Under the pieces are notes generated by a model that was not told the origin of the DNA, did no database searches, and saw only the letters and a list, made by a program, of their open reading frames with translations. Shown in pieces: positions 1-64,000 of a DNA stretch of 64,000 bases. Source of the DNA: a virus (Duplodnaviria > Heunggongvirae > Uroviricota > Caudoviricetes). Both the position numbers and the translations under genes were made by a program. Positions within the stretch are counted from its first letter, which is position 1, and each line of letters begins with the position of its first letter. The DNA is taken from IMG/VR virus record IMGVR_UViG_3300028832_000098, positions 81,241-145,240 of that record. The stretch is one strand, 5' to 3'.

Positions 1-62
1 ATAATTTTTAGCAAGAAAATCCTAAGGTCTTTAGCCTTTGGAATGAATCGTACTAACCTTTG

Positions 63-200
63 TTATTATAAGTTTTTCTTATATATTTATTTTTTTTGAA
101 AATTCCTAAAAAATTATGCGTAATACCTCATTACCGTACCTTCATTAGTTTTCAGATTTTTTATGTCGACATCTACTTCCATACACACTTCTTTTTCCCA
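63..200. repeat. Copy 1 of a ~138-bp near-identical direct repeat (copy 2 at 20230..20368). It holds a remnant encoding the last 22 aa of a 20282..20662 paralogue plus the intergenic sequence that precedes the protease-scaffold start in copy 2.
   Basis: Direct comparison shows 4 mismatches in 138 bp. All 4 fall at third-codon positions of the minus-strand reading frame (identical peptide MEVDVDIKNLKTNEGTVMRYYA*). Homology stops abruptly at position 200. Confidence 0.85.
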
Positions 201-238
201 GATTCTTTATATATTTTCTAATAGTATCTTGATTTGCT

Positions 239-520
239 TTACCTATAGAACAAAGTATCCATCACTCCAAAATGTATGTTCTTTCCAAAATTCTTTTTAA
301 GAAAGTTGTAATAATTCAAACACAGATAATGGACACTATCTTGTTTGAGTTTTCTTACAATCGAAGTGACTGAAATATTTGGTGGATATGATATAAGAAG
401 ATGTATATTGCCTTTGTCTATCTCCATAACATCAATATCGAAATCAGAAGTTTGTAAAATTTTTGAAACAATTGTTTTACGACTATATCCAGTCTGTATT
501 GTAATAATTGTTTTCTGTAT
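239..520 (-). pseudogene. tnpA: Decayed IS200/IS605 TnpA (Y1 HuH transposase) remnant, divergent from tnpB
   Basis: Minus-frame translation ...TGYSRKTIVSKILQTSDFDIDVMEIDKGNIHLLISYPPNISVTSIVRKLKQDS... aligns to the TnpA core (YRRKVLV...DHIHIL..PP..SV). The first His of the HuH motif is replaced (NIH), there is an internal deletion, no in-frame ATG at the N-terminus, and the frame ends before the catalytic Tyr helix. Confidence 0.55.
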
Positions 521-649
521 TTACAAACAAATATTAAATGACATCTCAAGTAATATTTGTGCCTGTTTTTTGAAGTATAATTATTTAGAATAATTTTACA
601 AAAATAAAAGTTTTTTGTAAATTTATAAATATAGAAAGTTATAGTTACT

Positions 650-1846
650 GTGAAAACGATTTATAAGACATATAAGTTTAGAATGTATCCAAATACGGAA
701 CAAGTAGAGTTGTTAGGTAAGTATTTTGGATGCACTCGCTTCGTCTATAATTATTTTCTCAACGAACGTATGGAGCAATATAAAGCTACACAAAAGTCTG
801 ATAATTACTATGACCAAGCTAAGAAACTAACTCTATTAAAGAAGCATGAAGAATTTGTCTGGTTAAATGAGATTAACAGTCAAACCTTACAACATAGTTT
901 GAGACATCTTGAATCTGCATATCTTAACTTCTTTAGAGGAAATGCGAAGTTTCCAAGATTCAAATCAAGGAAAGACAGAAACTCTTTTGTAGTGCCACAA
1001 TTTTGTTCTGTTGTTGGCAATTCTATATCATTACCAAAATTCAAGTCTAATATAAAAATAAAGAAACATCAAGAAATATCAGGGAATGTACGTTCTATGA
1101 CAGTATCTAAAGATTGCGATGGAAAATATTATGTTGCTATTCTTACAGAACAGTTATATGAACCAATACAAAAATCTAATAAATCTGTCGGAATTGATTT
1201 AGGATTAAAAGACTTTGTTATTACGTCAGATGGAAAAGTTTACAAAAATCATAGATATACAAAGAAATATGAAAGAAAATTAAGTAAAGCACAGAGGCAT
1301 CTTTCTCGTAAGCAAAAAGACAGCCGTTCTTTTGAAAACCAAAGAAGAAAAGTTGTCAAGATTCATAAGAAAATTTCAAATTCAAGAAATGATGTATTAC
1401 ACAAGGTATCAACAGAACTTGTCAGAAACTATGACATAATCTGTTGTGAGAACCTTAACGTAAAAGGAATGATTAAGAACCATAAACTTGCAAAGCATAT
1501 TGCTGATGTCAGTTGGGGAACATTCGTAAACTATCTTGAATACAAGTGTGAAAGGGAAGACAAGACTTTAGTGAAGATTAACAGATATTTTCCAAGCTCA
1601 CAGACTTGTAGTGACTGTGGATATATCAATCAATCTATCAAAGACTTGGGTGTACGAGAATGGACTTGTCCTAAATGTGGTAAACACCACAATAGGGACT
1701 TAAATGCTGCTATCAATATCCTTAGAGAAGGATTAACAACTCTATCGGCAGGGACTGTCGATTACACAGGTGGAGACGATGTAAGACTTGCTTGCAAGCA
1801 ATTGTCTGCGAAGCCTGAAGCCCACAAATCTTTAGTTTGTGAGTAG
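650..1846 (+). CDS. tnpB: TnpB / IS200-IS605 OrfB family RNA-guided nuclease (RuvC-like domain plus zinc finger)
   Basis: 398 aa. RuvC-I GIDLGLKDF, RuvC-II IICCENLN, zinc finger CSDCG...CPKCG, RuvC-III HHNRDLNAAINI. The 3' end overlaps convergently by 15 nt with 1832..2551, and its ωRNA would be expected across 1700-2000. Confidence 0.9.
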   Translation: MKTIYKTYKFRMYPNTEQVELLGKYFGCTRFVYNYFLNERMEQYKATQKSDNYYDQAKKLTLLKKHEEFVWLNEINSQTLQHSLRHLESAYLNFFRGNAKFPRFKSRKDRNSFVVPQFCSVVGNSISLPKFKSNIKIKKHQEISGNVRSMTVSKDCDGKYYVAILTEQLYEPIQKSNKSVGIDLGLKDFVITSDGKVYKNHRYTKKYERKLSKAQRHLSRKQKDSRSFENQRRKVVKIHKKISNSRNDVLHKVSTELVRNYDIICCENLNVKGMIKNHKLAKHIADVSWGTFVNYLEYKCEREDKTLVKINRYFPSSQTCSDCGYINQSIKDLGVREWTCPKCGKHHNRDLNAAINILREGLTTLSAGTVDYTGGDDVRLACKQLSAKPEAHKSLVCE

Positions 1847-2551
1847 TTCATAAATCCAATGATAGCCAGATTTATCAAGTATGAATGCTATGTTCAAAAC
1901 GGTATTCAAAGCACAGTATTCTATCTCTGACTCTTCAGGCTTGTTGCCGAATAAATGTGGAAGCATCTCATCGGTATTGACGATTTTAACTGTAGAACCG
2001 AAATAATCATCCTGTATGCTGTAGTCATTATTCGCAAATTCGTCATAATGAGTTATTTCCATAAGCTCGTCGGCATTCTCCTCTTCATCGCATCTATACG
2101 CGAATTCATAGTTACCAAGCTCTACACCATTCTTAGAACTCTCATTGATAAACTGGCTGTAAGTAAGTAGCTTTGAGCTACCCTCGGTAAAAAGCCTGTC
2201 ATATACGACTTTCACCTTTTCAAGTTCGTCGACAGTAAACTTGAAGATGATATTGACGTACATCTCATCTTTCGTAACATCAACTTGCTCTTTATAATCT
2301 TGCAGAGCAAATACTCCGAATATACTCTGAGCGGCATTATACGCGTCAGACTTGATTTGCTTCAAATCATAATATTCCCGTTGAGGGTCTTCGTGATAAG
2401 ACAAAGTAATCGTCAGGACATCTGACTTGAAGCTGTATGTTTTCTTCGTATAGTAACCAACGATATTCTCAAGGCCTATCGCATCAGATACGACCTTACT
2501 AAGCTCGTCGAGAATATCTTTCATATTTCTGTCATTTATTTTCATAATCAT
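1832..2551 (-). CDS. hypothetical protein
   Basis: 239-aa ORF with no recognisable motifs; its 3' end overlaps the tnpB stop. Confidence 0.4.
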   Translation of the reverse strand: MIMKINDRNMKDILDELSKVVSDAIGLENIVGYYTKKTYSFKSDVLTITLSYHEDPQREYYDLKQIKSDAYNAAQSIFGVFALQDYKEQVDVTKDEMYVNIIFKFTVDELEKVKVVYDRLFTEGSSKLLTYSQFINESSKNGVELGNYEFAYRCDEEENADELMEITHYDEFANNDYSIQDDYFGSTVKIVNTDEMLPHLFGNKPEESEIEYCALNTVLNIAFILDKSGYHWIYELLTN

Positions 2552-3243
2552 AGTTGTTGTTTTAAAATGTAATTAACGGCATCTTTAATAACTTTGCTGG
2601 ATTCATCATACAAATAATCAGTATCATAAAATCCGCCAGTAACAGCATGTACTTCGATATTATAGGCATACTCAGTTTTGGAGAATATGAGAACCCCATT
2701 ATATCTTCCGTTATATGTAATAAGAATCGAGTCTGTCTTATATATCTTAGCTTCATACTTGGCTCTGCCTATATTAAACATTTCAACAAATCTACTGACG
2801 ATATTCAGATATTCAGGCAGCAAATCCTTGATTTCAGGCATTGACTTCATACTTGATTTTTTCTTCTTGTCTTCATCTATGACATTCTGAAGCCATTCAA
2901 GCAATATCTTATACATCTCGTCAGACATCAGTCTTAGTTTGCTTTTATCGGCTACATTTATAATTGTCGTTACGTACTGCAAGCCGTTTTCAAGACGTAT
3001 CATCGCATATATCGGATGCCAATCTTGTTCAGGGTATAACATTACAGACACAACTTTATCGACAGGCTCCAAAAGATTTTTGTCCTTCAGCATTGTCTGC
3101 AGTTCCTCGACCTCTTTTGTTATGACAGAACCATAGGAATCACTTCCGTATTCATCCATCATATTTTCAAGGCTGCTGTCATATTCTTTACGTATGTCTT
3201 TTCCTTCTTTAAGGAACTGATTATATGTCTTTAATTTTTTCAT
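2548..3243 (-). CDS. hypothetical protein with CTS-like N-terminus (MKKLKTYNQFLKEG)
   Basis: 231-aa ORF. The N-terminal peptide matches the family motif M-x-K-L-K-T-[FY]-x-x-F-[IL]-x-E. A conserved leader ACATAAAATTTTTAATGAT lies directly upstream of the ATG. Confidence 0.5.
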   Translation of the reverse strand: MKKLKTYNQFLKEGKDIRKEYDSSLENMMDEYGSDSYGSVITKEVEELQTMLKDKNLLEPVDKVVSVMLYPEQDWHPIYAMIRLENGLQYVTTIINVADKSKLRLMSDEMYKILLEWLQNVIDEDKKKKSSMKSMPEIKDLLPEYLNIVSRFVEMFNIGRAKYEAKIYKTDSILITYNGRYNGVLIFSKTEYAYNIEVHAVTGGFYDTDYLYDESSKVIKDAVNYILKQQL

Positions 3244-3261
3244 ATCATTAAAAATTTTATG

Positions 3262-5169
3262 TTATGCTTCTCCGTATGTTTTCACCTCAACACCAAGAGC
3301 GGCTGCTTTCTTCATTTTTCCGGATGTCGAAGACATATCGTCTGTAAACAGGATTTTACATTGCTTCCAGTCTGATGTCTCTATATATTCAGGATGCGCC
3401 GCAAGGAAAGCTGCCTTGGTAACATATCCGAATTCTTTCGGACTTCCTGTCATAATCACAGGTATCGCCGTCGACGCAGCGGCTGCTTCCGGAGCCATAT
3501 TAACTTTGAACAAATTCGCATACCCAATAATAGTCTGGTATTCCTGAGAATTCTCATCAAGAAGCCATCTCTTGACTTCACCAGGCACGCCTATGAGATG
3601 ATTTGACTTGTCGCCCTTGATAAACTTGGCACAGACATCGGCAGCTACCTTGCCGCACAGACGGAACTGCAGGGCAAGTATGATTTCATTAAGCGTCAGA
3701 GTCTTACGCCTTTCAGTAAGGGCATTTACGATATTCATTATCGATGTCCCTGTTCCGAAACGTTCCTTCATAAAAGCGATTGATTCATCTTTCATAAAGT
3801 CAAGGACATTCTCGATTTTTACATCCTCGCTTGTAAAGAACTCAGGCATAATCTTACGTATCGTCGCCTCTTTGAAATTTCTGATGTTTATCGCCTCAGC
3901 GCCTGCTATTACCTTTATGACAACTTTTTCTTCAGCAGACAAGTCAATCATAAGATGAGGTCCTTTAACGGTCACATTCTCGGTAGGAGCCATATTGTCG
4001 CCTCCGTCTCTTACGATTTCATACACAAAAGGAATTATATCGCCGGCAAGCGAAATCTTAATGATAGAACCAACTCCGACGTTATTGTCCTTAACATATC
4101 CGTAGTTATGCAATGACGCCTTGTTGATGTTCTTTCCGTCCATCTTTATCGTCTTGAACACAGCCTTCGGGAAAAGTTCTCCTGTCTTTCCAACATTCCA
4201 TTCTATCTCCGTGATTTCTGTCTCGAGGATACTTGGTTTGTATTTGATTGCGACGCAGTCGCTCGGACGCTGAACATCTTCCGTCTTGCGGTATTTCACT
4301 TCTGGTTTCAACACGAAGCCGTCAAGAGGGAATTTGTAATCCTTACGAACTTTCTCCATTTCTTCGTAAATCCTCGCGAATTCCATAGGACTGAGTTCTG
4401 ATTTCTTAAAGGTAAGCACATTGTATGCGCATATGTCATAGCCAGGAACCGTATTATAGTCAACCCATTGATATGAGCCTGACGGAGATACAAGCCTGAA
4501 GTCATACACAACTATTGACAAATCTTTCCTTATATCAAGCTGTTCCTGTTTTCCGTCCCATTTCTGACCGAACATGCCAGCAACGAATGCCCTTGTATTC
4601 GCGAATTTATCCTGATAGCCTGCGTTAAAGTCATTAAAGCTTATAAGAGCTTCTCCCCTTACTACGAGCTTCTTGCCTTTCTGCAGGAATTCCTTGTAAG
4701 GTATTTCGTCTACATAAGGACTCAGCCAGTGGCTTACATCCGTACCGTATTCACCATCGCCTCTTGTCGATATTCCTTCAACATTTCCTTCGTCATCGAA
4801 CACCACCTCAAAAGAACATCCGTCGAATTTCGGAGTTACCTCAATGATTCCATCGTCCGGAACATTTTGGAAATACTTGTTAAGGGTATCGATATATGAG
4901 TCAAAATGGGTTTGGCCGTCTGAACCTTCTTTTATCTGTATTTTCGAAAGGCTTCCCATTTTTATCGGATGCTTTACGGTATAATTATCAGAATGATGTG
5001 TACCTATATAGCCCTGATTTTCAAGACCAAGCTTTCTTTCGAGCTCATCAAATTCAGCGTCGCCCATAATGGGGTTGCCATTATAGTATGCGTCTTTCGC
5101 CTTATTGTACAGTTCAAGGTCCTCTTCCCTTGATTCATAAAATTGTTTGAATGTCTTTAAGTGTTCCAT
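3262..5169 (-). CDS. ligA: NAD-dependent DNA ligase (LigA-like) with CTS-like N-terminus (MEHLKTFKQFYES)
   Basis: Adenylation motif KFDGCS (KxDG), TRGDGEYGTDVS (compare LigA TRGDGTTGEDIT), and an N-terminal LigA-like AYYNGNPIMGDAEFDELERKL. The ORF track begins at an upstream TTG; the ATG at 5169 is the likelier start. Confidence 0.8.
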   Translation of the reverse strand: MEHLKTFKQFYESREEDLELYNKAKDAYYNGNPIMGDAEFDELERKLGLENQGYIGTHHSDNYTVKHPIKMGSLSKIQIKEGSDGQTHFDSYIDTLNKYFQNVPDDGIIEVTPKFDGCSFEVVFDDEGNVEGISTRGDGEYGTDVSHWLSPYVDEIPYKEFLQKGKKLVVRGEALISFNDFNAGYQDKFANTRAFVAGMFGQKWDGKQEQLDIRKDLSIVVYDFRLVSPSGSYQWVDYNTVPGYDICAYNVLTFKKSELSPMEFARIYEEMEKVRKDYKFPLDGFVLKPEVKYRKTEDVQRPSDCVAIKYKPSILETEITEIEWNVGKTGELFPKAVFKTIKMDGKNINKASLHNYGYVKDNNVGVGSIIKISLAGDIIPFVYEIVRDGGDNMAPTENVTVKGPHLMIDLSAEEKVVIKVIAGAEAINIRNFKEATIRKIMPEFFTSEDVKIENVLDFMKDESIAFMKERFGTGTSIMNIVNALTERRKTLTLNEIILALQFRLCGKVAADVCAKFIKGDKSNHLIGVPGEVKRWLLDENSQEYQTIIGYANLFKVNMAPEAAAASTAIPVIMTGSPKEFGYVTKAAFLAAHPEYIETSDWKQCKILFTDDMSSTSGKMKKAAALGVEVKTYGEA

Positions 5170-5214
5170 AATCTTTCTCAAGTTTTTAGATAAAAATGTT
5201 TTAATTCTGTTCTT

Positions 5215-5688
5215 TTATTTTTTACAATGATTCTTTACAAAGGTCGCAAATTTTTCTAAGTCATAGTAACGTTTCTGATATATTCCGACAGCACCTACCT
5301 CGTATGTTACATAGACATCTTTGTCTGGAGTAGCGATTCCTGTCAGTTTCTCAGATTGTCTTAACGATGTCTTACTTACGACAGCATAAGTGCTTCGATA
5401 TGAAGTCCATAGACCGAGATATTTATCTATAAGCTCAATCTGTTCGTCGCTGTAACCTTCTTTTCTCAGTCTGACTTTATCCCAAGAAGATACGTGGTAG
5501 TCTTCGAAACCCCAAGCTATTTGAGGTGCTCTAAATTCGCGCTTGTATAATTCTTCACCATTCGGTACGAATATATATCCTCGTTCGCGTTTTCTACTAT
5601 CTTTTTTGACAACATAATCATTGATTTCGTTATCCCAGCCAGAAATAGCTTCATTGATAAAACTTTTGAAAGTCTTTAATTTTTCCAT
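5215..5688 (-). CDS. hypothetical protein with CTS-like N-terminus (MEKLKTFKSFINEA)
   Basis: Start trimmed to the ATG at 5688. The first 14 codons are nearly identical at the DNA level to those of 6892..7740. Confidence 0.5.
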   Translation of the reverse strand: MEKLKTFKSFINEAISGWDNEINDYVVKKDSRKRERGYIFVPNGEELYKREFRAPQIAWGFEDYHVSSWDKVRLRKEGYSDEQIELIDKYLGLWTSYRSTYAVVSKTSLRQSEKLTGIATPDKDVYVTYEVGAVGIYQKRYYDLEKFATFVKNHCKK

Positions 5689-5689
5689 A

Positions 5690-6160
5690 TTATATTTCAG
5701 TTTCGGCACCAAGCCAGTTTGACATCGTTATACGGTTCTTAACGGCAAGAGCTGCTATCCTCGTATGATACTTTTTGTTAATAAATTCGGTTATCGCTGT
5801 AAGTAAGGTATTGTCATTCATCATTTTTTTCATGACCTCTCTTTCGGCATTCGTCCTCGAACCAGACAGTTCAGAACTATAAAAGCTTTCATCTTTAAGC
5901 CTTGCCCTTGCGTCTATGACTATAACGCCATCAGATTTTCTTGAACCTATCCAAATAATTAAACGAGCCTTATCTGTGTCTACTGTATATTTTGAAAGGT
6001 CAAACAAGTATTCAGTATTATTCAGCTTACGCATCTTCTCATCATATTCCTCAACAGATACCTTCCATTTAGGTTCCCATTCAATGATGAGGTTCGTCAA
6101 GTCGTCAAGACTTACGGACTCTTTTAAGAACTTGCTATATGTCAGCAATCCCTTACTCAT
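5690..6160 (-). CDS. hypothetical protein with CTS-like N-terminus (MSKGLLTYSKFLKES)
   Basis: 156-aa ORF tightly packed in the same operon. Confidence 0.45.
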   Translation of the reverse strand: MSKGLLTYSKFLKESVSLDDLTNLIIEWEPKWKVSVEEYDEKMRKLNNTEYLFDLSKYTVDTDKARLIIWIGSRKSDGVIVIDARARLKDESFYSSELSGSRTNAEREVMKKMMNDNTLLTAITEFINKKYHTRIAALAVKNRITMSNWLGAETEI

Positions 6161-6165
6161 GTCGC

Positions 6166-6741
6166 CTACAGTTTTACATAGATATGATACTTGCCTACAG
6201 TATGGTTGTCATACTGCTGGTATATCGCAAGCATATCATCATTATACTCTATCTTCATGAAGCCTTCGATTGCTTCTCCTTCTATGGTCTCGGAGTAATC
6301 GTAAATGACATGTTTCGCGATACCATTCATAAGGTCGACTGTCGCCATGCCGCCCCAATGCGTATTTTTAGATGAATATAGTTTCGTGTTTATCATCGAA
6401 CCTTGCCCAATTCTCTTCAGGAAAGTATAATCACGAACGTTTTTCTTCTCAACCCATTTATCTATAGCCTGAATTATTTGTATATCAGTTTCAATCTTGG
6501 ATATTTCTTTTAATCTAAGACCTTTATACTTGTCGGATGTCTTAGATACAGCATATAAATCTTCAAGTGTTCTTTCTTCCCCTTGAAATGGCTTTTCAAA
6601 GAAAGACTCATAAATGGAATCGCTTATTACACTTGTATCAGCTTTCAAGAATCTTCCAGCATCATCTGATTCAGCAATTACCTGATTATAAGTCTTTAAG
6701 ACAAATCCTTTATTTTCAGAAATTTCTTTAATTTTTTCCAT
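6166..6741 (-). CDS. hypothetical protein with CTS-like motif at residues 14-25 (LKTYNQVIAES)
   Basis: 191-aa ORF, preceded by the TTGTTTTTTATATAAAAGCTTAAAAGATT leader. Confidence 0.45.
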   Translation of the reverse strand: MEKIKEISENKGFVLKTYNQVIAESDDAGRFLKADTSVISDSIYESFFEKPFQGEERTLEDLYAVSKTSDKYKGLRLKEISKIETDIQIIQAIDKWVEKKNVRDYTFLKRIGQGSMINTKLYSSKNTHWGGMATVDLMNGIAKHVIYDYSETIEGEAIEGFMKIEYNDDMLAIYQQYDNHTVGKYHIYVKL

Positions 6742-6891
6742 AATCTTTTAAGCTTTTATATAAAAAACAATATCTACAATCTATTTATGGTTTTCCCGGT
6801 TATTTATATTCAGATTCTATGCGAAGCTACTCGATAAAAAGAAAGTGTCAAAGAATTTCACTCTGACGTTCTCTTTTCATATTGTCTTACT

Positions 6892-7740
6892 TTATTGTTT
6901 TATATCAGGTTTATATTCCTGCTTGATTGGACAATTAACGAACATATCCCTGCATATTACTTCTTTCGAAACATTCCAATTTGAAATATCTTGGTTGAAA
7001 GATTCAGTATAATGAAACATAGCTTCCATATCTTCTACATTTGAAACATCCCAGTTTCCAATTGGCTGATTAAAACATTTTGCAAAACTAAACATGCTTC
7101 TCATATTTTTTACATTTGAGACATCCCAGTTTTCAATTGGTTGATTGAACTTCTCTGCTCTATGGAACATAAAAGGCATATAATAGGCATTTGAAATATT
7201 CCAGTTTCCAATTGGCTGATTGAAGCTTTTTGCAGCACTAAACATACTTCTCATAATTTTGACATTTGAGACATCCCAGTTTTCAATAGATTGGTTGAAC
7301 TTTTCTGCAGCACTAAACATACTTCCCATATCCTCTACATTTGATACATTCCAGTTTCCAATAGGTTGATTGAAACTTTTTGCAGACATAAACATCATTC
7401 CCATATCTTTTACATTTGAAACCTCCCAGTTTTCAATAGATTGATTGAACTTTTCTGCACTACTGAACATTCTTCGCATGTTCGTCACATTACTTGTATC
7501 CCATTGTGATATATCACCATTAAAACTTCTGGCAAATGCAAATAAATGGCTCATATCAGTAATCCTTGATGTGTCAATATCATTAAAGTCACCTTCAAAA
7601 CCTCTCTCCTCTATAAGAGCTTCCATAAGCAATTTCAATTCATCTCTATCTTCAGGATAGTACTTTCCATTATTTTTTCTGAAAGCATTCAAATCAATAC
7701 TTTCTTTGATGAAGCTTTTGAATGTCTTTAATTTTTCCAT
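6892..7740 (-). CDS. DUF285-type (Mycoplasma/Bacteroidota surface 26-residue repeat) protein with CTS-like N-terminus (MEKLKTFKSFIKES)
   Basis: About 8 tandem repeats of FNQPIxNW[DN]VSNVxxMxxMFxxAxxFNQ; preceded by the TTGTTTTTTATATAAAAGC motif. Confidence 0.6.
   Translation of the reverse strand: MEKLKTFKSFIKESIDLNAFRKNNGKYYPEDRDELKLLMEALIEERGFEGDFNDIDTSRITDMSHLFAFARSFNGDISQWDTSNVTNMRRMFSSAEKFNQSIENWEVSNVKDMGMMFMSAKSFNQPIGNWNVSNVEDMGSMFSAAEKFNQSIENWDVSNVKIMRSMFSAAKSFNQPIGNWNISNAYYMPFMFHRAEKFNQPIENWDVSNVKNMRSMFSFAKCFNQPIGNWDVSNVEDMEAMFHYTESFNQDISNWNVSKEVICRDMFVNCPIKQEYKPDIKQ
6930..7578. repeat. Coding tandem repeats (~78 bp units) encoding DUF285 repeats
   Basis: Visible periodic repetition of ...cccagttttcaat[ag]g[ac]ttg[ag]ttgaa... 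units. Confidence 0.7.
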
Positions 7741-7794
7741 ATCTTTTAAGCTTTTATATAAAAAACAATATCTACAATTTATAGTTTTATCAGT

Positions 7795-8820
7795 TTACGC
7801 CTGTTTATAATATTCCTTGTACCATTCAACAAATTTATGCAGGCCTTCCCGTAAATCAGTTTTAGGGAAATATTGATAGTCATGGCCAAGCTTTGAGGTA
7901 TCAGAATACGTGACAGGCACGTCACCAGGCTGCATCTCTACAAATTCAAGATGTTCATCCAGCTTGTAGTTTTCCAGCAGCATTCCGAAATCCCTAAGTT
8001 CCTGATATAATATTGATATGAAATCAATAAGGTTTTCTGGGCGTCCTCTTCCGATATTGTATATGTTGTAAGGTATTCCATTCGATTTATCAGCAGATAT
8101 ATGTCCGCGATAGACAATACTCATAATGCCGTCCGTTATGTCATCGATATAGGTGAAATCCCTCACACAGTTTCCGTTATTAAACACTTTTATGCTCTTG
8201 CCTTTGAGAAGATTGTCGGTAAAACTGAAGTAAGCCATATCAGGCCTGCCTGCAGGTCCGTAGACGGTAAAGAACCTTAACCCTGTCGTAGGTATTCCGT
8301 ATAGCTTGCTGTATGTATGAGCGAACAACTCGTTACTCTTTTTGGTAGCAGCATATAGGCTGACAGGTCCGTCAACCTTGTCAGACTCAGAAAACGGAGT
8401 CTTTGTATTTCCGCCGTAAACCGAACTTGAAGAAGCATATATCAGATGCGTTACAGGATATTTACGACAGGCTTCGAGTATGTTATAGAATCCGATGACA
8501 TTGCTGTTCATATAGGCGTCTGGATTCGTTATACTGTACCTTACCCCAGCTTGAGCGGCAAGATTGATTACGATGTCCGGCTTGTATTCCTCGAATAGTG
8601 AAAAGACATAATCCCTGTTAGATATATCAGACTTTATAAACCGAAAGTTTTCGCTATGTAATGATTTTATCTGGTTCAGCCTGTATTCTTTAAGGCTTAC
8701 GTCATAATAATCATTCATGTTGTCTATACCGATAACATAGACATTTCCTATGTCAAGCAGTCTTTTGACAACATTAGAGCCTATAAATCCGGCAGCGCCT
8801 GTTACAAATACAACGTCCAT
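7795..8820 (-). CDS. NAD-dependent nucleotide-sugar epimerase/dehydratase (SDR family, UDP-sugar 4-epimerase-like)
   Basis: N-terminal Rossmann TGAAGFIGS, catalytic YAATKK (YxxxK), length 341 aa. Confidence 0.8.
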   Translation of the reverse strand: MDVVFVTGAAGFIGSNVVKRLLDIGNVYVIGIDNMNDYYDVSLKEYRLNQIKSLHSENFRFIKSDISNRDYVFSLFEEYKPDIVINLAAQAGVRYSITNPDAYMNSNVIGFYNILEACRKYPVTHLIYASSSSVYGGNTKTPFSESDKVDGPVSLYAATKKSNELFAHTYSKLYGIPTTGLRFFTVYGPAGRPDMAYFSFTDNLLKGKSIKVFNNGNCVRDFTYIDDITDGIMSIVYRGHISADKSNGIPYNIYNIGRGRPENLIDFISILYQELRDFGMLLENYKLDEHLEFVEMQPGDVPVTYSDTSKLGHDYQYFPKTDLREGLHKFVEWYKEYYKQA

Positions 8821-10568
8821 TATTTCTTATGCTGGTTATACGTAAAATACTTCGATTGTCGGACTATCGTCGCTGGAAGGTTGTTTATCTCGAAATCAAG
8901 CTTCCATAAGCAATATCTCAGCGACAGCTGGTCCCTGTAAGAACCTTTAAGAATCTCGTTCGCCCACATTTCATTTACTTTATTGACAGCTTTGTCATTC
9001 TTACGAACTAAAAGATTATTCTCATTCAAGCCGTAATTTTGAGGAAATCCTTCATCGCGGTATCTCTTCATTTGAGCGCTTACGACGTCTTTACTATCAA
9101 TACTGAAACTTGTTACAACATCGCCTTCATCATATAGACAAGTCCTCTTGAAATGAAGCGGTATACTGAATATGTTGTTATCACACACATCCGATATGAA
9201 CTTGACTGGGTCGGTATTGATGGTTATGTTGCCGTCGATATACATAGACCACTCGTGTTCAGGCAAATACTTCTGAGGCATTACCTTTATTATCCTTGAC
9301 TGTTTCTTAGCATCAACCGTCTTAAGCTCGTCAGGTATTTTATGTATTTCCCAGACATAGCTTTTCAGATTGTCATCAGAAAAACAGATATACCTGCATG
9401 CCGGTGAAATAACCTGCGGATTCTTCAGGTCGTCATACCCGTTTATTATGACGGTGTAACAGATATTTTTGCTCCTGTTATTATCCTTATAAAGATTCCT
9501 GAACTTTTCTATGTATTTGCCGTACTTGTTGTAGGTATACATTTTATACATATTGGTAATACCGGCGTCAGACCTGTCACCGAAGTAAGTCCTCGCATTC
9601 CCCGTCAAATTAGAAGAAAGTGTCTCGCTTAAGAAATTCATTCTTATTCCTTTTATACCAAGCAATTTATTTTTAGTCAGCTTGATATTATTCTTTGCAA
9701 AATATTTCTTGCACATCTCACCATTCCAAAAATAGAACGTGCCTGTATAATGTATTCCGTCATTTTTGATGCCGTCAGCCTTCAAGCTGTTCCTTATCAT
9801 ATCGACATCTTTCTTAAACGGTCCGCTCTTTGCGCATGAACTTATCGCTCCATAGGAATAATTATCTTCAAGGGTCTTAAGAGCAGAATCCCATCCGTCC
9901 ATCAGACAGCCTTGGTACATCAAGTAACACCAGTATTTTATGTCGAGTATCTTAGAGGCGTCATTATACTTAGCTCCTTTGAAATGAGAATAGAAAATTA
10001 TGCTGTCAGCCTTGCTAACGAAGTCCAGCATTTTTACCCAGGTTTCAAATTCACCTGTATTCTTGCTATTCTTTCTGAATTCTATTTTAACATCGGCTTT
10101 CCCGTTCTTGGTAAGCTCTTTGATTGATTTTGTTATAAAGTCTCTTGCCTCCTTGGTATCGGTATCAAGCGCGACATTGAAATGTATCTCGTCAAACTTA
10201 TTATCGAAGTCCGCAAGCCACAACATTGAAAAATGGAATTTCTCTAAATCGCTTAATACAAGGTTTGACCTGTCTTTAAACCACCAATGAATGAGATGGA
10301 TTTTCTTCTTGGCGTAAGGATATTTCTTCTTAGGCTTTTTATATTTCCAGATTTCAAGATTTTCAAAAGCCTCTATAATTTTTGGTGTAATCTCATCATT
10401 ATTCCAATCAAGTTTTGGATTACGTATGTTTATCGGCAGTAATGATTTTCTGATAGGCATCGCCTTACCAGAATTACCTTTTTGTGATACAACCGCAAAC
10501 TTTTTATTTACTGGCATCACCGGTTTCTGCGGACTTTTCTTAATAAGTATCTTTGCCCTGTATTTCAT
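8820..10568 (-). CDS. Putative glycosyltransferase (DUF616/TOD1-like C-terminal domain) with a basic N-terminal module shared with 11277..12245
   Basis: C-terminal region TVIINGYDDL...CFSDD...KVMPQKYLPEHEW...SMYIDGN resembles the DUF616 glycosyltransferase-like family. The N-terminal 48 aa MKYRAKILIKKSPQKPVMPVNKKFAVVSQKGNSGKAMPIRKSLLPINI is paralogous to the ATP-grasp protein N-terminus. Confidence 0.5.
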   Translation of the reverse strand: MKYRAKILIKKSPQKPVMPVNKKFAVVSQKGNSGKAMPIRKSLLPINIRNPKLDWNNDEITPKIIEAFENLEIWKYKKPKKKYPYAKKKIHLIHWWFKDRSNLVLSDLEKFHFSMLWLADFDNKFDEIHFNVALDTDTKEARDFITKSIKELTKNGKADVKIEFRKNSKNTGEFETWVKMLDFVSKADSIIFYSHFKGAKYNDASKILDIKYWCYLMYQGCLMDGWDSALKTLEDNYSYGAISSCAKSGPFKKDVDMIRNSLKADGIKNDGIHYTGTFYFWNGEMCKKYFAKNNIKLTKNKLLGIKGIRMNFLSETLSSNLTGNARTYFGDRSDAGITNMYKMYTYNKYGKYIEKFRNLYKDNNRSKNICYTVIINGYDDLKNPQVISPACRYICFSDDNLKSYVWEIHKIPDELKTVDAKKQSRIIKVMPQKYLPEHEWSMYIDGNITINTDPVKFISDVCDNNIFSIPLHFKRTCLYDEGDVVTSFSIDSKDVVSAQMKRYRDEGFPQNYGLNENNLLVRKNDKAVNKVNEMWANEILKGSYRDQLSLRYCLWKLDFEINNLPATIVRQSKYFTYNQHKK

Positions 10569-10619
10569 TTAAAATCTTGGTATTTAATGAATTAACAATT
10601 ACTGTGTATATCTTTATAT

Positions 10620-11261
10620 TTATATTTGCCAAAGTCTCCTTGAAAGATTTACAGCAATATCAACCCTATTATCTTTCCTATAAAAATTACATAAAGGATT
10701 TACAGAATTATATATTTTTATCTGGTCTCTTATACTTTGATTAAACTTAAATTTAAGTTTTGCTTTTTTATAATTGAGATAAAACCTTATATAGGTGTCA
10801 TCTACGCCGGTAGCAATTATATCATTTGGCAATTTTTCCCAAAATGAAGAATCAAATATACTTGACCTATAAATCGCTCTATTGCCTACCAAGCCTGAAT
10901 TGGGACAAAATACATCACAACCTTTAACTTCAGAGACCATCATTTTTATATAGTCGCTGCCGTATAGCAAATCATCGTCTATTGTAAGCAAAAGGTATTC
11001 TTGCCCATAATATTTTTTAAGAACAGGTATAAACTTTTTGAAAGATTTCGTGTTTTCCTTCACCCAGTTTATTTTAAGTAGTCCGTCAGATACTAATTTT
11101 ATCACATCACCTGGTAATTCATTTTCTTTATTTGGAAACTCATCCGTTGATAAGTTCAATTCTACACTGTCAGCTTTTAATGATTGATTCAAAATCGAAT
11201 TGCAGACAGCTGGTACATTTTCTATTCTGTCTTTCCAAGATGTAAATGATACTATAATCAT
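10620..11261 (-). CDS. Putative glycosyltransferase (GT-A-like, DxD)
   Basis: IIVSFTSWKDRIENV...LLTIDDDLLY motif; 213 aa. Weak evidence. Confidence 0.35.
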   Translation of the reverse strand: MIIVSFTSWKDRIENVPAVCNSILNQSLKADSVELNLSTDEFPNKENELPGDVIKLVSDGLLKINWVKENTKSFKKFIPVLKKYYGQEYLLLTIDDDLLYGSDYIKMMVSEVKGCDVFCPNSGLVGNRAIYRSSIFDSSFWEKLPNDIIATGVDDTYIRFYLNYKKAKLKFKFNQSIRDQIKIYNSVNPLCNFYRKDNRVDIAVNLSRRLWQI

Positions 11262-11276
11262 AGCTTATATGACTTA

Positions 11277-12245
11277 TTAAAGTTTCAACATATCTCCTAC
11301 CATTATTTCGTCTTCCTTATTCTTATATCTAAACATTCCAGAACCTGGAGCGAAAGTAAGCTCGCCTAAATAAATTTTACCCTTAATCTCATAAAGGTCG
11401 ACACGTACAAATTTGAAGTCACTTGAAAGAATCTTTGCTATCTCTTTCATCTTCTCGAAACTTTTCGGCTTTGCAAAATCCTTCAAGTCATACTGTATCC
11501 CGTAAAAATTACATACGTTGTCATCCATATCGAAATACAATATGTCTCCATGCCCGTGTCCTGCATTTATCGTGTACAGTTTAGGCTCGCCGTTAAAGCA
11601 CCAAAATTTGTAATCATATAACGATTCCTTCTGCTTCGAGTCAAACATATACTTTTCGGCGTAAGCTTTCCTGACTATATCGTGATAATGCCATTCATAA
11701 TGGTTCTTGACTGCAAAATCTGAATCAAGCCATGACGATAATTTATTTACGGCTTCTGTATAGTCAAGTTTGGATTCATCCTTTACTATAATGTTCATTC
11801 CGCTGCCATGGTTGCATTTCAGAACGAAGCTCTTCGGAAGGCCTTCTAAATCAATGTTCTTACCGTCAAATACCTTCAGAATCGGTATACATATATCCTT
11901 TCCCAATTTTTCTTTACAGTATTCGTGCAAAAGAATCTTATCGGCACATCTCGTTTTCAGTTCCGACAAATCGTTAAGCTTAAGCCATTGTAGCTTATCT
12001 TGTATCGTCTTGGGATTCTTTAGGTCATATTTGCCTTTACACCATTGGATAAATTCCTGTCTTTCATCAAGTACAGGAACTGCTTCAGGTTTAGGGTCAA
12101 CTATGTTTGTCGGCAATGCTGACTTCCTAATAGGCATTGTCTTGTCAGTATTACCTTTCCGTGCCACAACTGCAAACTTATTGTTTGCTGGTATTACCTG
12201 TTTCCTCTGTTTATCCTTAATGAGAATCTTTGACCTGTATTTCAT
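11277..12245 (-). CDS. TupA-like ATP-grasp family protein (amide-bond ligase fold) with shared basic N-terminal module
   Basis: KCNHGSGMNII, YDYKFWCFNGEPKLY, FVRVDLYEIKGKIYLGELTFAPGSG, typical of ATPgrasp_TupA. N-terminus MKYRSKILIKDKQRKQVIPANNKFAVVARKGNTDKTMPIRKSALPTNI. Confidence 0.6.
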   Translation of the reverse strand: MKYRSKILIKDKQRKQVIPANNKFAVVARKGNTDKTMPIRKSALPTNIVDPKPEAVPVLDERQEFIQWCKGKYDLKNPKTIQDKLQWLKLNDLSELKTRCADKILLHEYCKEKLGKDICIPILKVFDGKNIDLEGLPKSFVLKCNHGSGMNIIVKDESKLDYTEAVNKLSSWLDSDFAVKNHYEWHYHDIVRKAYAEKYMFDSKQKESLYDYKFWCFNGEPKLYTINAGHGHGDILYFDMDDNVCNFYGIQYDLKDFAKPKSFEKMKEIAKILSSDFKFVRVDLYEIKGKIYLGELTFAPGSGMFRYKNKEDEIMVGDMLKL

Positions 12246-12259
12246 TTTATCTAATCAAT

Positions 12260-12865
12260 TTAGAAAACGTAATCTTTTTCGTATTCCGAAGGTATTTCAT
12301 ATTCTTCGTTCTCAAGAACGAATTTTATTTTCTTTACTGCAAATGTGCAGTCTATTTTCTGCATATCTATTGCTTTACTTGAATAGTCAAGCTGCGGCGG
12401 CTGGCCTACCTGTGTAAACAGAACTTCAGAAAATTTCAGCCTGTACAATTCAAGGTTCCTGTTATCAAGGAACGTAAGATAAAAAGCCTCAGGCAGATAT
12501 TTCTCGCCGAAATGTGAATAGTAATAGTAACAGATGTCAGCCATTATGAAAAATACGAGGTATCCTTCATCAAGTTTCATAGATACTGTCATCGTTCCTT
12601 CGGAAAGTCCGTGGATACTTACATTGCCTCTGTATTGCCTTTGTACCCTCGAGCCTTGGTCTCCCTGCGTTACCGGTGTCTGCTGTATGCCGAGCGGAAT
12701 CTGCACGCCTTGAATTGCCAGATTAAGAAAATCCCTGACATTATCTACGGGATAGTCAGGGAGTCTCTTAATCAGTGGAGCATATCTCTTAGCTATACTT
12801 TCCGGCACAAACGACGCTGGGAACAAAAATTTGAACCTGTTATTTGAACCTGTTAAGAATGGCAT
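12260..12865 (-). CDS. hypothetical protein
   Basis: 201-aa ORF in the operon; no recognisable motif. Confidence 0.4.
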   Translation of the reverse strand: MPFLTGSNNRFKFLFPASFVPESIAKRYAPLIKRLPDYPVDNVRDFLNLAIQGVQIPLGIQQTPVTQGDQGSRVQRQYRGNVSIHGLSEGTMTVSMKLDEGYLVFFIMADICYYYYSHFGEKYLPEAFYLTFLDNRNLELYRLKFSEVLFTQVGQPPQLDYSSKAIDMQKIDCTFAVKKIKFVLENEEYEIPSEYEKDYVF

Positions 12866-12867
12866 AA

Positions 12868-14370
12868 TTAGATATTTTCTTTCTTTTCACGAATTTTATT
12901 TGTATAGTCTGCAATCAATGCACGAACTTCGTCAAGCTTCTGCTTCTGACCTTTATCCTTAGGATTGAGACCGTCTGTAACATTCATAAGGTTTTCAAGT
13001 ATTTCAAGGTCATGGTCATAAATCATTTTCTTCATTTCGTTCGTTACAGACTTGCTGTTGTAGTCTATAAGTCTTTCACGCATCATAGTCTTCACGTCAA
13101 GCGACGTCCATTTAGACATATCGCTTACCGCCTCGTTGAGGTCTTTGTAGTCTTTCAACATCGACTTGCCCTCACTGACATAGAACACGCAATACTTGTT
13201 CCTGTTGTATTTGCCTTCAAGGAATATAGCTACATTCGAATTGACGTCGTTTGCGAACATCTCAGTCTTGCATACGTCAGATATGTCTTTTATGAACATC
13301 CTGTTTTCTATGAACTCAGACATACGCCTTACGTCAAACTTGACATCAGAAAGAAGGGATGCACGCCTTACAGCCTCTGAAAGAACATATCCGGACAAAT
13401 CTGAATATTCAGCCTCATTGATTGAAAACATGCCGTTGACACCGACTGTTATGACATTGTTATAATATGAAAGCTTTGTACCTTCATTCTTAAACATGCC
13501 TATGCCTTCAAGCACGGTACCGAACCTTATCGTTCTGTTGCTTGATGGCTCGTGGTATTTCAACTGTGTCTCGTGTATGAATTCGTTCGCTTTCTCGAGT
13601 ACATACAACTTATCCTTGATACCAAAAAGAATATCCCCGTTTTCCTTCACCATAACAGGGAGAACATATCTGTCCATTGGTTTCCTGTTACATTCAACAG
13701 GCGCCGGATTGATTTTTTCAAGATATTTCTTTACTATCGGCAACTGTCCGTACCCTTCAAGAATCTTGTCAAGAGGTTTCCTTTCATCGTCATTACGTCC
13801 GATATTGTCTTCTATCTCAGAGCAAAGTCGTTCAACAAATTCGGAATAAAGAGGACTGTTTGCGTATTTACGGCAACCTGCCATAACCCTCATAGCTTCA
13901 ACGGCATAAATGTCGGAAGTTATCAGCTTACGTACCTCCTGAATATAGTCGTTAACGACCTCAACAGACTGACTGTACTCCATAAGCTTCGCTGCGAATT
14001 GTGGAGCAGCTTCGTAAAGTAAGAGACTGTTGTTCTCGATTTTTGACATCGGATACAAACCTTCCAAGAAGCCTAATGTTTCAAGAGCTTTCGCAGCAAA
14101 TAGATTGGAATCCTTTTGCAACGTGTCTCTCAGTTTCTCGTTAAAGCTTCCGAACTGCTGAATCCTTTGGTTGTAATACTTGCGAAAATGGTCGCTCTTG
14201 CCCCATACTTTTTCAAGGACATCATTGATGACTGCCTTGTCATACTGCATGTTTTTCAAAGCGATTTCCGCTACATTCTTTTCAATGCCGCCTGCGAACA
14301 TCTGCATAGCCAAATCGACTATGTTGCCTTGCTCTTTTACCTGCGTTTGTTTTCCAGAATTATTTTCCAT
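12868..14370 (-). CDS. hypothetical protein (500 aa)
   Basis: Long ORF with good coding density; not recognised. Confidence 0.45.
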   Translation of the reverse strand: MENNSGKQTQVKEQGNIVDLAMQMFAGGIEKNVAEIALKNMQYDKAVINDVLEKVWGKSDHFRKYYNQRIQQFGSFNEKLRDTLQKDSNLFAAKALETLGFLEGLYPMSKIENNSLLLYEAAPQFAAKLMEYSQSVEVVNDYIQEVRKLITSDIYAVEAMRVMAGCRKYANSPLYSEFVERLCSEIEDNIGRNDDERKPLDKILEGYGQLPIVKKYLEKINPAPVECNRKPMDRYVLPVMVKENGDILFGIKDKLYVLEKANEFIHETQLKYHEPSSNRTIRFGTVLEGIGMFKNEGTKLSYYNNVITVGVNGMFSINEAEYSDLSGYVLSEAVRRASLLSDVKFDVRRMSEFIENRMFIKDISDVCKTEMFANDVNSNVAIFLEGKYNRNKYCVFYVSEGKSMLKDYKDLNEAVSDMSKWTSLDVKTMMRERLIDYNSKSVTNEMKKMIYDHDLEILENLMNVTDGLNPKDKGQKQKLDEVRALIADYTNKIREKKENI

Positions 14371-14434
14371 CTTTATAAAGTTTTAAATTACCTTTATATT
14401 TATGGAATTCCTGAAAACCATTCATAGTAAGGAC

Positions 14435-14665
14435 TTAAGAAAAAATTGCTTTCCTCGGACGCATCACAGTATAGTCGATATACTCCTTCAGCATATTAAG
14501 CATGTATTCCGGGATATATCTGACTTTCCTGTTTTGAACGAAGTAATAAGTATCCGGTTTATACTCATACTTGTCGACATCTTCGGCTCCGTATCTTGAG
14601 AGCCAGCTCTTCACGTTTTCAGGGTGTTTGTCGTCACCCTTGTACAATACTAATTTTCTCGCCAT
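14435..14665 (-). CDS. small hypothetical protein
   Basis: 76-aa ORF in the gene string. Confidence 0.3.
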   Translation of the reverse strand: MARKLVLYKGDDKHPENVKSWLSRYGAEDVDKYEYKPDTYYFVQNRKVRYIPEYMLNMLKEYIDYTVMRPRKAIFS

Positions 14666-14740
14666 TATTTGATTATTTTAACAAATGTAATTAAATTACT
14701 TGCTATTGAGTAAAAATGTCCCAGATTTAACGAAATCGCG

Positions 14741-14953
14741 TCATTTCTTTTTAATTACTTCAAGAAGATGCCTTGCGAATATCCTGAATCCCTCACGAGC
14801 GCTCTCATTATACGCGTCGCAATCAAGATATTTCAAAACATTTTGAATTTTCGCTTGAAAGTCTTCATCCTTAATCTGACAGACAATATCGGATAAATGC
14901 TCTTCGTATTTTACATTTTTCACTATGAATTGCTTGATTTCTTCGTTATCCAT
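14741..14953 (-). CDS. small hypothetical protein
   Basis: 70-aa ORF. Confidence 0.3.
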   Translation of the reverse strand: MDNEEIKQFIVKNVKYEEHLSDIVCQIKDEDFQAKIQNVLKYLDCDAYNESAREGFRIFARHLLEVIKKK

Positions 14954-14964
14954 AATTATAAAAT

Positions 14965-15159
14965 TTATTTTTCGTCTTCATGTTGGCTGCGTACTTTCTC
15001 TATCATATCGATTATTGCGCATGTTTCTATAAATCCAGCGACTGGCTCGCCGCTACTGAGCTTGTCATATATTTGTCCGAATTCATCACCGTAAACCTCC
15101 ACACAGGCTTTGCGCAAGTCAAATTTTTTCTTTCTCCTGAATAAATCAAAAAATCCCAT
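14965..15159 (-). CDS. small hypothetical protein
   Basis: 64-aa ORF. Confidence 0.3.
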   Translation of the reverse strand: MGFFDLFRRKKKFDLRKACVEVYGDEFGQIYDKLSSGEPVAGFIETCAIIDMIEKVRSQHEDEK

Positions 15160-15176
15160 ATTGTATTGATAGTATT

Positions 15177-15479
15177 TTAGTATTTTCTCATCAAATTGGA
15201 AAAATAAATGTCTTTCAGTTTCTGAAGTTCTGCTCTCTTTATGCTTTTGTTTGCGACATCATAGAGCATTTTGACCGCAGTGTCATACTCTTCATCGCTA
15301 TAAGCATACCTCTTCAAGTCTGAAAATGTAGCTTCGAGAGCTTTGATGTCATCTTCAGTAGTTACTGATTTAGCGGTTTCAATTGATAAATTGATAGCCA
15401 CATTTCTTTTAAAGACTCTGTCAGTCAGCAAAAGTACGATTGTGACTAAAATGATAGCAAATGTTAATGCTGCTGCCAT
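15177..15479 (-). CDS. small membrane protein (N-terminal TM helix)
   Basis: MAAALTFAIILVTIVLLLT hydrophobic segment; preceded by the GTTGTTTTTTATATAAAAA motif. Confidence 0.4.
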   Translation of the reverse strand: MAAALTFAIILVTIVLLLTDRVFKRNVAINLSIETAKSVTTEDDIKALEATFSDLKRYAYSDEEYDTAVKMLYDVANKSIKRAELQKLKDIYFSNLMRKY

Positions 15480-15524
15480 AACTGCAATTTTGTTTTTATA
15501 TAAAAAACAACGTTTTACCAGAAA

Positions 15525-15557
15525 TCCATAAAAGGTCTTCTTTTTACGGAAGACCTT
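15525..15557 (-). terminator. Intrinsic terminator hairpin (AAGGTCTTC-N8-GAAGACCTT) plus T-run
   Basis: Perfect 9-bp stem; on the minus strand followed by TTTTATGG; 28 nt after the 15585 stop. Confidence 0.55.
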
Positions 15558-15584
15558 CTTTGGTTATTTCTAACTGTGTAGACT

Positions 15585-15803
15585 CTATTGATTACAGTTT
15601 ACCATCTCAGCATGCTTGCATTGTATATTCTTACATTGATTACTACAATTTTGCGCATTTCCAATAGTTATAAAAGCTATAACTGCAAATGTAATAAAAA
15701 TACTTAATACACAGATTATAAATCCAACTCCACCCACAAAAATACTTTTTTTGTTAGACTTAGAAATACATGCTCTATCCGTCTTAAAAATTCTTGTTAC
15801 CAT
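15585..15803 (-). CDS. small Cys-rich membrane protein
   Basis: TM segment IFVGGVGFIICVLSIFITFAVIAFITI and a C-terminal CSNQCKNIQCK. Shares leader and first ~10 codons (MVTRIFKTDR) with 15854..16339. Confidence 0.35.
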   Translation of the reverse strand: MVTRIFKTDRACISKSNKKSIFVGGVGFIICVLSIFITFAVIAFITIGNAQNCSNQCKNIQCKHAEMVNCNQ

Positions 15804-15853
15804 TTTTGTTTTGTTTTTATTTGTTTGTACTTGTTTGTAATAAAAGCAACATT

Positions 15854-16339
15854 CTATATTGCATTGATAGTCATTCCAGTATTATATAAATTTGTAAGCT
15901 TCTCTTGTCTTTCATCAACTTGCTTTATCCATTGAAGCATTTTCTCAGCACCTTCTTTTTTGGTATATGCGACAACATTCATAAATCCTCCATATCCAAA
16001 GTCATCGCCTGAATGTCCGTATGCAATCGTATCGCAACAGCCTTCTATAACAGGATGGTTACATATATCCCATCTTATAAATGGTGGACATTTTAAAGCA
16101 TCCCAGACATCTATTCCGAATATTGTCTTTTTCTGTTGTTCCTTACCGAAGACATTCACCCATTTTTCTGTCTGCAGAATAGCATAAATAGGTCCTTCCA
16201 ATAATGCCTCTATTAAAGGAAGGGAACCAGTCTCACCAATACGTATACCCAATACGTTTTCTATTTCCTTTGGATTTCCATTCAATTCAACAATTGAATA
16301 CTCAAATGTTCTGCCTGTCTTAAAAATACTTGTTTCCAT
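15854..16339 (-). CDS. hypothetical protein (possible SMI1/KNR4-SUKH-like fold)
   Basis: Start trimmed to METSIFKTGR at 16339, because the track ORF overlapped the MCP. C-terminal ...AYGHSGDDFGYGGF pattern resembles SUKH-1 (weak). Confidence 0.4.
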   Translation of the reverse strand: METSIFKTGRTFEYSIVELNGNPKEIENVLGIRIGETGSLPLIEALLEGPIYAILQTEKWVNVFGKEQQKKTIFGIDVWDALKCPPFIRWDICNHPVIEGCCDTIAYGHSGDDFGYGGFMNVVAYTKKEGAEKMLQWIKQVDERQEKLTNLYNTGMTINAI

Positions 16340-16403
16340 TTTTGTTTTGTTTTTAGTTGTTTGTACTTGTTTGTATATAAAAAACAACATTTTACAAGAA
16401 ACC

Positions 16404-16441
16404 ACAATAAAAAAGAAGGTCTTCTTTTTACGGAAGACCTT
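16404..16441 (-). terminator. Intrinsic terminator after the major capsid gene (same hairpin as 15532..15557)
   Basis: AAGGTCTTCCGTAAAAAGAAGACCTT followed by CTTTTTTATTG on the minus strand, 26 nt after the MCP stop. Confidence 0.65.
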
Positions 16442-16466
16442 CTTGGTTGTTTCTAACTGTGTTAGA

Positions 16467-18164
16467 TTACACAAGTTCGATTGATGGGCTAAATGCCATA
16501 TCGAAACGCAAGTATTGCAAATCTGGATAGTGACCAGCAGCAAGAAGTGCGAAACGAGATTTCATTGCACCAGCGTATGCGAATGTCGCAGTTGCTGTCG
16601 TAGTTACTTTCTTAGCCATAATGTATGGTAAGAAAATCAAACCTGGGTCATTAGGTTTAGTGATACGACCAACCAAAACGCCTGTATAGTTTACAGGAAG
16701 GTTCGGGTCTTGGTACAATGTAATGTTGCTTACCTGTCCAATTGGATTAGGAGCATCAGCTACAGATTGAACGTTGTTAGGCAAAGTGATTTGAGTAAGA
16801 CCTGCTACAGATTGTACTGCAGTTACGAACTGAGTAGAACCGATAGCGAAGAATTTACCACCTGACAAACGAGAATCGTGAGAGATGATGTTAGCAGCAT
16901 ACAACAATTTACGCATTACACGTGCTTGAAGTGTCAACGAAGTTTCACCACCGTTGTCAACAACTACTTGTTTGTAATCTTTGTAAGCAGCAGGAATGTC
17001 TTCGTCAGCATCTGCAACTGATTTGAAGTAAGTGTTCAATACTTCGCCTCTGTCTTCAAGACGGTCAGCATGTTTGCCAGCCAATTCCCACATCTTAGTT
17101 AAGATGTACTTGTTAGTAGATTGAGACAATTCGTTAAGAGCATCACCTTCGATTTGAGCGATGATGTCTTGACCGTCAGCCTGTGCATCTTCGATTTGTT
17201 CCCAAGTAGCTGAGAAACCAACTTGGTAAGTTCTTACTTTGTAATCGAAAGAAGTACGTTTAGCACCCAAGAAGTTAACTGTAGTAGCTTCTCCTTCTTC
17301 ACGTTCGAATGGTTCTACACCGAAATTGTTGTCGTAAGGATTCTTTGAACCAGTTTTTTCTACTGAGTTTTCATAGAAGTCACGACCTGTGAATGCAGTG
17401 ATGTGATTTTCTTTCGTATTTACTTGACCGAATACGAAGATACCTTCGAATGCTTCTGCAAGAGTTTGAGCGCCATTGAAACGACGTGCATTGAATTCAC
17501 CCGGTTTAGCGTCTTTTCTTTCAACTAAGAAGATTGGTTTACCAGAGATGAAGCCAAGTTCAACGAATGTCAATTTGAAATCACCTTGTTCAATAACAGG
17601 AGCTTCAGAACCTTCAGCTTCGATAACTTTCTTCAATAATTCTGCACCTTCTTCAGAAGCTTCAACAACTTCAACAAGCAATGGGTCAGCAACTGCATTT
17701 GTAAATTTGTAGCTTACATTACCATCTTTGTCGTAAGTACGCAAGTCACCATTGATACGGCCACCTTCGTAAACAGTATCGTAGAAACGATATTGACCTT
17801 GAGGAGCTGATACCGGTACAACTGCCAACAAGTCAAGAGCGATTGTTTGAGCAGCTGCTTGCATTGCGATAGCTACACTTGAAGCGATTGCATCTGCTGA
17901 ACCGTTACGTACACCAGAGAAACCATTTTCACCACCATTAGGGAATTGAATTGCGCCAGCGCCTTGCATAGTCATTGACGGATTCAATGTTGGTCCCCAG
18001 AAAGCAGATTCCAAAATTGGTTTCATTTTATCGTCGTTATCTTGGATAGCGCAAACTTTAGACATCCAAGCAACTTTTACAGGGTCTTTTATTCCGGTTG
18101 ATTCTTCAATCACCTTGCCCCAATCCTGAAGGGCTTTTACACTATTGATTTCCATTTCTATCAA
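16467..18164 (-). CDS. Major capsid protein, T4 gp23-like (HK97 fold)
   Basis: ...AIASSVAIAMQAAAQTIALDLLAVVPVSAPQGQYRFYDTVY... aligns with T4 gp23 ...NLIAFDICGVQPMNSPTGQVFALRAVY.... Length 565 aa; followed by a terminator; next to the protease-scaffold gene. Confidence 0.8.
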   Translation of the reverse strand: MIEMEINSVKALQDWGKVIEESTGIKDPVKVAWMSKVCAIQDNDDKMKPILESAFWGPTLNPSMTMQGAGAIQFPNGGENGFSGVRNGSADAIASSVAIAMQAAAQTIALDLLAVVPVSAPQGQYRFYDTVYEGGRINGDLRTYDKDGNVSYKFTNAVADPLLVEVVEASEEGAELLKKVIEAEGSEAPVIEQGDFKLTFVELGFISGKPIFLVERKDAKPGEFNARRFNGAQTLAEAFEGIFVFGQVNTKENHITAFTGRDFYENSVEKTGSKNPYDNNFGVEPFEREEGEATTVNFLGAKRTSFDYKVRTYQVGFSATWEQIEDAQADGQDIIAQIEGDALNELSQSTNKYILTKMWELAGKHADRLEDRGEVLNTYFKSVADADEDIPAAYKDYKQVVVDNGGETSLTLQARVMRKLLYAANIISHDSRLSGGKFFAIGSTQFVTAVQSVAGLTQITLPNNVQSVADAPNPIGQVSNITLYQDPNLPVNYTGVLVGRITKPNDPGLIFLPYIMAKKVTTTATATFAYAGAMKSRFALLAAGHYPDLQYLRFDMAFSPSIELV

Positions 18165-18272
18165 ATTTTTAAGTTACACTTTTGAAACAATTCACAACAC
18201 CGGAATAAGTTCCTTTCTTTCTTGCTCCGAAGCGTTAGCTTTTATATTTATATTTTTCTAAATTTCCTCATT

Positions 18273-20228
18273 TTAGAATCCGTATTTCAAACGTCTTTTT
18301 ATCTCTTCAGCGACAGAAGCCTGTACTTTTCCTTCATTACGGACGTTCCTGTTCTGATTCCTCAAAGATTCCGAAAGATATTTTTTCGTATCTTGACTGC
18401 TTACGCTTTCCGTAAGATTCCTTGTCTTCCAGAAACGAACAGCTGCGTCTACACTGCCGATAATATACAATTTGCTTTCGTTAAGGATTTCTTTCTTACG
18501 GTTGTCAGAAAGAGCGCTCCAAGATTCTTTCAAGTAGTCAGGCATAAATTGAATAAGTTTTTCTGCCTCTGTAACAGATTTCTGTTCATTTATGGCTTGA
18601 CTCTGTTGTTCCATCTTATTGTTTGTATCCTTAATAGACGAAGCAATAGAATTTACAGATTCTACAAGGTTTTGAAGTTGAGTGTCTTCAGTACTGCGCT
18701 GTTTACCTTCAACCATCATCTTGATGTCTTCTATAGATTTGTCAGCAGCTTCAACTATGCTCTGCATTTTACCGCTAAGCTTTTTGTTGATTTTAGTCTG
18801 AGACTCAGAGATATATTCTGTATACTTCTGAAGCATCTCAATTTTTTCATTAAGCTGCTTGTTCTTCTGAAGAACCTTATCGAAACTTTCAGAAAGATAT
18901 TTTGTATATCCTTCAAGCATTTCAGCCGTTACCGTGTTCTTTTCAAGATGTTCAGACAAATATGCTGTATAACGTTCCATATCCTTTGATGTGACAACGT
19001 CTTTATTCATCTTTTTAAGATGTTCTGACAGATAGCCTGTATATTTTTCCATAGCATCGCTTGTAACTACGTTTTTATTCATAGCTGCAAGATGTTCAGA
19101 AAGATATGCAGTATACTTTTCTACGTCTTCGCTTGTAACGACACCTTTTTTCAATTTATTCAAGTATTCAGACAAATACTTAGTGTATTTATCCATGTCG
19201 CGTCTTGTTACGACATCTTGAGGGTTGCCTAACTTCTGTTCCATATAATAATTATTAAAGTTGATTCCACTTACAAAGAAATATGTCTTTCCGTCTTGTA
19301 CGGTTGGACCGTCAGTAATGTTCGCACCAATATTGTTCAGACATTGTTCAACAGCGTTATTGATTATGCCTGTGAATTCACCTGTTACATTCTTTCCGAA
19401 TTCAACCTCAACATGGTCGTTTACGAAATTAACTATTGCTGTATCAGAATTTGATTCAACAGAACAGATACCCATATCGCTGTCGACTGTTATGTCCATT
19501 TTGCCAGGATTCATACCGAGCGCCTTACGGAATTCACCTATAATAGACTTGCCGTCTATTTTCGGTTTTTCATTTCCGCTTTCAGGTTCTTTCTGACCTT
19601 CATCCTGCAATTCGTACAAATCGGCGCCATCGAAAGACTCGAGTATTACACGGCTCTTCATTTTGGCATTCTTCTGTGAACTCAAAGCATTAACGGCATT
19701 TATAAGAGCGTCAGAACCCGCGCCCTTGCTTTCGTTAACTGCATGGAGAACTGCATTCTCAAAACCTGGTTCAGCAACAAGGTCATAAGTTATAAGTTCT
19801 TCGACAACGACATGATTGTCAGGTGTCAAAGTACCGATAGCCCTTGAAGATATATGAAGAGGCACTTTATTTTCTATAAGAGTCTTCGCGATTCTTCCTG
19901 AAGGAGTATTTAATAATTTGATACGACCCTTTATAGAATCTGTCTTTTGGTCATAGCTTAGACTTTCAACTATATGAGAAACGTTCTGATAAGACACATA
20001 CCTCATATTAGCGGGATGTTCAAGCTCACCGAGAAGGTCATGATTCTTAATCTTTTCCGTAAGAGCACCAAGCTTCTCAAGGAAATTCTTAGAGTCATAT
20101 ATCCTGTTATTACGATTCTTCACGTTAAACGTCGTGAAGCATCCTTCAAGAACAATATCGCCGCCGTCCGCAGAACTTGAGCAGACACCGTCACTTAAAC
20201 TCTCAACGATATATTTCTTATTTTCCAT
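18273..20228 (-). CDS. Prohead core protease (T4 gp21-like) fused to a scaffold-like coiled-coil domain with tandem repeats
   Basis: N-terminal LGELEHPANM...TPSGRIAKTLIENKVPLHISSRAIG matches gp21 LGEHD...TPAGQLVESLLKEGVLLEASSRAWA. The C-terminal ~350 aa are coiled-coil with 6 repeats of VVTS[ED]D[VM]EKYT[AG]YLSEHL...MNK. Confidence 0.75.
   Translation of the reverse strand: MENKKYIVESLSDGVCSSSADGGDIVLEGCFTTFNVKNRNNRIYDSKNFLEKLGALTEKIKNHDLLGELEHPANMRYVSYQNVSHIVESLSYDQKTDSIKGRIKLLNTPSGRIAKTLIENKVPLHISSRAIGTLTPDNHVVVEELITYDLVAEPGFENAVLHAVNESKGAGSDALINAVNALSSQKNAKMKSRVILESFDGADLYELQDEGQKEPESGNEKPKIDGKSIIGEFRKALGMNPGKMDITVDSDMGICSVESNSDTAIVNFVNDHVEVEFGKNVTGEFTGIINNAVEQCLNNIGANITDGPTVQDGKTYFFVSGINFNNYYMEQKLGNPQDVVTRRDMDKYTKYLSEYLNKLKKGVVTSEDVEKYTAYLSEHLAAMNKNVVTSDAMEKYTGYLSEHLKKMNKDVVTSKDMERYTAYLSEHLEKNTVTAEMLEGYTKYLSESFDKVLQKNKQLNEKIEMLQKYTEYISESQTKINKKLSGKMQSIVEAADKSIEDIKMMVEGKQRSTEDTQLQNLVESVNSIASSIKDTNNKMEQQSQAINEQKSVTEAEKLIQFMPDYLKESWSALSDNRKKEILNESKLYIIGSVDAAVRFWKTRNLTESVSSQDTKKYLSESLRNQNRNVRNEGKVQASVAEEIKRRLKYGF
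18820..19195. repeat. Coding tandem repeats (~72 bp) encoding the YTxYLSEHL scaffold repeats
   Basis: Repeated ...gtaacgacatc...ttttccat...cttgt... units visible in the DNA. Confidence 0.7.
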
Positions 20229-20229
20229 T

Positions 20230-20368
20230 GTTATTATAAGTTTTTCTTATATATTTATTTTTTTTGAAAATTCCTAAAAAATTATGCGTAATACCTCATC
20301 ACCGTACCTTCATTAGTTTTCAGGTTTTTGATGTCGACATCCACTTCCATACACACTTCTTTTTCCCA
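20230..20368. repeat. Copy 2 of the 138-bp direct repeat (see 63..200); spans the 3' end of 20282..20662 and the protease-gene upstream region
   Basis: Near-identical to 63..200. Confidence 0.85.
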
Positions 20369-20662
20369 TGTCAGAAATTTTACCGACAATTCGTATGTGA
20401 CATTTTCAGTCGTATTTACAAAACGTTTCATCTGGTCGTTGATGTCAGCCTCGACCATATCTTCATTATAATTTGTCTTAAACAGGTAGTCGCTCAGATT
20501 GCATCCGTAATCAGGCATATTCAGCAATTCACCTCTATTTGTAAAAAACAAGACATTCATCTGTTGGATTAACTCCGCGATTTCGGAGTTAACCTCAACA
20601 GCTGAATTATCTTCAGTCACCAAATAATTAGGAGGCAATATGTTGAAATCCCTTAATCCCAT
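20282..20662 (-). CDS. hypothetical protein (126 aa) between the sheath and protease genes
   Basis: ORF; its last 29 codons are duplicated at 116..200. Confidence 0.45.
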   Translation of the reverse strand: MGLRDFNILPPNYLVTEDNSAVEVNSEIAELIQQMNVLFFTNRGELLNMPDYGCNLSDYLFKTNYNEDMVEADINDQMKRFVNTTENVTYELSVKFLTWEKEVCMEVDVDIKNLKTNEGTVMRYYA

Positions 20663-23226
20663 TATTCGCCAAATGACAATGTAGATATTACACCAGTCTT
20701 GTAGATAGTTGCTCTTTGAGTAATTTTCTCAAGACCTTTAGCAAGTTCCAATCCGACATCGATAACGCCAGAGTTTGCATCAATGACTTCATTGGTGTTA
20801 TTCGATTTGTTCATTACTGTACTGAAGTCATAGATACCACCTGCTCTCTTTATGTCTTCAAGGAAAGAATCGACGATACTCTTGATTTCGCGACGGGTAT
20901 TGTCATCGTTATGATATACACCGAATATGTATTTCTGCAAAATGCTTTCTATACTGAGAACGATATATATCAAAGTATCAGTACAGTGCAAAGAACTCAA
21001 TGAAGACTTTGGAGACTGTTTAGCAGTAACGTTACCGTAAATAACTGCCTCATAGTTGTCTATCTTCACGATACTGTTGAATCCGAATGGTTCAAGCCAA
21101 TCGCGGTTGTCATCAGTTATCGTAGACTCAACACCTTTAACGCCGTCACCGAGAACACCAAGTTCAGTACCTGCTACCAAGTACCAAGGGAAATCACCTT
21201 TCTTATAGAAAAGATTCGAAACAGCTGCTGAAGGCGGAACGAATTTTTCTATAGAGTTATCGAGTATCTTTACATAAGGATAGAAGTAACCGCCGAATGA
21301 AGCACCCTGCTCTTCTTTAGGTAAAGAATACTTGAACTGAGAAGGGATGTTAGGATTACCTCCCTTAGAAATATATTCTGCAGAAACGATTCCGTTCTTG
21401 CCCCGGAATACAGGTCCTGGTTTTTCAGCAGACTTAAACTCTTTTACAGAAGGTCCGTTTATAATCGCAAGAGAAAGTCTCTTTTGACAAATCTCTGTAA
21501 ACACTTTCTTAGATTCAGGACTAATACCGTTACCGAATGTATCGACAAGATACCTGAACTGTAAGATGCGTTTATCTACAAGCGATTTAAACAAACTGTA
21601 TTCAGGTTTGTTAACATCATCCCTATCATAGTTTTCTTCAAGAATAGAAAGAATGTTCTCTTGTTGTTTCTCGACAGCAAAAGGTTCTTGCTGTTCACCG
21701 GTACCAGGCATGTGACGAGCTTCAAGCTTGAATCCGTTAAGGCATATCCATTGATAGCTCTTTACTGCCTCATCAACTTGTTTGGCTACACATACATTAT
21801 TCTCTTCATCAATGAAAGGTAATGAATCATAGCAAATAACTTTTTTGAATACTTGCTCAGAACTTTCTTCAACAGAGGTCTCTACCATTTCAACATTATA
21901 TACTCTTGTCAACCTGCCGACAGCAACGTCAGATACAAAATAATCGCCTGTCTTAATGTTTTCATCTTTATCAACATAGATTTCATTAGGATTAAGACTT
22001 TCATTCGTATATGCCTTTACTTTCCTATACAAACCATTGCTTTCGCCGTATGCAGATACTTTACCAGAGTATGACAACATGTTAACCTCTATTCCTTCAG
22101 AATCTTCTATTTCAGATTCAGGGTCAATGAGCTTCTGTACAAGTTTATGACCGATAATATCTATCTTTTCATCAATAATATCTTGATTGTCATATCCTGA
22201 CTTAATTTCAGCATTCTCTACCAATTCTGTGTTTTCATAGCAGATAACACCTGTATAGTTCGTATCGTCATTGATAAGCTTTTGTATCCAGACATTGATA
22301 CCAAGCTTATTCACGAAATTAGGAATAAGACAACCGGTATAAGTTGCAAGAACTTTTACAGACTGAATCTTCAAGAAATCCTGAAGTTTGTCAGCTTTGA
22401 AACCGTTTTCATCGAAATAGTTTTGGTATGTGATGTCTGAGGTAAATCTGTAATATTGCTTATCTTTTTCCACAGGAATACTTATTTCAGTAAGGCACGG
22501 TGTTCCGTCATCAAACTGAGTTCCTGTATGTTCAGGCTTAATATCGCATTTCGGACCGAAATCACCTTGAACGATATAAACGTCTACGAAGTAATCAGAG
22601 ACAATAGAAGTTGGGTTAAGGTATGAAGGAATTTCTTCATCACCATACCAGTCCTTAACTGTCATGTTATAACCCATACGGTTGTATTCCGAAGACCTCT
22701 TTACAAGAATGCTTACAGGTTTCTTGTTGATATTTACGAAGTTCAATATCTGAGGTTTTACCTCTTGAGGGTCGAAATACTTAGATACAGTATAACCGTA
22801 AGTTTCAGCATCAGGAATCCAGAATACAGATGTGTCATAGCATCCAGATAATGGCAATGACATTATATTATTGTTTGCCACATCAGAAGCAACAGATATG
22901 CCTGCGTTAGGAACCCTGTCTTTACTTTCTTCTGTCTTCAAAAGATTAAGAACAAGTATTGAACTTGTATTCAATGCCATTTTAGCCATTCTGTGAAAAT
23001 AGCTACCTGACTTCTCAAGACTTCTGTCAATGTCACCGAACATCTTTACGAAGTCCGTATAATTATTGACTTGTACAGGCCTGTTAACAGGACCTTGCTT
23101 AGAAAAGCCTATTAGCAACCTTTGTCTCGTAGGACTAACTGGCATGTCGTTAGACTGCTGGCTCTTATCTATAATAAGAGTGTAAACTCCGGCAGAATTA
23201 TGCTTTAAAGATGAATCTATTGCCAT
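20662..23226 (-). CDS. Tail sheath protein (T4 gp18-like)
   Basis: N-terminal ...YTDFVKMFGD (compare gp18 VDLVNTFGQ). Mid-region PPSAAVSNLF...WYLVAGTELG, and C-terminal ...DDNTRREIKSIVDSFLEDIKRAGGIYDF matching gp18 ...NNAFTRSSFRTETAQYLQGNKALGGIYEY. TATAAATA lies 33 nt upstream. Confidence 0.75.
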   Translation of the reverse strand: MAIDSSLKHNSAGVYTLIIDKSQQSNDMPVSPTRQRLLIGFSKQGPVNRPVQVNNYTDFVKMFGDIDRSLEKSGSYFHRMAKMALNTSSILVLNLLKTEESKDRVPNAGISVASDVANNNIMSLPLSGCYDTSVFWIPDAETYGYTVSKYFDPQEVKPQILNFVNINKKPVSILVKRSSEYNRMGYNMTVKDWYGDEEIPSYLNPTSIVSDYFVDVYIVQGDFGPKCDIKPEHTGTQFDDGTPCLTEISIPVEKDKQYYRFTSDITYQNYFDENGFKADKLQDFLKIQSVKVLATYTGCLIPNFVNKLGINVWIQKLINDDTNYTGVICYENTELVENAEIKSGYDNQDIIDEKIDIIGHKLVQKLIDPESEIEDSEGIEVNMLSYSGKVSAYGESNGLYRKVKAYTNESLNPNEIYVDKDENIKTGDYFVSDVAVGRLTRVYNVEMVETSVEESSEQVFKKVICYDSLPFIDEENNVCVAKQVDEAVKSYQWICLNGFKLEARHMPGTGEQQEPFAVEKQQENILSILEENYDRDDVNKPEYSLFKSLVDKRILQFRYLVDTFGNGISPESKKVFTEICQKRLSLAIINGPSVKEFKSAEKPGPVFRGKNGIVSAEYISKGGNPNIPSQFKYSLPKEEQGASFGGYFYPYVKILDNSIEKFVPPSAAVSNLFYKKGDFPWYLVAGTELGVLGDGVKGVESTITDDNRDWLEPFGFNSIVKIDNYEAVIYGNVTAKQSPKSSLSSLHCTDTLIYIVLSIESILQKYIFGVYHNDDNTRREIKSIVDSFLEDIKRAGGIYDFSTVMNKSNNTNEVIDANSGVIDVGLELAKGLEKITQRATIYKTGVISTLSFGE

Positions 23227-23255
23227 GTTATTAAAATTTTATGTTATTCTAATTC

Positions 23256-23263
23256 TATTTATA
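23256..23263 (-). promoter_or_regulatory. T4-type late promoter -10 element TATAAATA (minus strand) upstream of the sheath gene
   Basis: The exact octamer sits in the conserved context AAAATTATAAATAGAAT, shared with 24768..24775. Confidence 0.45.
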
Positions 23264-24161
23264 ATTTTAGAGAAAAGTCCTTAAAAGAACCTAATGATAA
23301 TCCTTCGCAGCAGCTGAATAAAACTTTATTGTCAAGCATTTTTCTCGCTATGAATTCACGTAATGAAAGAAGTGAGTCATTATTATAATCTACGATACCA
23401 GGACCGTCTTTCTTATATTCAGTCGTATCTGTTATAATACATTTATCATATTTAGACATTGATTCTAAATCTGATTCTCCTACATGAAAACTTTTATAAT
23501 ACTGATTCTTATTATACTTGTCAGCATGTTTATAGCCGTTATTCCAGAATTCTATAACTTTATTCCAGAAATGTCTACTACAAAAGTATGCACTTATTTT
23601 ATTTCCACTGATACCTATAACAAATCTCCATTTAATAAACTGCCCTTTATTCATTGCATGACGTACAACTAAATCAAAAGGACTATCTTCGGATTCTTCC
23701 GTATTTTGTGTAGAATATCTTAAAGGAAATTCTGCTTCTCCATTATCAAAAGTTTCTTTAACTTCTATATTAGCCTGCAAAGAGTCAGGAGCTGTTCTAA
23801 GATGTATAATATCTATATCAGAATAATTCGTACGAAATACATCGTCAACAGATATAATCTCAATAGGCGTAATTGCTTCACCGGCTTTGGACCTGCCAGC
23901 AAGACGGTTTATCCTGTAAAACAGCTCGTCTCTTGTCAAGTTTTTACTATTAGCAAAAGCTTCACGTTTGATAAGAAATGACATAATATCACCTTCTTCT
24001 TTACCTTTCTTAGCAGCGTCCGAAGAAGAATGGTCTGACTGCGACAATGGCAGACAGACCATAACATATTCAATACCATCAATTTCACAGAAACCAGTAA
24101 GTTTTTTACATAAAACTTTGCTGTCTCTTTCCGACCGTGAAAACCTATTTTTTTGCTCCAT
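23259..24161 (-). CDS. hypothetical protein (possible PD-(D/E)xK-like motif, weak)
   Basis: 300-aa ORF; the only weak motif is IDIIHL...EVK. Confidence 0.35.
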   Translation of the reverse strand: MEQKNRFSRSERDSKVLCKKLTGFCEIDGIEYVMVCLPLSQSDHSSSDAAKKGKEEGDIMSFLIKREAFANSKNLTRDELFYRINRLAGRSKAGEAITPIEIISVDDVFRTNYSDIDIIHLRTAPDSLQANIEVKETFDNGEAEFPLRYSTQNTEESEDSPFDLVVRHAMNKGQFIKWRFVIGISGNKISAYFCSRHFWNKVIEFWNNGYKHADKYNKNQYYKSFHVGESDLESMSKYDKCIITDTTEYKKDGPGIVDYNNDSLLSLREFIARKMLDNKVLFSCCEGLSLGSFKDFSLKL

Positions 24162-24172
24162 TCCTAATTATA

Positions 24173-24739
24173 TTAGAAATCGATACCTCTCGTACGTATT
24201 TCGGCAACGTCAACCATCAAATGGAATTGAAGAGTAGCGGCATTATTATCAGGAACAGTATTGATACCGCCAAGACCTGTAGGCTGACCGGTAACGTAAC
24301 ACATAGACAATATCAATTCACGCCAAATTGAATCATCACGGTCATACTGAGTGATAAGACCACTACCGCAATAATCAACCTTCAAACTCTTTTGAGCTGT
24401 TTTTTCATCATAGATAAGACGGTACCATTCCATAACCGTATTATATATGTAGTTGACGTGAGTATTGTCCAAGTTCTGAGTCATCGTAACGGTAAGGTCT
24501 ACGTTTGTCGTAGTAGGCATACCTGCATACGTTCTCGTCGATTGGTAGTATTGCTGGTTAATCGTCGGAATAGTCGGATACAAGTTATCAAGACCGTCTA
24601 TCTGTTGAACGTGCTCTATAAAAAGCTCGTTCTTCGTCAATGCAGGCGGAAGAATCAAGTTTATATCTGAATACGACGTTACAACCGGTTCGTATTTTTT
24701 GACAGCTGCTGTGCTGTTCCTAAAATGATGTAATCCCAT
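24173..24739 (-). CDS. hypothetical structural protein (possible tail tube by position and size)
   Basis: 188 aa, immediately upstream of the sheath region; TATAAATA promoter; no clear sequence motif. Confidence 0.35.
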   Translation of the reverse strand: MGLHHFRNSTAAVKKYEPVVTSYSDINLILPPALTKNELFIEHVQQIDGLDNLYPTIPTINQQYYQSTRTYAGMPTTTNVDLTVTMTQNLDNTHVNYIYNTVMEWYRLIYDEKTAQKSLKVDYCGSGLITQYDRDDSIWRELILSMCYVTGQPTGLGGINTVPDNNAATLQFHLMVDVAEIRTRGIDF

Positions 24740-24767
24740 AGCTTTATATTATTAAGTATTACTATTC

Positions 24768-24775
24768 TATTTATA
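24768..24775 (-). promoter_or_regulatory. T4-type late promoter TATAAATA
   Basis: AAAATTATAAATAGAATAGTAATAC context, 36 nt upstream of the ATG at 24739. Confidence 0.45.
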
Positions 24776-24778
24776 ATT

Positions 24779-25843
24779 TTATTTCTTGCCACCTATATAA
24801 GCTCCAAGAATTGTTGTAAACGCCCTTGATGTCAAGAATTCGTAGAAAGGACCTTTCGTACATCCGAACGCGCTCGCAACAGCCTTTCCTATTGAAGGAC
24901 CGATAGTTATACCGAGCACGCCGCCGGCTATCGCGCCGAGCACGCCTTCTGTTACATCTTGATATTTCACAAGGTAGTCGTTATATCTGCTGATTATGTC
25001 AAGATACTCATCTTGTGTTATAGGCGTATCGCCGAAATATGTCTTCACTACGTTAGGATAGTCAAGCATATTATATTTGCCGTCTTTCTGAGCAAACCTG
25101 TATTTCATGAACTGTTCCTTGGTGGCAAGCAGAGGCTCGTTGCTTTCACCGAATGTTACAATAACAGTTTCGCTCGATTCACTTTCTTCTTCAGGTACGA
25201 CAGGTTTCTTCTGTCCTACTATTGCGTCGCCGGAACCATTACGCACGCCTGAAAATCCGTTATCGCCGCCAGAAGGCATTTGAATAGGTCCAGCGTTTTC
25301 TATGGCGTCTTGCTTAATCCTGTACGTAAAGTTTCCATGTATATCTGTATCCCTTTCTATGACAGTTTCAGGATAGCGCGAATAGATATAGTTCTGTAGC
25401 CATACGTCTATATCGCTTACTATCTCCTGTTGGTCCTGCATCGTAGGTATCGAATTAAGCTTTACCTCTATGCTTGTGCCGGTAACCTTGATTGTCGCGA
25501 ATTCCTCATTGCTCCCGTTAACAACAGAAATCATAGGGTTTGTCGCTGTATTCTCATCACCGTCAACAACAGTCATCTGAGGTACTTCAAATGTTATTTC
25601 ATCTATTGGATGTTCTTCAAGGGCTGCAGCGCATTCACTTAGGTAGAAGAATTTCTTATTTTCGATTCTGTTCATAAGCTTTGCATATTCCATAAAGGAA
25701 ATCTTGCCTTTGAAAAAAGTATTGTTAACATTGGAAAAATCTTCCATATTGCAACCTGACTTTTTAGCCGTCATATAGGCCTCAAAAAATTTTTTTCCCA
25801 TTTGCCTATCTAATTTAAGTTTTATATATTTATTGTTTTGCAA
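24779..25843 (-). CDS. Structural protein sharing a 25-aa motif with the MCP N-terminal region; Gly-rich hydrophobic C-terminus
   Basis: AGPIQMPSGGDNGFSGVRNGSGDAIVG versus MCP GAIQFPNGGENGFSGVRNGSADAIAS. C-terminus GVLGAIAGGVLGITIGPSIGKAVASAFG. Confidence 0.45.
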   Translation of the reverse strand: MQNNKYIKLKLDRQMGKKFFEAYMTAKKSGCNMEDFSNVNNTFFKGKISFMEYAKLMNRIENKKFFYLSECAAALEEHPIDEITFEVPQMTVVDGDENTATNPMISVVNGSNEEFATIKVTGTSIEVKLNSIPTMQDQQEIVSDIDVWLQNYIYSRYPETVIERDTDIHGNFTYRIKQDAIENAGPIQMPSGGDNGFSGVRNGSGDAIVGQKKPVVPEEESESSETVIVTFGESNEPLLATKEQFMKYRFAQKDGKYNMLDYPNVVKTYFGDTPITQDEYLDIISRYNDYLVKYQDVTEGVLGAIAGGVLGITIGPSIGKAVASAFGCTKGPFYEFLTSRAFTTILGAYIGGKK

Positions 25844-25845
25844 AA

Positions 25846-27078
25846 TTACTCTGAAATATAAACTTTACCGGATGACGTCACTTTCACCTTCAAATTCGTC
25901 TTCGTAGTTGATTTCTGCTTACCTGATTCAGTCTCCTTCTTTATCTTCTCAGTTTCGTCAGCACCCATGGCAAGTATCTCCATCATATCCATAGCAGGAT
26001 AGTCTATATGGTATAGGAAAATATAATCCTTATCACTGTTGCCTTCGCCGGTCTTCCTATAAATATCGGCCGCATACACGCTTGCTCCGTCCTCTTCTAT
26101 ATTATAATAGTACCTTGCATACATTTTCCTCTTATCGTCTATGCAACTGTAATTCTTCTGCATATTGTCGGCTATCGACTTTCGCGCAGACGCAAATTTA
26201 TCCCTCGACTGCGACAGTTGGTCGTCATATTTGCTTACGGCATTACCGAGCGAATTGTCAGGCACGAAAGAAATAATCGAGCTTGCATCCAAAGCAGTTA
26301 TCCTGTCAGGTATGGTACTGAATTCAGGAATTCTCAGTTCCTCCATAATATCGCGTAGAGACTTGATATATCCAGAAATTTCTTTTATATATTTCGCTAT
26401 TTTTATGATATGGTCAACAATAAGGCATATCTTATAAATGACGTTGTCGACGGCGGAACCAAGCACAGCCGGCGCGGCGCTCTCAGTAATACCGTTCACG
26501 ATTTCAGTCGCAAGGTCATTAAGGGCAGGCTCCATATACTCTTGCATGATGTCTTCCATTTCAGCACACCTCTTATATACGAACTTATGGCCGTAGCCGC
26601 CTTCCGTCAAATATCCGACTGTTACTTCTTTGATATATGTCTCAAAGCTTTCAAGATTTAGCCTGTAATTTTCTTTAAGGTCGTTAATCTGTTCCTCGAA
26701 TTCATCTTTTCTCTCATTGAATTCCTTCTGTATCCTGTTCTTTTCACGTGTAAGGGAACCTTTCAAAGCTTCTTTCGCGCTAAGCTGTTTTCTTTCTTCC
26801 ACGGTTTTCGCCTCTTGGACACTTGTATAAAAAGTCTTCGCCGCCGACAAAGTCTGTGCTGCCGCCTTCTCAGCAGCAAGTTTCGCCTGTTGTTCAGCTA
26901 TCGCAGCGAGTTCTTCTTTCATGGCACCGAGTTCAGCTGTCATCTCATCTGTCAGCTTCGTTACGATTACGACTGGATTCTCAGGTATCTTTATGCGCTG
27001 CTTTTCCAATGCTTCTATAATCATAAGGCATTGGTTGCCCATACATATCATATCCTTTAAGGTGTCAGGAATCTTCAT
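25846..27078 (-). CDS. coiled-coil hypothetical structural protein
   Basis: 410-aa ORF with Ala/Glu/Lys-rich heptad-like stretches. Confidence 0.45.
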   Translation of the reverse strand: MKIPDTLKDMICMGNQCLMIIEALEKQRIKIPENPVVIVTKLTDEMTAELGAMKEELAAIAEQQAKLAAEKAAAQTLSAAKTFYTSVQEAKTVEERKQLSAKEALKGSLTREKNRIQKEFNERKDEFEEQINDLKENYRLNLESFETYIKEVTVGYLTEGGYGHKFVYKRCAEMEDIMQEYMEPALNDLATEIVNGITESAAPAVLGSAVDNVIYKICLIVDHIIKIAKYIKEISGYIKSLRDIMEELRIPEFSTIPDRITALDASSIISFVPDNSLGNAVSKYDDQLSQSRDKFASARKSIADNMQKNYSCIDDKRKMYARYYYNIEEDGASVYAADIYRKTGEGNSDKDYIFLYHIDYPAMDMMEILAMGADETEKIKKETESGKQKSTTKTNLKVKVTSSGKVYISE

Positions 27079-27080
27079 GA

Positions 27081-28502
27081 TTAGTCATTTAAAGTTATGT
27101 CAGAAACATTCACGTCAGAAACGGATACTTGAATATCAGCAGTTTCTATGAAAGACGCTATTTCCACAGTAGTCGCTTTCCTGTTTATAGACGTGACAGA
27201 ACTGTTTTGAAGAACAGGCTTCATCTCATCTGACTTATCACGCTTATTATAGACATTGACTGAAAGTAGGTTTGCCGAGCTGCTTATATATGCCTTTATC
27301 CTCTTACCGTAATTCGACACGTTTTCGCCTTCGCCTGTACCGTATGAGCAAGAGGCATTGTATGTATAAATGCTGCCGTCTGAAACAGACGTAATCTTCA
27401 GGGCGACGTTTATGTCAAAACTTACGGTATTATGCGTCTTCAGCACCGGTCTGTAAGTAATTTGTTCATCACACTCCTCTGTCTCGTCACTAACGTCCCC
27501 GATGTCGAAATGCTTTATGACATTTACTCTGCTTGTTTCCAAAGAATCGACGTCGTATGTCCTTTCAGCGATATAATGCTCTTTAAGAGTTATCTCATAA
27601 TCAAGAACGAAACTGTCATATTTGCTTCTGAACAAATCGCTTAACTGAGACCTGCCGTCATTTACGAGTGTGTTTATCTCAAAATATTCACCGAAGCCAG
27701 AAGGCTTTACGTCAAGCCCTATGTCCGATATTGTTTTTGTTACGACATTTGCAGCAGTTATGACTTCAGTGTCATAGGTCATAAATATTCCGTCAGAAAC
27801 AATCTTATTCGTAATGCCTATAAGTGAAATCTTATTATAAGAATTATTCAAGTCATTTACCGTGCAGGCATTCCTGAACGACTCTATGTCAGGGTCCTCT
27901 GCTATGTAGGCAACGCTTGGTATTCGTAAGACTATCTTCTTAACGTATAATTTACCGTCAATGACTTCAGGCTTCGGACACAAAATATACCTCGTGTCTG
28001 CATCAAGTCTTATGGATGCGAGTATGACATCATTTTCTTCTGACGTAGTTACATTACGTATCTCAAGAACATATCCTTTATATGCAGAGAGATTCAGTCC
28101 GCTCCTTGTAAAATACAATGTCACTGTATCATAGTACATCCTCTCGCTCGAATGATATACCATGTCAGCTGTCGGCGTAAACTTGTTGTCAATATCAAGA
28201 TAACAAGGCTCTCCGTTAAAATTAGGGTCTATGAATTTACCTCCGTTAATCTTCGTTGACATAATGGTATTAGACATAGACACGTTCGTCGTCATGTCAT
28301 TAAACGTATCCTGAAAATTATCAGAAAATATATACCTCCTGTTATAATAGCGTCCGTCCTTTACGACACAGACACCTTCGCTTAAAGACAAGTAATTACC
28401 AGAAACTTCAGGGTATTTAACAGCGAGAGGCTCATCTTTCACCTCATTATATTTTACATATTCGACGAGTATCGAATCAGTCAACTTATAGAAATCTGAC
28501 AT
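27081..28502 (-). CDS. hypothetical structural protein (473 aa)
   Basis: ORF with TATAAATA 26 nt upstream. Confidence 0.45.
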   Translation of the reverse strand: MSDFYKLTDSILVEYVKYNEVKDEPLAVKYPEVSGNYLSLSEGVCVVKDGRYYNRRYIFSDNFQDTFNDMTTNVSMSNTIMSTKINGGKFIDPNFNGEPCYLDIDNKFTPTADMVYHSSERMYYDTVTLYFTRSGLNLSAYKGYVLEIRNVTTSEENDVILASIRLDADTRYILCPKPEVIDGKLYVKKIVLRIPSVAYIAEDPDIESFRNACTVNDLNNSYNKISLIGITNKIVSDGIFMTYDTEVITAANVVTKTISDIGLDVKPSGFGEYFEINTLVNDGRSQLSDLFRSKYDSFVLDYEITLKEHYIAERTYDVDSLETSRVNVIKHFDIGDVSDETEECDEQITYRPVLKTHNTVSFDINVALKITSVSDGSIYTYNASCSYGTGEGENVSNYGKRIKAYISSSANLLSVNVYNKRDKSDEMKPVLQNSSVTSINRKATTVEIASFIETADIQVSVSDVNVSDITLND

Positions 28503-28527
28503 CTTTGAAAATTTTTGTTATTCATTA

Positions 28528-28535
28528 TATTTATA
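28528..28535 (-). promoter_or_regulatory. T4-type late promoter TATAAATA
   Basis: TCTATAAATATAATG... upstream of the ATG at 28502, just downstream of the terminator hairpin. Confidence 0.45.
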
Positions 28536-28543
28536 GACGACGG

Positions 28544-28581
28544 CAAAAATAAAAACAGCCACGGAATCCTCACGCGGCTGT
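28544..28581 (-). terminator. Intrinsic terminator (imperfect ACAGCC(G)CG hairpin plus TTTTATTTTT)
   Basis: Stem with one mismatch; T-run on the minus strand; follows the 28629 stop. Flanked by a (CAAAA)n-like A/C-rich tract at 28578..28628. Confidence 0.5.
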
Positions 28582-28628
28582 CCCAAAACAAAATAACAAA
28601 ACAAAACTCAAAACAAAAACAAAAAAAG

Positions 28629-28916
28629 TCATATATTTAGAGATGTATCATCTTCTTTCATTGAAAAGTTATTATAGAACTGTATCCTTTTTATGCTGTT
28701 AATAAAATGCACCATCATTTTATCGACATACATCAGAAACATCGAGAATCTCGACTCCCTGTACAGATACTTGCTGACACATTTGTTAAGTATACCCTTT
28801 CCAGATACGTCATACCCACGGTTTTTCGTCAAGCCTGTCTGACGACTCTTGTCTATCACAGACTTGAAATCGCGGTAATTCCATACCCTCATGTCATAAA
28901 CTTTTCTTGTGTCCAT
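28629..28916 (-). CDS. hypothetical protein
   Basis: 95-aa ORF. Confidence 0.3.
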   Translation of the reverse strand: MDTRKVYDMRVWNYRDFKSVIDKSRQTGLTKNRGYDVSGKGILNKCVSKYLYRESRFSMFLMYVDKMMVHFINSIKRIQFYNNFSMKEDDTSLNI

Positions 28917-29091
28917 CGTCTATAATCCTTTTTCTATTTATGACTTCTGTCTTTTTCTTGGTTTCTTGACAGGCTTCTTTCCATTTTTGGAAAACCATAT
29001 TACCTATCTTTTTACCTAAATCCGTTATTCTTCTACAGTTGCATCCCATAGGCCTATATACTGAAATTATCCTTGATATTACCATCCTCAT
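28894..29091 (-). CDS. small basic hypothetical protein
   Basis: 65-aa ORF overlapping its neighbours by a few codons. Confidence 0.25.
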   Translation of the reverse strand: MRMVISRIISVYRPMGCNCRRITDLGKKIGNMVFQKWKEACQETKKKTEVINRKRIIDDGHKKSL

Positions 29092-29410
29092 CTATATAAG
29101 ATGTCGATATGAATTCAACGCCTTTCTTATGGTATTGGTTATAAGCGGCATTAAGGGAAAACACAATCTGGTTCGTAAAGAATGAAAAAGCATTCCCTTT
29201 CTCTGCGTCAAACTTCTTGTACATCTTAAGAAGTTCAAGCATAGCATATTGCTCATAGTCCTTCGCCTCTTCTGGGTTATTATTCCTGTTTCTCATATTC
29301 AGATGCTTGATATGTATCTGAAAGTACTTTACGAGTTCATCGGTAACCTTGCCGGCTTTCTGGCTTTCTATGATAGCTTCAGTATATTTTTTATTGTCTA
29401 TGTATGCCAT
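29054..29410 (-). CDS. Candidate late sigma factor (sigma-70 region 2-only, T4 gp55-like)
   Basis: 118 aa. ...EEAKDYEQYAMLELLKMYKKFD..KGNAFSFFTNQIVFSLNAAYNQYHKK resembles sigma region 2.1-2.3 and gp55 ...[21 protein letters not shown]. Consistent with the TATAAATA promoters in the genome. Confidence 0.4.
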   Translation of the reverse strand: MAYIDNKKYTEAIIESQKAGKVTDELVKYFQIHIKHLNMRNRNNNPEEAKDYEQYAMLELLKMYKKFDAEKGNAFSFFTNQIVFSLNAAYNQYHKKGVEFISTSYIDEDGNIKDNFSI

Positions 29411-29411
29411 C

Positions 29412-29867
29412 TTACAAAAGTTTTATGACTATCGTATCTTCTGAAGGCTCCTTAGGGCATTCCGAAATAATTTCTCCAGTAATTTTGCTTACATACGGAA
29501 ATTCTTCAGTTGCAATCTTCAACTTATCTTCAATCACCTTTCTTGCGAGGTCAGCCTCTTCACAGACATGTTTCGCCTCACGCCATTCGGTTGAAACGTC
29601 ATATTTATACTTTGTGACCGCCTTTCGTACAGTCACGACTGTATCATTATATGGAAAATCTTTCTTCCCTTTGAGATTTACAGAAGCCTCTTTAATGGCT
29701 GCATCTTTTAATCTGAGCATTGCCTCCTGTGCATACTTTTCCATTTTCTTGAAATAGACATACTGCTTTAGGGCATTGTCTACTGACAAATTTAACAAGC
29801 TTTCGTTAATCTGCTGAAGATTTCCTATCTTCAAGTTGTTCACTGTTTCTTCAAATATTCCTTCCAT
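29412..29867 (-). CDS. hypothetical protein
   Basis: 151-aa ORF. Confidence 0.4.
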   Translation of the reverse strand: MEGIFEETVNNLKIGNLQQINESLLNLSVDNALKQYVYFKKMEKYAQEAMLRLKDAAIKEASVNLKGKKDFPYNDTVVTVRKAVTKYKYDVSTEWREAKHVCEEADLARKVIEDKLKIATEEFPYVSKITGEIISECPKEPSEDTIVIKLL

Positions 29868-29885
29868 AATTATATTGCTTAAAAA

Positions 29886-30536
29886 TTATTCTTGTTTTAA
29901 TTTATACTCTTTCATATCAGGGTCTGGGTCGAGTACAATTTTCTTCGCCCATATAATATAAAATTCGCCTAAATCGAATCTAAGAGTCGTATCAGATGTC
30001 ATGTAGATATTGACTGTATCCTTACTGAAGACCTTCATAAGGTTGTATAGTCTCGTGAACCATTGCATATCGACATAAATGTCTTTAAAGATTTCACAGA
30101 GATAATTCCTGAATGTCTCCCTTGTACCTTTGCATACTGGACATTCAAGCTCTTTCTCGTCATACCAGTCACTATGCTTGCCCTTGTACCAATAGGTAAC
30201 GGTTCCTGCTCCACCACATTCCGGACATGAGTGTTCGCCTTCAATAAACTGCTTTGAGATATTGTGTACCTCTTCTATTGTCGCAGTCACATACTCTGTG
30301 TCCTTTGCCGCCGTACTTGGAACTGCTTTGAATTTAGGCGTGCTGTCATCTGGTTTCGTATCAAACCCTTTCGTAATGTCAAATCCCTTTGATTTCAGGT
30401 ATTCGACAGGCATTACAAGCATACAATAGCTGTCAGACACATAAACTGTGTCATCTATGACTATAAACCTTGAAAGCTGAAGTCGCTTGTCAGAGCAATA
30501 GCTGCGCAATACCTCGTAAATTTCCTTACTGTCCAT
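29886..30536 (-). CDS. zinc-ribbon containing hypothetical protein
   Basis: CPECGGAG...CPVCKG pair. Confidence 0.4.
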   Translation of the reverse strand: MDSKEIYEVLRSYCSDKRLQLSRFIVIDDTVYVSDSYCMLVMPVEYLKSKGFDITKGFDTKPDDSTPKFKAVPSTAAKDTEYVTATIEEVHNISKQFIEGEHSCPECGGAGTVTYWYKGKHSDWYDEKELECPVCKGTRETFRNYLCEIFKDIYVDMQWFTRLYNLMKVFSKDTVNIYMTSDTTLRFDLGEFYIIWAKKIVLDPDPDMKEYKLKQE

Positions 30537-30547
30537 AACTCTAAGTT

Positions 30548-30847
30548 CTATCTATTCTTGGTTAAGTAAATAAGAATTTTGCCACTTATAGTTTCAGGGT
30601 CGAAGTTTTTGTATATACCAAGAACTATGCCTGAATCATCGTAATTACTGTCCTTCTCCTTTGTCGCTGTCGCAATCGATTGGAAAATGATGTAAAGGAT
30701 TATCGTAAAGATATTCACGATAGGGATTATCGAGCACAGGATAAGCCCTAATAATTTTGTTATAGACATTGCATGTGTCGCGTTTAAGTGCAGAAACCAA
30801 ATAATGAAATTCAGCACCATCGGAATAAGAATAACTAATTCATTCAT
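30548..30847 (-). CDS. small membrane protein (holin-like, 2-3 TM helices)
   Basis: Hydrophobic segments ILIPMVLNFIIWFL and LLGLILCSIIPIVNIFTIILYIIF. Confidence 0.35.
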   Translation of the reverse strand: MNELVILIPMVLNFIIWFLHLNATHAMSITKLLGLILCSIIPIVNIFTIILYIIFQSIATATKEKDSNYDDSGIVLGIYKNFDPETISGKILIYLTKNR

Positions 30848-30865
30848 ATTACATCATGTTTAAAT

Positions 30866-31471
30866 TTACCACCAAAGAAAATTAAAATATTTTATAAAAG
30901 CTTGTTTTCCCTCTTCATATTTCTCTTTATTTTTTGGGCTTTTCTCATAAATGACTCTTTCATCATTTGTCTTGTTTTCTATCCAATATATCATTTTATC
31001 TATCTCAGCCCTCCATTCATCAAGAGTCTTAAATTCGGAACCTCCAGGCATGGAATCAGTTTGTTCCTTGAATGCCTTCAGCCTTGGCTTTATGAATTCG
31101 AGAATAGTCATATCAAGATTCCAAAGCTCGGTGTCGTCAAATCCCCTTGTAAGGCGTTGCTCTTCCCACATCTTCCACCTTTCGTCATCAGGCTTTCCTA
31201 CCGTGAAATTCACGTTCTTTATACCTAATGGGTCGAGTCTGTTCAGTTCACGCTTCAGGTATGCCCACATAACAGGCATGCCTTTATACTGTTCCATAAG
31301 CTCATCGCAGTCGACATCGTCATACGTATAATAATTAACGTACGGATTCTTTTCATTCCTTTCAGCGACTATGATATTGCTTTTGTCTTCAGGCTTGAAT
31401 TCTTCTGACAATATCTGCCATTTATTAACGAGGCATCCTGCCTCATATTCCGTTATTTCCTTTCTATCCAT
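30866..31471 (-). CDS. hypothetical protein
   Basis: 201-aa ORF. Confidence 0.4.
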   Translation of the reverse strand: MDRKEITEYEAGCLVNKWQILSEEFKPEDKSNIIVAERNEKNPYVNYYTYDDVDCDELMEQYKGMPVMWAYLKRELNRLDPLGIKNVNFTVGKPDDERWKMWEEQRLTRGFDDTELWNLDMTILEFIKPRLKAFKEQTDSMPGGSEFKTLDEWRAEIDKMIYWIENKTNDERVIYEKSPKNKEKYEEGKQAFIKYFNFLWW

Positions 31472-31537
31472 CTTTTTAAATTTTTAAGAACTACTCTGAA
31501 TCGAATTGATTTAACAGATTCACTGTTACAAAAATTC

Positions 31538-31568
31538 AAAGCCTACACTGTTCTTGCATAGGCTTTGA
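31538..31568 (-). terminator. Hairpin CAAAGCCTA-N13-TAGGCTTTG after the SPFH gene
   Basis: Perfect 9-bp stem 20 nt past the 31589 stop, followed by AATTTTTG on the minus strand. Confidence 0.45.
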
Positions 31569-31588
31569 AGGTAAAATGTAATTAGTTT

Positions 31589-32398
31589 TTATTTTATATT
31601 CAGGAACGGGATAGTATTGCCTGCATTCGTAACCGGAAGTTTTCCATCCCATTTCTCCAGGGCATACTGCTGTACAAGAGTAGGCGTCAGGGAATTAGCT
31701 ACTGTACGGTTATAATAAGCTTCTCCATCAGCCATTGCCTTCAGTGAATCCGCATATCCTCGTGCTTTCGCAACAGCAATCTTTGCATTAGCCTCTGCTT
31801 CTTTCACTTGGTTCTCTGCCTTAAGTGCAGATTGTACAGCGGCATTCTTTGCATCAATCATTGCAGACAAACTTTTTGGCGGAATTATCTGTGATGTAAA
31901 CTCTTTTATATCAAATCCTTCACTTGCAAGGGATGAATCAAGCATAATTCTGACGTCATTCTCAAAAGTCGCTCGATTGCTCATAAGTTCGTCTGACGTG
32001 TATCTATTCGCACATATTCTGTAAGCATCATAAATGCAAGTCTTGATATAGCCATCTTCAATAACCCTCAGTTTGGCGCGATACGTTTTGAATACATCTA
32101 TAGCCTTTGCTCGATTCAATTTATATGACAGATACGGGTCCATCGTAAAGATGGCAGCGTCTTTTGTCATAATTTTTAATGAATCGTAATCCTTTTGTTG
32201 TACCACAACCGGATAAGTATACACGGATGTGGTAAACGGGTTATACCACGTCCAGCCTGTACACGTTGTCGCACTTAACTCACCTTGCTCGGTAAGGCTG
32301 AATTTTTTAAACTTGATTCCAACCTCTGAGGAATCCACTCTGGCGCAGCTTGCGAACATTGTCGCAATGACTGCAAAAAGCAATAATACTTTCTTCAT
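31589..32398 (-). CDS. SPFH/band-7 (prohibitin/HflC-like) domain lipoprotein
   Basis: Signal peptide plus lipobox MKKVLLLFAVIATMFASC; SPFH-like core and a C-terminal Ala/Lys/Glu-rich coiled coil. Confidence 0.55.
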   Translation of the reverse strand: MKKVLLLFAVIATMFASCARVDSSEVGIKFKKFSLTEQGELSATTCTGWTWYNPFTTSVYTYPVVVQQKDYDSLKIMTKDAAIFTMDPYLSYKLNRAKAIDVFKTYRAKLRVIEDGYIKTCIYDAYRICANRYTSDELMSNRATFENDVRIMLDSSLASEGFDIKEFTSQIIPPKSLSAMIDAKNAAVQSALKAENQVKEAEANAKIAVAKARGYADSLKAMADGEAYYNRTVANSLTPTLVQQYALEKWDGKLPVTNAGNTIPFLNIK

Positions 32399-32432
32399 TT
32401 TAAAACTGTTTTATTTGTGTTATTTTAATAGT

Positions 32433-33059
32433 TTACAAATCAACTGAAATTTTAATTCCTGAATCGAGACTCTTAAATAAGTCATCAGAATACATCGTTC
32501 CTAAGTCCATAAAATTTGTCCTGTCAAAAATTCTGATTTCTCGAGAACCTTCATCATCCCAATCCTTTTGTATAAGGATTTTAAGCTCATAGTCATCGAC
32601 AACTTTCTGCAAAGCCTGCTTGAAAGAATCCTTTATCTTAGCAGATACGATTTCAAACAATTCAAGCCTTACTTGTTTCTCGATAGCTTCGATAAAATTT
32701 TTTACACTTGAATTTATAGTAGTGCTCAAATCTTCTTTGGGAAATCCGTATAATTTTGAAAGACTTGCTTTCATTTTAGCAAACTCTTTAGAACCTTTCT
32801 TACATTGATAGCTATCAATCAATTCAGGCTCATTCTGAATACGGCGTTTCCCATTATTTGTACTGTTGTCACTCATAAACTTTCTGACGTCGCACTTAAC
32901 GAAATCATAAGTTTGTCTGTCTTCATTCATCTTGATACTGAAAGAAATCAAATATCCAGATATAGCAACAGAAGACACATATTGGAAGTCAGAATCTTTG
33001 ACAATTTGTTTCCAGTATTTCTTAAAAAGAGTACGCCTCAGATTTTTACTTGCTCTCAT
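32433..33059 (-). CDS. hypothetical protein
   Basis: 208-aa ORF preceded by GTTGTTTATTATATAAAAACAAAAC. Confidence 0.4.
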   Translation of the reverse strand: MRASKNLRRTLFKKYWKQIVKDSDFQYVSSVAISGYLISFSIKMNEDRQTYDFVKCDVRKFMSDNSTNNGKRRIQNEPELIDSYQCKKGSKEFAKMKASLSKLYGFPKEDLSTTINSSVKNFIEAIEKQVRLELFEIVSAKIKDSFKQALQKVVDDYELKILIQKDWDDEGSREIRIFDRTNFMDLGTMYSDDLFKSLDSGIKISVDL

Positions 33060-33083
33060 CTTGTTTTGTTTACCGTTTTGTTT

Positions 33084-35711
33084 TTATATAATAAACAACA
33101 TTTTGCCGGTAATTTCAAGTTTTTTAAGCATTAAATTATTTTTCACTGTTTCCTGGTCTTCGTCATTCCTGACTTTTATGAGAGACTCGATACTATTATA
33201 AGTGTTGTCGTTCCTATCAGTTATCGTAATTCCCACGGTATAGTTTCCAGCATCTTTATATAAGAAATACAAATAATCCCTGCCTGACGTATAAACAAGT
33301 TCTCCGTCTTTCGTGACAGACCATTTTATATCCTTTATACCTGCTATCCTTGTTATATTGCAAGACATCACTATCCACGTATATGGCCTGACGGTAACAC
33401 CGTTCCAGACATACCTCAGCCTGTCGAATATGTCATATACCGTTTCAGATGACTCAGAATCCTCGCAATGGGTCGATACGTCATAACTTATATTATCAGT
33501 GGTCGAAAACAACAGCGTACCAAGATTGTCATAGAAATACGGGTAATACATGTCCATATCTGATTCCTCGACATCATGACTCATAATATATTCTTTAAGC
33601 TTACTGATAAATTCGACGACTGTCTTCTTTTGCTCGTCAGAATACATTCCGGCGTTAGGATTTTCTCTCGCATCGTAATAGAATCCGTTAAGCTCTATCT
33701 GCAAGGGGCGTACATATATGATAACAGGTTTAGTCATACCCATATTGTTGCATGCGTCATAATAACAGCAGGTGACAGTATAATTTCCGGTATACTTGAA
33801 TCTGAACAATACCTTGCAGACCTCATCATAAGTTCCTTCGATGGTTATCTCTTCATAATTTTGTTCTTCATGAACTGCCTTCCATACTATCCTTCTATAT
33901 TTTTCGCCGGTATCGAGGTCTCCTATCGTCAAATCGTCCGAATATGCTGATATTGGCACATTCTTGTCACCTATCGCAATGCTGCCTGACGGTATGAATT
34001 CACATATACACTTACCAGACATCTCAATAACTTCTGAACTTTCAGAATCTTCGAAGCTTTCGTTATCTATATAGTCATGATTTTTGTCAAATGATATGAA
34101 AGCATCAACCATTTCGGCAGGAGTCATAGGTATTTGCTCCTTATATCCAAGGACGATATAATGAGGCCATTCCGTATCATAGTCGTCATTAAAATTCCAG
34201 TTATCGCAATTATGGTATTCGATGGTTACATACGGATTTCCAGTATACTCGTTTATGCCTTTATCCGTTATTTCATAATCACCTGTGAATTCTCCTCCGT
34301 CGCCTCTTTTGACTTCTATCGAGCTGAAGTCAATATCGTCGACATCAGTATCCCACCTTATACCTATTATGTTATAATCGTCATCCCGTATTTTTTCATA
34401 AGGATGCGTCGCTCCCGGACTGTTGAGCACATTCCCGTTCTTATATTCTTTCTCAACCGTTTTCTCTTTCTTAGGCAAAGATTCAAGATATTTGTTAAAC
34501 AGAAGGTCTGACGTTATGAACACGTCATTTGTCAAGACATTGGTATACGCGAAGCCGTCTCCAGCAAGAATGTCATCGAATCTGCTTTTCTGTATAACAT
34601 TATTAAGAGTCGCTGTCGTGAAATAAATTGTCTCGCCTGTTATGTCATAAATCCTGCTGCTCACAGGCATAAACTCATTATTGAGCTTGTCTTTAAGCAG
34701 ACCAAGCTTTATATTGGCGTCCTCTATGGAGTATTTGAACACTTCCTTGATTTCAGGATTTCCGTCAGGGCCTATGTCGTTAAGAGCCTTTGTAATGTCA
34801 TAGGCGAGCGATATGTAACTTGATTTCTTGTAATCAAGAGAAGGCAGTTGTATCGAGCCTGGATATTTTACCTGCAATTTCTTCCCGGTATGCAAGTCAT
34901 ACCAATACTCATAAATCCTCATATCGTAGCCGTAGAATTTTATGGCTTTGATAAGGCTTGAATACGAACCAGTTCTACGGTATATGTCAGGACCTTCAAG
35001 AAGCATTTCCTTTCGCTTACGGTTAATAAGAATCCTATCATAAATCGGTTCGTGTATGTTTGATTCCGCGAATATCTGCGAATCAGACGTTTTTACGTCA
35101 TACCCGAAATTCTTACAAAGCACGGCAAGGCGTTCGTCCTCATAGACTGCCTCAGCATACATCGTTATTTCTGCAAGATGTTTTCTCTTACCCTTAATAT
35201 CTATAATGTCGATATAAAGGGTTCTCATAAAAGTCTTGGACAAATATCTTTCGTCGGCTGAAAAGCAGATGTCGATGTCGAGAGTCCTTATATCGGCATC
35301 CGTCAGTTCGTCATCAGACTCTTCAGATGTCTCAGCAAGCTTTATATACTTTTCTATTTTCGGCGACCTTATAATATCGGTGACATCCGGTCCGTCTTGA
35401 GGCGTAAATTTTAATGCAGATGTCTCTGTTATAAATTCATCCCTCGGATATTCAAGTATGCCGAATTCGTCGACGTACTTATTCACGGGGTCCCAGTAAA
35501 GCGCAAGGAATTCTTGATTCCCGGATTCCGACATCGGATACACGGGTATTCCGTCAATAAGTTCAGTAATCCTTATAGTCTCAGTACCATACAGCTCAAC
35601 AGAAACCTTCTTGAAAACGATAATACCTTTATAGATACCTTCGTTCTCATCATACCTGAAATTATATGGCTTTCCGATTTTATCGAAAAATAAGAGCTTA
35701 TCTATCTGCAT
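33084..35711 (-). CDS. Large structural protein with two C-terminal PKD/Ig-like domains
   Basis: 875 aa. PKD signatures GNYTVTCCYYDACNNMG and GNYTVGITITDRNDN; TATAAATA 16 nt upstream. Confidence 0.5.
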   Translation of the reverse strand: MQIDKLLFFDKIGKPYNFRYDENEGIYKGIIVFKKVSVELYGTETIRITELIDGIPVYPMSESGNQEFLALYWDPVNKYVDEFGILEYPRDEFITETSALKFTPQDGPDVTDIIRSPKIEKYIKLAETSEESDDELTDADIRTLDIDICFSADERYLSKTFMRTLYIDIIDIKGKRKHLAEITMYAEAVYEDERLAVLCKNFGYDVKTSDSQIFAESNIHEPIYDRILINRKRKEMLLEGPDIYRRTGSYSSLIKAIKFYGYDMRIYEYWYDLHTGKKLQVKYPGSIQLPSLDYKKSSYISLAYDITKALNDIGPDGNPEIKEVFKYSIEDANIKLGLLKDKLNNEFMPVSSRIYDITGETIYFTTATLNNVIQKSRFDDILAGDGFAYTNVLTNDVFITSDLLFNKYLESLPKKEKTVEKEYKNGNVLNSPGATHPYEKIRDDDYNIIGIRWDTDVDDIDFSSIEVKRGDGGEFTGDYEITDKGINEYTGNPYVTIEYHNCDNWNFNDDYDTEWPHYIVLGYKEQIPMTPAEMVDAFISFDKNHDYIDNESFEDSESSEVIEMSGKCICEFIPSGSIAIGDKNVPISAYSDDLTIGDLDTGEKYRRIVWKAVHEEQNYEEITIEGTYDEVCKVLFRFKYTGNYTVTCCYYDACNNMGMTKPVIIYVRPLQIELNGFYYDARENPNAGMYSDEQKKTVVEFISKLKEYIMSHDVEESDMDMYYPYFYDNLGTLLFSTTDNISYDVSTHCEDSESSETVYDIFDRLRYVWNGVTVRPYTWIVMSCNITRIAGIKDIKWSVTKDGELVYTSGRDYLYFLYKDAGNYTVGITITDRNDNTYNSIESLIKVRNDEDQETVKNNLMLKKLEITGKMLFII

Positions 35712-35727
35712 TTGAACTGTCTTTTTC

Positions 35728-35735
35728 TATTTATA
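35728..35735 (-). promoter_or_regulatory. T4-type late promoter TATAAATA
   Basis: TTTTTTTATAAATAGAAAAAGACAGTTCAAATG on the minus strand. Confidence 0.45.
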
Positions 35736-35767
35736 AAAAAACCAGCCGGCAAATTTCTGTCGACTGG
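35734..35767 (-). terminator. Terminator-like hairpin (CCAGTCG/CGGCTGG, 1 mismatch) plus T7 run
   Basis: Follows the 35795 stop; the T-run merges into the promoter. Confidence 0.4.
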
Positions 35768-35794
35768 ATATGTCATCGTTTACAGGTGTTCCTC

Positions 35795-36214
35795 TTAACT
35801 GAATTTGACGACAATTCCTTTATTGTTAAAAATCCTGAAATAATATCTGCCGGATTCCACAGACGTACAGTTTATGTAAGCCCAGAAAATCTGGGAGCCG
35901 TTAGATATGCTTGTCACATCTGTCGTGGATGAAGGCATAGAAATATAACCGGCTGACGTGAATTCACCTTCTATAACTTTAAGACTGTCGCCGTCAGATG
36001 TCATAGTATTCGGCAGTTGTGGAAACTCGCTGATTTCGCCTAAATCATAATAATAGCCGACTTCAAGTCCGATAGTCGCATTATAATACTTTTTCTGAAT
36101 GCTCTTCGTATTTAATGCTCCGACTCCTTCTTTGACTATCTTGAAATTCCTGTTAATTTTTTCACGTGATACTTTCAGGCTGTCTTTCGGTTCTATCTTT
36201 ATAAAATCTTCCAT
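35795..36214 (-). CDS. hypothetical protein
   Basis: 139-aa ORF. Confidence 0.4.
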   Translation of the reverse strand: MEDFIKIEPKDSLKVSREKINRNFKIVKEGVGALNTKSIQKKYYNATIGLEVGYYYDLGEISEFPQLPNTMTSDGDSLKVIEGEFTSAGYISMPSSTTDVTSISNGSQIFWAYINCTSVESGRYYFRIFNNKGIVVKFS

Positions 36215-36233
36215 CGCTTTATCTTTTTAAACA

Positions 36234-37937
36234 TTAAACTGCAGGTTCACCGCCTTCTGGAGCGCCGCCTGCTTCAGGAGCTCCGCCGCTTATGTCCATG
36301 CTGCCTCCCATATCGCCTCCGCCGCCCATGTCCATGCCGCCTCCCATATCCATTCCTCCGCCACCCATATCGCCACCTCCCATATCCATTCCACCACCGC
36401 CCATATCACCTCCCATAGAAGGTTGTTGCTCAGTAGCAGCCTTTTCTGCTTCTTCTTTACGTTTCTTAGCTTTCTCCTTCTTAATCCTCTCATTTTCTTC
36501 AAGCTCTGCAGGCGTGAACAACGAGAATTTCTTCATTAAGAAGTCAGGGTCGAAATATGGTGTTTGGTTTCCTTGTTCGTCAGTTACCTGTATCGAATTA
36601 AGAATACCTGAAATAGCATTGATATTCTGCTGTATGATTGTAAGCTTCTTAATTTGAAGATAGACTGAGTCTGACTGGTATACGAGGTGCAAAGATGCAA
36701 GGAAAGAAATGTCATCCTTTATTTCGTTGTCAAGACAAATCTGAATATAGATAGGCTTGATAAAAAGCATCTGGTAAATATTCCGAAGCCTTGCTATAAA
36801 CCTGCTGAACCTGATTTCTTCCCTATGTATTCCTTCGACGTTCATCGTATATTGGGCGCCAGCCTGTCTGTCAAACCTTGCAAGAGGTACTTTCGTTATA
36901 TCGTGGAACTTATCGGCGAAATACGTCAACGGCTGTATATTCGACAAGTCTGGTCCACCGTTATTGCTCAAGACCGAAACTTCAGGCTTGCTGCCTTCAG
37001 TCATGGCGAAGAACATCTGCTTATAGAACGGCAACATCGGATGTCCGTTGGTCTTTATCTCGCCTGTCGACCAGTTGAAGTCAACTTGCTCAGCCTGGTC
37101 TGCTGCAACTTGCGCGAGTCGTTGCTTTCCCTTTTGTGGCGACACCGCTCCGACAGGTACGACATAATTCATTTTCAAAGAGGAGTTGACGACAGAGAAT
37201 ATAATTCTCGTCGATTCCATAATCCTCAATGTATTGAATGAACGTATAAGCCTTGAAACATAGCTGAGGTCGTTATCTTCATCTGAATAAGATATGATAA
37301 CAATCTCTTGCTCAGTCAACGTAAGGTTTATGACATTCCCCGTCGTTAAGTCATTAGTGCTGACCTTATACAGTATCTTGCCGTCTTTGTCACATATCTT
37401 TTCGACATTCGCTGGGTCAAGCTCTACAAAGTCAATTATGTTTTTCTGTTTTTCGTCATATATTATACGGTATGCAAGCTTACCATCGACAATCCATCTC
37501 CTGAAAAGCCTCCAGACATCATCTGTATTCATAAGACCGTAGAGATACCTGAACTTCATAAAGTATTCAGGCAGTTTCTCCTTCACTTTTTCAGAAATCT
37601 TGTCAGCCGTTGATTCTATATATGCGAAATCACGGTCTTGCTCTGTCGAACAAATACTCTCGTCACAAACAATATCAAGTATTTTGTCTATGTCGTCTTC
37701 TGCGGCGTATTTCCTACAAGTCTCCCTCTGTACTGAATAACTTGCAGGCTGCGAGCCTCCAATGCCTTCAGCGCGGTGCCAGCTGTTCTGCGGAACAGAT
37801 ATTACCTGCGAAAGCGATGTCATATTGTCAGGCGAATAGGCCCTACCGGTAAACCTGACATTCGCGAGCTTCTTACGCAATGTCACTTGGCCTCCGTACA
37901 TTCCGGTACCTATACCTCTGTTAATAAATCCTGCCAT
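36234..37937 (-). CDS. Portal protein (T4 gp20-like) with a C-terminal Gly/Met/Asp low-complexity tail
   Basis: [23 protein letters not shown] matches gp20 [44 protein letters not shown] matches gp20 [24 protein letters not shown]. C-terminus ([11 protein letters not shown])n. Confidence 0.7.
   Translation of the reverse strand: [567 protein letters not shown]
36300..36425. repeat. Coding tandem repeats (ccatatcca[ct]tcc[tg]ccgcc[ac]cc units) encoding the GGGMDMGGG tail of the portal
   Basis: Visible 12-15 bp periodicity. Confidence 0.7.
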
Positions 37938-37952
37938 CCTCTAAAATGATAA

Positions 37953-38450
37953 TTACAATATATTTATGAGCAGCAGAATTACCGCCAAAATACTTACGCC
38001 TGCTATCGAGCATCTGATTATTCTCTTCATAAGTGCATAAGTCAGGTATGATTCCCAGTCAGGTTCATAATCGGAATTAGGAACGAAGACCATATCATAT
38101 CTTGCTATAATGGTATTGTCGTCATAATCCTTGTCATTCTCGTCGAGCATGAGAAAATACAGGTTGTCATAAGTGACATCCACATACTCGTCAAGCTTTA
38201 CGACTTTCAGCACGGCTGCGAGAGTGTTGATATTCTCCTCATACGACCTTGTGACTACCTCCTTCATATAAGGAACACGGTTTTTGGCGGTCGCTATGTT
38301 TATAGCCACAGTACACTCCCTCATTATTCTTCCGTCAGGAAGCATCTCAAAACCATATTTTGCAAGGCTCCCTTCTGCGCGTTTCCAAATTCTGCGTACG
38401 GTATTATACGTACGATATACCCTGAATGCTTTCTTTATAGATTCAACCAT
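37953..38450 (-). CDS. hypothetical protein with C-terminal TM helix
   Basis: ...CSIAGVSILAVILLLINIL. Confidence 0.4.
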   Translation of the reverse strand: MVESIKKAFRVYRTYNTVRRIWKRAEGSLAKYGFEMLPDGRIMRECTVAINIATAKNRVPYMKEVVTRSYEENINTLAAVLKVVKLDEYVDVTYDNLYFLMLDENDKDYDDNTIIARYDMVFVPNSDYEPDWESYLTYALMKRIIRCSIAGVSILAVILLLINIL

Positions 38451-38463
38451 TTTCTATCTGTTT

Positions 38464-39057
38464 TTATTTTTCGAGTTCGATTACCTTCATGTTATTCGTA
38501 TTGATGTACGGATTTCTCTCATCGGCATTTACATGTATGACAGTATGCTTTCTCTGGAACAGGCATAACGGCCAAATCCGTTTTGGATAGATTGTTTCCT
38601 TCTTGCCGTACCATACTATATACAGTTCGCTTTTCGCCGAAACCTCAGTCTGAAAATATCCAGCATCTCCGTTTATACAGAGCTTATACCACTCGTCGCC
38701 TATGCACGTATCTATGACACAGCTTTCCAAGCCGCTTATGTATATGGTGTCTCGCTTGACGAAACCGGCATCCCTGTAAACTATTTTCTCTATCGTCTTA
38801 ATCTTTATGCCGTTATTTTTCGCCATCGCCTTGATGCTGTCATACAATGACTGCTCGCTGTTCTTCAGTTCGCTTATGGTATAATTCAGGGCTATTGTCT
38901 CGTCCTTTAACGAATCATACTGCGACAATATTCCCTTGATATTCACTGCAAGCCTTTCGGATTCATTCCTATAATTAAAGTATCCGAAAAAACTTATTGC
39001 GAATGCCACGAAAAGCGCGGCTACCATTACCCTTAAAATAAAAAGTCGAGTCTGCAT
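38464..39057 (-). CDS. hypothetical membrane-anchored protein
   Basis: N-terminal TM LFILRVMVAALFVAFAISFFGYF. Confidence 0.4.
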   Translation of the reverse strand: MQTRLFILRVMVAALFVAFAISFFGYFNYRNESERLAVNIKGILSQYDSLKDETIALNYTISELKNSEQSLYDSIKAMAKNNGIKIKTIEKIVYRDAGFVKRDTIYISGLESCVIDTCIGDEWYKLCINGDAGYFQTEVSAKSELYIVWYGKKETIYPKRIWPLCLFQRKHTVIHVNADERNPYINTNNMKVIELEK

Positions 39058-39157
39058 AATATCAGTTTCTTTTATTTATGTCATTTCTGTGAACTACCTA
39101 CAAACTAAAGAATTCTATGTTCTAAATCCTATTAAAATTATTATCAATTATACGAAT

Positions 39158-40417
39158 TTATTTATAAAGTTTAGGAAGTCCGTATAGATTCTTAAACTTT
39201 ACAGGCTGGAACAACCAGCCTCTATTGACTATCTCACCTATGTAAGACTCGTCAACTACTTTTCTCATGATGTTCAGTGCTCCGTTGACATCTGCATTCA
39301 GCACTTTTCCTACGGACGACTTGAACAGTCCACGTTTGATGCGCTTCCCTAAATATGCTGCGTGTTTGCATATTTCCTCAAAAGAAAGAGCATCACACTT
39401 GCTCGTGTAACTTTCCTCATTTGTCTTGAAGACTATGCCAACTTTTTCACATTTGTACCGAAGATAATTCAGAAACCTTCTATAAGGAATGTAAACAAAA
39501 GTCTGGTTATTCTTGTGTCCAAGCTCAATGGAGTCCTTCCATTGTTCGTTGTAACCTACAACTAAGTTTCCGATTCCTTGTTTTACTAAATTATCTACAA
39601 TATGTTTACTTACCTTGTGAAATAAATCCTGTAATTTCTTATCCCTCCTTTCGTATAGTTTCGTTATCTTTCTGCTTGTATTTTTGTCTTGACTTTTCTT
39701 TACTGCCGATTTAAGTCTGGACAACTCCTTGTTGAATCCTTGGTTTATTGATTTAATCTGACATCCCGAATAAATAATCGGTTTAGTAAAGTCATTCACT
39801 AAAGTTACGAAATTAGCTACTCCTAAGTCAATTGAAGCATATCTTTCAGAATCTAATTTCAAATGAGTGTCTTGTACAGTATAAACTATCTCGCATTCAA
39901 GAACCTCCGCACGTCTCTTTGGATTTATACGTACTTGATTAAAGCTTTTCAAAAGCTCTCCATATTTTTCATATTGTGGTATATTTATGTAAGTGTTTTT
40001 GTCAAAGTACACTCTTCCGTTTTTAATAGAACAACTTTGATTTGGAAAAGTTATTTGACGGTACAACCCACGATTCCATTCAGGTGGTTGTGGAACTCCT
40101 TTGAATTTGTTAGGTTGTAATTTATACTCCTTCAACGCACTAAAATATCCCTTGTAATTCTTCTCCACTTGCATCAAGTTCTGCTGGGCAACCTGTGCTT
40201 TCAGTAACCTGTAGTTTATATCACCGTTAAGATTGACTTTTGTCTTTAGGATTTCATTGAGTCTCTTATAAGACAAAAATCCTTCACCTTTTATAAAAGA
40301 TTGTCTTTCTTCATAGATTGCCTGATTGTATAAACATTTGGAAACGGAGCACAACTGTACAAGTTTACGTCTTGTCTCAGCATTAGTATGTACTATGAAT
40401 TTATAAACGTATCGCAT
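39158..40417 (-). CDS. tnpB: TnpB / IS200-IS605 OrfB family RNA-guided nuclease (second, divergent copy; tnpB-only element)
   Basis: 419 aa. RuvC-I SIDLGVANF, RuvC-III LNADVNGALNIMRK. The canonical CxxC...CxxC zinc finger is not evident (SKCDALSFEEICKH). No tnpA remnant seen nearby. Confidence 0.85.
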   Translation of the reverse strand: MRYVYKFIVHTNAETRRKLVQLCSVSKCLYNQAIYEERQSFIKGEGFLSYKRLNEILKTKVNLNGDINYRLLKAQVAQQNLMQVEKNYKGYFSALKEYKLQPNKFKGVPQPPEWNRGLYRQITFPNQSCSIKNGRVYFDKNTYINIPQYEKYGELLKSFNQVRINPKRRAEVLECEIVYTVQDTHLKLDSERYASIDLGVANFVTLVNDFTKPIIYSGCQIKSINQGFNKELSRLKSAVKKSQDKNTSRKITKLYERRDKKLQDLFHKVSKHIVDNLVKQGIGNLVVGYNEQWKDSIELGHKNNQTFVYIPYRRFLNYLRYKCEKVGIVFKTNEESYTSKCDALSFEEICKHAAYLGKRIKRGLFKSSVGKVLNADVNGALNIMRKVVDESYIGEIVNRGWLFQPVKFKNLYGLPKLYK

Positions 40418-40586
40418 ATACTAACTTATCTCGTTTTCCAAAATCTTCTTTTAATATCTTTAATACATCTTTACTTTTCATATCTGCAAATACATAGTTT
40501 GTATTTAGAAAAGTCAAATGTTTTTACAAAAATTTATTATTTTCTATATCATATAGAAAACAACAATTTACGGTATACTTCCGATT

Positions 40587-41444
40587 TTAGCAGCATGCTA
40601 TCCAGTTTCTATAAGCTGTCGTCAAATGATTTCTGCTGGGTGCGTCGTCTCCGGCGTGAGGTATGCAGTATGTATTCGCAAACATCCTGATAAGTACTGT
40701 CACGCCTTTGTTAACGTATCCAAAAGTATAGCCGCCGAGTAACTGGCAATCTATCTTGTCACTCTCGACGGCTGCCTTATTTCCTTGTGTATATGTGCTG
40801 ATTACGTTTCGTCTTACTTCGAGCCGATTTTTTTTTTGGCCGTACTTGATGTACCTTACTACGGTGCTTTTTGCCATGCCTGATTCCGACGCAAGCTTGT
40901 TAAGCGTTATGCCGGTATCCTTATATTCTTTGCTGTCAACGCCGTATGCCTTCAGTCTCGAATCAATTTTTTTGAGGGTCTTTATATCTTTTACTTGTTC
41001 TCGCTGTTGTAGTAAGTCTTTGATGTGTTGCTTCTTGCGTATGGGATTCGTGATGATGAAATATGATAGTTCCTTTTCTACGAGTGTCAGTGTCAGTTCA
41101 TTGTCTTTCAAGTCTTCGCAAATCTTAAAGCATCTGTCGTCGTGTTTGCTGCTTACGCTGTGTATCAATAGTTTGTCGCCTGTGTCTTCGATGTATCCTT
41201 TCGTTATGCAGTTGTCAGTCCATTTCCTTGCGGCGTTGTAAGATGATTGAATGATTGTCGATATTTTCTTGTAGTTCCTTCCCGAGACGTTGTATTTGTT
41301 CGAATTCTTTTTTCCTTGTTTTCCTTTGTACGATGTATATGGTATCGAGGTATATCCTTTCTTGACAAGTATAGATACGAGAGCTATGCACATTCTCTCA
41401 GTTCTGTCTTTCAGTAAGTTAATATTGCTGTTTCTAATTTTCAT
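40587..41444 (-). CDS. hypothetical DNA-binding protein (C-terminal HTH)
   Basis: HTH-like TLNKLASESGMAKSTVVRYIKYGQ; 285 aa; adjacent to the origin-like region and tnpB. Confidence 0.4.
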   Translation of the reverse strand: MKIRNSNINLLKDRTERMCIALVSILVKKGYTSIPYTSYKGKQGKKNSNKYNVSGRNYKKISTIIQSSYNAARKWTDNCITKGYIEDTGDKLLIHSVSSKHDDRCFKICEDLKDNELTLTLVEKELSYFIITNPIRKKQHIKDLLQQREQVKDIKTLKKIDSRLKAYGVDSKEYKDTGITLNKLASESGMAKSTVVRYIKYGQKKNRLEVRRNVISTYTQGNKAAVESDKIDCQLLGGYTFGYVNKGVTVLIRMFANTYCIPHAGDDAPSRNHLTTAYRNWIACC

Positions 41445-42198
41445 TCGTTAGAATTAAATTCTCTAAGTGCAAATAAAAGCCAAAAAAATTTAAGTTGTAT
41501 GCTTTCTATCAAAAAAAAATCCCTGTTTTTCAACAGGGACCCAGAGAATTCGTTACCCAAGAGCTTGGGTTCCAATGAAAATTACAGTTACAAATATAGT
41601 ATTATTTTTTTAAGTTGTACACGTTTTCCTAAAAAATTTTATATTTTTCTGAAATTTTTTCCAATTTTATTTTTTCATATCTGATTTTTATCTATTTTTG
41701 TCCTTTTCCCCAATTCTGAAAACCGTAGTGATTTCACGAATGAAACTCTATTATATACCAGGAAATAATACTAAGAAATACTTAAAGAATTCTTAATTTT
41801 CTTTGGCTTGGGCACGTGTATGACGTGCCCGAACGCATTATGCACGTAAGTGCGTTGTGCGTTCGCCTGTGTTTATGCACGTATATCCGTGTAACGTCCG
41901 TGTCCGCGTGTGACGTACGTCATGTATGCCATATATGCACGTGTGTCATATACGTGGGTGATGTACGTCCGCGGTCGCGTCTGTGTCGTCGTGTGATGTA
42001 TATACAGATGCGAATTCAATAATTAGTCATTGGAGGATGTCTTCTGACTGACTGTTTGCCTGAAGGCTTAACACTTTTTATTTCAATTTCTTACAAAAGC
42101 CTTAGTAGGTAAACATCAGATGTTGTTAATAATTCTGTTGGAAACGTTGTTTTTTATATGTTGGTTTAAACATAAATAGAAAAAGAAAATTTGTTGGG
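41445..42198. promoter_or_regulatory. Strand-switch intergenic region: candidate replication origin and divergent promoter region
   Basis: AT-rich tract with T-runs (41580-41800). Perfect hairpins at 41520..41537, 41554..41569 and 41810..41830. Locally GC-rich 200-bp block (41810-42010) with three TTATGCACG / ATATGCACG 9-mers, which are 7/9 to the DnaA box TTATCCACA (41838, 41873, 41933). Palindrome TGACGTACGTCA at 41911. Genes diverge on both sides. Confidence 0.5.
41510..41537 (-). terminator. Perfect intrinsic terminator on the minus strand (CCCTGTT-GAAA-AACAGGG plus T9)
   Basis: 7-bp GC-containing stem, tetraloop and 9 T on the minus strand; no annotated minus-strand gene upstream of it. 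Confidence 0.5.
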
Positions 42199-42708
42199 AT
42201 GAAGTTAGAAAAGATGACGAAAGAAGAGCTCATCGATGAAGTGATTTCATTGAGGAGCAACCTGGAAAAGAAAAAGACTCTTATTAAAAGGATGAAGCGC
42301 TCTATGAAAGAGCAGTCAGCGAAGACGATAGTGCGGCAGATGTACGGCGGGGATTATGCCGACGTAGTTTTCACGGCGACAGAAAGGATACTCGGAATAT
42401 CAAGGGACAAATTTCTATGCGGCCTCAGGTCGGCGCAGTTCGTCCGCTGCAAGACCATTGCCGGATATATTCTCAGGGAAACCTCGAGTATGACGCTGTA
42501 CGAGTGCAGCGACGCCCTCAGGGTAGACCATTCAAGTGTCTGCTATTATTCAAGGGTAGTACGCCAGGCATACGACATGTACGACAAGGACAAGGTCAGC
42601 CGCACCCTCATCGATGAGATTGAGATGGTGAAGAAGGAGGTTGCGAAGATTCTTCGGGACAGAGGAAATCCGGAAACCATAAATAAGGTAGGAATAAAAA
42701 TATCTTAG
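42199..42708 (+). CDS. DnaA domain IV-like (Bac_DnaA_C) helix-turn-helix protein
   Basis: RSAQFVRCKTIAGYILRETSSMTLYECSDALRVDHSSVCYYSRVV versus DnaA-C R..VRARQIAMYLIRELT..SLPEIG..FGGRDHTTVIHA.RKI. Confidence 0.6.
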   Translation: MKLEKMTKEELIDEVISLRSNLEKKKTLIKRMKRSMKEQSAKTIVRQMYGGDYADVVFTATERILGISRDKFLCGLRSAQFVRCKTIAGYILRETSSMTLYECSDALRVDHSSVCYYSRVVRQAYDMYDKDKVSRTLIDEIEMVKKEVAKILRDRGNPETINKVGIKIS

Positions 42709-42710
42709 AA

Positions 42711-44630
42711 ATGGGAAAAAGAAATTTTAGAATGCTCCGCGAAGGCGTCGAGGAAATTGAGGCCGAAGTGCAGGAGACAGAACAGGCAGAAAATCCTCCT
42801 TATTACATAGATGCCGACGGGCAGAAAAAGGAGGTAAAGAATGTCAACGACCTTTTAAGGATGCTTAAGAATCCGAATGTGAAAGTTCGTTTCGGCGTAC
42901 AAGGCTGTTACATATCATACGCAATCATTGACGGGTCTGGCGAAGGCACGAACAAGGGAATAAACGTCAATTCGGTTGTCGGCTTCGACATAGTTGATTC
43001 CGAAAAGAAAGAAGACGGAAAAGATTTCCTTGTCTATGAACTTGAAACTGGCAAAGAGATAGAGCGTTTCGATGTCGAAGAGCTTGAAGCTGTCGACGAA
43101 GGCGACAATGCCGCATTGAGGAAAATCATAGAGAGAGGCGTGAACGCCGTGACAAAGACAGGCGTAATGACGCACAAGGCGAAGAGCAACGGCATAAAGC
43201 TTGTCCATATAACGAACTTCATGTTCCAGCACTGTGACTTCAACAAGAGGTACCGCGAGCTTAAGGACAAAGGACGTGTGACGGTGCAGGACTTCCTGAA
43301 GAATCCTGAAATGAAGAACCAGTATATGATGGACCCTTATTCAGACTGGAATTCTAACTGGAACGCCTACTGCCGTAAGAAAATGCTTACGCAGCAACAG
43401 GCTGACGACTTGCTTAAGAACATGCCTGACGACGTCTTTATTGATGTCGTTACAAGGGAATACGGCTCGAGAAAGAAACCTCTGACGAAATCGGAGATAG
43501 ACGACATATCGCAAGACCCTACAAGAATCAGAGTATATCTCGATAGCCTTGATAAAGATGAATGGGCTAAGAAAGCGAAGAACTACTGCAAATATAACGA
43601 CATATCTTCTGAGGCAGTCGAAAGGCTTTGCGACCCTGAGCAGCTTTCTCCGCAGGAATTCAAGGACATTGTCGACACGCCGAAGACAAGCGAGATGCTT
43701 CGCCTTGTATTCTATAACAAAGAAGGAGAGCGTATAATCTGGTCCGACTACGACAAAGATTTGTATTACATCTTTATCGAAGACGACGACTTCTATATGC
43801 AAATCACCCATGACACGTATAAGAAGATAAAGAGCTACTTTAAGAAAGAAGAGACTCCGAAACAGAAGGCGAACGACCTTGACAAGGCATTGTTCCAGAT
43901 GTCAGTCGACCAGAATTTCAGGAACTACACGATGGACAACATCATAATGCTGAGATTCTACTACACGCTTCCAGGCGATAACCAAAACAGGCCGCGTAAA
44001 TTCGTATACATCAATTATGACGACTTGCGCGGATTTGGTTCCGACGCGGCGAAGCTTGTCGCTCATGACGCTCTTGAAGCTCTTAGGACACAGTTCAAGA
44101 ACAAAAAGATTGAAATGACGATAGGCAAGGAGAAACCGTTCAAGATTGTCGAAGAAGGACATCTGATGACATTCAACGAATACAGAATGTTTGTAGAAGG
44201 TTCTGAATTGACGTCAGGTGGATTCGAGACATTCGACTGCAGCCCTAAATATGGTTTTGTGTTGGAGAAAGCGATGACAGACATCGAACCAAGTACAACA
44301 GTCAAGTTCTCTGAAATAAAAGACGCGTTTAAGGCTGACGACCCTAACGGCATTTACAAGATTATCGGTGCCATAGACTATTCGTCTGAATGGAAGGAAA
44401 ATTCAGCGAGCGAAGGCGATGTCACGCTTGGTGAAGACGGTGGAAACACCACGCTTCAATATACCGATAAGTCAGGCTCTACCAAATTCTTCAAGTTGTC
44501 GCCTGAGGCAGACGTCCAGTTTGACAACAAAGATTTTGCGGCAATCATAAGACTTGAAACATCTGATTCTTTCCTTGAAGTTTTCTTCGATGAGAGAAGC
44601 TATAAAAATATGTTGACCCTAATAAAATAA
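42711..44630 (+). CDS. hypothetical protein (639 aa) with an internal CTS-like motif (HLMTFNEYRMF)
   Basis: ORF; its internal motif is shared with the N-terminus of 60721..61980. Confidence 0.45.
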   Translation: MGKRNFRMLREGVEEIEAEVQETEQAENPPYYIDADGQKKEVKNVNDLLRMLKNPNVKVRFGVQGCYISYAIIDGSGEGTNKGINVNSVVGFDIVDSEKKEDGKDFLVYELETGKEIERFDVEELEAVDEGDNAALRKIIERGVNAVTKTGVMTHKAKSNGIKLVHITNFMFQHCDFNKRYRELKDKGRVTVQDFLKNPEMKNQYMMDPYSDWNSNWNAYCRKKMLTQQQADDLLKNMPDDVFIDVVTREYGSRKKPLTKSEIDDISQDPTRIRVYLDSLDKDEWAKKAKNYCKYNDISSEAVERLCDPEQLSPQEFKDIVDTPKTSEMLRLVFYNKEGERIIWSDYDKDLYYIFIEDDDFYMQITHDTYKKIKSYFKKEETPKQKANDLDKALFQMSVDQNFRNYTMDNIIMLRFYYTLPGDNQNRPRKFVYINYDDLRGFGSDAAKLVAHDALEALRTQFKNKKIEMTIGKEKPFKIVEEGHLMTFNEYRMFVEGSELTSGGFETFDCSPKYGFVLEKAMTDIEPSTTVKFSEIKDAFKADDPNGIYKIIGAIDYSSEWKENSASEGDVTLGEDGGNTTLQYTDKSGSTKFFKLSPEADVQFDNKDFAAIIRLETSDSFLEVFFDERSYKNMLTLIK

Positions 44631-44634
44631 AATC

Positions 44635-45396
44635 ATGGAAAAGTTAAAGACTTACAAGCAGTTTATCAAAGAGTCAAGTGACTTCGATTCGCAAGAAACG
44701 TATACCGGTCATTTTGTTGTTTATGACAATAAGGGAGATATTATAAGCGACTTTAAGGATACCTGCATTGCTTCAAGTGAAGAAGAGGCAGAAACAATTC
44801 TTCTTGGAAGGAACGGTACATTTTCTAAGGGACAGAACAGAGTCGTAAAGCTTTCCCGTATTGTAAAGGAAAGTCCGTTTTTGGATGAAGGCAACAGCAT
44901 TGATGAACTTGAATTTGCGAAGACCATAGGCAATAAGAATGTATATGAAAACCTTGATTCATTGTTTAACAAGTTGAGCGACCCTAAAACTCCTTCTATA
45001 ATCAGGAAAACAATCGTACCGGATATAAGTGAGTTCAGGACAGAGATACTTGATTTCGCAAGGGAAAACAATATATCTGCTGACAATATGGATTGGCTTA
45101 TCGCTGAAATAAAAGTACGCAGCCGGAAGACAGGTGTTCCTACTGAGCTGTATGTCGCTTGCTTCAAGTCTTTGCTTTCTGAGCTTGAAGACTTCAATAT
45201 AGCTGCACTTGAAAGCCTTGTCCCTGAAGATTCAATCTTCTTGACGGTAAATCCTGACAAGGAAACAGTAGATAAAATGTATGACATTATGAAGGCATTC
45301 GTAAGCGGTACATTCTCAAAAATAAACCTCATAGGCTTGCTACAAGGCAATATGGCAGTTGCTATGAAGCAATCTGGTGACCTAAAAGGTATATAA
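44635..45396 (+). CDS. hypothetical protein with CTS-like N-terminus (MEKLKTYKQFIKES)
   Basis: 253-aa ORF followed by a strong terminator. Confidence 0.5.
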   Translation: MEKLKTYKQFIKESSDFDSQETYTGHFVVYDNKGDIISDFKDTCIASSEEEAETILLGRNGTFSKGQNRVVKLSRIVKESPFLDEGNSIDELEFAKTIGNKNVYENLDSLFNKLSDPKTPSIIRKTIVPDISEFRTEILDFARENNISADNMDWLIAEIKVRSRKTGVPTELYVACFKSLLSELEDFNIAALESLVPEDSIFLTVNPDKETVDKMYDIMKAFVSGTFSKINLIGLLQGNMAVAMKQSGDLKGI

Positions 45397-45418
45397 TTTA
45401 CTGATTATCAGATAGTTC

Positions 45419-45462
45419 TAAAAATATCCCGAAGACTTGCTTAGTTTTCGGGATATTTTTTC
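45419..45462 (+). terminator. Intrinsic terminator (13-bp perfect stem AAAATATCCCGAA...TTCGGGATATTTT plus T-run)
   Basis: Seen directly; 23 nt after the 45396 stop. Confidence 0.7.
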
Positions 45463-45497
45463 AATAACCATAAATAATAACGTAATGACATAAGGAG

Positions 45498-45953
45498 ATG
45501 AAGGCATTGTTGACATTTAAAGAATTTCTTGAAAGCTTGCTCTATGTTAAGGGCAGGTTTGAATTTCCGAGTAATTACGCCAATTCTGAAAGGACTTATG
45601 TTTTTGTTATAACAGATAAAGAGGACGGCAGGCGGTATTTGGACATACCTTATATCCAATATTCGCACAAGAACCAAAATGTGAAATACCTTATAGAGAA
45701 CATATTCGAACCTGTTACTGACTATAATATCGAATATTTCCTTGATGAAGTTAATGCGGAGTTCGCTGAAGAGAAATCTGATTCAAAATACTTAGTGACA
45801 TCGTATAAGGTAAGGCACAGTGAACTCGAGACGATAACAGGAGAGCTTCCGGATATGGACAGACTTTCTGAAAGGTTCGTTTTGAAATCACATACCGGTT
45901 TCGACTGTACTCCTTTTTATGAATTATTGTCAAAGTATGATTTAATACCTTAA
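45498..45953 (+). CDS. hypothetical protein with CTS-like N-terminus (MKALLTFKEFLESL)
   Basis: 151-aa ORF. Confidence 0.45.
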   Translation: MKALLTFKEFLESLLYVKGRFEFPSNYANSERTYVFVITDKEDGRRYLDIPYIQYSHKNQNVKYLIENIFEPVTDYNIEYFLDEVNAEFAEEKSDSKYLVTSYKVRHSELETITGELPDMDRLSERFVLKSHTGFDCTPFYELLSKYDLIP

Positions 45954-45956
45954 AGT

Positions 45957-46739
45957 ATGAGTGAACTGAAGATATACAGCAAATGGCTTGAAGGCATTGA
46001 TGAAAGCAAGAGGTCTGAAAGAGTAGAGCAGCTCAAGAGGCTTGCTCCGAATATAAACATCATGTTGCAGACGATGTCGAGGCTTGGTGTATGCAAGCAG
46101 CTTATGAGGGATGTAAGGATTTCGCAGTTGTATAACGGGAAGATAGCCAACCTCAACCAAGATATAGCTGATAAGATAGATATAGAAAAGACAGCTGTCA
46201 TAAAAGATACGTTTAAGGATACAAGCAAAGCTCCTAAAGCCAAAAAACAGAAAGAGGAGGTTGTTAAGGATGAACATACTGCTGTAAAGAAGCATGAAGA
46301 TACTCAGCAGACAGCAGTAATCGAGACGCCTGTTGAAGAAGAACAGCCTACAGAAATCATAGAGCGTATAGAGCATCTTCTGATGAGGTGCATATCGAAA
46401 ATCGGATTTACGAGGCACAATGACAAGAAGAAAATCTTTATTGTCTTTTCGTCAGATGACGCTGATATTGAAAAAATGAAATCTGGAGCATTTTGCGACA
46501 TCTATATAGAAGAAGCTTGGATAATAGCAGATATTGCCTATAAGGACAGTATAACGCGTTATATCGAGGATTTTATCGGTGTTAACAAGCTTGACGACGA
46601 GAAAGAATTTTTCTTATACGACGACGGAGAGACAAAAGACCCTGACGGACATATAGCTGATTATAAGTTTTATGTCACCGAGCAGATGTATGAAAAGTCA
46701 AAGGAATATTACGATAATTTAGAACAGAATAAAAAATAA
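45957..46739 (+). CDS. hypothetical protein; N-terminal domain paralogous to residues ~150-215 of the 63112.. product
   Basis: VEQLKRLAPNINIMLQTMSRLGVCKQLMRDVRISQLYNGKIANLNQDIADKI versus VAQLTQLVPDIALRLQSVSRLGLCKQLMQDPRIYNLYGGKIANLNQDIMDRI. Confidence 0.45.
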   Translation: MSELKIYSKWLEGIDESKRSERVEQLKRLAPNINIMLQTMSRLGVCKQLMRDVRISQLYNGKIANLNQDIADKIDIEKTAVIKDTFKDTSKAPKAKKQKEEVVKDEHTAVKKHEDTQQTAVIETPVEEEQPTEIIERIEHLLMRCISKIGFTRHNDKKKIFIVFSSDDADIEKMKSGAFCDIYIEEAWIIADIAYKDSITRYIEDFIGVNKLDDEKEFFLYDDGETKDPDGHIADYKFYVTEQMYEKSKEYYDNLEQNKK

Positions 46740-46745
46740 GGTACT

Positions 46746-47117
46746 ATGGGAAACTTAAAGACTTTTAGTGAATATAGAAGAGACTATGTTACTGGAATGG
46801 AAGACCTTATGCAGCAACTGCAAGAGGCTTTGAACTCATCGTATATCAAGTTTGATATGGATTTAGATACTGAGTTTGGAATGGCGACAGTAAAAGAAGG
46901 TTCAAGCACCGCTATCATATCTTTTGCCGGCCAGGAGGCAAGTATCAATTTCCAAGATACATCTGGTACTATCAACGACGACTTTAAGGATGAGGTCAGT
47001 TCTGCCGTTGAGAAATGTCTTAATAACCTTAATATCGATTATGACGGTCCGAAGGATATTGAAGACAACACGAAATTCTTTGTGCGTGGCGTGAACTTCG
47101 ATGAGTATTATAAATAA
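46746..47117 (+). CDS. Small protein homologous to the middle domain of the protease-scaffold protein; weak CTS-like N-terminus (MGNLKTFSEY)
   Basis: SSAVEKCLNNLNIDYDGP...NTKFFVRGVNFDEYYK versus protease-scaffold NNAVEQCLNNIGANITDGP...KTYFFVSGINFNNYYM. Confidence 0.45.
   Translation: MGNLKTFSEYRRDYVTGMEDLMQQLQEALNSSYIKFDMDLDTEFGMATVKEGSSTAIISFAGQEASINFQDTSGTINDDFKDEVSSAVEKCLNNLNIDYDGPKDIEDNTKFFVRGVNFDEYYK
47109..47116 (+). promoter_or_regulatory. T4-type late promoter TATAAATA
   Basis: 19 nt upstream of the ATG at 47135. Related CATAAATA motifs precede the starts at 47912, 52087, 59216 and 60721. Confidence 0.4.
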
Positions 47118-47134
47118 TTAAAAACTTTACGACT

Positions 47135-47842
47135 ATGCCAGAAGTAACTGATTTCAGCAAGATGGAGGAGCTTGACATATCTGACAGCATAAGGACGATG
47201 CGTCGGAAGATTAACAATGATTTCAAGTGTACCACCGATAATGTACAAAAGCTCGACAAGGCTCTTGCAGGCTTGTCTGACAATACTTATGTCGCAAGTC
47301 TTGTAAAAGGTAAGGTAGAAGGGAAGGCATGTAATATCGACGGACGTATGTTTGTACGGTTCGGGAAAAATAATATGGACAGGCTTGTTCTTGATAACAA
47401 CGGCGTGCAGATAATTTCGGAGCACAGCACTGATGACATAGAAGGAGAGCGTGGATTCATATATACTGTTGCATCGAAGAATGCAAGCATAGACCTTACG
47501 ACGGAAGGCATATACAATAACTTGAAGGATGGTGAAATTATCTGTATAAGGATAAAAGATACCGACGCGATTACCGCCATGATAAAGGTAAGGCTTCTTG
47601 GATACCAGCATGAAAGGTATATAGACCTTTCTCCCGAACATCCATCCGTTACCCTTATGAAAGTTCATGACAGCGGAATGGCGAGATTCGTAATGCTTGC
47701 ATACCCTGATGTTACTGATGAGAGCGAGAGCTCCGAGTCATATACCATTATTACGGAATTGATAGAAAGAGTTGTCGTTATAGAAAAGACTATCAAAGAA
47801 ATAATAATGGCAGTCAATATGATTGAATGGGAGAAAGTCTAA
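47135..47842 (+). CDS. hypothetical protein
   Basis: 235-aa ORF. Confidence 0.45.
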   Translation: MPEVTDFSKMEELDISDSIRTMRRKINNDFKCTTDNVQKLDKALAGLSDNTYVASLVKGKVEGKACNIDGRMFVRFGKNNMDRLVLDNNGVQIISEHSTDDIEGERGFIYTVASKNASIDLTTEGIYNNLKDGEIICIRIKDTDAITAMIKVRLLGYQHERYIDLSPEHPSVTLMKVHDSGMARFVMLAYPDVTDESESSESYTIITELIERVVVIEKTIKEIIMAVNMIEWEKV

Positions 47843-47911
47843 GCCTTTATCTAACGTTTATGGTTTCTCTTGAAATCATAAATAGTAAAGGATTAAATAA
47901 GTTTAGACGAC

Positions 47912-50900
47912 ATGTTGCCACAATTTTTATATAGCGATGATATTTATACAGAAGTCCCTGTAAGGCAAGGGGCTTTTTTAGTTGCGTACTTTAACGAAAA
48001 AGACCAAGAAAACGGCGACAAGACTCTCTTTGTCTGTGATGCCGAAGATGACAAATGGAACAGCTGCGGCCGTGCTGATGGCAGCGGACTCAAACATTTG
48101 AAGGACGGATTGAAAGACGGTGCCTTGCGAGGCGTCAATACCGTAGAGGAATCTGAAGATTCTGAAGGATACCAGGTCGGTGAGAATTCAATGGTCATCG
48201 GCGAAAATTCGATGTGTTCAGGCGATTTTTCATTAGTTGCCGGTAAAGACAATATCAATCAGGCGAAAGGTTCTTTGGTCGTAGGCGAGCTCAACAGGTC
48301 GAACGCCCAGTTCGGAAATATGTTCGGCAGCAACAATACAAGCTATGATGAATATAATTTTGTGGCAGGTGTTGATAATGTTACACACAGCAGGTTTGAC
48401 GCAATATTTGGGGCAGGCAATGTCTTATATCAGGCATATCCTTATGCAGATACTTGGGAAGTTGTGAATCCTAACGGCTATAATAATGTTTTTGGTATAA
48501 GGAATTCGATAGATGGCACGCGATTTACGCAGATATTCGGTGTATCGAATTCAACTGCAATAACAGGCAGAGCGCAATACATAAGGATATTTGGTGCCGA
48601 TAATAATATAACTGGTTCGAGCGGCGATATTGTAGATGTTACTGGTCATGATAATGATTTTGGGAAAGGTGGCGTTGGTGGCTATTTATATGTAAGAGGA
48701 ACTAAAAATGTCGCAGAAAACAGTGTAGGACAATTTGTATATTTTGAAGGTGCTGGTAATACTATGGCAAGAGGTGTGGGTGGATATGGATTTATCCGAG
48801 GCGCCTCTAATAGCATTACAGATGGCTGTAGTCAATTTATATATCTTGACGGCGCTGATAATGTGGTTAAAGAAGGTGCCAGTGGATATGAATATCTTAG
48901 AGGTACAAAAAATACAATAGAAAGCGGCTGCGGTCAATTTATATATTTCGATGGGGTATTGCTTGGAGCACGCAATAGTAGTTATTCACAGATAAGGGGT
49001 ACAGACGGAAAATTATATAATACAAATCAGGTTTATGCTGTCGGATGTTGCCTTGGTATGAATGCAATTTATAATCCTTCTAAATATCAAGTTGAGTATA
49101 TAACCGACTATACGCCTTCCAGCTTATCGTATTCATTTTTTGAGGGCGACAAGATTATAGTTGATAATGGTGGGCATAATATTTACGCGAGAGGTGTTGA
49201 TATAATGTTTACAAGGACTCTTATGGATGGAACTGTAACATCAAGCTCTCCAACATATACATTTGTTCAAGGTGATTATATAAGAATACATGGCTCTACG
49301 CATAATATATATGCGCAAGGTCTTAATTTAAGAATAGAAAATTCTGCTTATGCTCATATATTCGGTTCCAGCCATACTGTACAAAATGTTGGCAGTTCAA
49401 TTACCGTATTTGGCTTAAGTAATATCGTTAAAAAATTAGGTTCTTCTGGTTCTTTTACACCTGACGGTACTATTTTTTATGGATTATGTAATAATTTTGA
49501 AAGTATAATTCCTACCGCGTCTTTGCTTGGCGGCTATGGAAATACTTATATGACATCTTCACCTTCTGTTAATTCTTATATAACAGAAATTATTGCGAAT
49601 ACAAGTCAGTCTACTTTTAAGGACTGTAGCATAAAGACAAGCATAATAAGCGGTGCAAGCCTTACATTTGATGGTAGTTCTGTAACCAATAGCTATGTAA
49701 ACGGTGACCAAGCTGAATATAAGGGAAGTATAGATAATTCTATAATAAGCCTTAAGCCAGGCGGCTATAATATAAAGGGTAGGAAAACGGGTGGCAGTAT
49801 GGTAAGTTCAGCAGTTATCGGAGATGGATTTGACATATCTGCTGATGTACAATTTTCTTATATATCTGGCTCTCAAGGTAAATATGGGAAAAATATAAAT
49901 TATAGCGCTTTATTAGGTCATGGAATAGTTGTAAATACGTATGATATATATAATAGCTTTGTATCTGCAATAACAGCAAATATAAAGTCGTCAAGCTATT
50001 CATTGATAATGGGTAGCGGACTTGAAACGGGTTCAGTTGCGGGTAGTATTGTTATTGGTTATCAATATAGCAATTCGGCATATTCTATATATAATAGTAT
50101 ATCTATTGGTTATGGCAATACAGGCAGCTGTAATTATAGTTTTATTTTAGGTACTAATAATTATTATTCTTCCCAGTATAATTATATACTTGGTGACCAG
50201 AATAATAATACCGGCTTGAAATCATTTGTACATGGTGACCAAAATACAAATAATGCCACACACGGTGTTATATTCGGCTATCATAATAGCATATCGGCTG
50301 ATACATCTGATTTTATGGATAAAAGCTATTTTATAAATGGTGTATGGAATTCTATAACGAAAAGTCCTAATAGTGCAATATTCGGTACTAATAACAACAT
50401 TAACGGATATAGCAGTACTTATATTTTTGGTCATTATAATACTGCTACTAACAGTAATATGAATCTGATTATAGGTAATGGATTTCATGTTAAAAATTCA
50501 AATAATTCTATAATACACGGCGCTATATCTTATGGATATGTTTCTGACTATATATTATCAAGTAGCATTTTATCAGGAGCTTGCAATAATGTAGGAAATA
50601 TTTATATAAATAATTCTTTTATAACAGGTTCTAATAATAGTACGACTAAAACTAATTTTAATATAGATAATTCTATAATTTTTGGTAGTTCTAATCAATT
50701 AGGAAGTGATATAAGGAGCTCTATTATAGGTGGCTATAGAAATGACTACAAAGGACAGGATGAATCTACTGAGATAATTGTTGGTTCTTATATAAAAATA
50801 AATTGTAGGTCATCTTATAATTCTTTATTTGGCAATAGCAATAGCTTTGAGTCAGGTACTGGACAAAGTTCATATCCGACATATCTTACTGGTAATATAA

Positions 50901-52051
50901 TAGCAGGTAACGGGAATAGTAATTCCGATTATAAGGAATATAACCTGGGCGGTAATTTAAATATCACATATAATGCGATATTCGGTAACAATAACAGGAT
51001 AGGCTATACTATGTATAACCTCATCGCAGGTAATTACAATAGAGTCGAGAGGGCATTCGCTTCCGGCATAATAGGTAACAGCAACTATTATAAAACAATG
51101 TCATCAGGTAGTAGTGATGGTTCGTTTGTAGAAGGTAATGTCAATCATGTTGAAGACTCATATTGTAACCACGTTGAAGGTGAAGGGAATTATGTCAATA
51201 ATTCACAGCTTACACATAATGAAGGTATTGGTTCTATGAAGGTAACAGTATCTGAGTATGTTTCAAGTGAGCCTGAAATTGAAAGTTCTGAAGAGCCTGT
51301 ATACAAATACTTTATAGAAGGTACTATTGACGGTTATACTTATTTGGATTTCCATAAGTTATTCGGAGTCGGCTCTCATATAGTGGATACCGAGCATACT
51401 CCTTCATATTCTTTAACAGACCAAATCATAGGTATCGAACAAAGAATGATTGGTTCGACCTTAAAATATATCTATACTTTGTCTGGACCGATAACGACAG
51501 GAGTCAAGTATGTTTCAGGAATGACACGCGCGATAGCGTCACATATAGAAGGCGGTGGAAATAACATTTATTTGTCAAGGCATGTACATATTGAAGGTAT
51601 AGGCAATATAAGTTATCAAGCTGAATTCTCGCATATTGAAGGTTCAGGAAACACTGATTACGGTAAGTACTCGCATATTGGCGGCTACTTGAACTATATA
51701 GGCGCGACTGGAGGCGAAGTCAACTTTATACACGGTAAGGATGTAAACTATAATAGTACATACGGTTCTTACGGAACATTCATAGGTTGTAATGGAGTTT
51801 ATACCGAGGGATTGTATCCTACAGTTATAGGCAGCGAGAAAATTTCAATAGAAGGCAATAGTGATAAAGTTGCTGTCATAGCATCTGATAATATCAACAT
51901 AGATGAAACAAATAAGAAAAATATTGTCATACTCGGTATGTCTGATGTTGACGATACGGAAACTCTGAGAAGCAATACCGTCTATGTTGAAAATATAGAA
52001 GTCAGGAGTCTTACGAATGCGGCGATAGATGCTTTGTTTGCATCTCTGTAA
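47912..52051 (+). CDS. Tail fibre protein (1379 aa) with Hep_Hag/YadA-head-like beta-roll repeats
   Basis: Dozens of degenerate xGxxNxxxGxxSxxxG repeats (GENSMVIGENSMCSGDFSLVAGKDNINQAKGSLVVGELN...), rich in Asn/Gly/Ser/Tyr. Confidence 0.65.
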   Translation: MLPQFLYSDDIYTEVPVRQGAFLVAYFNEKDQENGDKTLFVCDAEDDKWNSCGRADGSGLKHLKDGLKDGALRGVNTVEESEDSEGYQVGENSMVIGENSMCSGDFSLVAGKDNINQAKGSLVVGELNRSNAQFGNMFGSNNTSYDEYNFVAGVDNVTHSRFDAIFGAGNVLYQAYPYADTWEVVNPNGYNNVFGIRNSIDGTRFTQIFGVSNSTAITGRAQYIRIFGADNNITGSSGDIVDVTGHDNDFGKGGVGGYLYVRGTKNVAENSVGQFVYFEGAGNTMARGVGGYGFIRGASNSITDGCSQFIYLDGADNVVKEGASGYEYLRGTKNTIESGCGQFIYFDGVLLGARNSSYSQIRGTDGKLYNTNQVYAVGCCLGMNAIYNPSKYQVEYITDYTPSSLSYSFFEGDKIIVDNGGHNIYARGVDIMFTRTLMDGTVTSSSPTYTFVQGDYIRIHGSTHNIYAQGLNLRIENSAYAHIFGSSHTVQNVGSSITVFGLSNIVKKLGSSGSFTPDGTIFYGLCNNFESIIPTASLLGGYGNTYMTSSPSVNSYITEIIANTSQSTFKDCSIKTSIISGASLTFDGSSVTNSYVNGDQAEYKGSIDNSIISLKPGGYNIKGRKTGGSMVSSAVIGDGFDISADVQFSYISGSQGKYGKNINYSALLGHGIVVNTYDIYNSFVSAITANIKSSSYSLIMGSGLETGSVAGSIVIGYQYSNSAYSIYNSISIGYGNTGSCNYSFILGTNNYYSSQYNYILGDQNNNTGLKSFVHGDQNTNNATHGVIFGYHNSISADTSDFMDKSYFINGVWNSITKSPNSAIFGTNNNINGYSSTYIFGHYNTATNSNMNLIIGNGFHVKNSNNSIIHGAISYGYVSDYILSSSILSGACNNVGNIYINNSFITGSNNSTTKTNFNIDNSIIFGSSNQLGSDIRSSIIGGYRNDYKGQDESTEIIVGSYIKINCRSSYNSLFGNSNSFESGTGQSSYPTYLTGNIIAGNGNSNSDYKEYNLGGNLNITYNAIFGNNNRIGYTMYNLIAGNYNRVERAFASGIIGNSNYYKTMSSGSSDGSFVEGNVNHVEDSYCNHVEGEGNYVNNSQLTHNEGIGSMKVTVSEYVSSEPEIESSEEPVYKYFIEGTIDGYTYLDFHKLFGVGSHIVDTEHTPSYSLTDQIIGIEQRMIGSTLKYIYTLSGPITTGVKYVSGMTRAIASHIEGGGNNIYLSRHVHIEGIGNISYQAEFSHIEGSGNTDYGKYSHIGGYLNYIGATGGEVNFIHGKDVNYNSTYGSYGTFIGCNGVYTEGLYPTVIGSEKISIEGNSDKVAVIASDNINIDETNKKNIVILGMSDVDDTETLRSNTVYVENIEVRSLTNAAIDALFASL

Positions 52052-52086
52052 GCATTCTTTTACATAAATAATTAAAATGTGTTGAA

Positions 52087-54267
52087 ATGGATATTATAAG
52101 TGCTTTTGATAGATTTTTATATAATTTGAGGCAGAAGTTTGCCACAAAATCAGAAGTGTCTGATATTACAGACCTTATACCTGATGACGCTTCTCCTTCA
52201 AACCAGCTTGCAGACAAAGCTTATGTGACTAATGGCCTTAGTACTAAGCAGGATACATTGACTACAGACCAGCTTAACGCAATAAGCCAGGTACCTATAA
52301 ATACGCAGGCAATATCTGATATAAATGATAAAATTCCGAATACGACAACTGACTCGAACCAACTTGTAAATGCTGAGCAGCTCGCGAATGCCATGGAGAT
52401 GAATGCCGCTGCAGTTATCGGTTCGAATGAAGAGATGTCTCAGGGGTTCGAACGTCAGTCATTCGCATATTCGAAGCTTTACCAAGGATTTACGTTTCTT
52501 GATACAAGGGATTGGGATTTACAAACACCTTGGTATAAGAATGCAGACGGTACATACAGATGGTATAAGAATCATAACGGAGCGATAGTCGGCTGCGGAC
52601 CTGAAGTCACTGAAGGCAGCGTTGTCGTCAAACCTGAAGTCTATGTCGACATAAACGACCAGGCTACTGTTCTTAAAGATGAGACGCTGTTCTATTTCAT
52701 GTCAGCTGATAATTTCAAATATCAAAGGATAAAAGATGGAAATCCAATAAGTGTTTCTGGATGGGGTAAGATAAATCTTCCAGGTCCTTCTGCGAGCACG
52801 ACGCTTATGACCGCAGAACTTCATGTAGAAATAAACGGAGGTATGATATGGTTTCTTGATGACTCACATGTGAGATACAATGAAAACATTATCTATACCT
52901 GTAGCATTTCTGACCTTGAACTCGGCGTAGATAGCGTTAGCGAGTATCTTGTAGGTGCAGGCACTGATATAACGGATATAAGCGGTGACCCTAATACGAC
53001 TTACGACCTTTTGTTTCCTACGACGAGATATATCTGTACAGTCGCACAGACAGAGACGACTATGCCTACGTGGACATTCTTGCAGGTAGTGCACGGGATG
53101 TCATTTACCCCTGGACAAATGGAAACAATAAATTCAGGAGCTACTAAGGCACTTGTGAAACAGATAACGACAAATGCAAATGCAATAGACGCAATTCTTG
53201 ATGACCCCGATATTAACAGTTTCGGAGATGTGAAGTCTGAACTTGCCAACAAGCAAGATACTCTTACATTTGATAACGTACCTCAAGAGGATTCTATGAA
53301 TCCTGTAACTTCTGACGGAATCTGGAGAGGACTTGGAACAAAGCAGAATACATTGACATTCGATGATGCTCCAACAGCTAACTCAAATAACCCAGTAAAA
53401 TCATCAGGCATAAAGGAGGCTCTCGATAATATAGAGATAGATATAACGCAGACTTCTCCTATACCCGCTAATGGTAATATAGAAACAGTTTTTACGAAGG
53501 GCGATGGTACAAGCGTTACAATATCGACACCGCAGGTTGATTCTGCTTTAAGTCCTTCTTCGGATAATACAGTAAGGAACAGTGCCATAACTGCTGCCCT
53601 TTCAACAAAGGTTAACCAAGCTGAATTTAATGAACTTGACAGGATAGCTGTAACGACAAAGGGTATAAGAGATACTTCATCAATAATAACAGGTGATTAT
53701 TTCTCGACATCGAATAATGTCTATGTAAGAAATAATGGTACGAATTGGGATGTATATACAGATAATGCAAGCAAGAATACCTATTATAAGCTATATAATA
53801 TCAGCGGACTGTCAAAAGTTTATATAACGGCGAGCGGGTATACCGTGGTGAGAATACTGTTTACCGGTCCTAATCATACTTTTGACGGAAATCCGATGTC
53901 TATAGCTGCTGTCAAACAAGCGATTGAGACAAAGACGTCTACCAACAAATTGCCGATACCAGGTGACAGGACAATAGAATTTGTAACGCAGAAATCGAAA
54001 CCGACAGATATTGTAAAGCCATTTTTGGACCTTGAAGAAATAACGAATACGACTAATTCCGATTTTATGTTTATATATTTCGGTAACGAATTCGCTGGAT
54101 GTGACGTATCTGTCGGCGACTATAAGGACGCCTATGACGACCATCTTGACAGGCAATCGAAAAATGCAGTTCAGAATGGAGTTATAACTGAGCAGTTGAC
54201 TGATTACATGGATGTCGATAATGAAGACCTTAGATATATTTTTGAAGAATCGGAAGAATCGGAATAA
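52087..54267 (+). CDS. Tail fibre protein (phage tail-fibre repeat type)
   Basis: Repeats KQDTLTFDNVPQEDSMNPVTSDGIWRGLGTKQNTLTFDDAPTANSNNPVKSSGIKEAL, typical of phage fibre repeats. Confidence 0.6.
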   Translation: MDIISAFDRFLYNLRQKFATKSEVSDITDLIPDDASPSNQLADKAYVTNGLSTKQDTLTTDQLNAISQVPINTQAISDINDKIPNTTTDSNQLVNAEQLANAMEMNAAAVIGSNEEMSQGFERQSFAYSKLYQGFTFLDTRDWDLQTPWYKNADGTYRWYKNHNGAIVGCGPEVTEGSVVVKPEVYVDINDQATVLKDETLFYFMSADNFKYQRIKDGNPISVSGWGKINLPGPSASTTLMTAELHVEINGGMIWFLDDSHVRYNENIIYTCSISDLELGVDSVSEYLVGAGTDITDISGDPNTTYDLLFPTTRYICTVAQTETTMPTWTFLQVVHGMSFTPGQMETINSGATKALVKQITTNANAIDAILDDPDINSFGDVKSELANKQDTLTFDNVPQEDSMNPVTSDGIWRGLGTKQNTLTFDDAPTANSNNPVKSSGIKEALDNIEIDITQTSPIPANGNIETVFTKGDGTSVTISTPQVDSALSPSSDNTVRNSAITAALSTKVNQAEFNELDRIAVTTKGIRDTSSIITGDYFSTSNNVYVRNNGTNWDVYTDNASKNTYYKLYNISGLSKVYITASGYTVVRILFTGPNHTFDGNPMSIAAVKQAIETKTSTNKLPIPGDRTIEFVTQKSKPTDIVKPFLDLEEITNTTNSDFMFIYFGNEFAGCDVSVGDYKDAYDDHLDRQSKNAVQNGVITEQLTDYMDVDNEDLRYIFEESEESE

Positions 54268-54282
54268 TTAAAATTAAAGAAA

Positions 54283-56622
54283 ATGAAACTGAATCCAATA
54301 CTTAGAAATTCTTTACGGAAGATAGTAAGAAAGATAAAATCTTATATCGCTGATTACTATGTGCCTCTTGATGAAGACAAGAAAGTCTATTGGGGATGTA
54401 TGCCGCCAAGTATAGGTGACTGGGATGAAAGCGATATAAATTCACCATCACACATACTTCATCGTACACATTATAAAGGTCCTGTATTAGACCCAGGATT
54501 TACAACAACTGTACAGACGTCCAGCTATATGAATCCTACAGTTTATTCTGAAGGAGGGCAAGTGATAGGTATTGGTAGTTATAGGAAATTTGTCAAGGGA
54601 GCAAAATATAAAATAACGCTTATACCTTTAGAAGGGCAGACAGTACCTGATTGGGCAGGTGAATATATTGCAGAAGCAGAGGACCTTAGTGCTCCGACGG
54701 ATTCAGAACGTCTGGGTGTCAAGATATATGGTGGCAAGCTGCAGATATATAGCAAGTATAACACTTTCTTGCCTAATTCTACAAATTTCTTTATAAAAGG
54801 TAAGGATACTTGGGAAACTTCAAGCCTTGACTGTTCTATAAAGGTTGAAGTTGACGAATCTTATAATCTGGCTCTTGAAAATGTATCGATAGGAACTACC
54901 ACTGATAATTTTTTCCCAGAAGGAGAAAGTTATCCGGTATGTCCTGCAATCCAACTATTGACTAAGAAATTTTATGATGTCACATTAGATGGCACCACTT
55001 ATGAAAATATTATGCTGAATAAGGTTACACCTAAAAATAAGACATATAGCATAGGTGGTACTGATATTGCAGCGACTGGAGACTATGTTTTGTGTAGTAG
55101 CGGAGATATGGAAGGTGAGAATGATTTTGTAATAGAATACCAGTCATCAACAGGTATTTTTACAAAAGCGACAGCCGCTTCTGCTTTAAGTGATGTCGAG
55201 TTTAGCATAAAATGTTCTGGTATACAAACTATTAAATATCTTGATGAATACTGGCTGACAGGTAAACTTTTACCTGAAGGTTCTGGAGAAAATAGTACAG
55301 TATTTAACTCGGCAATAGATGCTGTTGGGAAAAATTCAAACGCAGAAGGTACTTCTATAGCATACGGAACAGGTTCTCACGCAGAAGGCTTAAATACGGT
55401 TGCATACGGTGATGGCTCACATTCTGAAGGAGGATATGAGTGGATTACACAAATTCAGATTACTCATGGCGATTACAATCAATATACTGCGGCAGGTGAT
55501 TATGAACGTTATAATGGATGCTGCGTTTATTTTGATAAATTATATCAGATAGGTTCTGCCATTTATGATTCTACTACAGGACTTACGACATTTAACATAT
55601 ATAATTTATCAAAAGATGGAACATTTAATGTAAATGTCTTTACATCTATTGCAAGCGGAATGTACTCACATTCTGAAGGTATGAACTGTATAGCTGCTGG
55701 TCAGGCTACACATGCTGAAGGATATGGTACAAGGTCTGAAGGATATTATTCACATGCAGAAGGTGATAGTTCTGTCGCAAACGGCTATTATGGAGCGCAT
55801 TCAGAGGGTTCGAAAACTCTCGCATCCGGTAATTATGGTCCTCATGCTGAAGGTAACGAGACTGTAGCTTCTGGAGGCAACGGCGCACATTCAGAAGGGA
55901 GCAAGACATTAGCTGAAGGTTTATCTTCACACGCTGAAGGAATAGGGACAATCGCAAGAAAGGCTGCTGAGCATGTTTCAGGCATGTATAACGAAGAGGA
56001 TTCAGAAGCTTATGAATTACCATATCCTAATTGGGTTTCCAACCAGCCATATTCAGTAGGAGACATAGTTGTCAGATACGGAACAGATGTATATGAATGT
56101 ATTCAAGATACAACTGGAACGACCTGGATGGATACAAGATATTGGAAGAAACTATATAGTGTTCCATCAGGGCTTGGTAAGTATGCAGAAGTTATAGGTA
56201 ACGGCTTTTCTGATAGTATGCGTTCTAATGCAAGAAGACTTGACTGGCATGGTAATGAAGAGCTTGCAGGAAACCTTACAGTTAATGGCGCAATGTTTGG
56301 TATGAAGAAGCCAATATCTACAACAGTATGTAATCCTGATACTTATTATTGTCCTACAACAGCTCTTTCAGTAGGAGACTTGGAACTTGATGAGACAGGT
56401 TTTAATGGCGACTACAACTATATGTTTTCAGGATACTTTACGAATGATGATATGCAAGGTATGCCGCAGGCGGTAAAGAATGATGACGTAGTCTCACCTG
56501 ATACGCCTGCAAGTATAACTTGGTATGGTGATTCTGGACTTGACGCCGGAGCTGAATATATGTTCTGTTGTACTAAAGTTGCTTCAAATAAATATGTTGG
56601 AGTCGTAACAAAATTGACTTAA
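54283..56622 (+). CDS. Tail fibre protein with xSHAEG repeats (Hep_Hag-like)
   Basis: AEGTSIAYGTGSHAEGLNTVAYGDGSHSEG...YSHAEGDSSVANGYYGAHSEGSKTLASGNYGPHAEGNETVASGGNGAHSEG. Confidence 0.6.
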   Translation: MKLNPILRNSLRKIVRKIKSYIADYYVPLDEDKKVYWGCMPPSIGDWDESDINSPSHILHRTHYKGPVLDPGFTTTVQTSSYMNPTVYSEGGQVIGIGSYRKFVKGAKYKITLIPLEGQTVPDWAGEYIAEAEDLSAPTDSERLGVKIYGGKLQIYSKYNTFLPNSTNFFIKGKDTWETSSLDCSIKVEVDESYNLALENVSIGTTTDNFFPEGESYPVCPAIQLLTKKFYDVTLDGTTYENIMLNKVTPKNKTYSIGGTDIAATGDYVLCSSGDMEGENDFVIEYQSSTGIFTKATAASALSDVEFSIKCSGIQTIKYLDEYWLTGKLLPEGSGENSTVFNSAIDAVGKNSNAEGTSIAYGTGSHAEGLNTVAYGDGSHSEGGYEWITQIQITHGDYNQYTAAGDYERYNGCCVYFDKLYQIGSAIYDSTTGLTTFNIYNLSKDGTFNVNVFTSIASGMYSHSEGMNCIAAGQATHAEGYGTRSEGYYSHAEGDSSVANGYYGAHSEGSKTLASGNYGPHAEGNETVASGGNGAHSEGSKTLAEGLSSHAEGIGTIARKAAEHVSGMYNEEDSEAYELPYPNWVSNQPYSVGDIVVRYGTDVYECIQDTTGTTWMDTRYWKKLYSVPSGLGKYAEVIGNGFSDSMRSNARRLDWHGNEELAGNLTVNGAMFGMKKPISTTVCNPDTYYCPTTALSVGDLELDETGFNGDYNYMFSGYFTNDDMQGMPQAVKNDDVVSPDTPASITWYGDSGLDAGAEYMFCCTKVASNKYVGVVTKLT

Positions 56623-56626
56623 TGCT

Positions 56627-58108
56627 ATGAATGAGATACTTCAGATGAATCTTTTGGCAAGGACTTCTCTTTCAGGCAAGAAGAGAATGATTTACGGCAC
56701 TTGTAACCAAAGTAATAAGACTATACGAGTTTGCTTTAATAACAGGTGGACATGGGATAACACTAACAGGACTTGGAATGTCGACTCTAATTATTCAGGC
56801 AGAGTTATCTGCGAAGGCACTTCTGATTCTCATGGTGATTTTGAAATTATTATACCTGAAGACCTTGTTATAGAGAATCTTACATTTGATTCGAGGTATG
56901 GTGGCAATGGAAATAATGTTAGTTATCTCACGACTATAAATTTATCATATCTTGGAGATGTTTCTGGATTGACAATGTTATTATTTGCGTTTTCTAACCT
57001 TGAACATGCCACTATGATTTCAGGGTTCGGTAAATTTACGAATTGCCCTTTGATTACTATGGAGGGCTGTTTCAATGATTGTCCGAGACTTACGACTGTT
57101 GATTTGGCGGGATTGCATACAGATGATATGGTAATGGTCGACGGAGCAACAGACGGTAGACAGAGATATGGTATGCCAAACTGCTTTTCGGGAGATACTG
57201 CTTTGACTAATCTCACCCTTCCGAAAATACCAAGCACTTGCTATATGGGTGAGAGCACGTTTAAGGATTGCACAAGTCTTACGAATATTACTTGTACATC
57301 TGATATAGAGAACAGTATTAAAATGCTTTCATCTCCGTTGACTCTTGACTCTTCAAGGACGATATTATCTCATCTTTCGTCTACACATGCCACGAATGCG
57401 GAATGTAACTTTAAGGCGAGCGTATGGATGACGGCACTTGCTGACAGTCAATGCCAGCAGAGCATAACAGCTGCGAGAGCCAGTGGGTGGATATTGCCGT
57501 TATACATAGACGATTGTATATCTGAATCCAGCTTTAATACATCTTCTGCAGGATATTACCTTGTCGGAACGGAGACATCAGGAGCAGTACATCCTAATGC
57601 CATAGAGCTTGGACAAGTTTATGTAATATGCAATGAACCAAGTTCGTTGGGACCAAATCAGCATGACCATATAGAATATAGATTTACAAATTCTGTCGAT
57701 TTAACGGATGCCCGTAAATTAGTTCTTGGTGTCAAAACCTTTAATGCGTTGTCTTCTTCAGAGCTTAGCGGTAATGGTATTACAAGGAATGCAAAGAATA
57801 CAAGGACGCAAGCTGCTAATGATTATGCTACAAAGAATAACTATTATAAAGTATTCGTTGCATTCGTAGACAATAACGGTAATGTGACTTCATATAACTA
57901 TGATGACAGTAATAAGACATTGAACCCTGAAAGCTATGATGAATCCCCACAAACGACTGATACTTTAACATATACTTTGAGTCTGCCTTCATCTGGTTTT
58001 AATAAATCAAATGTGGTCGGATTTAATGTTATGTATATGAAGCCTGATACAGGTTCTGGAACCGCAAGAACAAAAGGTTGCTGGTTTAACTCTATAACAA
58101 TTTCATAA
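56627..58108 (+). CDS. BspA-type leucine-rich-repeat protein (probable receptor-binding or fibre-associated protein)
   Basis: LTTVDLAGL..., ALTNLTLPKIPSTCYMGESTFKDCTSLTNITCTS LRR_5-like units. Confidence 0.5.
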   Translation: MNEILQMNLLARTSLSGKKRMIYGTCNQSNKTIRVCFNNRWTWDNTNRTWNVDSNYSGRVICEGTSDSHGDFEIIIPEDLVIENLTFDSRYGGNGNNVSYLTTINLSYLGDVSGLTMLLFAFSNLEHATMISGFGKFTNCPLITMEGCFNDCPRLTTVDLAGLHTDDMVMVDGATDGRQRYGMPNCFSGDTALTNLTLPKIPSTCYMGESTFKDCTSLTNITCTSDIENSIKMLSSPLTLDSSRTILSHLSSTHATNAECNFKASVWMTALADSQCQQSITAARASGWILPLYIDDCISESSFNTSSAGYYLVGTETSGAVHPNAIELGQVYVICNEPSSLGPNQHDHIEYRFTNSVDLTDARKLVLGVKTFNALSSSELSGNGITRNAKNTRTQAANDYATKNNYYKVFVAFVDNNGNVTSYNYDDSNKTLNPESYDESPQTTDTLTYTLSLPSSGFNKSNVVGFNVMYMKPDTGSGTARTKGCWFNSITIS

Positions 58109-58521
58109 TGGAACCATTAAAAACATATTCTGATTTTATAGCGGAAGGCTTACACGATATAGATATTCCTGAGATTCTTTATCATGCGACATTGAAGTCG
58201 AGGTTGAAATCTATCAAAGAGAAAGGACTCGGAGCCAGCAGTAGGAAGATGTGGAGCTTTTCATCGCCGGGCGTGGTATGCCTGACTGATGACGAGAACT
58301 GTGCTTTTGATTTTGTATATGAGAGTGAATATGCAGAAGAGCACGATGTTGATGAAGAAAATATAATTGTCTTGAAAATAAATACAAATAGCCTTGACAA
58401 GAATCTTTTCGTGAAGGATGAGAACTTTAACGCGGACGAAGGTTTTTCGATATGCTACAAAGGAATCATTCCTTTTTCATGTGTTGAGGCTGTTCTGACA
58501 TATAATGACATTGCCCAATAA
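58108..58521 (+). CDS. Small protein with CTS-like N-terminus MEPLKTYSDFIAEG (closest to T4 IPIII MKTYQEFIAE); possible minimal ART-like R/S-x-S/E-x-E arrangement
   Basis: N-terminus seen directly; the ART idea rests only on the spaced KSRL...SFSSPG...ESEYAEE. Confidence 0.45.
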   Translation: MEPLKTYSDFIAEGLHDIDIPEILYHATLKSRLKSIKEKGLGASSRKMWSFSSPGVVCLTDDENCAFDFVYESEYAEEHDVDEENIIVLKINTNSLDKNLFVKDENFNADEGFSICYKGIIPFSCVEAVLTYNDIAQ

Positions 58522-59185
58522 AATGAATATAGTTATTATCGGCCATAATGAAGGAGAGACGATAGAAAGAATGTCAAAAGAGCTTGACAAATTCTTTCTG
58601 AAAGATAAAAAGATATGGGTTCTTGACAGATGTGATGACAATAGCGAAGAGCTATGTCATAAGTTGAGCCTTAACTACATTAAGACTCCGAATACCTGGA
58701 AAGGTAGGATGGTTTCATCTGCAAGAAATCTTGGACTTTCAGTATGTGACAAAGACAGCGACGTTCTTTTCCTTGACGGCGACAGGTATCCGGTTTCCGG
58801 CCATAAAGATTTCCATTTATATAACAGCGACATACTGCTATTCCTTGTAGAGAATGATGAGCGGGATGACCCTAAATGGTTTACAGATTATAGCCAGATA
58901 TATGGACATCTTCATAACGGCTTTTATTCATGCGGTCTGTTTATGAAACGCAGCGCAATAAACAAGGTCCTTGAATTCCAGGGAGAACTGTTCAGTACGG
59001 ATATTGAGAGATTTTGGGGTGTTGAAGACGTACATCTCGGAGATGTTTGCTTTCATCTTGGACTGACTTGCAAGATTCATAAGAAAATGAGACTAAGAGG
59101 CAGTTTCGACAAGGATAAGAGGATACCTTTGGATGCCTGGCGGGCAAGGGTTGCGAAGAGACTGCCTCTAAACATTATCTGGTAA
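58505..59185 (+). CDS. Putative glycosyltransferase (GT-A fold, DxD)
   Basis: NIVIIGHNEGETI...VLFLDGDRYP. Confidence 0.45.
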   Translation: MTLPNKMNIVIIGHNEGETIERMSKELDKFFLKDKKIWVLDRCDDNSEELCHKLSLNYIKTPNTWKGRMVSSARNLGLSVCDKDSDVLFLDGDRYPVSGHKDFHLYNSDILLFLVENDERDDPKWFTDYSQIYGHLHNGFYSCGLFMKRSAINKVLEFQGELFSTDIERFWGVEDVHLGDVCFHLGLTCKIHKKMRLRGSFDKDKRIPLDAWRARVAKRLPLNIIW

Positions 59186-59215
59186 ACCATAAATATATAA
59201 AAACAATATAATACT

Positions 59216-59566
59216 ATGGAAGCTACTACTTTTCAAGATTTTAAGGATTCTGTAAAGGAATATTTCAATGACGCCTTCAGCGGTTTGATAGACGGTACTC
59301 CGGAATTCGAATACAGTGGTTATTATGTGGAAATCGAAGCTGACCTCACAGCAAACTGCAGCAGGGAGACATTTGACGAGCAGCTGTTCGAATTTATGTC
59401 AAGACTTAGGTCGACATGGAGGGAGTTGGGTTTTGTAGAAATGCCAAGTGTCGAATACGAACCTGATGAAGTCGAAATAAAAATACGTTCTTCTGTGCAG
59501 ATTGAAAACTTTTTTGATGAACAGGAGAACAGGTTATTGTCATTCAGCGAATTCAGTAAAAATTAA
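59216..59566 (+). CDS. acidic hypothetical protein
   Basis: 116-aa ORF. Confidence 0.4.
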   Translation: MEATTFQDFKDSVKEYFNDAFSGLIDGTPEFEYSGYYVEIEADLTANCSRETFDEQLFEFMSRLRSTWRELGFVEMPSVEYEPDEVEIKIRSSVQIENFFDEQENRLLSFSEFSKN

Positions 59567-59570
59567 AGCT

Positions 59571-59702
59571 ATGCCGATTCAGAAAGTTAAAGGTGGATAC
59601 AAGTTCGGGCAAACAGGGAAGGTGTTCCCGACAAAGCATCAGGCGGAAGCCCAGATGAAGGCGATGTATGCCAATGGATATAAGTCTGAAAAAAACAAAT
59701 AA
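59571..59702 (+). CDS. small hypothetical protein (MPIQKVKGGYKFGQTGKVFPTKHQAEAQMKAMYANGYKSEKNK)
   Basis: Start trimmed to the ATG following the upstream stop; the track ORF began inside the previous gene. Confidence 0.3.
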   Translation: MPIQKVKGGYKFGQTGKVFPTKHQAEAQMKAMYANGYKSEKNK

Positions 59703-59712
59703 AAATTAGGAC

Positions 59713-60684
59713 ATGAAACGATTACCTACAAAAGAAGAATTTGAAAGTCTGTTCAAATCGAGAGATATAACATTTAGGGAATACTCTTTAAATGGCGTGC
59801 AAGTATTCAGAATATCATCCGCTTCAACAGGGGCAAATATATTCATACCGGCGAACTCCTCTATGACTGATTCTGAAGGAAATGAGATGAAGGTTGCGAA
59901 TACCTGGACTTCAACTCCTGTATTCAAAGGCTTTTCATATACTTGTTCTATTCTTTCAAGTTATGGAGAAATATATCCTGTATGTCAACCAATGCTAAAA
60001 GGAACGCAATGCAATGTACGTCTTGTATCTGATAATCCTGATGAAGGCATTGAACTAATTAAAGGTTCAGGTATATATTGGTGTGAAGAGAATGAAGGCG
60101 CTGATAATCCGGAGCAAGCTGGTAATTCCTATGATTGGGATACTGCTGTCGCAAAATTTGGTAAGGCGAAAGAAATTACTGAAAATAAAGACATACCAGG
60201 ACAGATAAATCTTCCTGACAGAGAGCAAATGTCAGAGCTTGTCAATAACTGCGTTTGGACTTGGAAGCGGGACATAGAGACAGGACAGTGGGGATATAAT
60301 GTGAAAGGTCCTAACGGAAACAAGATATTCCTGCCGGTAAACCTTTATGAAAGCAATGCTGAGTATGGTTATTTCGTAGGCTACTATTGGATAGCCCCAG
60401 GACCTGATGGCAAACTGCAGGCTCTTAAATTCGATAAGGACACGATAGACATTATCAGCGGCGATATACTGTCTGACAAGATGGGAAGCATACGTGAATG
60501 CGGCGACTTGAAAACGGACTGTATCGACCTTGGTCTTGAAACGGCATGGAGCACTGAGAATAACGGTAACGGAGAAGCTTATTACTGGAATGAGATTAAA
60601 GAACACATACAAGGTTTTAATGATGATGATATACTTGAATCCTTTGACGAGTTCAGTAAGAAATTCTCGGTAAACCATAAATAA
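59713..60684 (+). CDS. hypothetical protein with FISUMP-like (Fibrobacter/Bacteroidota paralogous domain) features
   Basis: GSGIYWCEENEGADNPEQAGNSYDWDTAV...INLPDREQMSELVNNC...YGYFVGYYW pattern. Weak evidence. Confidence 0.4.
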   Translation: MKRLPTKEEFESLFKSRDITFREYSLNGVQVFRISSASTGANIFIPANSSMTDSEGNEMKVANTWTSTPVFKGFSYTCSILSSYGEIYPVCQPMLKGTQCNVRLVSDNPDEGIELIKGSGIYWCEENEGADNPEQAGNSYDWDTAVAKFGKAKEITENKDIPGQINLPDREQMSELVNNCVWTWKRDIETGQWGYNVKGPNGNKIFLPVNLYESNAEYGYFVGYYWIAPGPDGKLQALKFDKDTIDIISGDILSDKMGSIRECGDLKTDCIDLGLETAWSTENNGNGEAYYWNEIKEHIQGFNDDDILESFDEFSKKFSVNHK

Positions 60685-60720
60685 ATTTGGAAATTATTGT
60701 TTATTATATTATATAAGGCT

Positions 60721-61980
60721 ATGGATAGAGAACATTTAATGACTTTTAATGAATTCAGAGAATCAAAGAGATTTAATGAGAATTCTGAAATAGAAGGAGA
60801 AAAGACTCTCGACAGAGTAAGTGAATGGCTTAGCAAATTCGCTCAGAATTATATAGATTTAGGCGAAAGAGGTGACGGCTATGAAGCTTATGTCACATTT
60901 GATACTGACAGTATGCTTAATGACATGAGTGACTATTTTGAGAGAATAGGTGATTTTACTGTAAATAATATCATTAACTGGATTAGAACTCATACGCAAT
61001 ATCTTGAAATTGATGACAAGATAGAAGGTTTTGCTCGTGATATGATAAGCTTCGATGTTAATTCATTGATAGCAGATATGACAGCTGACCTTAATTTGCA
61101 ATATGATGAGTCAAAAGCCGTTAACGAAGGTGTTTTCGGGATGTTTGCAAATACTATGAAATGGTGGCCGCAGTTTTCAAAGAATCCAAGAATAGCAAAT
61201 GAACTTGCGAACAAAGACAAAGAAACACGCCGCGGTTATTTCTGGGCGAAGTCAAAGAATATCGGTGATTTGAAAAAAGCAGTCAAAGCTATAGCGGAAT
61301 ACGCTGACGTATATCTGCAGCAGCTGAAGATGCAATTGACTGACGAAGCAGGAAAAGATGTGTCGTCTCTATTGAATATCGGCTCTTATAAAGGTTCTGG
61401 TAAAAAGCTTCTTGACATGAATCAGAATGTCATCAACTTTAAGAACAAGCAGCTTGCTCTAAAGAATGGAATGTATAAGAAGGCTGCGACTACGGCAATA
61501 GAGCGAATTCCTGATGAGAAGGCAAAGGAATGGGCGAATTCAATGCTTGCCTATGCAGAGCTTTGTGTTATCGATATAATCCTTAACGACGATAAAATTA
61601 AGAGCACGACAAATGTTGATGCTATCGAAAATGAATGGGATAAGTTCAAGAATATGAGGAATCAAGTCATTGACAATCTTACTGATGAAGCTGAAAAACA
61701 GTATCAGAAAAATGTCAGTGAAATGAACAAGCCTGAAAACAAGCTTAAAGCAATCGGCAGCATCATATCATCGTTTAAGGATAATCTTAAGAAGATGTCT
61801 AAATCTGTTGCTCCAAGTGATTACAACGAGTTGAAAAATAGACTCGAAAAGATTACTAATGAAATCAACGACGCTCAAAAGATTACTGATGAAGAAGAAC
61901 TTGAAAAGAAAATCAGTGAGCTTGTTAAGAGCAAAGATGAGATAGAGCTGGACATCAAACAGGCGGCAAAATCAAAATAA
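60721..61980 (+). CDS. coiled-coil hypothetical protein with CTS-like N-terminus (MDREHLMTFNEFRES)
   Basis: Start trimmed from the track ORF to the ATG at 60721. Confidence 0.45.
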   Translation: MDREHLMTFNEFRESKRFNENSEIEGEKTLDRVSEWLSKFAQNYIDLGERGDGYEAYVTFDTDSMLNDMSDYFERIGDFTVNNIINWIRTHTQYLEIDDKIEGFARDMISFDVNSLIADMTADLNLQYDESKAVNEGVFGMFANTMKWWPQFSKNPRIANELANKDKETRRGYFWAKSKNIGDLKKAVKAIAEYADVYLQQLKMQLTDEAGKDVSSLLNIGSYKGSGKKLLDMNQNVINFKNKQLALKNGMYKKAATTAIERIPDEKAKEWANSMLAYAELCVIDIILNDDKIKSTTNVDAIENEWDKFKNMRNQVIDNLTDEAEKQYQKNVSEMNKPENKLKAIGSIISSFKDNLKKMSKSVAPSDYNELKNRLEKITNEINDAQKITDEEELEKKISELVKSKDEIELDIKQAAKSK

Positions 61981-61988
61981 TTTAATAT

Positions 61989-62204
61989 ATGTGTACAGAA
62001 CAAAGTAAAGACGAACGAATCAAAGAGCTTGAAGACGAACTGAAAGAGCACAAGCAAGAGCTTAAAAATTACAGGGACGCATGGCTTGAGTCTGAGGAAA
62101 GACACAAGATAAGCAGAAAGATAATTGATGAGCTTAACGGAAAAAATGCGAGGATGTGTCTCGAGCTCAAAGCTTTAAAAGAAAAATATAAGGAGAAAAC
62201 ATAA
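61989..62204 (+). CDS. small coiled-coil protein
   Basis: 71 aa, heptad-rich. Confidence 0.35.
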   Translation: MCTEQSKDERIKELEDELKEHKQELKNYRDAWLESEERHKISRKIIDELNGKNARMCLELKALKEKYKEKT

Positions 62205-63064
62205 TGGCTGCATACGAAGACTTCTTTAAGAACAAAGGCGCAGAAAGGCATAATCTCGTAGATTCCTGCGACAGGGATTCTGTAGATTGCCTTAACGCGT
62301 TTATCAGGGATTTACAGGAAGAAATGACTGTAAGCTGCATGATACCTTTCACAATACCGGAAAGAGCTATTACCTTGATTATAAAAGACGCGAAAGAATT
62401 GTTCTACAGAATATACGAGGATGCGGTCGAAGTCCAATATTTTGCGATAAAGCATGACGTCTTGCATAATACTTTGTTCAGAAAGGGAGTAGACGACAAT
62501 ACCGATAAGACTGCGACAAGAGGTCGTCTTATCCTGCCTGAAAATGTCGTTTCAGTTACTGCCGTGTATGAAGTCGGTAATTATAACGGCGAGGCCGGCG
62601 GTAATAGATGGAGGTCAAATGTCAATGACTGGTGGGCTATAAATGGAGATTTCTACAGTTACGGCCGTACAGCAATCGCTGCGACAGGCCTTGAATACTG
62701 GATAATAGAGTCGAGCTTCTTTGACCAAATGCAGCGAATATTCCAGCATCCGATAGGCTTTAATTATAACAGGCTTACGAAAAGGCTTACGTTCACGGGC
62801 GAGCTTCCGAGGACGGATGTCGTTCTTGATGTTTATACTGCTGTTGATGACTGCTCTCTGTTTACAGACCCTTATTTCAAAAATTATATTATGGCACAGT
62901 GCAAGATTCAGTTGCGCCGTGTCATTTCTTCATTTGGCAATAAGCTTATCGGTGACGTGACAATAAACTATGACGCAATCGCTAATGAGGGTCAGGCTGA
63001 AGTTTCCGCGATACTTGCAGATATAAAGGCGGACCATGCGAATTCATATTGGATTTCTGTTTAG
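62204..63064 (+). CDS. hypothetical (possibly structural) protein
   Basis: 286-aa ORF. Confidence 0.45.
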   Translation: MAAYEDFFKNKGAERHNLVDSCDRDSVDCLNAFIRDLQEEMTVSCMIPFTIPERAITLIIKDAKELFYRIYEDAVEVQYFAIKHDVLHNTLFRKGVDDNTDKTATRGRLILPENVVSVTAVYEVGNYNGEAGGNRWRSNVNDWWAINGDFYSYGRTAIAATGLEYWIIESSFFDQMQRIFQHPIGFNYNRLTKRLTFTGELPRTDVVLDVYTAVDDCSLFTDPYFKNYIMAQCKIQLRRVISSFGNKLIGDVTINYDAIANEGQAEVSAILADIKADHANSYWISV

Positions 63065-63079
63065 ACATTTCAAGATAAT

Positions 63080-63087
63080 TATAAATA
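63080..63087 (+). promoter_or_regulatory. T4-type late promoter TATAAATA
   Basis: 24 nt upstream of the ATG at 63112. Confidence 0.4.
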
Positions 63088-63111
63088 TATAGAACATAAA
63101 AAATTAAAGAT

Positions 63112-64000
63112 ATGGGGTTATTTAAAGACAATCTTAATAAATTGGGCTATATGACGGAAGCAGAAGACATGTCTGCTTCTGAAGGTTCTGCTGCTCAGGA
63201 AAAAGAAAAAGAAGTTGATTCAAAAATCAATAATGCAGATTTTGGAGCAAACTTATTGTCACACCGTCCTATTCTTGCGAAAGCAGCTGTAATGCTTGTA
63301 CGCAAAATTAAAGGTGCGATTGTTTCTCCTGTAATAATGCTTGTTAACGGTAAAGAATGTGCATATATCGAATCTGAAAAGAAAAGGATATTGCTACATT
63401 ACAATAATTCAAATATCATAGCTTACGTCTATGAGCCAAAAGAAGGTATGAGTGTCGAAAATATAAAGACTGACAAAATTCAGACTTCTGAACTTGGTTT
63501 GACGGCATTTATAGAGAAACTGCTTGAAATCATAGGCGAAACAAAAGAAGTTAACGAAAGTCTTAAAGATGACCGTGTTGCTCAGTTGACTCAACTTGTG
63601 CCTGACATCGCGTTAAGGCTTCAATCAGTTTCAAGGCTTGGATTATGCAAGCAGCTTATGCAGGACCCAAGAATCTATAATTTGTATGGTGGTAAGATTG
63701 CGAACCTCAACCAAGATATTATGGACCGTATTCAACCTACGGCACCTGGTGTTTCAGGTGGTTCTGCTCCAAGCATACCAAGCGCTCCCGCTCCATCTGC
63801 TGCAAGTACGCCTGCAGCGCCTGTCATTCCAGCCGGACTTAATATCGTGAATAATGTAAGTATTGCTCCTACTGAAGAAGAGCTTGACGAGAAAATCGAA
63901 GAAGCCATTGAAATATATGAGCGTGAATATGACGAAGACCTGGCTACAATCGCAGGTGTTACAAAAGATATGTGTGACGCTGTGAGAGGTAAGAAGATGC
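63112..64000 (+). CDS. hypothetical protein, 3'-partial (runs off the window); Pro/Ala/Ser-rich linker
   Basis: Open frame from the ATG at 63112 to the window end (not in the ORF track because it has no stop). Contains the domain paralogous to the 45957..46739 N-terminus. Confidence 0.45.
   Translation, partial: MGLFKDNLNKLGYMTEAEDMSASEGSAAQEKEKEVDSKINNADFGANLLSHRPILAKAAVMLVRKIKGAIVSPVIMLVNGKECAYIESEKKRILLHYNNSNIIAYVYEPKEGMSVENIKTDKIQTSELGLTAFIEKLLEIIGETKEVNESLKDDRVAQLTQLVPDIALRLQSVSRLGLCKQLMQDPRIYNLYGGKIANLNQDIMDRIQPTAPGVSGGSAPSIPSAPAPSAASTPAAPVIPAGLNIVNNVSIAPTEEELDEKIEEAIEIYEREYDEDLATIAGVTKDMCDAVRGKKM

What the first reader, a model, noticed from the sequence alone, without database searches (positions are those of the whole stretch)
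239..1990. IS605-type element with intact TnpB and a decayed divergent TnpA inside a T4-like phage
650..1846 encodes a full-length TnpB with an intact RuvC triad and zinc finger. 239..~520 on the opposite strand retains recognisable TnpA (Y1 HuH) sequence (YSRKTIV...GNIHLLISYPP), but the first His of HuH is lost and there is an internal deletion and C-terminal truncation. This is the common trajectory in which TnpB and its ωRNA persist after the transposase is lost. The TnpB C-terminus overlaps the neighbouring phage gene by 15 nt. The left boundary coincides with the end of the 138-bp repeat at position 200.
Basis: partly seen in the sequence, partly recalled or inferred. Interest (0 to 1): 0.6.

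Follow-up and report, generated by a model that had tools for sequence, protein, structure and literature searches.

The report
Phage insertion sequence with dead transposase
A small ISDra2-like jumping gene (IS200/IS605 family) sits in a large T4-related rumen phage with its transposase gene wrecked but its RNA-guided nuclease TnpB and guide-RNA scaffold intact, which is a known kind of element and mainly useful as a natural test case for nuclease-driven "homing" between phages.

Summary
The core of the finding is confirmed, but the boundaries given are wrong.

- **Extent.** The element spans window 1..1850, not 239..1990.
- **TnpB.** The gene (650..1846) is full length. It has the RuvC residues D183/E267/D350 and a CxxC..CxxC zinc finger. 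Its nearest solved relative is ISDra2 TnpB (E 2e-88).
- **Guide RNA.** The ωRNA scaffold lies inside the 3' end of tnpB (about 1720-1850). It is strongly supported by covariation in 32 relatives. The element ends at ..GTAGTTCA|1850, so the guide is 1851-1866.
- **Transposase.** The divergent tnpA (201..586, minus strand) is dead. It has lost its start codon, carries at least three frameshifts and a stop, and has HuH changed to NuH. It is not C-terminally truncated.
- **Internal insertion.** The last three tnpA codons and the left-end hairpin lie at 1-60. They are separated from the rest by a 140-bp insertion (61-200). That insertion copies a phage late-promoter region found at 20229-20368.
- **TAM.** The target motif, read from 13 relatives, is TTTAT. 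In this window it lies just off the left edge.
- **Relatives.** Six close copies all keep an uninterrupted TnpB (dN/dS 0.04-0.09). Each has lost tnpA in a different way.

This is an ordinary new member of a known family. TnpA-independent homing between phages is plausible but untested.

The parts
1..60 (+). Left end (LE) of the IS. It contains the subterminal hairpin at 20-42 (TCC-T-AAGGT / loop CTTTA / GCCTT-T-GGA as folded; the shared motif TCTTTAG lies at 28-34) and, on the minus strand, the last codons and stop of tnpA (..AAGGTTAG, 53-60). The outer end of LE coincides with window position 1, give or take 2 nt.
   Evidence: Window 5-60 is 87-91% identical to the LE of L023/L087, L086, L088 and L089, where it abuts the position equal to window 201. 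LE alignment of 11 relatives shows a conserved hairpin with compensatory changes, and the flanks diverge 5' of TTTAT. As DNA the hairpin folds at -4.6 kcal/mol here against -11.1 in L023, because of one mismatch.
61..200 (-). 140-bp insertion of phage DNA inside the IS. It is a copy of 20229-20368, which comprises the last 28 codons and stop of the gp25-like baseplate gene plus the 53-nt intergenic region up to the base before the ATG of the head-protease gene. It carries a late-promoter-like AATAAATA (reverse complement of 84-91) pointing left.
   Evidence: Repeat family D2; sequences; 136/140 bases identical, and all 4 differences are synonymous third positions. The segment is absent from all five relatives that have this LE. 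The ENA contig k141_448414 independently contains the 200/201 junction.
201..586 (-). tnpA pseudogene (Y1 HuH transposase). Start codon lost (ATG to AAA at about 584-586). 1-nt deletions in A/T runs near 455 and 296. A 4-nt deletion near 250 creates a stop. HuH His changed to Asn. The catalytic-Tyr region IRKYIKN is still readable at 201-221.
   Evidence: Pfam Y1_Tnp on two ORF pieces; three-frame translations; alignment with L023 and with intact relatives L015, L025, L028 and others.
587..649 (.). Divergent control region. It has the inverted repeat TTTACAAAA (595-603) / TTTTGTAAA (613-621), conserved in all six close copies. A perfect T4-type late promoter box TATAAATA lies at 624-631, 18 nt before the tnpB start.
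   Evidence: Sequence; conservation in L023, L002, L089, L090 and L091; the motif ATAAATA lies upstream of 20 of 64 ORFs in the window.
650..1846 (+). tnpB, intact, 398 codons, GTG start, TAG stop. RuvC residues D183/E267/D350. Zinc finger C320, C323, C340, C343.
   Evidence: (phrog_506, E 2e-136). dN/dS is 0.04-0.09 against five close copies.
1720..1850 (+). ωRNA scaffold (5 helices), overlapping the last ~43 codons of tnpB and ending at the IS right end ..GAGTAGTTCA. The last helix (1823-1841, loop region containing TCTTTAG) is also the RE hairpin for TnpA. It has one C·A mismatch here (G to A at 1842).
   Evidence: Alignment A3 of 32 relatives: 31 pairs, 97% of cells paired, 18 pairs with compensatory change, 0/500 shuffles reach the score, slid controls give 28-42% paired. 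dS drops to 0.09-0.36 in codons 351-398 against 0.4-1.8 elsewhere. There is no Rfam match.
1851..1866 (+). Predicted 16-nt guide of the ωRNA (TAAATCCAATGATAGC). This is phage DNA immediately 3' of the right end.
   Evidence: Homology among more than 30 relatives stops exactly after ..TAGTTCA. The guide assignment is by analogy with ISDra2 (PMC8612924). The only exact match in the window is the site itself.
1832..2551 (-). Neighbouring phage gene of unknown function. Its last 6 codons (YELLTN) and its stop are supplied by the IS right end.
   Evidence: ORF list; IS boundary at 1850. If the unseen left flank ends in TTTAT, the native gene ended ..HWI-TAA with the stop spanning the insertion point (inference). 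An identical gene-IS junction is seen in 4 datasets.
20229..20368 (-). Resident phage copy of the 140-bp segment: the 3' end of the gp25-like gene 20282..20662 plus the late-promoter region of the head-protease gene 18273..20228.
   Evidence: GPW_gp25, phrog_207.

Best explanation
**What it is.** Window 1..1850 is one copy of an ISDra2-like IS200/IS605-family insertion sequence. The order is LE, tnpA (reversed), tnpB, RE.

**Where it landed.** It inserted into a large T4-related rumen phage at the stop codon of a minus-strand gene. By inference, this was 3' of a TTTAT target that lies just off the window.

**What has decayed.** The transposase gene is dead. Both end hairpins are slightly damaged, and a 140-bp piece of phage DNA has been inserted between LE and tnpA. 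The copy can no longer move by itself.

**What is kept.** tnpB and the ωRNA encoded in its 3' end are intact and under purifying selection.

**Most likely mode of action (inferred, about 50%).**
1. TnpB is made late in infection from the TATAAATA box at 624-631.
2. It binds an ωRNA of about 150 nt whose last 16 nt are TAAATCCAATGATAGC.
3. It cuts any phage genome carrying TTTAT followed by that sequence, that is, the same locus without the IS in a co-infecting relative.
4. Recombinational repair, which is very active in T4-type phages, copies the element and its flanks into the cut genome, or the rival genome is destroyed.

The resident copy is immune, because ..GTTCA rather than TTTAT precedes the target.

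**Shown here:** anatomy, boundaries, catalytic residues, ωRNA structure, TAM in relatives, selection on tnpB.

**Inferred:** TAM at this copy, expression, cleavage and homing.
For: - **Domains and catalytic residues:**
- **Boundaries:** the right end is defined by the end of homology in more than 30 independent insertions. The left end is defined by five relatives in which window 5-60 abuts window 201.
- **End hairpins:** LE and RE hairpins share the motif TCTTTAG and show compensatory changes.
- **TAM:** TTTAT lies immediately 5' of LE in 13 insertions with unrelated flanks.
- **ωRNA covariation:** 97% of cells paired, 18 compensatory pairs, 0/500 shuffles, slid controls about 40%.
- **Selection on tnpB:** dN/dS 0.04-0.09 with dS 0.4-1.8. 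Synonymous change is suppressed where the ωRNA overlaps.
- **Differential decay:** at least 6 disabling lesions in about 0.4 kb of tnpA against none in 1.2 kb of tnpB. Five further copies have an uninterrupted 398-codon tnpB and independently lost tnpA.
- **Late promoter:** the motif is enriched upstream of genes and present before tnpB.
- **Published mechanism for the family:** PMC8612924; PMC10055086 and PMC13565253. The last reports TnpA-independent, TnpB-dependent spread in plasmids and calls phage homing theoretically possible.
Against: - No IS-free allele of this locus, or of the L023 and L002 loci, was found. A homing substrate is therefore not demonstrated.
- The TAM and left flank of this copy are off the window.
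- Frame-corrected tnpA still shows dN/dS 0.08 against L023. Most of the purifying selection measured on tnpB dates from when tnpA was alive, so only the lesion-count argument speaks to the period after tnpA loss.
- The terminal ωRNA helix has one C·A mismatch in this copy.
- No expression or cleavage data exist.
Confidence: 0.75

Rival explanations
1. The element is a non-autonomous but still mobile IS. It keeps LE and RE and is moved by TnpA supplied in trans from other copies in the host or in co-infecting phages. TnpB is kept for ordinary 'restorative' homing after excision, as in bacteria.
For: LE and RE are both present. L002 is a clean LE-tnpB-RE derivative without tnpA, sitting at a different locus next to TTTAT. 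Close copies occupy unrelated flanks. tnpA was under selection until recently. Intact tnpA exists in 60%-identity relatives.
Against: In this copy the LE hairpin has a mismatch (-4.6 against -11.1 kcal/mol), the RE hairpin has a mismatch, and 140 bp have been inserted next to LE. L090 and L091 have no LE at all yet keep tnpB intact. No intact tnpA of this subfamily is present in the window.
Confidence: 0.2
2. This is a dying IS with no current function. TnpB is intact only because the insertion and the loss of tnpA are recent.
For: tnpA loss is recent relative to divergence from L023. Both end hairpins and one ωRNA pair are already damaged. The tnpA frameshifts lie in mutable A/T runs.
Against: There are at least 6 independent disabling lesions in 0.4 kb of tnpA and none in 1.2 kb of AT-rich tnpB. 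At equal rates, about 15 or more would be expected in tnpB. The same asymmetry holds in five other copies with different tnpA lesions. Synonymous sites are specifically frozen over the ωRNA.
Confidence: 0.1
3. TnpB has been domesticated by the phage for something other than homing, for example RNA-guided attack on competing phages or host DNA, or guide-dependent regulation.
For: A phage late-promoter box lies upstream of tnpB in 5 of 6 close copies but not in the 60%-identity relatives. L090 and L091 lack LE, so they are fixed genes. A second, distant tnpB sits in the same window.
Against: The catalytic triad is intact, so this is not a TldR-like repressor. The guide is simply the adjacent flank, as in any IS copy, and has no other match in the 64-kb window. 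ATAAATA is a common word in AT-rich DNA, present in 18 of 149 upstream regions overall.
Confidence: 0.1
4. The 140-bp segment at 61-200, and hence the apparent internal insertion, is an assembly chimera at a contig end.
For: The window starts at the LE outer end and the ENA contig starts at window 181, inside the segment. Both assemblies therefore break here. The segment is 97% identical to another part of the same genome.
Against: A chimera would need two false joins (60/61 and 200/201) with no shared sequence to cause them. The 200/201 junction is present in the ENA contig. The copy differs from the resident one at 4 positions, so it is not a collapse of identical repeats.
Confidence: 0.1

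Closest known systems
ISDra2 of Deinococcus radiodurans (IS200/IS605 family; TnpB structures 8h1j, 8exa, 8bf8)
   Same: The TnpB has the same domain order and aligns over residues 6-396 (E 2e-88), with conserved D/E/D and a zinc finger. The ORF runs almost to the right end, so an ωRNA of about 150 nt overlaps its 3' end and takes a ~16-nt guide from the flank (PMC8612924). The TAM is a T-rich pentanucleotide identical to the TnpA target.
   Different: The TAM here is TTTAT, against TTGAT in ISDra2. tnpA is divergent from tnpB and is a pseudogene. The element is in a phage, and it carries a 140-bp internal insertion.
IS605/IS606-type organisation (Helicobacter pylori), from my own knowledge of the family
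   Same: tnpA and tnpB are transcribed divergently between LE and RE. There are subterminal hairpins and no terminal inverted repeats. Intact relatives L015, L025, L028, L018, L012, L005 and L022 show this layout.
   Different: The sequence relationship to the H. pylori elements was not tested here. The TnpB is closest to ISDra2 among solved structures.
tnpB-only derivatives (IS1341-type) and other non-autonomous IS200/IS605 copies
   Same: L002 is LE-tnpB-RE with tnpA cleanly deleted. L090 and L091 keep only the promoter, tnpB and RE. The window copy is on the same path.
   Different: The window copy still holds a recognisable, nearly full-length tnpA pseudogene.
Free-standing homing endonucleases of T-even phages (Seg, Mob) and 'transposon non-restorative homing' by TnpB in plasmids
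   Same: The proposed mode of action is the same: cut the allele that lacks the element in a co-resident genome and be copied in by recombination (review PMC13565253; PMC11870625 listed).
   Different: Target recognition would be by RNA guide plus TAM, not by protein. It has not been shown for any phage, including this one.
TldR (nuclease-dead TnpB-like repressors)
   Same: They descend from TnpB and can be fixed, non-mobile genes.
   Different: The RuvC triad is intact here, so this is not a TldR.

Membership tests
IS200/IS605 insertion sequence (IS605 group) | Y1 HuH transposase gene tnpA (Pfam Y1_Tnp) | tested here: met
   Present as a pseudogene. Pfam Y1_Tnp hits two ORF pieces. The full length is readable across three frames and aligns with intact relatives.
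IS200/IS605 insertion sequence (IS605 group) | Subterminal hairpins at both ends, with no terminal inverted repeats | tested here: met
   LE hairpin at 20-42 and RE hairpin at 1823-1841 share the motif TCTTTAG. Stems covary across relatives. Each is weakened by one mismatch in this copy.
IS200/IS605 insertion sequence (IS605 group) | Insertion 3' of a fixed tetra- or pentanucleotide, without target duplication | tested here: inconclusive
   TTTAT precedes LE in 13 relatives with unrelated flanks. For the window copy the flank lies off the window. No empty site was found to test for absence of duplication.
IS200/IS605 insertion sequence (IS605 group) | Copies at different genomic sites (mobility) | tested here: met
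   This holds at family level. Close copies have unrelated flanks and different guides. This copy sits at one fixed site in 4 datasets.
TnpB / ωRNA (OMEGA) RNA-guided nuclease | RuvC D-E-D triad and zinc-ribbon (TNB) domain | tested here: met
   D183, E267 and D350 align with D191, E278 and D361 of ISDra2. C320/C323/C340/C343 form the zinc finger. D191 is catalytic according to PMC8612924.
TnpB / ωRNA (OMEGA) RNA-guided nuclease | Structured RNA encoded at the 3' end of tnpB up to the right end, followed by a flank-derived guide | tested here: met
   A covarying 5-helix structure ends at the IS boundary. Synonymous change is suppressed over it. Transcription and processing were not tested.
TnpB / ωRNA (OMEGA) RNA-guided nuclease | TAM- and guide-dependent DNA cleavage | not testable with these tools
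   This needs biochemistry or an interference assay.
TldR-type nuclease-dead TnpB derivative | Loss of RuvC catalytic residues or C-terminal truncation | tested here: not met
   All three catalytic residues and the full C-terminus are present.
T4-like (T4-superfamily) myovirus as host genome | T4-type portal, major head protein, prohead protease, sheath and gp25 baseplate genes, and TATAAATA late promoters | tested here: met
   PHROG/Pfam hits to portal, major head, head maturation protease, tail sheath and GPW_gp25. ATAAATA lies upstream of 20 of 64 ORFs. The similarity is distant: best portal identity is 37% to a huge phage and 30% to Lak phages, and there is no nucleotide match in INPHARED.

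The most novel reading that the evidence does not exclude
In T4-related jumbo phages of rumen Bacteroidales, this IS clade has switched from TnpA-driven transposition to TnpA-independent, TnpB/ωRNA-driven homing (a gene drive between co-infecting phages). tnpB would be wired to the phage late promoter. The phage would in turn have patched the polar effect of the insertion by capturing a late-promoter cassette from a related phage inside the dead transposase end.
Probability: 0.25. Interest if true: 0.65.

Novelty: new member of a known kind. Interest (0 to 1): 0.33.

Why it matters
IS200/IS605 elements with TnpB are common, and TnpB genes in phage genomes have been reported before. The element itself is therefore not new.

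Its value is as a clean natural case:
- Boundaries, TAM (TTTAT), guide and ωRNA structure are all defined.
- Six related copies each lost the transposase in a different way while keeping the nuclease.

A 2026 review still lists TnpB homing between phages as theoretical. This family offers concrete substrates to test it. It also offers a compact ISDra2-like TnpB with a TTTAT TAM.

Tried and rejected
- **Rfam.** A scan of 1-4000 at E up to 10 found no ωRNA family, only a chance snoRNA hit.
- **Nucleotide search.** Megablast of 1-4000 against INPHARED found nothing. Distant blastn gave only other tnpB genes.
- **IS-free allele, via the neighbouring gene.** It has no relatives in IMG/VR. In the 5.8-billion-protein set there were only identical copies plus one chimeric scaffold, L085, which fuses phage sequence to a GC-rich ribosomal protein gene.
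- **IS-free allele, by exact pattern.** Scans for the predicted empty sites of the window, L023 and L002 found nothing.
- **Left flank.** An exact scan for the LE/insert junction in IMG/VR found nothing. A look-up of the 62-aa tnpA fragment returned only the ENA contig, which starts at window 181.
- **Shared frameshift in the window and L023.** I first read '..GKRSVYGSRCRHKK' as the tnpA C-terminus. It is the other frame of the inserted gp25-like fragment. I also first thought the frameshift at FLKK|FW was shared with L023. Comparison with L089 shows a 1-nt deletion here and a 4-nt deletion in L023, so the events are independent.
- **Relatives' flanks.** Close copies share no flanking genes with this window, so they give no empty-site comparison.
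- **The 140-bp repeat as the element boundary or as a mobile element of its own.** Rejected. It is the 3' end of a conserved baseplate gene plus its downstream promoter region.
Full report
**What is at the coordinates**

The ORF at 650..1846 (+) encodes 398 aa from a GTG start. It matches Pfam HTH_OrfB_IS605, OrfB_IS605 and Cas12f1-like_TNB well above their cut-offs. It also matches PHROG 506 'transposase' at E 2e-136.

Against solved structures, the best natural match is ISDra2 TnpB (8h1j, 8bf8/8exa), at E 2e-88 over residues 6-396. Reading that alignment, and checking residues:
- The RuvC triad is D183 (IDLG), E267 (CCENL) and D350 (NRDLNAA).
- The zinc finger is C320/C323/C340/C343.
- These align with D191/E278/D361 of ISDra2. 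D191 was shown to be catalytic (PMC8612924).

On the minus strand, ORF pieces 239..427 and 418..549 hit Pfam Y1_Tnp, at profile positions 46-92 and 6-36. The HuH motif reads GNIHLL.

**The transposase gene is frameshifted, not truncated**

Translating all three minus-strand frames and aligning with L023 and with intact relatives shows an almost full-length tnpA from about 586 down to 201. Its lesions are:
- The start codon is lost (ATG in L023, AAA here).
- There are single-base deletions in A/T runs near 455 and 296.
- A 4-nt deletion near 250 creates a stop.
- The first His of HuH is changed to Asn.

The catalytic-tyrosine region (..DTIRKYIKN) is still readable at 201-221.

**The left boundary is not at 200**

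In L023 (IMG/VR UViG_3300021431_000080; TnpB 87% identical), the sequence equal to window 6-60 lies directly next to the sequence equal to window 201. There tnpA ends ..YIENQG* across that junction. The same junction is seen in L086, L088 and L089.

Window 61-200 is therefore a 140-bp insertion inside the element, three codons before the tnpA stop. Window 1-60 is the element's left end.

**Evidence for the left end (LE)**
- It carries a hairpin at 20-42. Its loop region contains TCTTTAG, the same motif as in the right-end hairpin (CACAAA-TCTTTAG-TTTGTG, 1823-1841).
- In 11 relatives the LE stems differ but stay complementary.
- Immediately 5' of LE, 13 insertions with unrelated flanks all have TTTAT. 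This is the expected target and TAM, analogous to TTGAT of ISDra2.
- In relatives LE has 19-21 nt between TTTAT and the hairpin. The window has exactly 19 nt before its hairpin.

So the window begins at the outer end of the element, give or take 2 nt. The TAM and left flank are off the window.

**The right end and the ωRNA**

Alignment with L002 and L023, then with ten and then 32 relatives, shows homology stopping exactly after ..GGGTAGTTCA. In the window this is ..GAGTAGTTCA, ending at 1850, 4 nt after the TAG stop. Beyond it every sequence is different.

The last ~130 nt before this point form five helices in the consensus fold. Counting pairs gave:

| Measure | Result |
|---|---|
| Cells forming standard pairs | 97% |
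| Pairs with compensatory double changes | 18 of 31 |
| Shuffles reaching the covariation score | 0 of 500 |
| Cells paired after sliding partners by 1-3 columns | 28-42% |

Synonymous divergence between close copies falls from 0.4-1.8 in codons 2-350 to 0.09-0.36 in codons 351-398, where RNA and protein overlap. This is the ISDra2 arrangement: an RNA of about 150 nt from the tnpB 3' end and RE, plus about 16 nt of flank.

The predicted guide is 1851-1866, TAAATCCAATGATAGC. Its only exact match in the window is itself. The window copy has one C·A mismatch in the terminal helix (G to A at 1842). No Rfam family matches.

**The neighbouring gene**

ORF 1832..2551 (-) does overlap tnpB by 15 nt. 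This happens because it reads into the IS. Its last six codons (YELLTN) and its stop are right-end sequence.

If the unseen left flank ends in TTTAT, the uninterrupted gene ended ..HWI-TAA with the stop codon spanning the insertion point. The insertion would then only add six residues. This is an inference.

The identical gene-IS junction occurs in four datasets: ERZ27256849, SRR8543131, JGI 3300037512 and SRR11060108. No IS-free version was found.

**Relatives and selection**

Six close copies each have an uninterrupted 398-codon tnpB, with pairwise dN/dS 0.04-0.09. They are the window, L023/L087, L002, L089, and the Paludibacteraceae rumen MAG contigs L090 and L091, at 86-90% aa identity.

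None of the six has a working tnpA, and the lesions differ:

| Copy | State of tnpA |
|---|---|
| Window | Multiple lesions plus the 140-bp insertion |
| L023 | Two frameshifts in A runs |
| L002 | Clean deletion; LE fused to the tnpB promoter, still next to TTTAT |
| L089 | LE plus 113 bp of the tnpA 3' end plus an inverted RE fragment |
| L090, L091 | No LE at all |

(Sources.)

More distant relatives (about 60% aa) have intact divergent tnpA.

One caution applies. Frame-corrected tnpA of the window against L023 still gives dS 1.22, dN 0.10 and ω 0.08. tnpA was therefore functional for most of their divergence, and its loss is recent and independent in each lineage.

The argument that tnpB is kept by selection after tnpA loss rests on the asymmetry of lesions: at least 6 in about 0.4 kb against 0 in 1.2 kb here, and the same direction in five other copies. 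It does not rest on dN/dS alone.

**The 140-bp insertion**

It equals 20229-20368. That segment is the last 28 codons and stop of a gp25-like baseplate gene (Pfam GPW_gp25; PHROG baseplate), plus the 53-nt spacer up to the base before the ATG of the head-protease gene.

The two copies differ at 4 of 140 positions. All four are synonymous third positions of the gp25-like frame. Neutral drift of a dead copy would not give this pattern. The donor was most likely the orthologous gene of a related phage, and the insertion is very recent.

The spacer carries AATAAATA. The word ATAAATA (mostly C/T-ATAAATA, the T4 late-promoter box) lies 20-35 nt upstream of 20 of 64 ORF starts. Those upstream regions hold about half of all 41 occurrences on both strands.

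In the IS the captured box points left, through LE, toward whatever gene follows on the minus strand. A possible reading is that it restores late transcription downstream of the insertion. This cannot be checked without the left flank. An assembly artefact is unlikely but not excluded, since both available assemblies end in this region.

**Expression**

A perfect TATAAATA lies at 624-631, 18 nt before the tnpB start. ATAAATA is also present upstream of tnpB in L023, L002, L089 and L090, but not in the 60%-identity relatives. This suggests late-phase expression in these phages. The word is common in AT-rich DNA, so the evidence is weak.

**The host genome**
- The matching ENA contig is 235.7 kb.
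- The window encodes a portal, major head protein, prohead protease, tail sheath, gp25-like protein and NAD-dependent ligase.
- The portal is nearest to huge phages (37%) and Prevotella Lak phages (30%), then to classical T4-like phages.
- There is no nucleotide match in INPHARED.

'T4-like' is correct only in the broad sense. The closest tnpB copies in genomes are in rumen Paludibacteraceae MAG contigs, which points to a Bacteroidales host.

**How it most likely works**

By homology with ISDra2, and with the homing role shown for IS605-family TnpB (PMC10055086), the TnpB-ωRNA complex should cut DNA carrying TTTAT followed by the 16-nt flank. That target is the IS-free allele.

With tnpA dead there is no excision to repair. 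The remaining selective role is cutting IS-free relatives during co-infection, and being copied in by recombination or excluding the rival. TnpA-independent, TnpB-dependent spread has been reported for plasmids, and the phage case is described as theoretically possible (PMC13565253).

I put about 50% on this mechanism and about 95% on the identity and anatomy of the element.

**Novelty**

TnpB genes in phage genomes are already on record (PHROG 506; cyanophage A-1(L) and Thermus Lalka phages). The decay of tnpA with retention of tnpB is a known trajectory. This is a new member of a known kind, of modest interest.

Noticed in passing
window 39090-40417 (-): A second, distant tnpB: ORF 39158..40417 (-), 419 aa, with Pfam OrfB_IS605 and Cas12f1-like_TNB and 23% identity to the first. 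Its right end on the minus strand..TTCTTTAGTTTGTAGGTAGTTCA| at about 39090, has the same terminal motif as the first element. The zinc-finger cysteines do not align, and no LE hairpin or tnpA is seen upstream.
   Followed up: partly
window, whole; e.g. 23250-23270, 37960-37975, 28525-28540, 624-631: The T4-type late promoter box (C/T)ATAAATA lies 20-35 nt upstream of 20 of 64 ORF starts. There are 41 occurrences of ATAAATA in all on both strands. A perfect TATAAATA lies 18 nt before tnpB.
   Followed up: partly
window 61-200 vs 20229-20368: The 4 differences between the two copies of the 140-bp segment are all synonymous third positions of the gp25-like frame. The 53-nt promoter spacer is identical. 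The donor therefore looks like an orthologous gene from a related phage rather than the resident copy.
   Followed up: yes
window 1 and 181: The window begins at the outer end of the IS left end (give or take 2 nt). The 235.7-kb ENA contig of the same phage begins at window 181, inside the 140-bp insertion. Two assemblies break in this region, and the cause is unknown.
   Followed up: partly
L089 5520-5960 (reverse strand): This is a composite relative. It reads LE, then 113 bp of the tnpA 3' end, then an inverted fragment of a right end/ωRNA (equal to window 1745-1850), then spacer, then tnpB. It looks like a nested or rearranged insertion.
   Followed up: no
window 6965-7545: Six tandem copies of a 75-nt unit (64-80% identical) lie inside ORF 6892..7740 (-), giving a 25-residue protein repeat.
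   Followed up: no
window 15517-15560 and 16401-16444; 15770-15839 and 16306-16375: These are repeated intergenic blocks. They include a GC-rich hairpin (AAGGTCTTC..GAAGACCTT) followed by T's, which is terminator-like. They are duplicated about 0.5-0.9 kb apart.
   Followed up: no
window 595-621: The inverted repeat TTTACAAAA / TTTTGTAAA lies between tnpA and tnpB and is conserved in all six close copies. It may be an operator or a shared promoter element.
   Followed up: no
L085 (ENA scaffold TONG22-1..scaffold_70865): A 964-bp public scaffold fuses the first 84 codons of a 94%-identical homologue of the neighbouring phage gene to a GC-rich ribosomal protein L5/S14 operon. This is an assembly chimera.
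   Followed up: yes

Follow-up and report, generated by a model that had tools for sequence, protein, structure and literature searches.

Twelve of the roughly 62 genes in the window (the whole 64,000-nucleotide stretch of viral DNA analysed here) start with the same short peptide, L-K-T-[FY]-x-x-F-[IL]-x-E-[SAG] or a variant shorter by one residue, and this shared peptide is likely to be a T4-type capsid targeting sequence (CTS), judging from its sequence and from analogy with T4. The tag also lies inside two further window genes, and shuffled sequence contained no copies.

A peptide tag on otherwise unrelated proteins

In a six-frame translation of the window, the strict pattern L[KL]T[FY]xx[FV][ILVY]xE occurred eight times, in every case in frame within a real gene (8/8). 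A position-specific scoring matrix reached at least 16 bits in 8 places and in none across 30 shuffles, the matrix having been trained on the same 8 copies, so that their matches are expected by construction. The column equivalent to CTS position 4 was [FY] in 12/12 N-terminal members, and the column equivalent to position 7 was F apart from single cases of Y, W or V. The sequence [IL]xE[SAG] closed eight copies (seven N-terminal and the internal one in 1832–2551) and the short form [FW]xE[SG] four more N-terminal members, while the only processing site in the 46746 gene was a distal LQE/A (slashes mark predicted cleavage sites).

The proteins downstream of the tag had been described from sequence alone as mutually unrelated, and BLASTP comparisons of the tagged proteins with each other outside the tag (E ≤ 0.01) found no similarity; the exception is the body of the 46746 protein, paralogous to a domain within the protease open reading frame (ORF). 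Conservation at the protein level, also proposed earlier, was borne out by a mean nucleotide identity of 60% over the 33-nt core and by synonymous codons in conserved columns (ACA/ACT, TTC/TTT, GAA/GAG, TTA/TTG/CTA). The tag DNA of genes 5215 and 6892 is near-identical and about 45 nt of upstream sequence are common to genes 6166 and 6892, indicating that a few tag copies are recent recombinants. Tagged proteins are mostly acidic (pI 4.1–5.5), and a fold or family was recognisable in three of them, namely an NAD-dependent DNA ligase, an ADP-ribosyltransferase-fold protein and a DUF285 repeat protein.

Six consecutive minus-strand genes between 2548 and 7740 had been reported to share the N-terminal peptide, and each of the peptides quoted was found at its gene. 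The gene at 6892–7740 encodes a tagged DUF285-repeat protein of 282 aa (N-terminus MEKLKTFKSFIKE/S, tag peptide MEKLKTFKSFIKES) with Pfam DUF285 (PF03382) matched at 322 bits in three stretches, above threshold, and a terminator-like hairpin lies 3′ of it at 6867–6847. The gene at 6166–6741, the first of a unit reaching down to 1832, encodes a tagged ORFan of 191 aa with LKTYNQVIAE/S at residues 15–25 of the ORF. Its homologue in a sister strain starts with MEKLKSYKQLIAE/S and is identical in mature sequence from DDAGRF onward, such that the sole difference between the two near-identical strains is the tag of this gene, and the switch falls at the predicted cleavage site. Further tagged ORFans occupy 5690–6160 (156 aa, MSKGLLTYSKFLKE/S, tag peptide MSKGLLTYSKFLKES; no match in Pfam, PHROG or NCBIfam), 5215–5688 (157 aa, MEKLKTFKSFINE/A, tag peptide MEKLKTFKSFINEA) and 2548–3243 (231 aa, MKKLKTYNQFLKE/G, tag peptide MKKLKTYNQFLKEG), and the tagged ligase lies at 3262–5169. 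The last gene of this group, at 1832–2551 on the same strand, encodes a 239-aa protein with an internal copy at residues 125–138 (SSKLLTYSQFINE/S; LLTYSQFINES at 128–137), which scored 23 bits with a tag hidden Markov model (HMM) whose training set included it.

On the plus strand, the copies expected at 44635, 45498, 46746, 58108 and 60721 were all present, the one at 46746 in degenerate form, as was the internal copy in 42711–44630 (HLMTFNEYRMFVEGSE). The latter gene encodes a 639-aa ORFan in which the degenerate copy (EGHLMTFNEYRMFVE/GSE) resembles the N-terminus of the 60721 protein. It is followed by a tagged ORFan of 253 aa at 44635–45396 (MEKLKTYKQFIKE/S, tag peptide MEKLKTYKQFIKES) and by a short-form tagged ORFan of 151 aa at 45498–45953 (MKALLTFKEFLE/S, tag peptide MKALLTFKEFLES). 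The weak member at 45957–46739 (260 aa, MSELKIYSKWLE/G, tag peptide MSELKIYSKWLEG) scored 16 bits with the tag HMM, having belonged to its training set, and its residues 14–74 are 61% identical to part of the ORF running from 63112 to beyond 64000. This member and the internal copy in 1832–2551 are additions to the family as first described. The degenerate member at 46746–47117 (123 aa, MGNLKTFSEYRRDY with a downstream QLQE/A) scored 6.7 bits from outside the training set, and its body matches residues 229–328 of the protease ORF (BLASTP, 32% identity, E = 1.4 × 10−14). Finally, a charged protein of 419 aa with the short form (MDREHLMTFNEFRE/S, tag peptide MDREHLMTFNEFRES) is encoded at 60721–61980, upstream of a gp13-like head-tail adaptor gene. 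The degenerate copies in 46746, 45957 and 42711 (internal) may be non-functional.

Late-promoter-like motifs and a T4-type head module

A T4-late-promoter-like motif, CCATAAATA, is located at 6782–6790 on the minus strand, about 40 nt upstream of the 6166–6741 gene, and the same 9-mer precedes genes 45498 (by 22 nt), 60721, 42711, 59216 and 12868–14370. The related pattern [TC]ATAAATA lies roughly 25–70 nt upstream of the portal, protease, sheath and fibre genes and also ahead of the units that hold most tagged genes, with only a near match at 6892–7740. A gp55-like sigma gene is present.

The head genes are on the minus strand. A T4 gp20-type portal protein is encoded at 36234–37937 (Pfam Portal_T4, E = 9 × 10−61) and a gp23-family major capsid protein (MCP) with an N-terminal propeptide at 16467–18164 (Pfam Gp23), the latter about 25–30% identical to gp23-family members. 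The MCP has two candidate cleavage sites, VIEE/S and PILE/S, both upstream of a GGENGFS stretch that lines up with the region where mature T4 gp23 starts, and WGxVIEESTGI is kept in distant relatives. The gp21-like protease noted earlier at 18273–20228 was confirmed by Pfam (Peptidase_S77, E = 1 × 10−11, and S80), by PHROG 207 (head maturation protease, E = 3 × 10−39) and by alignment of H71 and S127 with the catalytic H85 and S140 of T4 gp21. It is fused to a long C-terminal region that, judging by its repeats, may serve as scaffold: of nine [FY][IL]xE sites in this ORF, eight lie within the C-terminal 450 residues, and six are YLSE or YISE spaced 21–28 residues apart. No homologues of gp22, gp67 or gp68 were detected among the scanned ORFs with Pfam and PHROG.

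The predicted cleavage sequence connects this ORF with the tags. [FYW][IL]xE occurred 49 times in window proteins compared to 22 ± 4.5 in shuffles, and of the 16 sites followed by S, A or G, 5 belonged to the protease-scaffold ORF and 8 to tags, 13 altogether. Most tagged proteins have a single such site, at the tag boundary, and several have extra [FY][IL]xE sites. The protease N-terminus itself carries YIVE/S, comparable to LIE-9 in T4.

Correspondence with the T4 signal and distribution among genomes

The T4 CTS, MKTYQEFIAE, and cleavage by gp21 after Glu in I/L-x-E, both named in the sequence-only reading, were confirmed. Amber-suppressor mutagenesis of this CTS has assigned targeting to residues 4 and 7 (Y4, F7) and processing to residues 8 and 10 (I8, E10), and in the window motif, T-[FY]-x-x-F-[IL]-x-E, the corresponding columns are invariant or nearly so. 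With an HMM built from the window tags alone, T4 IPII, IPIII and IPI ranked highest outside the training set, and across the whole T4 genome the core motif was found at the ORF start only in ipII, ipIII and gene 61.1.

A back-translated pattern gave 49 matches in viral contigs, 40 of which mark the start of a real ORF, with 8 or more protein families represented, while the same pattern in 596 Gb of cellular genomes gave 7 matches, 2 of them in real ORFs. Ten of the viral loci had a portal-protease-MCP block homologous to that of the window, and one had eight consecutive tagged genes adjoining the portal. LR756500.1, the closest deposited genome, has one tagged gene in the 50 kb around its MCP and Tenacibaculum phage pT24 has none in the 40 kb examined, indicating that tag use is patchy; the pT24 homologue of a tagged marine protein also lacks the tag. 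The tag is modular, gained and lost among homologues and placed on unrelated proteins.

Tagged enzymes

The domain calls previously made for the ligase and the DUF285 protein were correct, as both exceed Pfam thresholds. The ligase (3262–5169, minus strand, 635 aa) matches DNA_ligase_aden (PF01653, 64.9 bits) and OB (PF03120, 66.6 bits), contains KFDG with the KxDG lysine and the NMN-binding YY helix (DAYYNG..GDAEFDEL), and has more than 1,100 homologues at E ≤ 1 × 10−40. Its short-form tag (MEHLKTFKQFYE/S, tag peptide MEHLKTFKQFYES) immediately precedes a conserved helix, EDLELYNKAKDAYYNG. The seven closest homologues (54–100% identity) keep an N-terminal tag ending in [FILN]xE[SAD] at the same domain boundary, while homologues of 44% identity or less (Lak-type and others) have no tag and start directly at the helix. 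The tagged ligase of one relative adjoins gp32 and gp46-like genes in a replication region, which suggests an ordinary replication role; a replication-type NAD-ligase would be odd cargo and counts against the capsid-cargo reading.

The tagged protein at 58108–58521 (plus strand, 137 aa, MEPLKTYSDFIAE/G) has the tag nearest to the T4 CTS among those in the window (MEPLKTYSDFIAEG), followed by about 115 residues. Its AlphaFold2 model (pLDDT 89) matched Tpt1/KptA best in Foldseek (E = 4 × 10−5), followed by cholera toxin A1, DarT and pertussis S1, with all matches at E ≤ 0.001 being Tpt1/KptA. The family has 699 members, some of which match Pfam Tpt1 and Exotoxin A catalytic, and H-A-T was invariant in 48 of them. 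The model thus predicts an ADP-ribosyltransferase (ART) fold with the NAD-binding His motif. Membership in the Tpt1/KptA RNA 2′-phosphotransferases, which have an N-terminal RNA-binding lobe, was rejected because the match to PF01885 covers only residues 18–53 and reaches 18.9 bits, below the cut-off of 26; the short body and this sub-threshold match place the protein in the ART fold rather than among Tpt1 members. One homologue (P0002) lacks the tag. In a relative (L067), MIKTFAEYIAE stands at the start of an ADP-ribosyltransferase of PF03496, the family to which T4 Alt belongs.

Discussion

We consider capsid targeting the probable function of the tag, as the sequence-only reading had proposed by comparison with IPIII. 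This proposal gained support from the T4-mapped residues, the [FY][IL]xE[SAG] shared with the protease polyprotein, the late-promoter motif, the near-exclusively viral distribution, the position of the tag at the domain boundary of the seven closest ligase homologues but not of remoter ones, and the tag on an Alt-family protein in a relative. Tagged proteins would be made late alongside head proteins, and their short N-terminal helix would bind the scaffolding core around the portal via two aromatic positions ([FY] and F), so that core-bound proteins become enclosed once the shell closes. The gp21-family protease, activated in the prohead, would then cut after the Glu of [FY][IL]xE and before a small residue, freeing the mature protein and letting the tag of about 13 residues escape, while the mature proteins would remain beside the DNA inside the head and pass into the host cell together with it. 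With the tag placed on at least 12–14 unrelated proteins, enzymes among them, the set would amount to a pre-made, co-injected kit for the first moments of infection; it may, as the sequence-only reading suggested, include anti-defence factors. Against this reading count the acidic character of most tagged proteins, where the internal proteins of T4 are basic, the lack of hits to gp22, gp67 and gp68 in the Pfam and PHROG scans, the degenerate members, the patchy use of the tag among relatives and the replication-type ligase.

The tag could instead direct proteins to the prohead core for cleavage as accessories of assembly or of the scaffold, to be degraded or expelled at maturation like T4 gp67, gp68 and gp22 and not injected. 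The mostly acidic composition of the tagged proteins, as in T4 core proteins, the further [FY][IL]xE sites in several of them, and the charged, coiled-coil-like character of the 60721 protein and of marine tagged proteins adjoining the MCP are in keeping with this function. The paralogy of 46746 with a domain of the protease-scaffold polyprotein would fit it as well, and may also be counted as a link to the prohead core under the targeting reading. Accessories of this kind are nevertheless unlikely, given that enzymes with intact catalytic domains (both Pfam domains in the ligase, the invariant H-A-T in the ART-fold protein) make poor scaffolds, that most tagged proteins have one site only, at the tag boundary, and that the tag of a relative is on an Alt-family ART, which is injected cargo in T4.

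Two other explanations dispense with the prohead. The peptide might be a docking helix for another partner or place, such as a chaperone, a membrane site or a replication compartment, and its predicted form as a short amphipathic helix with a flexible linker before the folded domain, the replication genes next to the tagged ligase in one relative, and a DUF285 surface-repeat protein better suited to work outside the capsid would all agree with this. We regard it as quite improbable, since it leaves unexplained the conserved Glu and small residue at the boundary, the tetrapeptide common to tags and protease polyprotein, the co-occurrence with T4-type head modules and the identity with the experimentally defined T4 CTS. 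It is very improbable that the peptide has no function and that what the genes share at the 5′ end is a cassette spread by recombination, made up of promoter, ribosome-binding site and first codons, or a region that favours translation initiation. The upstream DNA common to 6166 and 6892, the near-identical tag DNA of 5215 and 6892, the A-rich first codons and the swapped tag region between two strains do point in that direction, yet conserved columns reach residue 13 with synonymous codons, nucleotide identity (60%) is not above amino-acid identity, and internal copies occur in two proteins. Moreover, T4 and at least 8 unrelated viral families share the amino-acid pattern, which is almost missing from 596 Gb of cellular genomes, AT-rich genomes among them, and conserves the residues functionally mapped in T4.

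If the tag works as a targeting sequence as in T4, it would be a sequence-only marker of proteins that enter the cell with phage DNA, the earliest effectors to confront the host and a class in which anti-defence and takeover functions are common; it flags about 10 ORFans lacking database annotation, a DNA ligase and an ART-fold enzyme as candidates. The T4-mapped residues are kept even though the MCPs are only about 25–30% identical, such that the contact between tag and scaffold is probably very old. We are evenly divided on whether the capsid-targeting peptide of T4 is a portable address label of ancient origin, common to the entire T4-type head lineage with its coliphages and its marine and gut jumbo phages. 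Were it true, the injected protein repertoire of uncultured phages could be read from genomes by tag search, and this phage would deliver more than 12 pre-made proteins with its DNA, including an NAD-using ART-fold enzyme and a ligase that perhaps seals or joins the incoming genome, an injected proteome far larger and more enzymatic than that of T4. Biotechnology uses the T4 tag for protein delivery, and it may work in other T4-type capsids as well.

Comparison with known systems

Short terminal signals that load diverse proteins into a shell are also known from the P1 Dar antirestriction proteins and from encapsulin cargo-loading peptides, but these signals and shells are unrelated to those described here, and encapsulin peptides are C-terminal and not removed. 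In phiKZ, 201phi2-1 and SPN3US, many head-internal ejection or inner-body proteins are cut after Glu by a T4-related prohead protease, and their propeptides are inferred to target them into the prohead (PMC5694885, PMC7411985). Big capsids and a big cargo mass are the likeness to these giant phages, whereas their propeptides are long (about 80–275 residues), share no common short tag and end in S/A/G-x-E, and several of their proteins are paralogue families rather than unrelated proteins with one tag.

T4 Alt, a packaged and injected ADP-ribosyltransferase, is resembled by the 58108 protein as a predicted NAD-using ART-fold enzyme with an N-terminal propeptide ending in a protease site, and the L067 relative has an IP-type tag on a PF03496 protein. 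The 58108 protein differs in being a minimal domain of about 115 residues with a fold nearest Tpt1/KptA, not PF03496, and Alt's own propeptide, MELITE, is not an IP-type CTS.

The closest likeness in form is to the T4 CTS itself, an N-terminal peptide of 10–19 residues on otherwise unrelated proteins, with an aromatic at position 4, Phe at 7, Ile or Leu at 8 and Glu at 10, then Ala, Ser or Gly. Both phages combine it with a gp21-family protease, a gp20 portal and a gp23 capsid protein, and the conserved head genes do not include the tagged ones, which differ between relatives. The window tag differs in its conserved L-K (or x-L-K) before Thr, its one-residue-shorter form (FxE/S) and its internal copies, and it occurs in a very distant host lineage, as the MCP identity indicates, where the protease is fused to a scaffold-like region. 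The phage has 12–14 members compared to 3 (possibly 4) in T4, and its cargo is mostly acidic and includes large enzymes, in contrast to the basic internal proteins of T4. For a CTS of this known kind, the predicted cargo set is unusually large and enzymatic.

The shared N-terminal peptide

Within the first 25 residues of 12 window genes, named here by their start coordinates (2548, 3262, 5215, 5690, 6166, 6892, 44635, 45498, 45957, 46746, 58108 and 60721), we found the peptide L-K-T-[FY]-x-x-F-[IL]-x-E-[SAG], hereafter the tag, with internal copies in two more, 1832-2551 at residue 128 and 42711-44630 in degenerate form. Of the 68 window ORFs given by our simple gene model, about 62 are plausible genes. 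Every peptide quoted in the sequence-only reading was present at its gene, and the figure of at least 10 tagged proteins holds. All eight occurrences of the strict pattern in the six-frame translation were in the frame of a real gene, and a position-specific scoring matrix gave 8 matches at ≥16 bits versus 0 in 30 shuffles, those 8 being its training copies, which match by construction. A form one residue shorter, F-x-E/S (slashes mark the predicted cleavage point after Glu), occurs in the ligase gene, 45498 and 60721.

The downstream proteins had been described as unrelated and the conservation as acting at the protein level, and both descriptions stood: all-against-all BLASTP of the tagged proteins found nothing in common besides the tag, and conserved columns use synonymous codons, with nucleotide identity (60%) no higher than amino-acid identity, which indicates that selection acts on the tag peptide. 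A few copies are recent recombinants (the 5215 and 6892 tags; the 6166 and 6892 upstream regions), and members with a degenerate tag may be non-functional.

Two further local similarities were seen. Residues 14-74 of the weakly tagged 45957-46739 (plus strand) share 61% identity with residues 147-207 of ORF 63112-64000 (plus), which continues past the window end. The adjacent, unrelated genes 59216-59566 and 59713-60684 (both plus) end in similar peptides (..LLSFSEFSKN and ..ILESFDEFSKKFSVNHK) that look like the tag's targeting half, [TS]FxxF, without a cleavage site; the 59216 N-terminus reads MEATTFQDFKD.

Virion genes and the protease polyprotein

A 235,706-bp metagenomic contig (ENA ERZ27256849) begins with the 64 kb of the window; a near-identical sister contig has 238,631 bp. 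The window encodes a T4-type virion module comprising a gp20 portal (36234-37937, minus strand; Pfam Portal_T4, 9e-61), a gp23-family major capsid protein (MCP; 16467-18164, minus), a gp21-family prohead protease (18273-20228, minus), sheath, tail tube, a gp25-like baseplate protein and a gp13-like head-tail adaptor; no homologues of gp22, gp67 or gp68 were found among the ORFs scanned. The nearest deposited MCP relatives, at 24-31% identity, belong to uncultured huge phages, Lak Prevotella megaphages and Flavobacteriia jumbo phages. Two candidate sites in the MCP, VIEE/S and PILE/S, precede GGENGFS, which aligns with GGDHGYN just past the point at which T4 gp23 is cleaved (E65), and WGxVIEESTGI is kept in relatives sharing only ~32% capsid identity.

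The protease call was secured by Peptidase_S77/S80, the PHROG head maturation protease profile (3e-39) and alignment to T4 gp21, which pairs the catalytic H85 and S140 of T4 with H71 and S127; the N-terminus has YIVE/S where T4 gp21 has LIE-9. Three segments are fused in this 651-residue ORF: the protease domain, a paralogue (residues 229-328) of the stand-alone tagged protein 46746-47117 (32% identity, E 1e-14, BLASTP), and a region with six YLSE or YISE sites spaced 21-28 residues apart, beyond which lie two more. Residues ~345-480 comprise six ~24-residue repeats, each with YT.YLSE. Across window proteins, [FYW][IL]xE was twice as frequent as in shuffles (49 versus 22 ± 4.5), and where a small residue follows, 13 of 16 sites fall in the protease ORF or in tags. 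This distribution indicates that the second half of the tag is the tetrapeptide repeated in the protease polyprotein, as would be expected of shared protease substrates.

Several other features of the phage were recorded. A 340-354-residue protein (24779-25843, minus) with a glycine-rich, transmembrane-like C-terminal end contains a 29-residue stretch 69% identical to MCP residues 63-91 (P.GG.NGFSGVRNGS.DAI), the region that lines up with the N-terminus of mature T4 gp23. The phage genome also contains a pair of TnpB/OrfB_IS605-type genes with 23% mutual identity (650-1846, plus; 39158-40417, minus), one of which is in the middle of the structural region, together with a Y1 transposase remnant (239-427, minus). 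Different enzymes at 8820-10568 and 11277-12245 (both minus), one TOD1/MUCI70-like and the other ATP-grasp TupA-like, have in common a 52-residue N-terminal module (65% identical; MKYR[AS]KILIK...KFAVV..KGN...MPIRKS.LP.NI) that may represent a further common segment for targeting or anchoring.

Late-promoter-like motif

The T4 late-promoter consensus is [TC]ATAAATA. This motif was over-represented in the window (18 TATAAATA versus 7.5 expected; 6 CCATAAATA versus 1.0 expected), with copies some 25-70 nt 5' of the portal, protease, sheath, tube and fibre genes. Most units with tagged genes are likewise preceded by it (6166 down to 1832, ligase included; 42711 and 44635; 45498 through 46746; 56627 and 58108; 60721), the exception being the DUF285 gene 6892-7740, with a near match only (CTATAAATT). 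Overall, ATAAATA, mostly as [TC]ATAAATA, occurs within ~70 nt upstream of 23 window genes, for example at 18245-18252, 23256-23263, 35728-35735 and 47109-47116. These sites and the nearby gene for a small sigma-like protein (29054-29410, minus; PHROG 351) suggest gp55-type late transcription in this distant lineage.

Gain and loss of the tag

Comparison of homologues shows that the tag is a modular element. Among 120 ligase homologues listed, the seven closest (54-100% identity) all have an N-terminal extension (MDTMPSFKEFINES, MMNYKEFISE, ...RVDFIKEA and ...ADFLAES are examples), which in six of the seven stops exactly at the start of a conserved helix (xEDLxLYxxAKEAYY), and those at ≤44% identity start at that helix; the Lak-C1 ligase, 40% identical to the window ligase, has no tag. 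Similarly, a 47% identical homologue of 58108 in another phage locus (L065, 10994-11308) is untagged, its N-terminus being only MKQRRVLES, and the Tenacibaculum phage pT24 homologue of a tagged marine protein begins at the mature part. Between the two near-identical strains, the tag of gene 6166 differs (MEKIKEISENKGFVLKTYNQVIAES versus MEKLKSYKQLIAES), with the sequences matching again from the predicted cleavage site on. A further tag candidate, MTYKQFMEN, lies just past the window end in the sister contig. In a relative (L066), the ligase gene (10001-11959) and the unrelated next gene (12030-12377) have in common a different, longer N-terminal tag (MIQNFNDYNKNKITFKQV...), each with ATAAATA at -29.

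Distribution of the tag

A back-translated pattern, M-x-K-[LF]-K-T-[FY]-x-x-F-[ILF]-x-E, gave 49 matches in viral contigs, of which 40 were true ORF starts from at least eight unrelated protein families; an IMG/VR search with the protease as single query returned no relative. In 10 loci with a portal-protease-MCP block homologous to that of the window (37%, 49% and 33% identity), a lysine-rich tagged gene lies directly 3' of the MCP gene, and eight consecutive tagged genes adjoin the portal gene in one viral locus; another locus has four. Use is patchy: LR756500.1 has one tagged gene in 50 kb around the MCP gene and pT24 has none in 40 kb. The marine lysine-rich tagged protein had no tblastn match in the phage collection.

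Nine IMG/VR matches reading MRKLKTF followed by a stop raised the possibility of stop-codon recoding, which was rejected, as they are out of frame and represent one coincidental match inside one conserved gene. In the window there was no sign of an alternative genetic code; read with table 11, its ORFs are long and unbroken, so recoding plays no part. Bacterial and archaeal genomes (596 Gb) yielded only seven pattern matches. The two that are real ORFs, in Lachnospiraceae MAGs (L058 and L059), encode 58-residue Flp-pilin-like proteins (M[DN]KLKTFRQFL[TA]EEDGMGTVE...), whose N-termini are probably an unrelated leader peptide.

Candidate cargo proteins

Both domain calls of the sequence-only reading were upheld: 3262-5169 (minus) has both LigA Pfam domains, the KFDG lysine motif and the YY helix of an NAD-dependent DNA ligase, and 6892-7740 (minus) is a DUF285 repeat protein. 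The tagged ligase adjoins gp32 in one relative, so that it may also, or only, serve replication. A PF03496 protein starting MIKTFAEYIAE occurs in a relative that also holds the tagged ligase; scanning Alt confirmed PF03496 as the family of T4 Alt. Ten tagged ORFans had no match in Pfam, PHROG or NCBIfam.

The family of gene 58108-58521 (plus) numbers at least 699 proteins, in which H-A-T is invariant, and members of it match Pfam Tpt1/KptA and Exotoxin A catalytic. A single-sequence AlphaFold model was unusable (pLDDT 41); a model from a 48-sequence alignment reached pLDDT 89 and showed the tag forming a short helix (residues 7-12), attached through a linker of lower confidence. Its best PDB matches were all ADP-ribosyltransferase (ART) folds (Tpt1/KptA, E 4e-5, then cholera toxin A1, DarT and pertussis S1). 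We call the protein ART-fold and reject assignment as Tpt1, since the Tpt1 RNA lobe is missing and the score of the protein falls short of the Pfam cut-off. Many family members have other N-terminal extensions of 10-25 residues ending [LI]xE[SA], and others start at LYHAT. The untagged L065 homologue, in an early or metabolic region of that phage, is followed by an HNH gene and then by a Tad4-family (anti-Thoeris) gene, a neighbourhood that hints at a counter-defence role for the family.

Comparison with the T4 capsid targeting sequence

The T4 capsid targeting sequence (CTS) is MKTYQEFIAE, and gp21 cleaves after Glu in I/L-x-E, both as given in the sequence-only reading. In suppressor mutagenesis of IPIII, targeting depended mainly on residues 4 and 7 and processing on residues 8 and 10 (PMC9026906). 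The window consensus retains all four positions, and MEPLKTYSDFIAEG (58108) has seven of the nine residues of KTYxxFIAE in common with T4. As a control, the whole T4 genome had the core motif at ORF starts only in ipII, ipIII and the uncharacterised gene 61.1, IPI having only the first half (MKTFKEF). The 54-residue gp61.1 (NC_000866, 18966-19130) starts MKTFKEFIKED and is the sole T4 ORF besides the internal proteins with an N-terminal CTS core.

We searched 68 window proteins and 16 T4 proteins, mostly head components, with a profile HMM trained on window tags only, and T4 IPII, IPIII and IPI were the top matches outside the training set. The tag might mimic the MCP propeptide N-terminus (LQDWGKVIE versus LNKWKPLLE in T4 gp23), where the spacing looks alike by eye; the HMM detected neither MCP, and mimicry is retained as a weak lead. 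That the tag is a T4-type CTS is the best-supported explanation and, in our judgement, a probable one. No paper in the literature searched described a CTS outside T-even phages and their analogues, which is not proof of novelty.

By analogy, the mechanism would be the known T4 one. Unlike the T4 internal proteins, tagged window proteins are mostly acidic. What is new is that a very distant jumbo-phage lineage has the tag nearly unchanged, that so many genes are tagged and that, as predicted from sequence, the candidate cargo includes enzymes, among them an NAD-ligase and a minimal ART-fold protein.

What the first reader, a model, noticed from the sequence alone, without database searches (positions are those of the whole stretch)
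3262..5169. NAD-dependent DNA ligase carrying the capsid-targeting-like peptide
The protein has an unambiguous LigA-like adenylation domain (KFDG, TRGDGEYGTDVS) but begins with MEHLKTFKQFYES, the same peptide found on the putative internal proteins. T4-like phages normally encode an unpackaged ATP-dependent ligase (gp30). A co-injected NAD-ligase could, speculatively, repair nicks made by host nucleases on entering DNA. Otherwise the peptide has a function other than head targeting.
Basis: partly seen in the sequence, partly recalled or inferred. Interest (0 to 1): 0.6.

Follow-up and report, generated by a model that had tools for sequence, protein, structure and literature searches.

The report
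Capsid-targeting tag on a phage ligase
A large uncultivated phage with T4-type head genes encodes an intact NAD-dependent DNA ligase that begins with the short peptide phage T4 uses to load proteins into its head, so the ligase is probably packed into the virus particle and injected with the DNA, which has not been reported for any phage ligase.

Summary
Window 3262-5169 (minus strand) encodes a 635-aa LigA-type ligase. All catalytic residues are conserved. It begins MEHLKTFKQFYES.

The first 12-13 residues are an add-on. More than 100 homologues (44% identity or less) start directly at ligase domain Ia. The six closest relatives (53-76% identity) all carry a leader, and four of them end it in F-[IL]-x-E-[SA].

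The same leader opens at least nine other, mutually unrelated ORFs in the window. Chance predicts about 0.0005 such matches.

The leader matches the T4 capsid targeting sequence MKTYQEFIAE at the residues that direct targeting and cleavage in T4. The window also encodes a gp21-family prohead protease with both catalytic residues, and a gp23-type capsid protein. The protease's scaffold-like tail repeats the leader's core motif (aromatic-x-x-aromatic-[LI]-x-E) six times.

In related contigs the ligase leader co-varies with the leader of the neighbouring gene. In one contig that neighbour is an ADP-ribosyltransferase, a counterpart of the packaged T4 enzyme Alt.

My best reading is that the ligase enters the prohead through this tag, is trimmed by the protease and is co-injected. 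Packaging, cleavage and any function after injection are inferred, not shown. This would be a new cargo for a known mechanism.

The parts
3262..5169 (-). NAD-dependent DNA ligase ORF, 635 aa including the leader
   Evidence: ORF listing and sequence. Pfam PF01653 and PF03120. The same 635-aa product is called in public assemblies. The AF2 model (mean pLDDT 85.6) aligns over about 620 columns with full-length LigA structures 2owo, 1dgs and 1v9p.
5134..5169 (-). Leader peptide MEHLKTFKQFYE (residues 1-12), with the putative cleavage between E12 and S13
   Evidence: Matches the window's leader family. Absent from more than 100 homologues that start at domain Ia. pLDDT is below 50 for residues 1-5 and 7-11. 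Aligns with the T4 CTS MKTYQEFIAE at K, T, F/Y, F and E.
4990..5133 (-). Ligase domain Ia, the NMN-binding region (residues 13-60), containing AYYNG and DAEFD
   Evidence: Y28, Y29, D37 and D41 are invariant in 28 homologues. Motif positions.
4306..4980 (-). Nucleotidyltransferase (adenylation) domain, residues 64-288. Contains K114 of KFDG, R136 of TRGDG, E173, R193 and K288. K309 (motif V) lies just downstream at residues 307-311.
   Evidence: Pfam. Invariant columns. Motif coordinates.
4006..4224 (-). OB-fold domain, residues 316-388
   Evidence: PF03120, 66.6 bits.
3277..3936 (-). C-terminal helical region resembling HhH (residues 412-553) and a BRCT-like alpha/beta domain (residues 569-631). 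There is no Cys4 zinc finger.
   Evidence: AF2 secondary structure. Full-length Foldseek alignments to LigA. The only cysteines are at 118, 247, 305, 505, 513 and 604.
2548..3243 (-). Leader-bearing ORF with no family match (231 aa, MKKLKTYNQFLKEG), immediately downstream of the ligase
   Evidence: No Pfam or PHROG hit.
5215..5688 (-). Leader-bearing ORF with no family match (157 aa, MEKLKTFKSFINEA), immediately upstream of the ligase
5690..6160 (-). Leader-bearing ORF with no family match (156 aa, MSKGLLTYSKFLKES)
6166..6741 (-). Leader-bearing ORF with no family match (191 aa). The leader LKTYNQVIAES sits at residues 15-25.
6892..7740 (-). Leader-bearing DUF285 repeat protein (282 aa, MEKLKTFKSFIKES)
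   Evidence: PF03382, E=1.5e-97. Leader.
44635..45396 (+). Leader-bearing ORF (253 aa, MEKLKTYKQFIKES)
45498..45953 (+). Leader-bearing ORF (151 aa, MKALLTFKEFLES). It has the same shortened leader variant as the ligase.
46746..47117 (+). ORF with a looser leader (123 aa, MGNLKTFSEY). It is a paralogue of residues 229-328 of the protease/scaffold ORF.
   Evidence: blastp 32% identity, E=1e-14.
58108..58521 (+). Leader-bearing ORF (137 aa, MEPLKTYSDFIAEG). This is the closest match to the T4 CTS. It has a weak Tpt1/KptA-like hit.
60721..61980 (+). ORF with a looser leader (419 aa, MDREHLMTFNEFRES)
18273..20228 (-). Prohead protease of the T4 gp21 family (residues 1 to about 200) fused to a scaffold-like tail of about 450 aa. 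The tail carries six YTxY[LI]SE repeats and eight phi-[ILVY]-x-E-[SAG] sites.
   Evidence: PF03420, 45 bits. PHROG 207. blastp to T4 gp21: 30% identity, E=1e-12, with H71 and S127 aligned to T4 H85 and S140. Repeats. Site enrichment: 8 observed against 1.26 expected, P=5e-5.
16467..18155 (-). Major capsid protein of the T4 gp23 family, with a cleavage-like VIEE|S at residues 15-19
   Evidence: PF07068. PHROG 138. Motif.
36234..37937 (-). Portal protein
   Evidence: PHROG 213, E=1e-61.
6782..6808 (-). Two [TC]ATAAATA motifs resembling T4 late promoters, 48 and 67 nt upstream of the first gene of the tightly spaced minus-strand run 6741 to 1832 that contains the ligase
   Evidence: In the whole window, 20 of 33 motif copies lie 20-60 nt upstream of a same-strand start, including those of the sheath, tube and portal genes.

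Best explanation
The gene encodes a catalytically intact LigA-type ligase that has acquired, at its extreme N-terminus, the phage's own version of the T4 capsid targeting sequence. The proposed pathway has four steps. (1) The amphipathic leader presents hydrophobic residues L4, F7, F10 and Y11 on one face and docks onto the scaffolding core of the assembling prohead. It does so by mimicking the aromatic-x-x-aromatic-[LI]-x-E unit that is repeated six times in the scaffold-like tail of the protease. (2) The capsid shell closes around the core with the ligase inside. (3) The gp21-type serine protease cuts after E12 and releases a mature ligase that starts at S13. That is the point where untagged homologues begin. 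(4) The ligase stays in the head with the DNA and is ejected into the next host cell. There it could seal nicks in the incoming genome, possibly as a pre-adenylated single-turnover enzyme. Shown here: the enzyme is intact, the leader is an add-on module, the leader family is statistically real, it resembles the T4 CTS at the functionally mapped residues, the T4-type protease and capsid genes are present, and the tag is conserved and co-varies in relatives. Inferred: docking, packaging, cleavage, ejection, and any role after ejection.
For: (a) The enzyme is intact. K114, D116, G117, R136, E173, R193, K288 and K309, and the domain Ia residues Y28, Y29, D37 and D41, are invariant in 28 homologues. 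The fold is full-length LigA.
(b) The tag is an add-on. Homologues at 44% identity or less start MDKRELYDQAKEAYYNG, and LR756500 starts MLNLKDKETLYLKAKDTYY, so S13-R14-E15 of this protein is where the others begin.
(c) The tag is retained in all six close relatives (53-76% identity). It ends FINES, FIKEA, FLAES, YLNES, KVNES or FISED while the rest of the leader drifts.
(d) The leader is a portable module. With leaders removed, the 13 leader-bearing ORFs share no similarity (every blastp E above 0.4). Codons at conserved positions vary synonymously and the upstream DNA is not conserved.
(e) In the T4 CTS MKTYQEFIAE, residues 4 and 7 direct targeting and residues 8 and 10 direct processing (PMC9026906). 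The leaders here keep an aromatic residue, F, [IL] and E at exactly those positions.
(f) The protease is gp21-family with both catalytic residues. T4 gp21 cuts after I/L-x-E (PMC12991175). Cleavage-like sites are enriched in the protease's tail (8 observed, 1.26 expected) and one lies near the capsid protein's N-terminus. The tail carries six YTxY[LI]SE repeats with the leader's spacing.
(g) Leaders co-vary within genomes. In L111 the ADP-ribosyltransferase starts MKHILSHDDYINEA and the adjacent ligase starts MKHILSRVDFIKEA. In L008 the ligase and its neighbour share an identical 18-aa N-terminus.
(h) The pattern ATG-xx-[LF]KT[FY]xxFIxE has 98 matches in IMG/VR. Of these, 75 open ORFs of at least 50 aa, and 69 of the 75 have no upstream in-frame Met. 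The tagged proteins include a cytidylyltransferase-like enzyme and a PLD-like nuclease.
(i) T4 packages and delivers large foreign enzymes such as beta-galactosidase when they carry a CTS (PMC9026906).
(j) The ligase lies in a tight same-strand gene run downstream of T4-late-like promoter motifs that also precede the sheath, tube and portal genes.
Against: There is no virion proteome or any other experimental data for this uncultivated phage.
The ligase's own leader is one residue shorter than the consensus. It reads F-Y-E|S, with F rather than I or L at P3. Cleavage may therefore be inefficient, although window ORF 45498-45953 has the same variant (FLE|S) and T4 gp21 cuts non-canonical xxE sites weakly.
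The ligase has no late-promoter-like motif directly upstream of its own start.
In relatives the gene sits beside gp32 and NrdD, which is the usual setting for a replication enzyme. Its main job may therefore be cytoplasmic.
AF2 models the leader as a low-confidence continuation of the first domain Ia helix, which neither supports nor excludes a free tag.
The absence of internal cleavage-like sites in the ligase (0 observed, 1.23 expected) is not significant.
Confidence: 0.6

Rival explanations
1. The ligase is simply the phage's replicative, Okazaki-fragment-joining enzyme. The leader arrived by recombination with a neighbouring leader-bearing gene and has no selected role on this protein. Any packaging is incidental and low-level, or does not happen.
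For: Leaders are visibly swapped between adjacent genes. In L008 two neighbours share an identical 18-aa N-terminus. In relatives the ligase sits beside gp32, NrdD and guanylate kinase, which is a replication and nucleotide-metabolism setting. This ligase's leader has a non-canonical cleavage site. Most homologous phage ligases work without any tag.
Against: All seven members of the clade (53-100% identity) keep a leader, and five of them, counting the window's own shortened form, keep an aromatic-plus-Glu-[SA] ending. Meanwhile the linker and other leader positions diverge. That pattern is not expected of a neutral appendage over this much divergence. In T4 the CTS alone is sufficient for packaging foreign proteins, so a tagged protein expressed during head assembly would be packaged whether or not that is its main purpose.
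Confidence: 0.2
2. The leader family is not a head-targeting signal in this phage. It could serve another shared purpose: protease-controlled activation of pro-enzymes, targeting to another assembly or compartment, or a translation-initiation context.
For: No direct evidence of head localisation exists. One tagged protein found in IMG/VR has a PQ-loop membrane domain. A DUF285 repeat protein, a type more familiar as a surface protein, also carries the tag. The codons after the ATG are A-rich.
Against: The conserved positions are hydrophobic or aromatic plus Glu, and their codons vary synonymously, which points to selection at the protein level. They coincide with the four residues mapped as functional in the T4 CTS. 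The same core motif is repeated in the scaffold-like tail of the prohead protease. Only about 13 of 68 ORFs carry the leader, which does not fit a general translation signal. An ADP-ribosyltransferase, the counterpart of the packaged T4 enzyme Alt, carries it in relatives.
Confidence: 0.15
3. The leader is a start-codon artefact, and the real protein begins downstream.
For: the ORF listing also offers an upstream TTG start at 5181, so the start is not uniquely defined by the ORF alone.
Against: The next Met is residue 35, inside the domain Ia stretch NPIMGDAEFD. Starting there would delete the invariant Y28 and Y29. Public gene calls agree on 635 aa. Six orthologues have their own leaders in the same place.
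Confidence: 0.02

Closest known systems
[quoted passage not shown]
   Same: A peptide of 10-14 residues at the extreme N-terminus with the same core (K-T-aromatic-x-x-F-[IL]-x-E). It ends in a Glu cleavage site, sits on otherwise unrelated and fast-evolving proteins, and occurs in a genome that encodes a gp21-family protease and a gp23-family capsid protein.
   Different: The host phage is a distant relative with a contig of at least 238 kb, not a member of Straboviridae. The leader has three extra residues before K-T (M-x-x-L). The cargo here is a 72-kDa DNA-repair and replication enzyme rather than a small basic protein. The protease is fused to its scaffold-like region. Nothing has been shown experimentally.
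T4 Alt, a packaged and injected ADP-ribosyltransferase, and engineered T4 CTS fusions (beta-galactosidase, GFP, nuclease)
   Same: These are precedents for enzymes being loaded into a T4-type head through an N-terminal propeptide, trimmed by gp21 and delivered to the next cell. Relatives of this phage tag an ADP-ribosyltransferase with the same leader, right next to the tagged ligase.
   Different: The library and papers searched here contain no report of a natural phage ligase among such cargo.
Phage NAD-dependent DNA ligases (Lak megaphages, other jumbo phages, heterodimeric ligases of T5-like phages)
   Same: The same enzyme family and fold. The nearest named relatives are the Lak megaphage ligases at 41% identity.
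   Different: These ligases lack the CTS-like leader. The Lak ligases have a different N-terminal extension of 50-100 aa, and most others start at domain Ia. This ligase also lacks the Cys4 zinc finger of bacterial LigA.
Ejection proteins of phiKZ and SPN3US with long propeptides
   Same: Many head-internal proteins are processed by a gp21-related protease after Glu, and the propeptides are inferred to target them into the prohead.
   Different: Those propeptides are mostly longer than 100 residues and are cut at A/S-x-E. Here the leader is 12-25 residues and the site is phi-[IL]-x-E-[SAG].
Virion-packaged DNA repair enzymes of large eukaryotic DNA viruses (for example African swine fever virus). 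This is from my own knowledge and was not checked here.
   Same: The idea of a virus carrying a ligase in the particle to repair its genome on entry.
   Different: An unrelated virus lineage, an ATP-dependent ligase, and no N-terminal targeting tag of this kind.

Membership tests
NAD-dependent DNA ligase (LigA) | Adenylation motif I (KxDG) with the catalytic lysine, plus nucleotidyltransferase motifs III, IV and V | tested here: met
   KFDG at 114-117, TRGDG at 135-139, VRGEA at 170-174, DGFVLK at 283-288 and AIKYK at 307-311. K114, D116, G117, R136, E173, K288 and K309 are invariant in 28 homologues. PF01653, 64.9 bits against a cut-off of 27.
NAD-dependent DNA ligase (LigA) | N-terminal domain Ia with the NMN-binding Tyr and Asp residues that confer NAD dependence | tested here: met
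   The AYYNG...DAEFD stretch is present. Y28, Y29, D37 and D41 are invariant. Their equivalence to E. coli Y22, D32 and D36 rests on established knowledge of LigA.
NAD-dependent DNA ligase (LigA) | OB-fold domain after the adenylation domain | tested here: met
   PF03120, 66.6 bits against a cut-off of 32.9, residues 316-388.
NAD-dependent DNA ligase (LigA) | Cys4 zinc finger between the OB and HhH domains | tested here: not met
   The only cysteines are at 118, 247, 305, 505, 513 and 604, with no cluster after residue 388. This is a zinc-finger-less variant, as also appears to be the case in its phage homologues.
NAD-dependent DNA ligase (LigA) | C-terminal HhH and BRCT domains | tested here: inconclusive
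   No Pfam hit. However, the AF2 model has a helical region at 412-553 and an alpha/beta unit at 569-631, and it aligns over 620-708 columns with full-length LigA structures.
NAD-dependent DNA ligase (LigA) | NAD-dependent nick sealing activity | not testable with these tools
   Requires an enzyme assay.
T4-type capsid targeting sequence (CTS) cargo protein | Short peptide (about 10-20 aa) at the extreme N-terminus, in front of an otherwise complete protein | tested here: met
   Residues 1-12 or 1-13 precede the point where untagged homologues start.
T4-type capsid targeting sequence (CTS) cargo protein | Similarity to MKTYQEFIAE, with aromatic or hydrophobic residues at the targeting positions (T4 residues 4 and 7) | tested here: met
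   Ligase K5-T6-F7-x-x-F10 aligns with T4 K2-T3-Y4-x-x-F7. The T4 CTS sequence comes and the functional mapping from PMC9026906.
T4-type capsid targeting sequence (CTS) cargo protein | Leader ends in the prohead protease site (I/L-x-E, cut after Glu; T4 residues 8 and 10) | tested here: inconclusive
   The ligase has F-Y-E|S, one residue short, with no I or L at P3. Four of its six orthologues and seven other window leaders have the canonical [FVY]-[IL]-x-E-[SAG]. The T4 site is given.
T4-type capsid targeting sequence (CTS) cargo protein | Same genome encodes a gp21-family prohead protease with catalytic His and Ser, and a gp23-type capsid protein | tested here: met
   PF03420 and PF07068. 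H71 and S127 align with T4 gp21 H85 and S140 (catalytic residues).
T4-type capsid targeting sequence (CTS) cargo protein | Same leader on several otherwise unrelated proteins of the phage | tested here: met
   Nine other strict and four looser copies. No similarity between the proteins once leaders are trimmed.
T4-type capsid targeting sequence (CTS) cargo protein | Protein physically present in the mature head with the leader removed | not testable with these tools
   Needs virion mass spectrometry. No cultured representative was found.
phiKZ/SPN3US-type ejection protein with a long propeptide | Propeptide of about 80-130 residues, cut at A/S-x-E | tested here: not met
   The leader is 12-13 residues and the site is phi-[IL]-x-E-[SAG]. 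The properties of that family come from PMC5694885.

The most novel reading that the evidence does not exclude
This clade of large phages, recovered only from metagenome assemblies, loads an active and possibly pre-adenylated NAD-dependent DNA ligase into the capsid. In relatives the same route carries an ADP-ribosyltransferase and other enzymes. The ligase is injected with the genome, where it seals nicks before any phage gene is expressed. The nicks could be made by host nicking defences or could already be present in the packaged DNA. More generally, the T4-type leader would give a sequence-only way to read out the set of injected proteins of uncultivated phages.
Probability: 0.3. Interest if true: 0.75.

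Novelty: new variant of a known kind. Interest (0 to 1): 0.6.

Why it matters
Proteins injected together with phage DNA act before any phage gene is expressed, so they are prime candidates for counter-defence. Apart from a few cultured models they can only be found by virion proteomics. This case matters for three reasons.

First, the T4 capsid targeting sequence appears to survive, in recognisable form, in very distant large phages known only from metagenome assemblies. It is also present in many other viral contigs (98 pattern matches in IMG/VR). The tag can therefore be used to predict injected cargo from sequence alone.

Second, the predicted cargo includes a complete DNA ligase. I found no report of that for any phage. 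A pre-loaded ligase would be a new way to protect or repair an incoming genome.

Third, the repeats in the protease's tail suggest how a CTS works: it imitates one unit of the scaffold. That idea can be tested directly.

If the ligase turns out not to be packaged, the finding reduces to an ordinary phage LigA with an odd N-terminus.

Tried and rejected
PHROG and Pfam searches of the small leader-bearing ORFs gave nothing beyond DUF285 and a weak Tpt1/KptA hit, so their functions stay unknown.

The cultured Bacteroidota jumbo phage pT24 has a homologous ligase (26% identity), but its N-terminus, MEKFKSMSNEALIAL, is not a convincing leader. Its homologue of an IMG/VR leader-bearing family lacks the tag. 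It therefore cannot serve as an experimental proxy.

A protein search with only the first 85 residues returned nine short fragments, none with a leader. No further tagged ligases were found.

Literature searches for a packaged phage DNA ligase or a CTS on a ligase found none. That covers the phage G multi-omics paper, the SPN3US and phiKZ papers and a 2026 jumbo-phage review.

The Lak megaphage ligases have long N-terminal extensions of a different sequence. I could not tell whether these are propeptides.

The sigma-70 promoter scan of the ligase region was no better than shuffled sequence (26 sites against 21.9), and the terminator scan was uninformative.

No tRNAs were found in the window.

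I considered a shared 5' DNA cassette of the PeSL type known from T4-like phages and rejected it, because the upstream DNA is not conserved apart from two neighbouring genes.

I could not determine whether the phage has a second ligase. Only 64 kb of the 238,631-bp contig is available.
Full report
**1. The observation**

The reported interval is exactly one ORF on the minus strand. It runs from the ATG at 5169 to the stop codon at 3262-3264 and encodes 635 aa beginning MEHLKTFKQFYES. Public gene calls on a 238,631-bp metagenomic contig and on a second assembly give the identical 635-aa product. Pfam finds the LigA adenylation domain (residues 64-288) and the LigA OB fold (residues 316-388), both well above their cut-offs.

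**2. The enzyme is intact**

I aligned the protein with 27 homologues. The catalytic lysine motif KFDG (K114, D116, G117), R136 of TRGDG, E173, R193, K288 and K309 are all invariant. So are the domain Ia residues Y28, Y29, D37 and D41, which lie in the stretch AYYNG...DAEFD. An AlphaFold2 model (mean pLDDT 85.6) aligns over 620-708 columns with full-length LigA structures such as E. coli 2owo and T. filiformis 1dgs.

The one departure from bacterial LigA is the missing Cys4 zinc finger. The only cysteines are at 118, 247, 305, 505, 513 and 604. The nearest named relatives are the ligases of Prevotella Lak megaphages (41% identity). LigA homologues occur in 1,124 phage records, mostly T5-like and jumbo phages. 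A phage NAD-dependent ligase is therefore ordinary in itself.

**3. The first 12-13 residues are an add-on**

I listed the N-termini of the 120 best homologues out of 5.8 billion proteins. Those at 44% identity or less mostly begin directly at domain Ia, for example MDKRELYDQAKEAYYNG. The uncultured phage LR756500 begins MLNLKDKETLYLKAKDTYY. The Lak ligases carry a different extension of 50-100 aa. Residues S13-R14-E15-E16-D17-L18 of the window protein line up with the first residues of the untagged enzymes.

Only the six closest relatives (53-76% identity) have a comparable leader:

| Protein | N-terminus (| marks the putative cut) |
|---|---|
| P0002 | MDTMPSFKEFINES|RQEDL |
| P0003 | MIQNFNDYNKNKITFKQVLAFDEFKVNES|RKEDL |
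| P0004 | MKHILSRVDFIKEA|RESED |
| P0005 | MMNYKEFISED... |
| P0006 | MEHILSRADFLAES|SESED |
| P0007 | MLKYLDDFESFRSGYLNES|... |

The aromatic-[IL]-x-E-[SA] ending survives in P0002, P0004, P0006 and P0007 while the other leader positions and the linker drift. P0003 and P0005 end in looser variants.

**4. The leader is a family, and it is a module**

A strict pattern hits 10 of the window's 68 ORFs, 9 of them within the first 25 residues. Shuffled proteins give a mean of 0.0005 hits. KT[YF]xxF[IL]xE occurs five times, always at residue 5, against 0.0044 expected. Looser copies open four more ORFs.

Once the leaders are trimmed, the 13 proteins share no detectable similarity (every blastp E above 0.4). 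Most have no Pfam or PHROG match. Codons at conserved positions vary synonymously: ACA/ACT, TTC/TTT, TAT/TAC, AAA/AAG, GAA/GAG, and four different Ser codons. The DNA upstream of the ATG is not conserved apart from two neighbouring genes. Selection therefore acts on the peptide, not on a DNA cassette.

**5. Relation to the T4 capsid targeting sequence**

The T4 CTS is MKTYQEFIAE. It is cut once after the final Glu, and it is sufficient to load foreign proteins into T4 heads (PMC8442874; PMC3012670). Mutational mapping placed targeting mainly at residues 4 and 7 and processing at residues 8 and 10 (PMC9026906). T4 gp21 cuts after I/L-x-E and, more weakly, after other x-x-E sites (PMC12991175).

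The window's leaders read (M-x-x-L)-K-T-[YF]-x-x-F-[IL]-x-E-[SAG]. All four mapped positions are conserved, and one leader (58108-58521, KTYSDFIAE) differs from T4 at only two unconstrained positions.

The window also encodes the rest of the T4-type head machinery:
- A gp23-family major capsid protein.
- A portal protein.
- A gp21-family protease (PF03420). Its H71 and S127 align with the T4 catalytic residues H85 and S140.

The protease ORF continues into a tail of about 450 residues. This tail holds eight phi-[ILVY]-x-E-[SAG] sites where 1.26 are expected (P=5e-5). It also holds six copies of YTxY[LI]SE, four of them on a 24-residue period. Their aromatic-x-x-aromatic-[LI]-x-E spacing is the same as the leader's. 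One looser leader-bearing ORF (46746-47117) is a paralogue of part of this tail. The capsid protein has VIEE|S at residues 15-19. Together these suggest, by inference only, that the leader imitates one scaffold repeat and so co-assembles with the core and is then cut.

**6. A caveat specific to the ligase**

The ligase's leader is one residue short of the consensus: K-T-F-K-Q-F-Y-E|S, giving F at P3 instead of I or L. The targeting positions are intact, but the processing site is non-canonical. ORF 45498-45953 has the same shortened form (FLE|S), and four of the six orthologous ligases have the canonical site. The ligase has no internal cleavage-like site, but 0 observed against 1.23 expected is not significant.

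**7. Evidence from relatives**

- In contig L111 the gene next to the ligase is an ADP-ribosyltransferase (PF03496) beginning MKHILSHDDYINEA. The ligase begins MKHILSRVDFIKEA. This is a leader variant shared by the two neighbours and distinct from the window's.
- In L008 the ligase and the next ORF share an identical 18-residue N-terminus.
- In L006 an ADP-ribosyltransferase begins MIKTFAEYIAER.
- In L004 (ligase 76% identical) three neighbours carry leaders.

This within-genome co-variation fits leaders that must all fit one common partner. The tagged ADP-ribosyltransferase parallels T4 Alt, which is packaged and injected. Beyond this clade, the DNA pattern for ATG-xx-[LF]KT[FY]xxFIxE has 98 matches in IMG/VR. 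Of these, 75 open ORFs of at least 50 aa, and 69 of the 75 have no upstream in-frame Met. The tagged proteins there include a cytidylyltransferase-like enzyme and a PLD-like nuclease. The leader is therefore widespread and is attached to enzymes.

**8. Expression context**

[TC]ATAAATA resembles the T4 late promoter; that comparison is from established knowledge. It occurs 33 times against 18.4 +/- 4 in shuffles. Twenty of the 33 copies lie 20-60 nt upstream of a same-strand start, including the sheath, tube and portal genes. The ligase has none of its own. It sits in a tightly spaced minus-strand run (6741 to 1832) whose first gene has two such motifs at 6782-6808, and no convincing terminator lies in between. 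Late co-expression with head genes is therefore plausible but not shown. In relatives the ligase lies beside gp32 and NrdD, so it may well also be the replicative ligase.

**9. Mechanism and rivals**

My best reading (confidence about 0.6) has four steps. The tag carries the ligase into the prohead core. The protease removes the tag. The mature enzyme, which starts where untagged homologues start, stays with the DNA. It is then ejected into the next cell. That large enzymes can travel this route is shown for T4 CTS fusions, including beta-galactosidase. What the ligase would do after entry, whether sealing nicks or countering nicking defences, is speculation.

The rivals are:
- A neutral, recombination-borne tag on an ordinary replicative ligase (0.2).
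- A leader family with some other shared function (0.15).
- A start-site artefact (0.02), which the invariant Y28 and Y29 upstream of the next Met argue against.

**10. Novelty**

CTS-mediated loading of diverse proteins is well known for T4. Propeptide-mediated loading is known for phiKZ-like phages. I found no report of a phage DNA ligase among such cargo, and none of CTS-type leaders in Lak-related large phages from metagenomes. I therefore rate this a new variant of a known kind. Its interest is moderate to high because it can be tested directly by virion proteomics and because the tag offers a way to predict injected proteins from sequence.

Noticed in passing
window 18273-20228 (-), repeats at about 18938-19178: The prohead protease is fused to a scaffold-like tail of about 450 aa. 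The tail contains a 72-bp (24-aa) tandem repeat carrying YTxYLSE, which has the same aromatic-x-x-aromatic-[LI]-x-E spacing as the N-terminal leaders. This may explain how such leaders dock.
   Followed up: partly
window-wide; for example 23256-23263, 24768-24775, 28528-28535, 35728-35735, 37961-37968 (-) and 47109, 47877, 52063, 63080 (+): [TC]ATAAATA resembles the T4 late promoter. It occurs 33 times against 18.4 +/- 4 in shuffles. Twenty copies sit 20-60 nt upstream of same-strand starts, mostly of structural genes.
   Followed up: partly
window 6754-6770, 7752-7768, 15494-15510, 16371-16387, 33082-33098 (all -): A second conserved upstream element, TTGTTTTTTATATAAAA, has 7 matches against 0.17 expected. 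It lies just before the starts of two leader-bearing genes and several small ORFs. It may be another promoter class.
   Followed up: partly
window 1832-2551 (-): A 239-aa ORF carries a complete leader copy (LLTYSQFINES) in its interior, at residues 128-138. It looks like a fusion of two modules or a long propeptide.
   Followed up: no
window 58108-58521 (+): A 137-aa protein has the most T4-like leader (MEPLKTYSDFIAEG). It has weak, below-cut-off hits to RNA 2'-phosphotransferase Tpt1/KptA (Pfam E=0.0016, PHROG E=0.0055). It may be another tagged enzyme.
   Followed up: partly
window 650-1846 (+) and 39158-40417 (-); also L006 12581-13837: TnpB / IS605 OrfB-like genes lie inside the phage. In relative L006 one sits close to the ligase, separated from it by a TnsA-like ORF.
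   Followed up: no
window 16467-18155 (-) residues 63-91, compared with 24779-25801 (-) residues 167-195: The capsid protein's N-terminal region shares a 29-aa segment at 69% identity (GAIQFPNGGENGFSGVRNGSADAI compared with GPIQMPSGGDNGFSGVRNGSGDAI) with an otherwise unrelated 340-aa protein.
   Followed up: no
window 45957-46739 (+), compared with 63112-63999 (+): Two otherwise different proteins share a 61-residue segment at 61% identity.
   Followed up: no
window 8820-10568 (-) and 11277-12245 (-): Two ORFs share their first 52 residues (65% identity). They lie in a cluster that may encode glycan synthesis, next to an ORF that looks like an NAD-dependent epimerase. That annotation is my reading of the sequence and was not tested.
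   Followed up: no
L111 4140-4706 and L006 2367-2972: In relatives, ADP-ribosyltransferases (PF03496) carry the same type of leader. In L111 the gene is directly upstream of the tagged ligase and its leader co-varies with the ligase's.
   Followed up: yes
L072 8942-9538; L067 1277-1873: Elsewhere in IMG/VR the leader is attached to a cytidylyltransferase-like protein with GRFMPFHNGH, possibly an NMN adenylyltransferase, and to a PLD-like nuclease with an ExoX C-terminal motif.
   Followed up: partly
L110 3949-9820: In a phage contig of about 270 kb with an untagged ligase (P0020), the ligase gene follows an NAD salvage and synthesis cluster: nicotinamidase-like, phosphoribosyltransferases, a NAMPT-like gene and NAD synthase.
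   Followed up: no
L005 6876-7418, 14189-14662, 14747-15271: A more distant phage, whose ligase is 34% identical and untagged, has its own recurring N-terminus (MKSLxE[YL][IM]xE[SA]) on several small ORFs. Related tags may therefore exist without the ligase being tagged.
   Followed up: no
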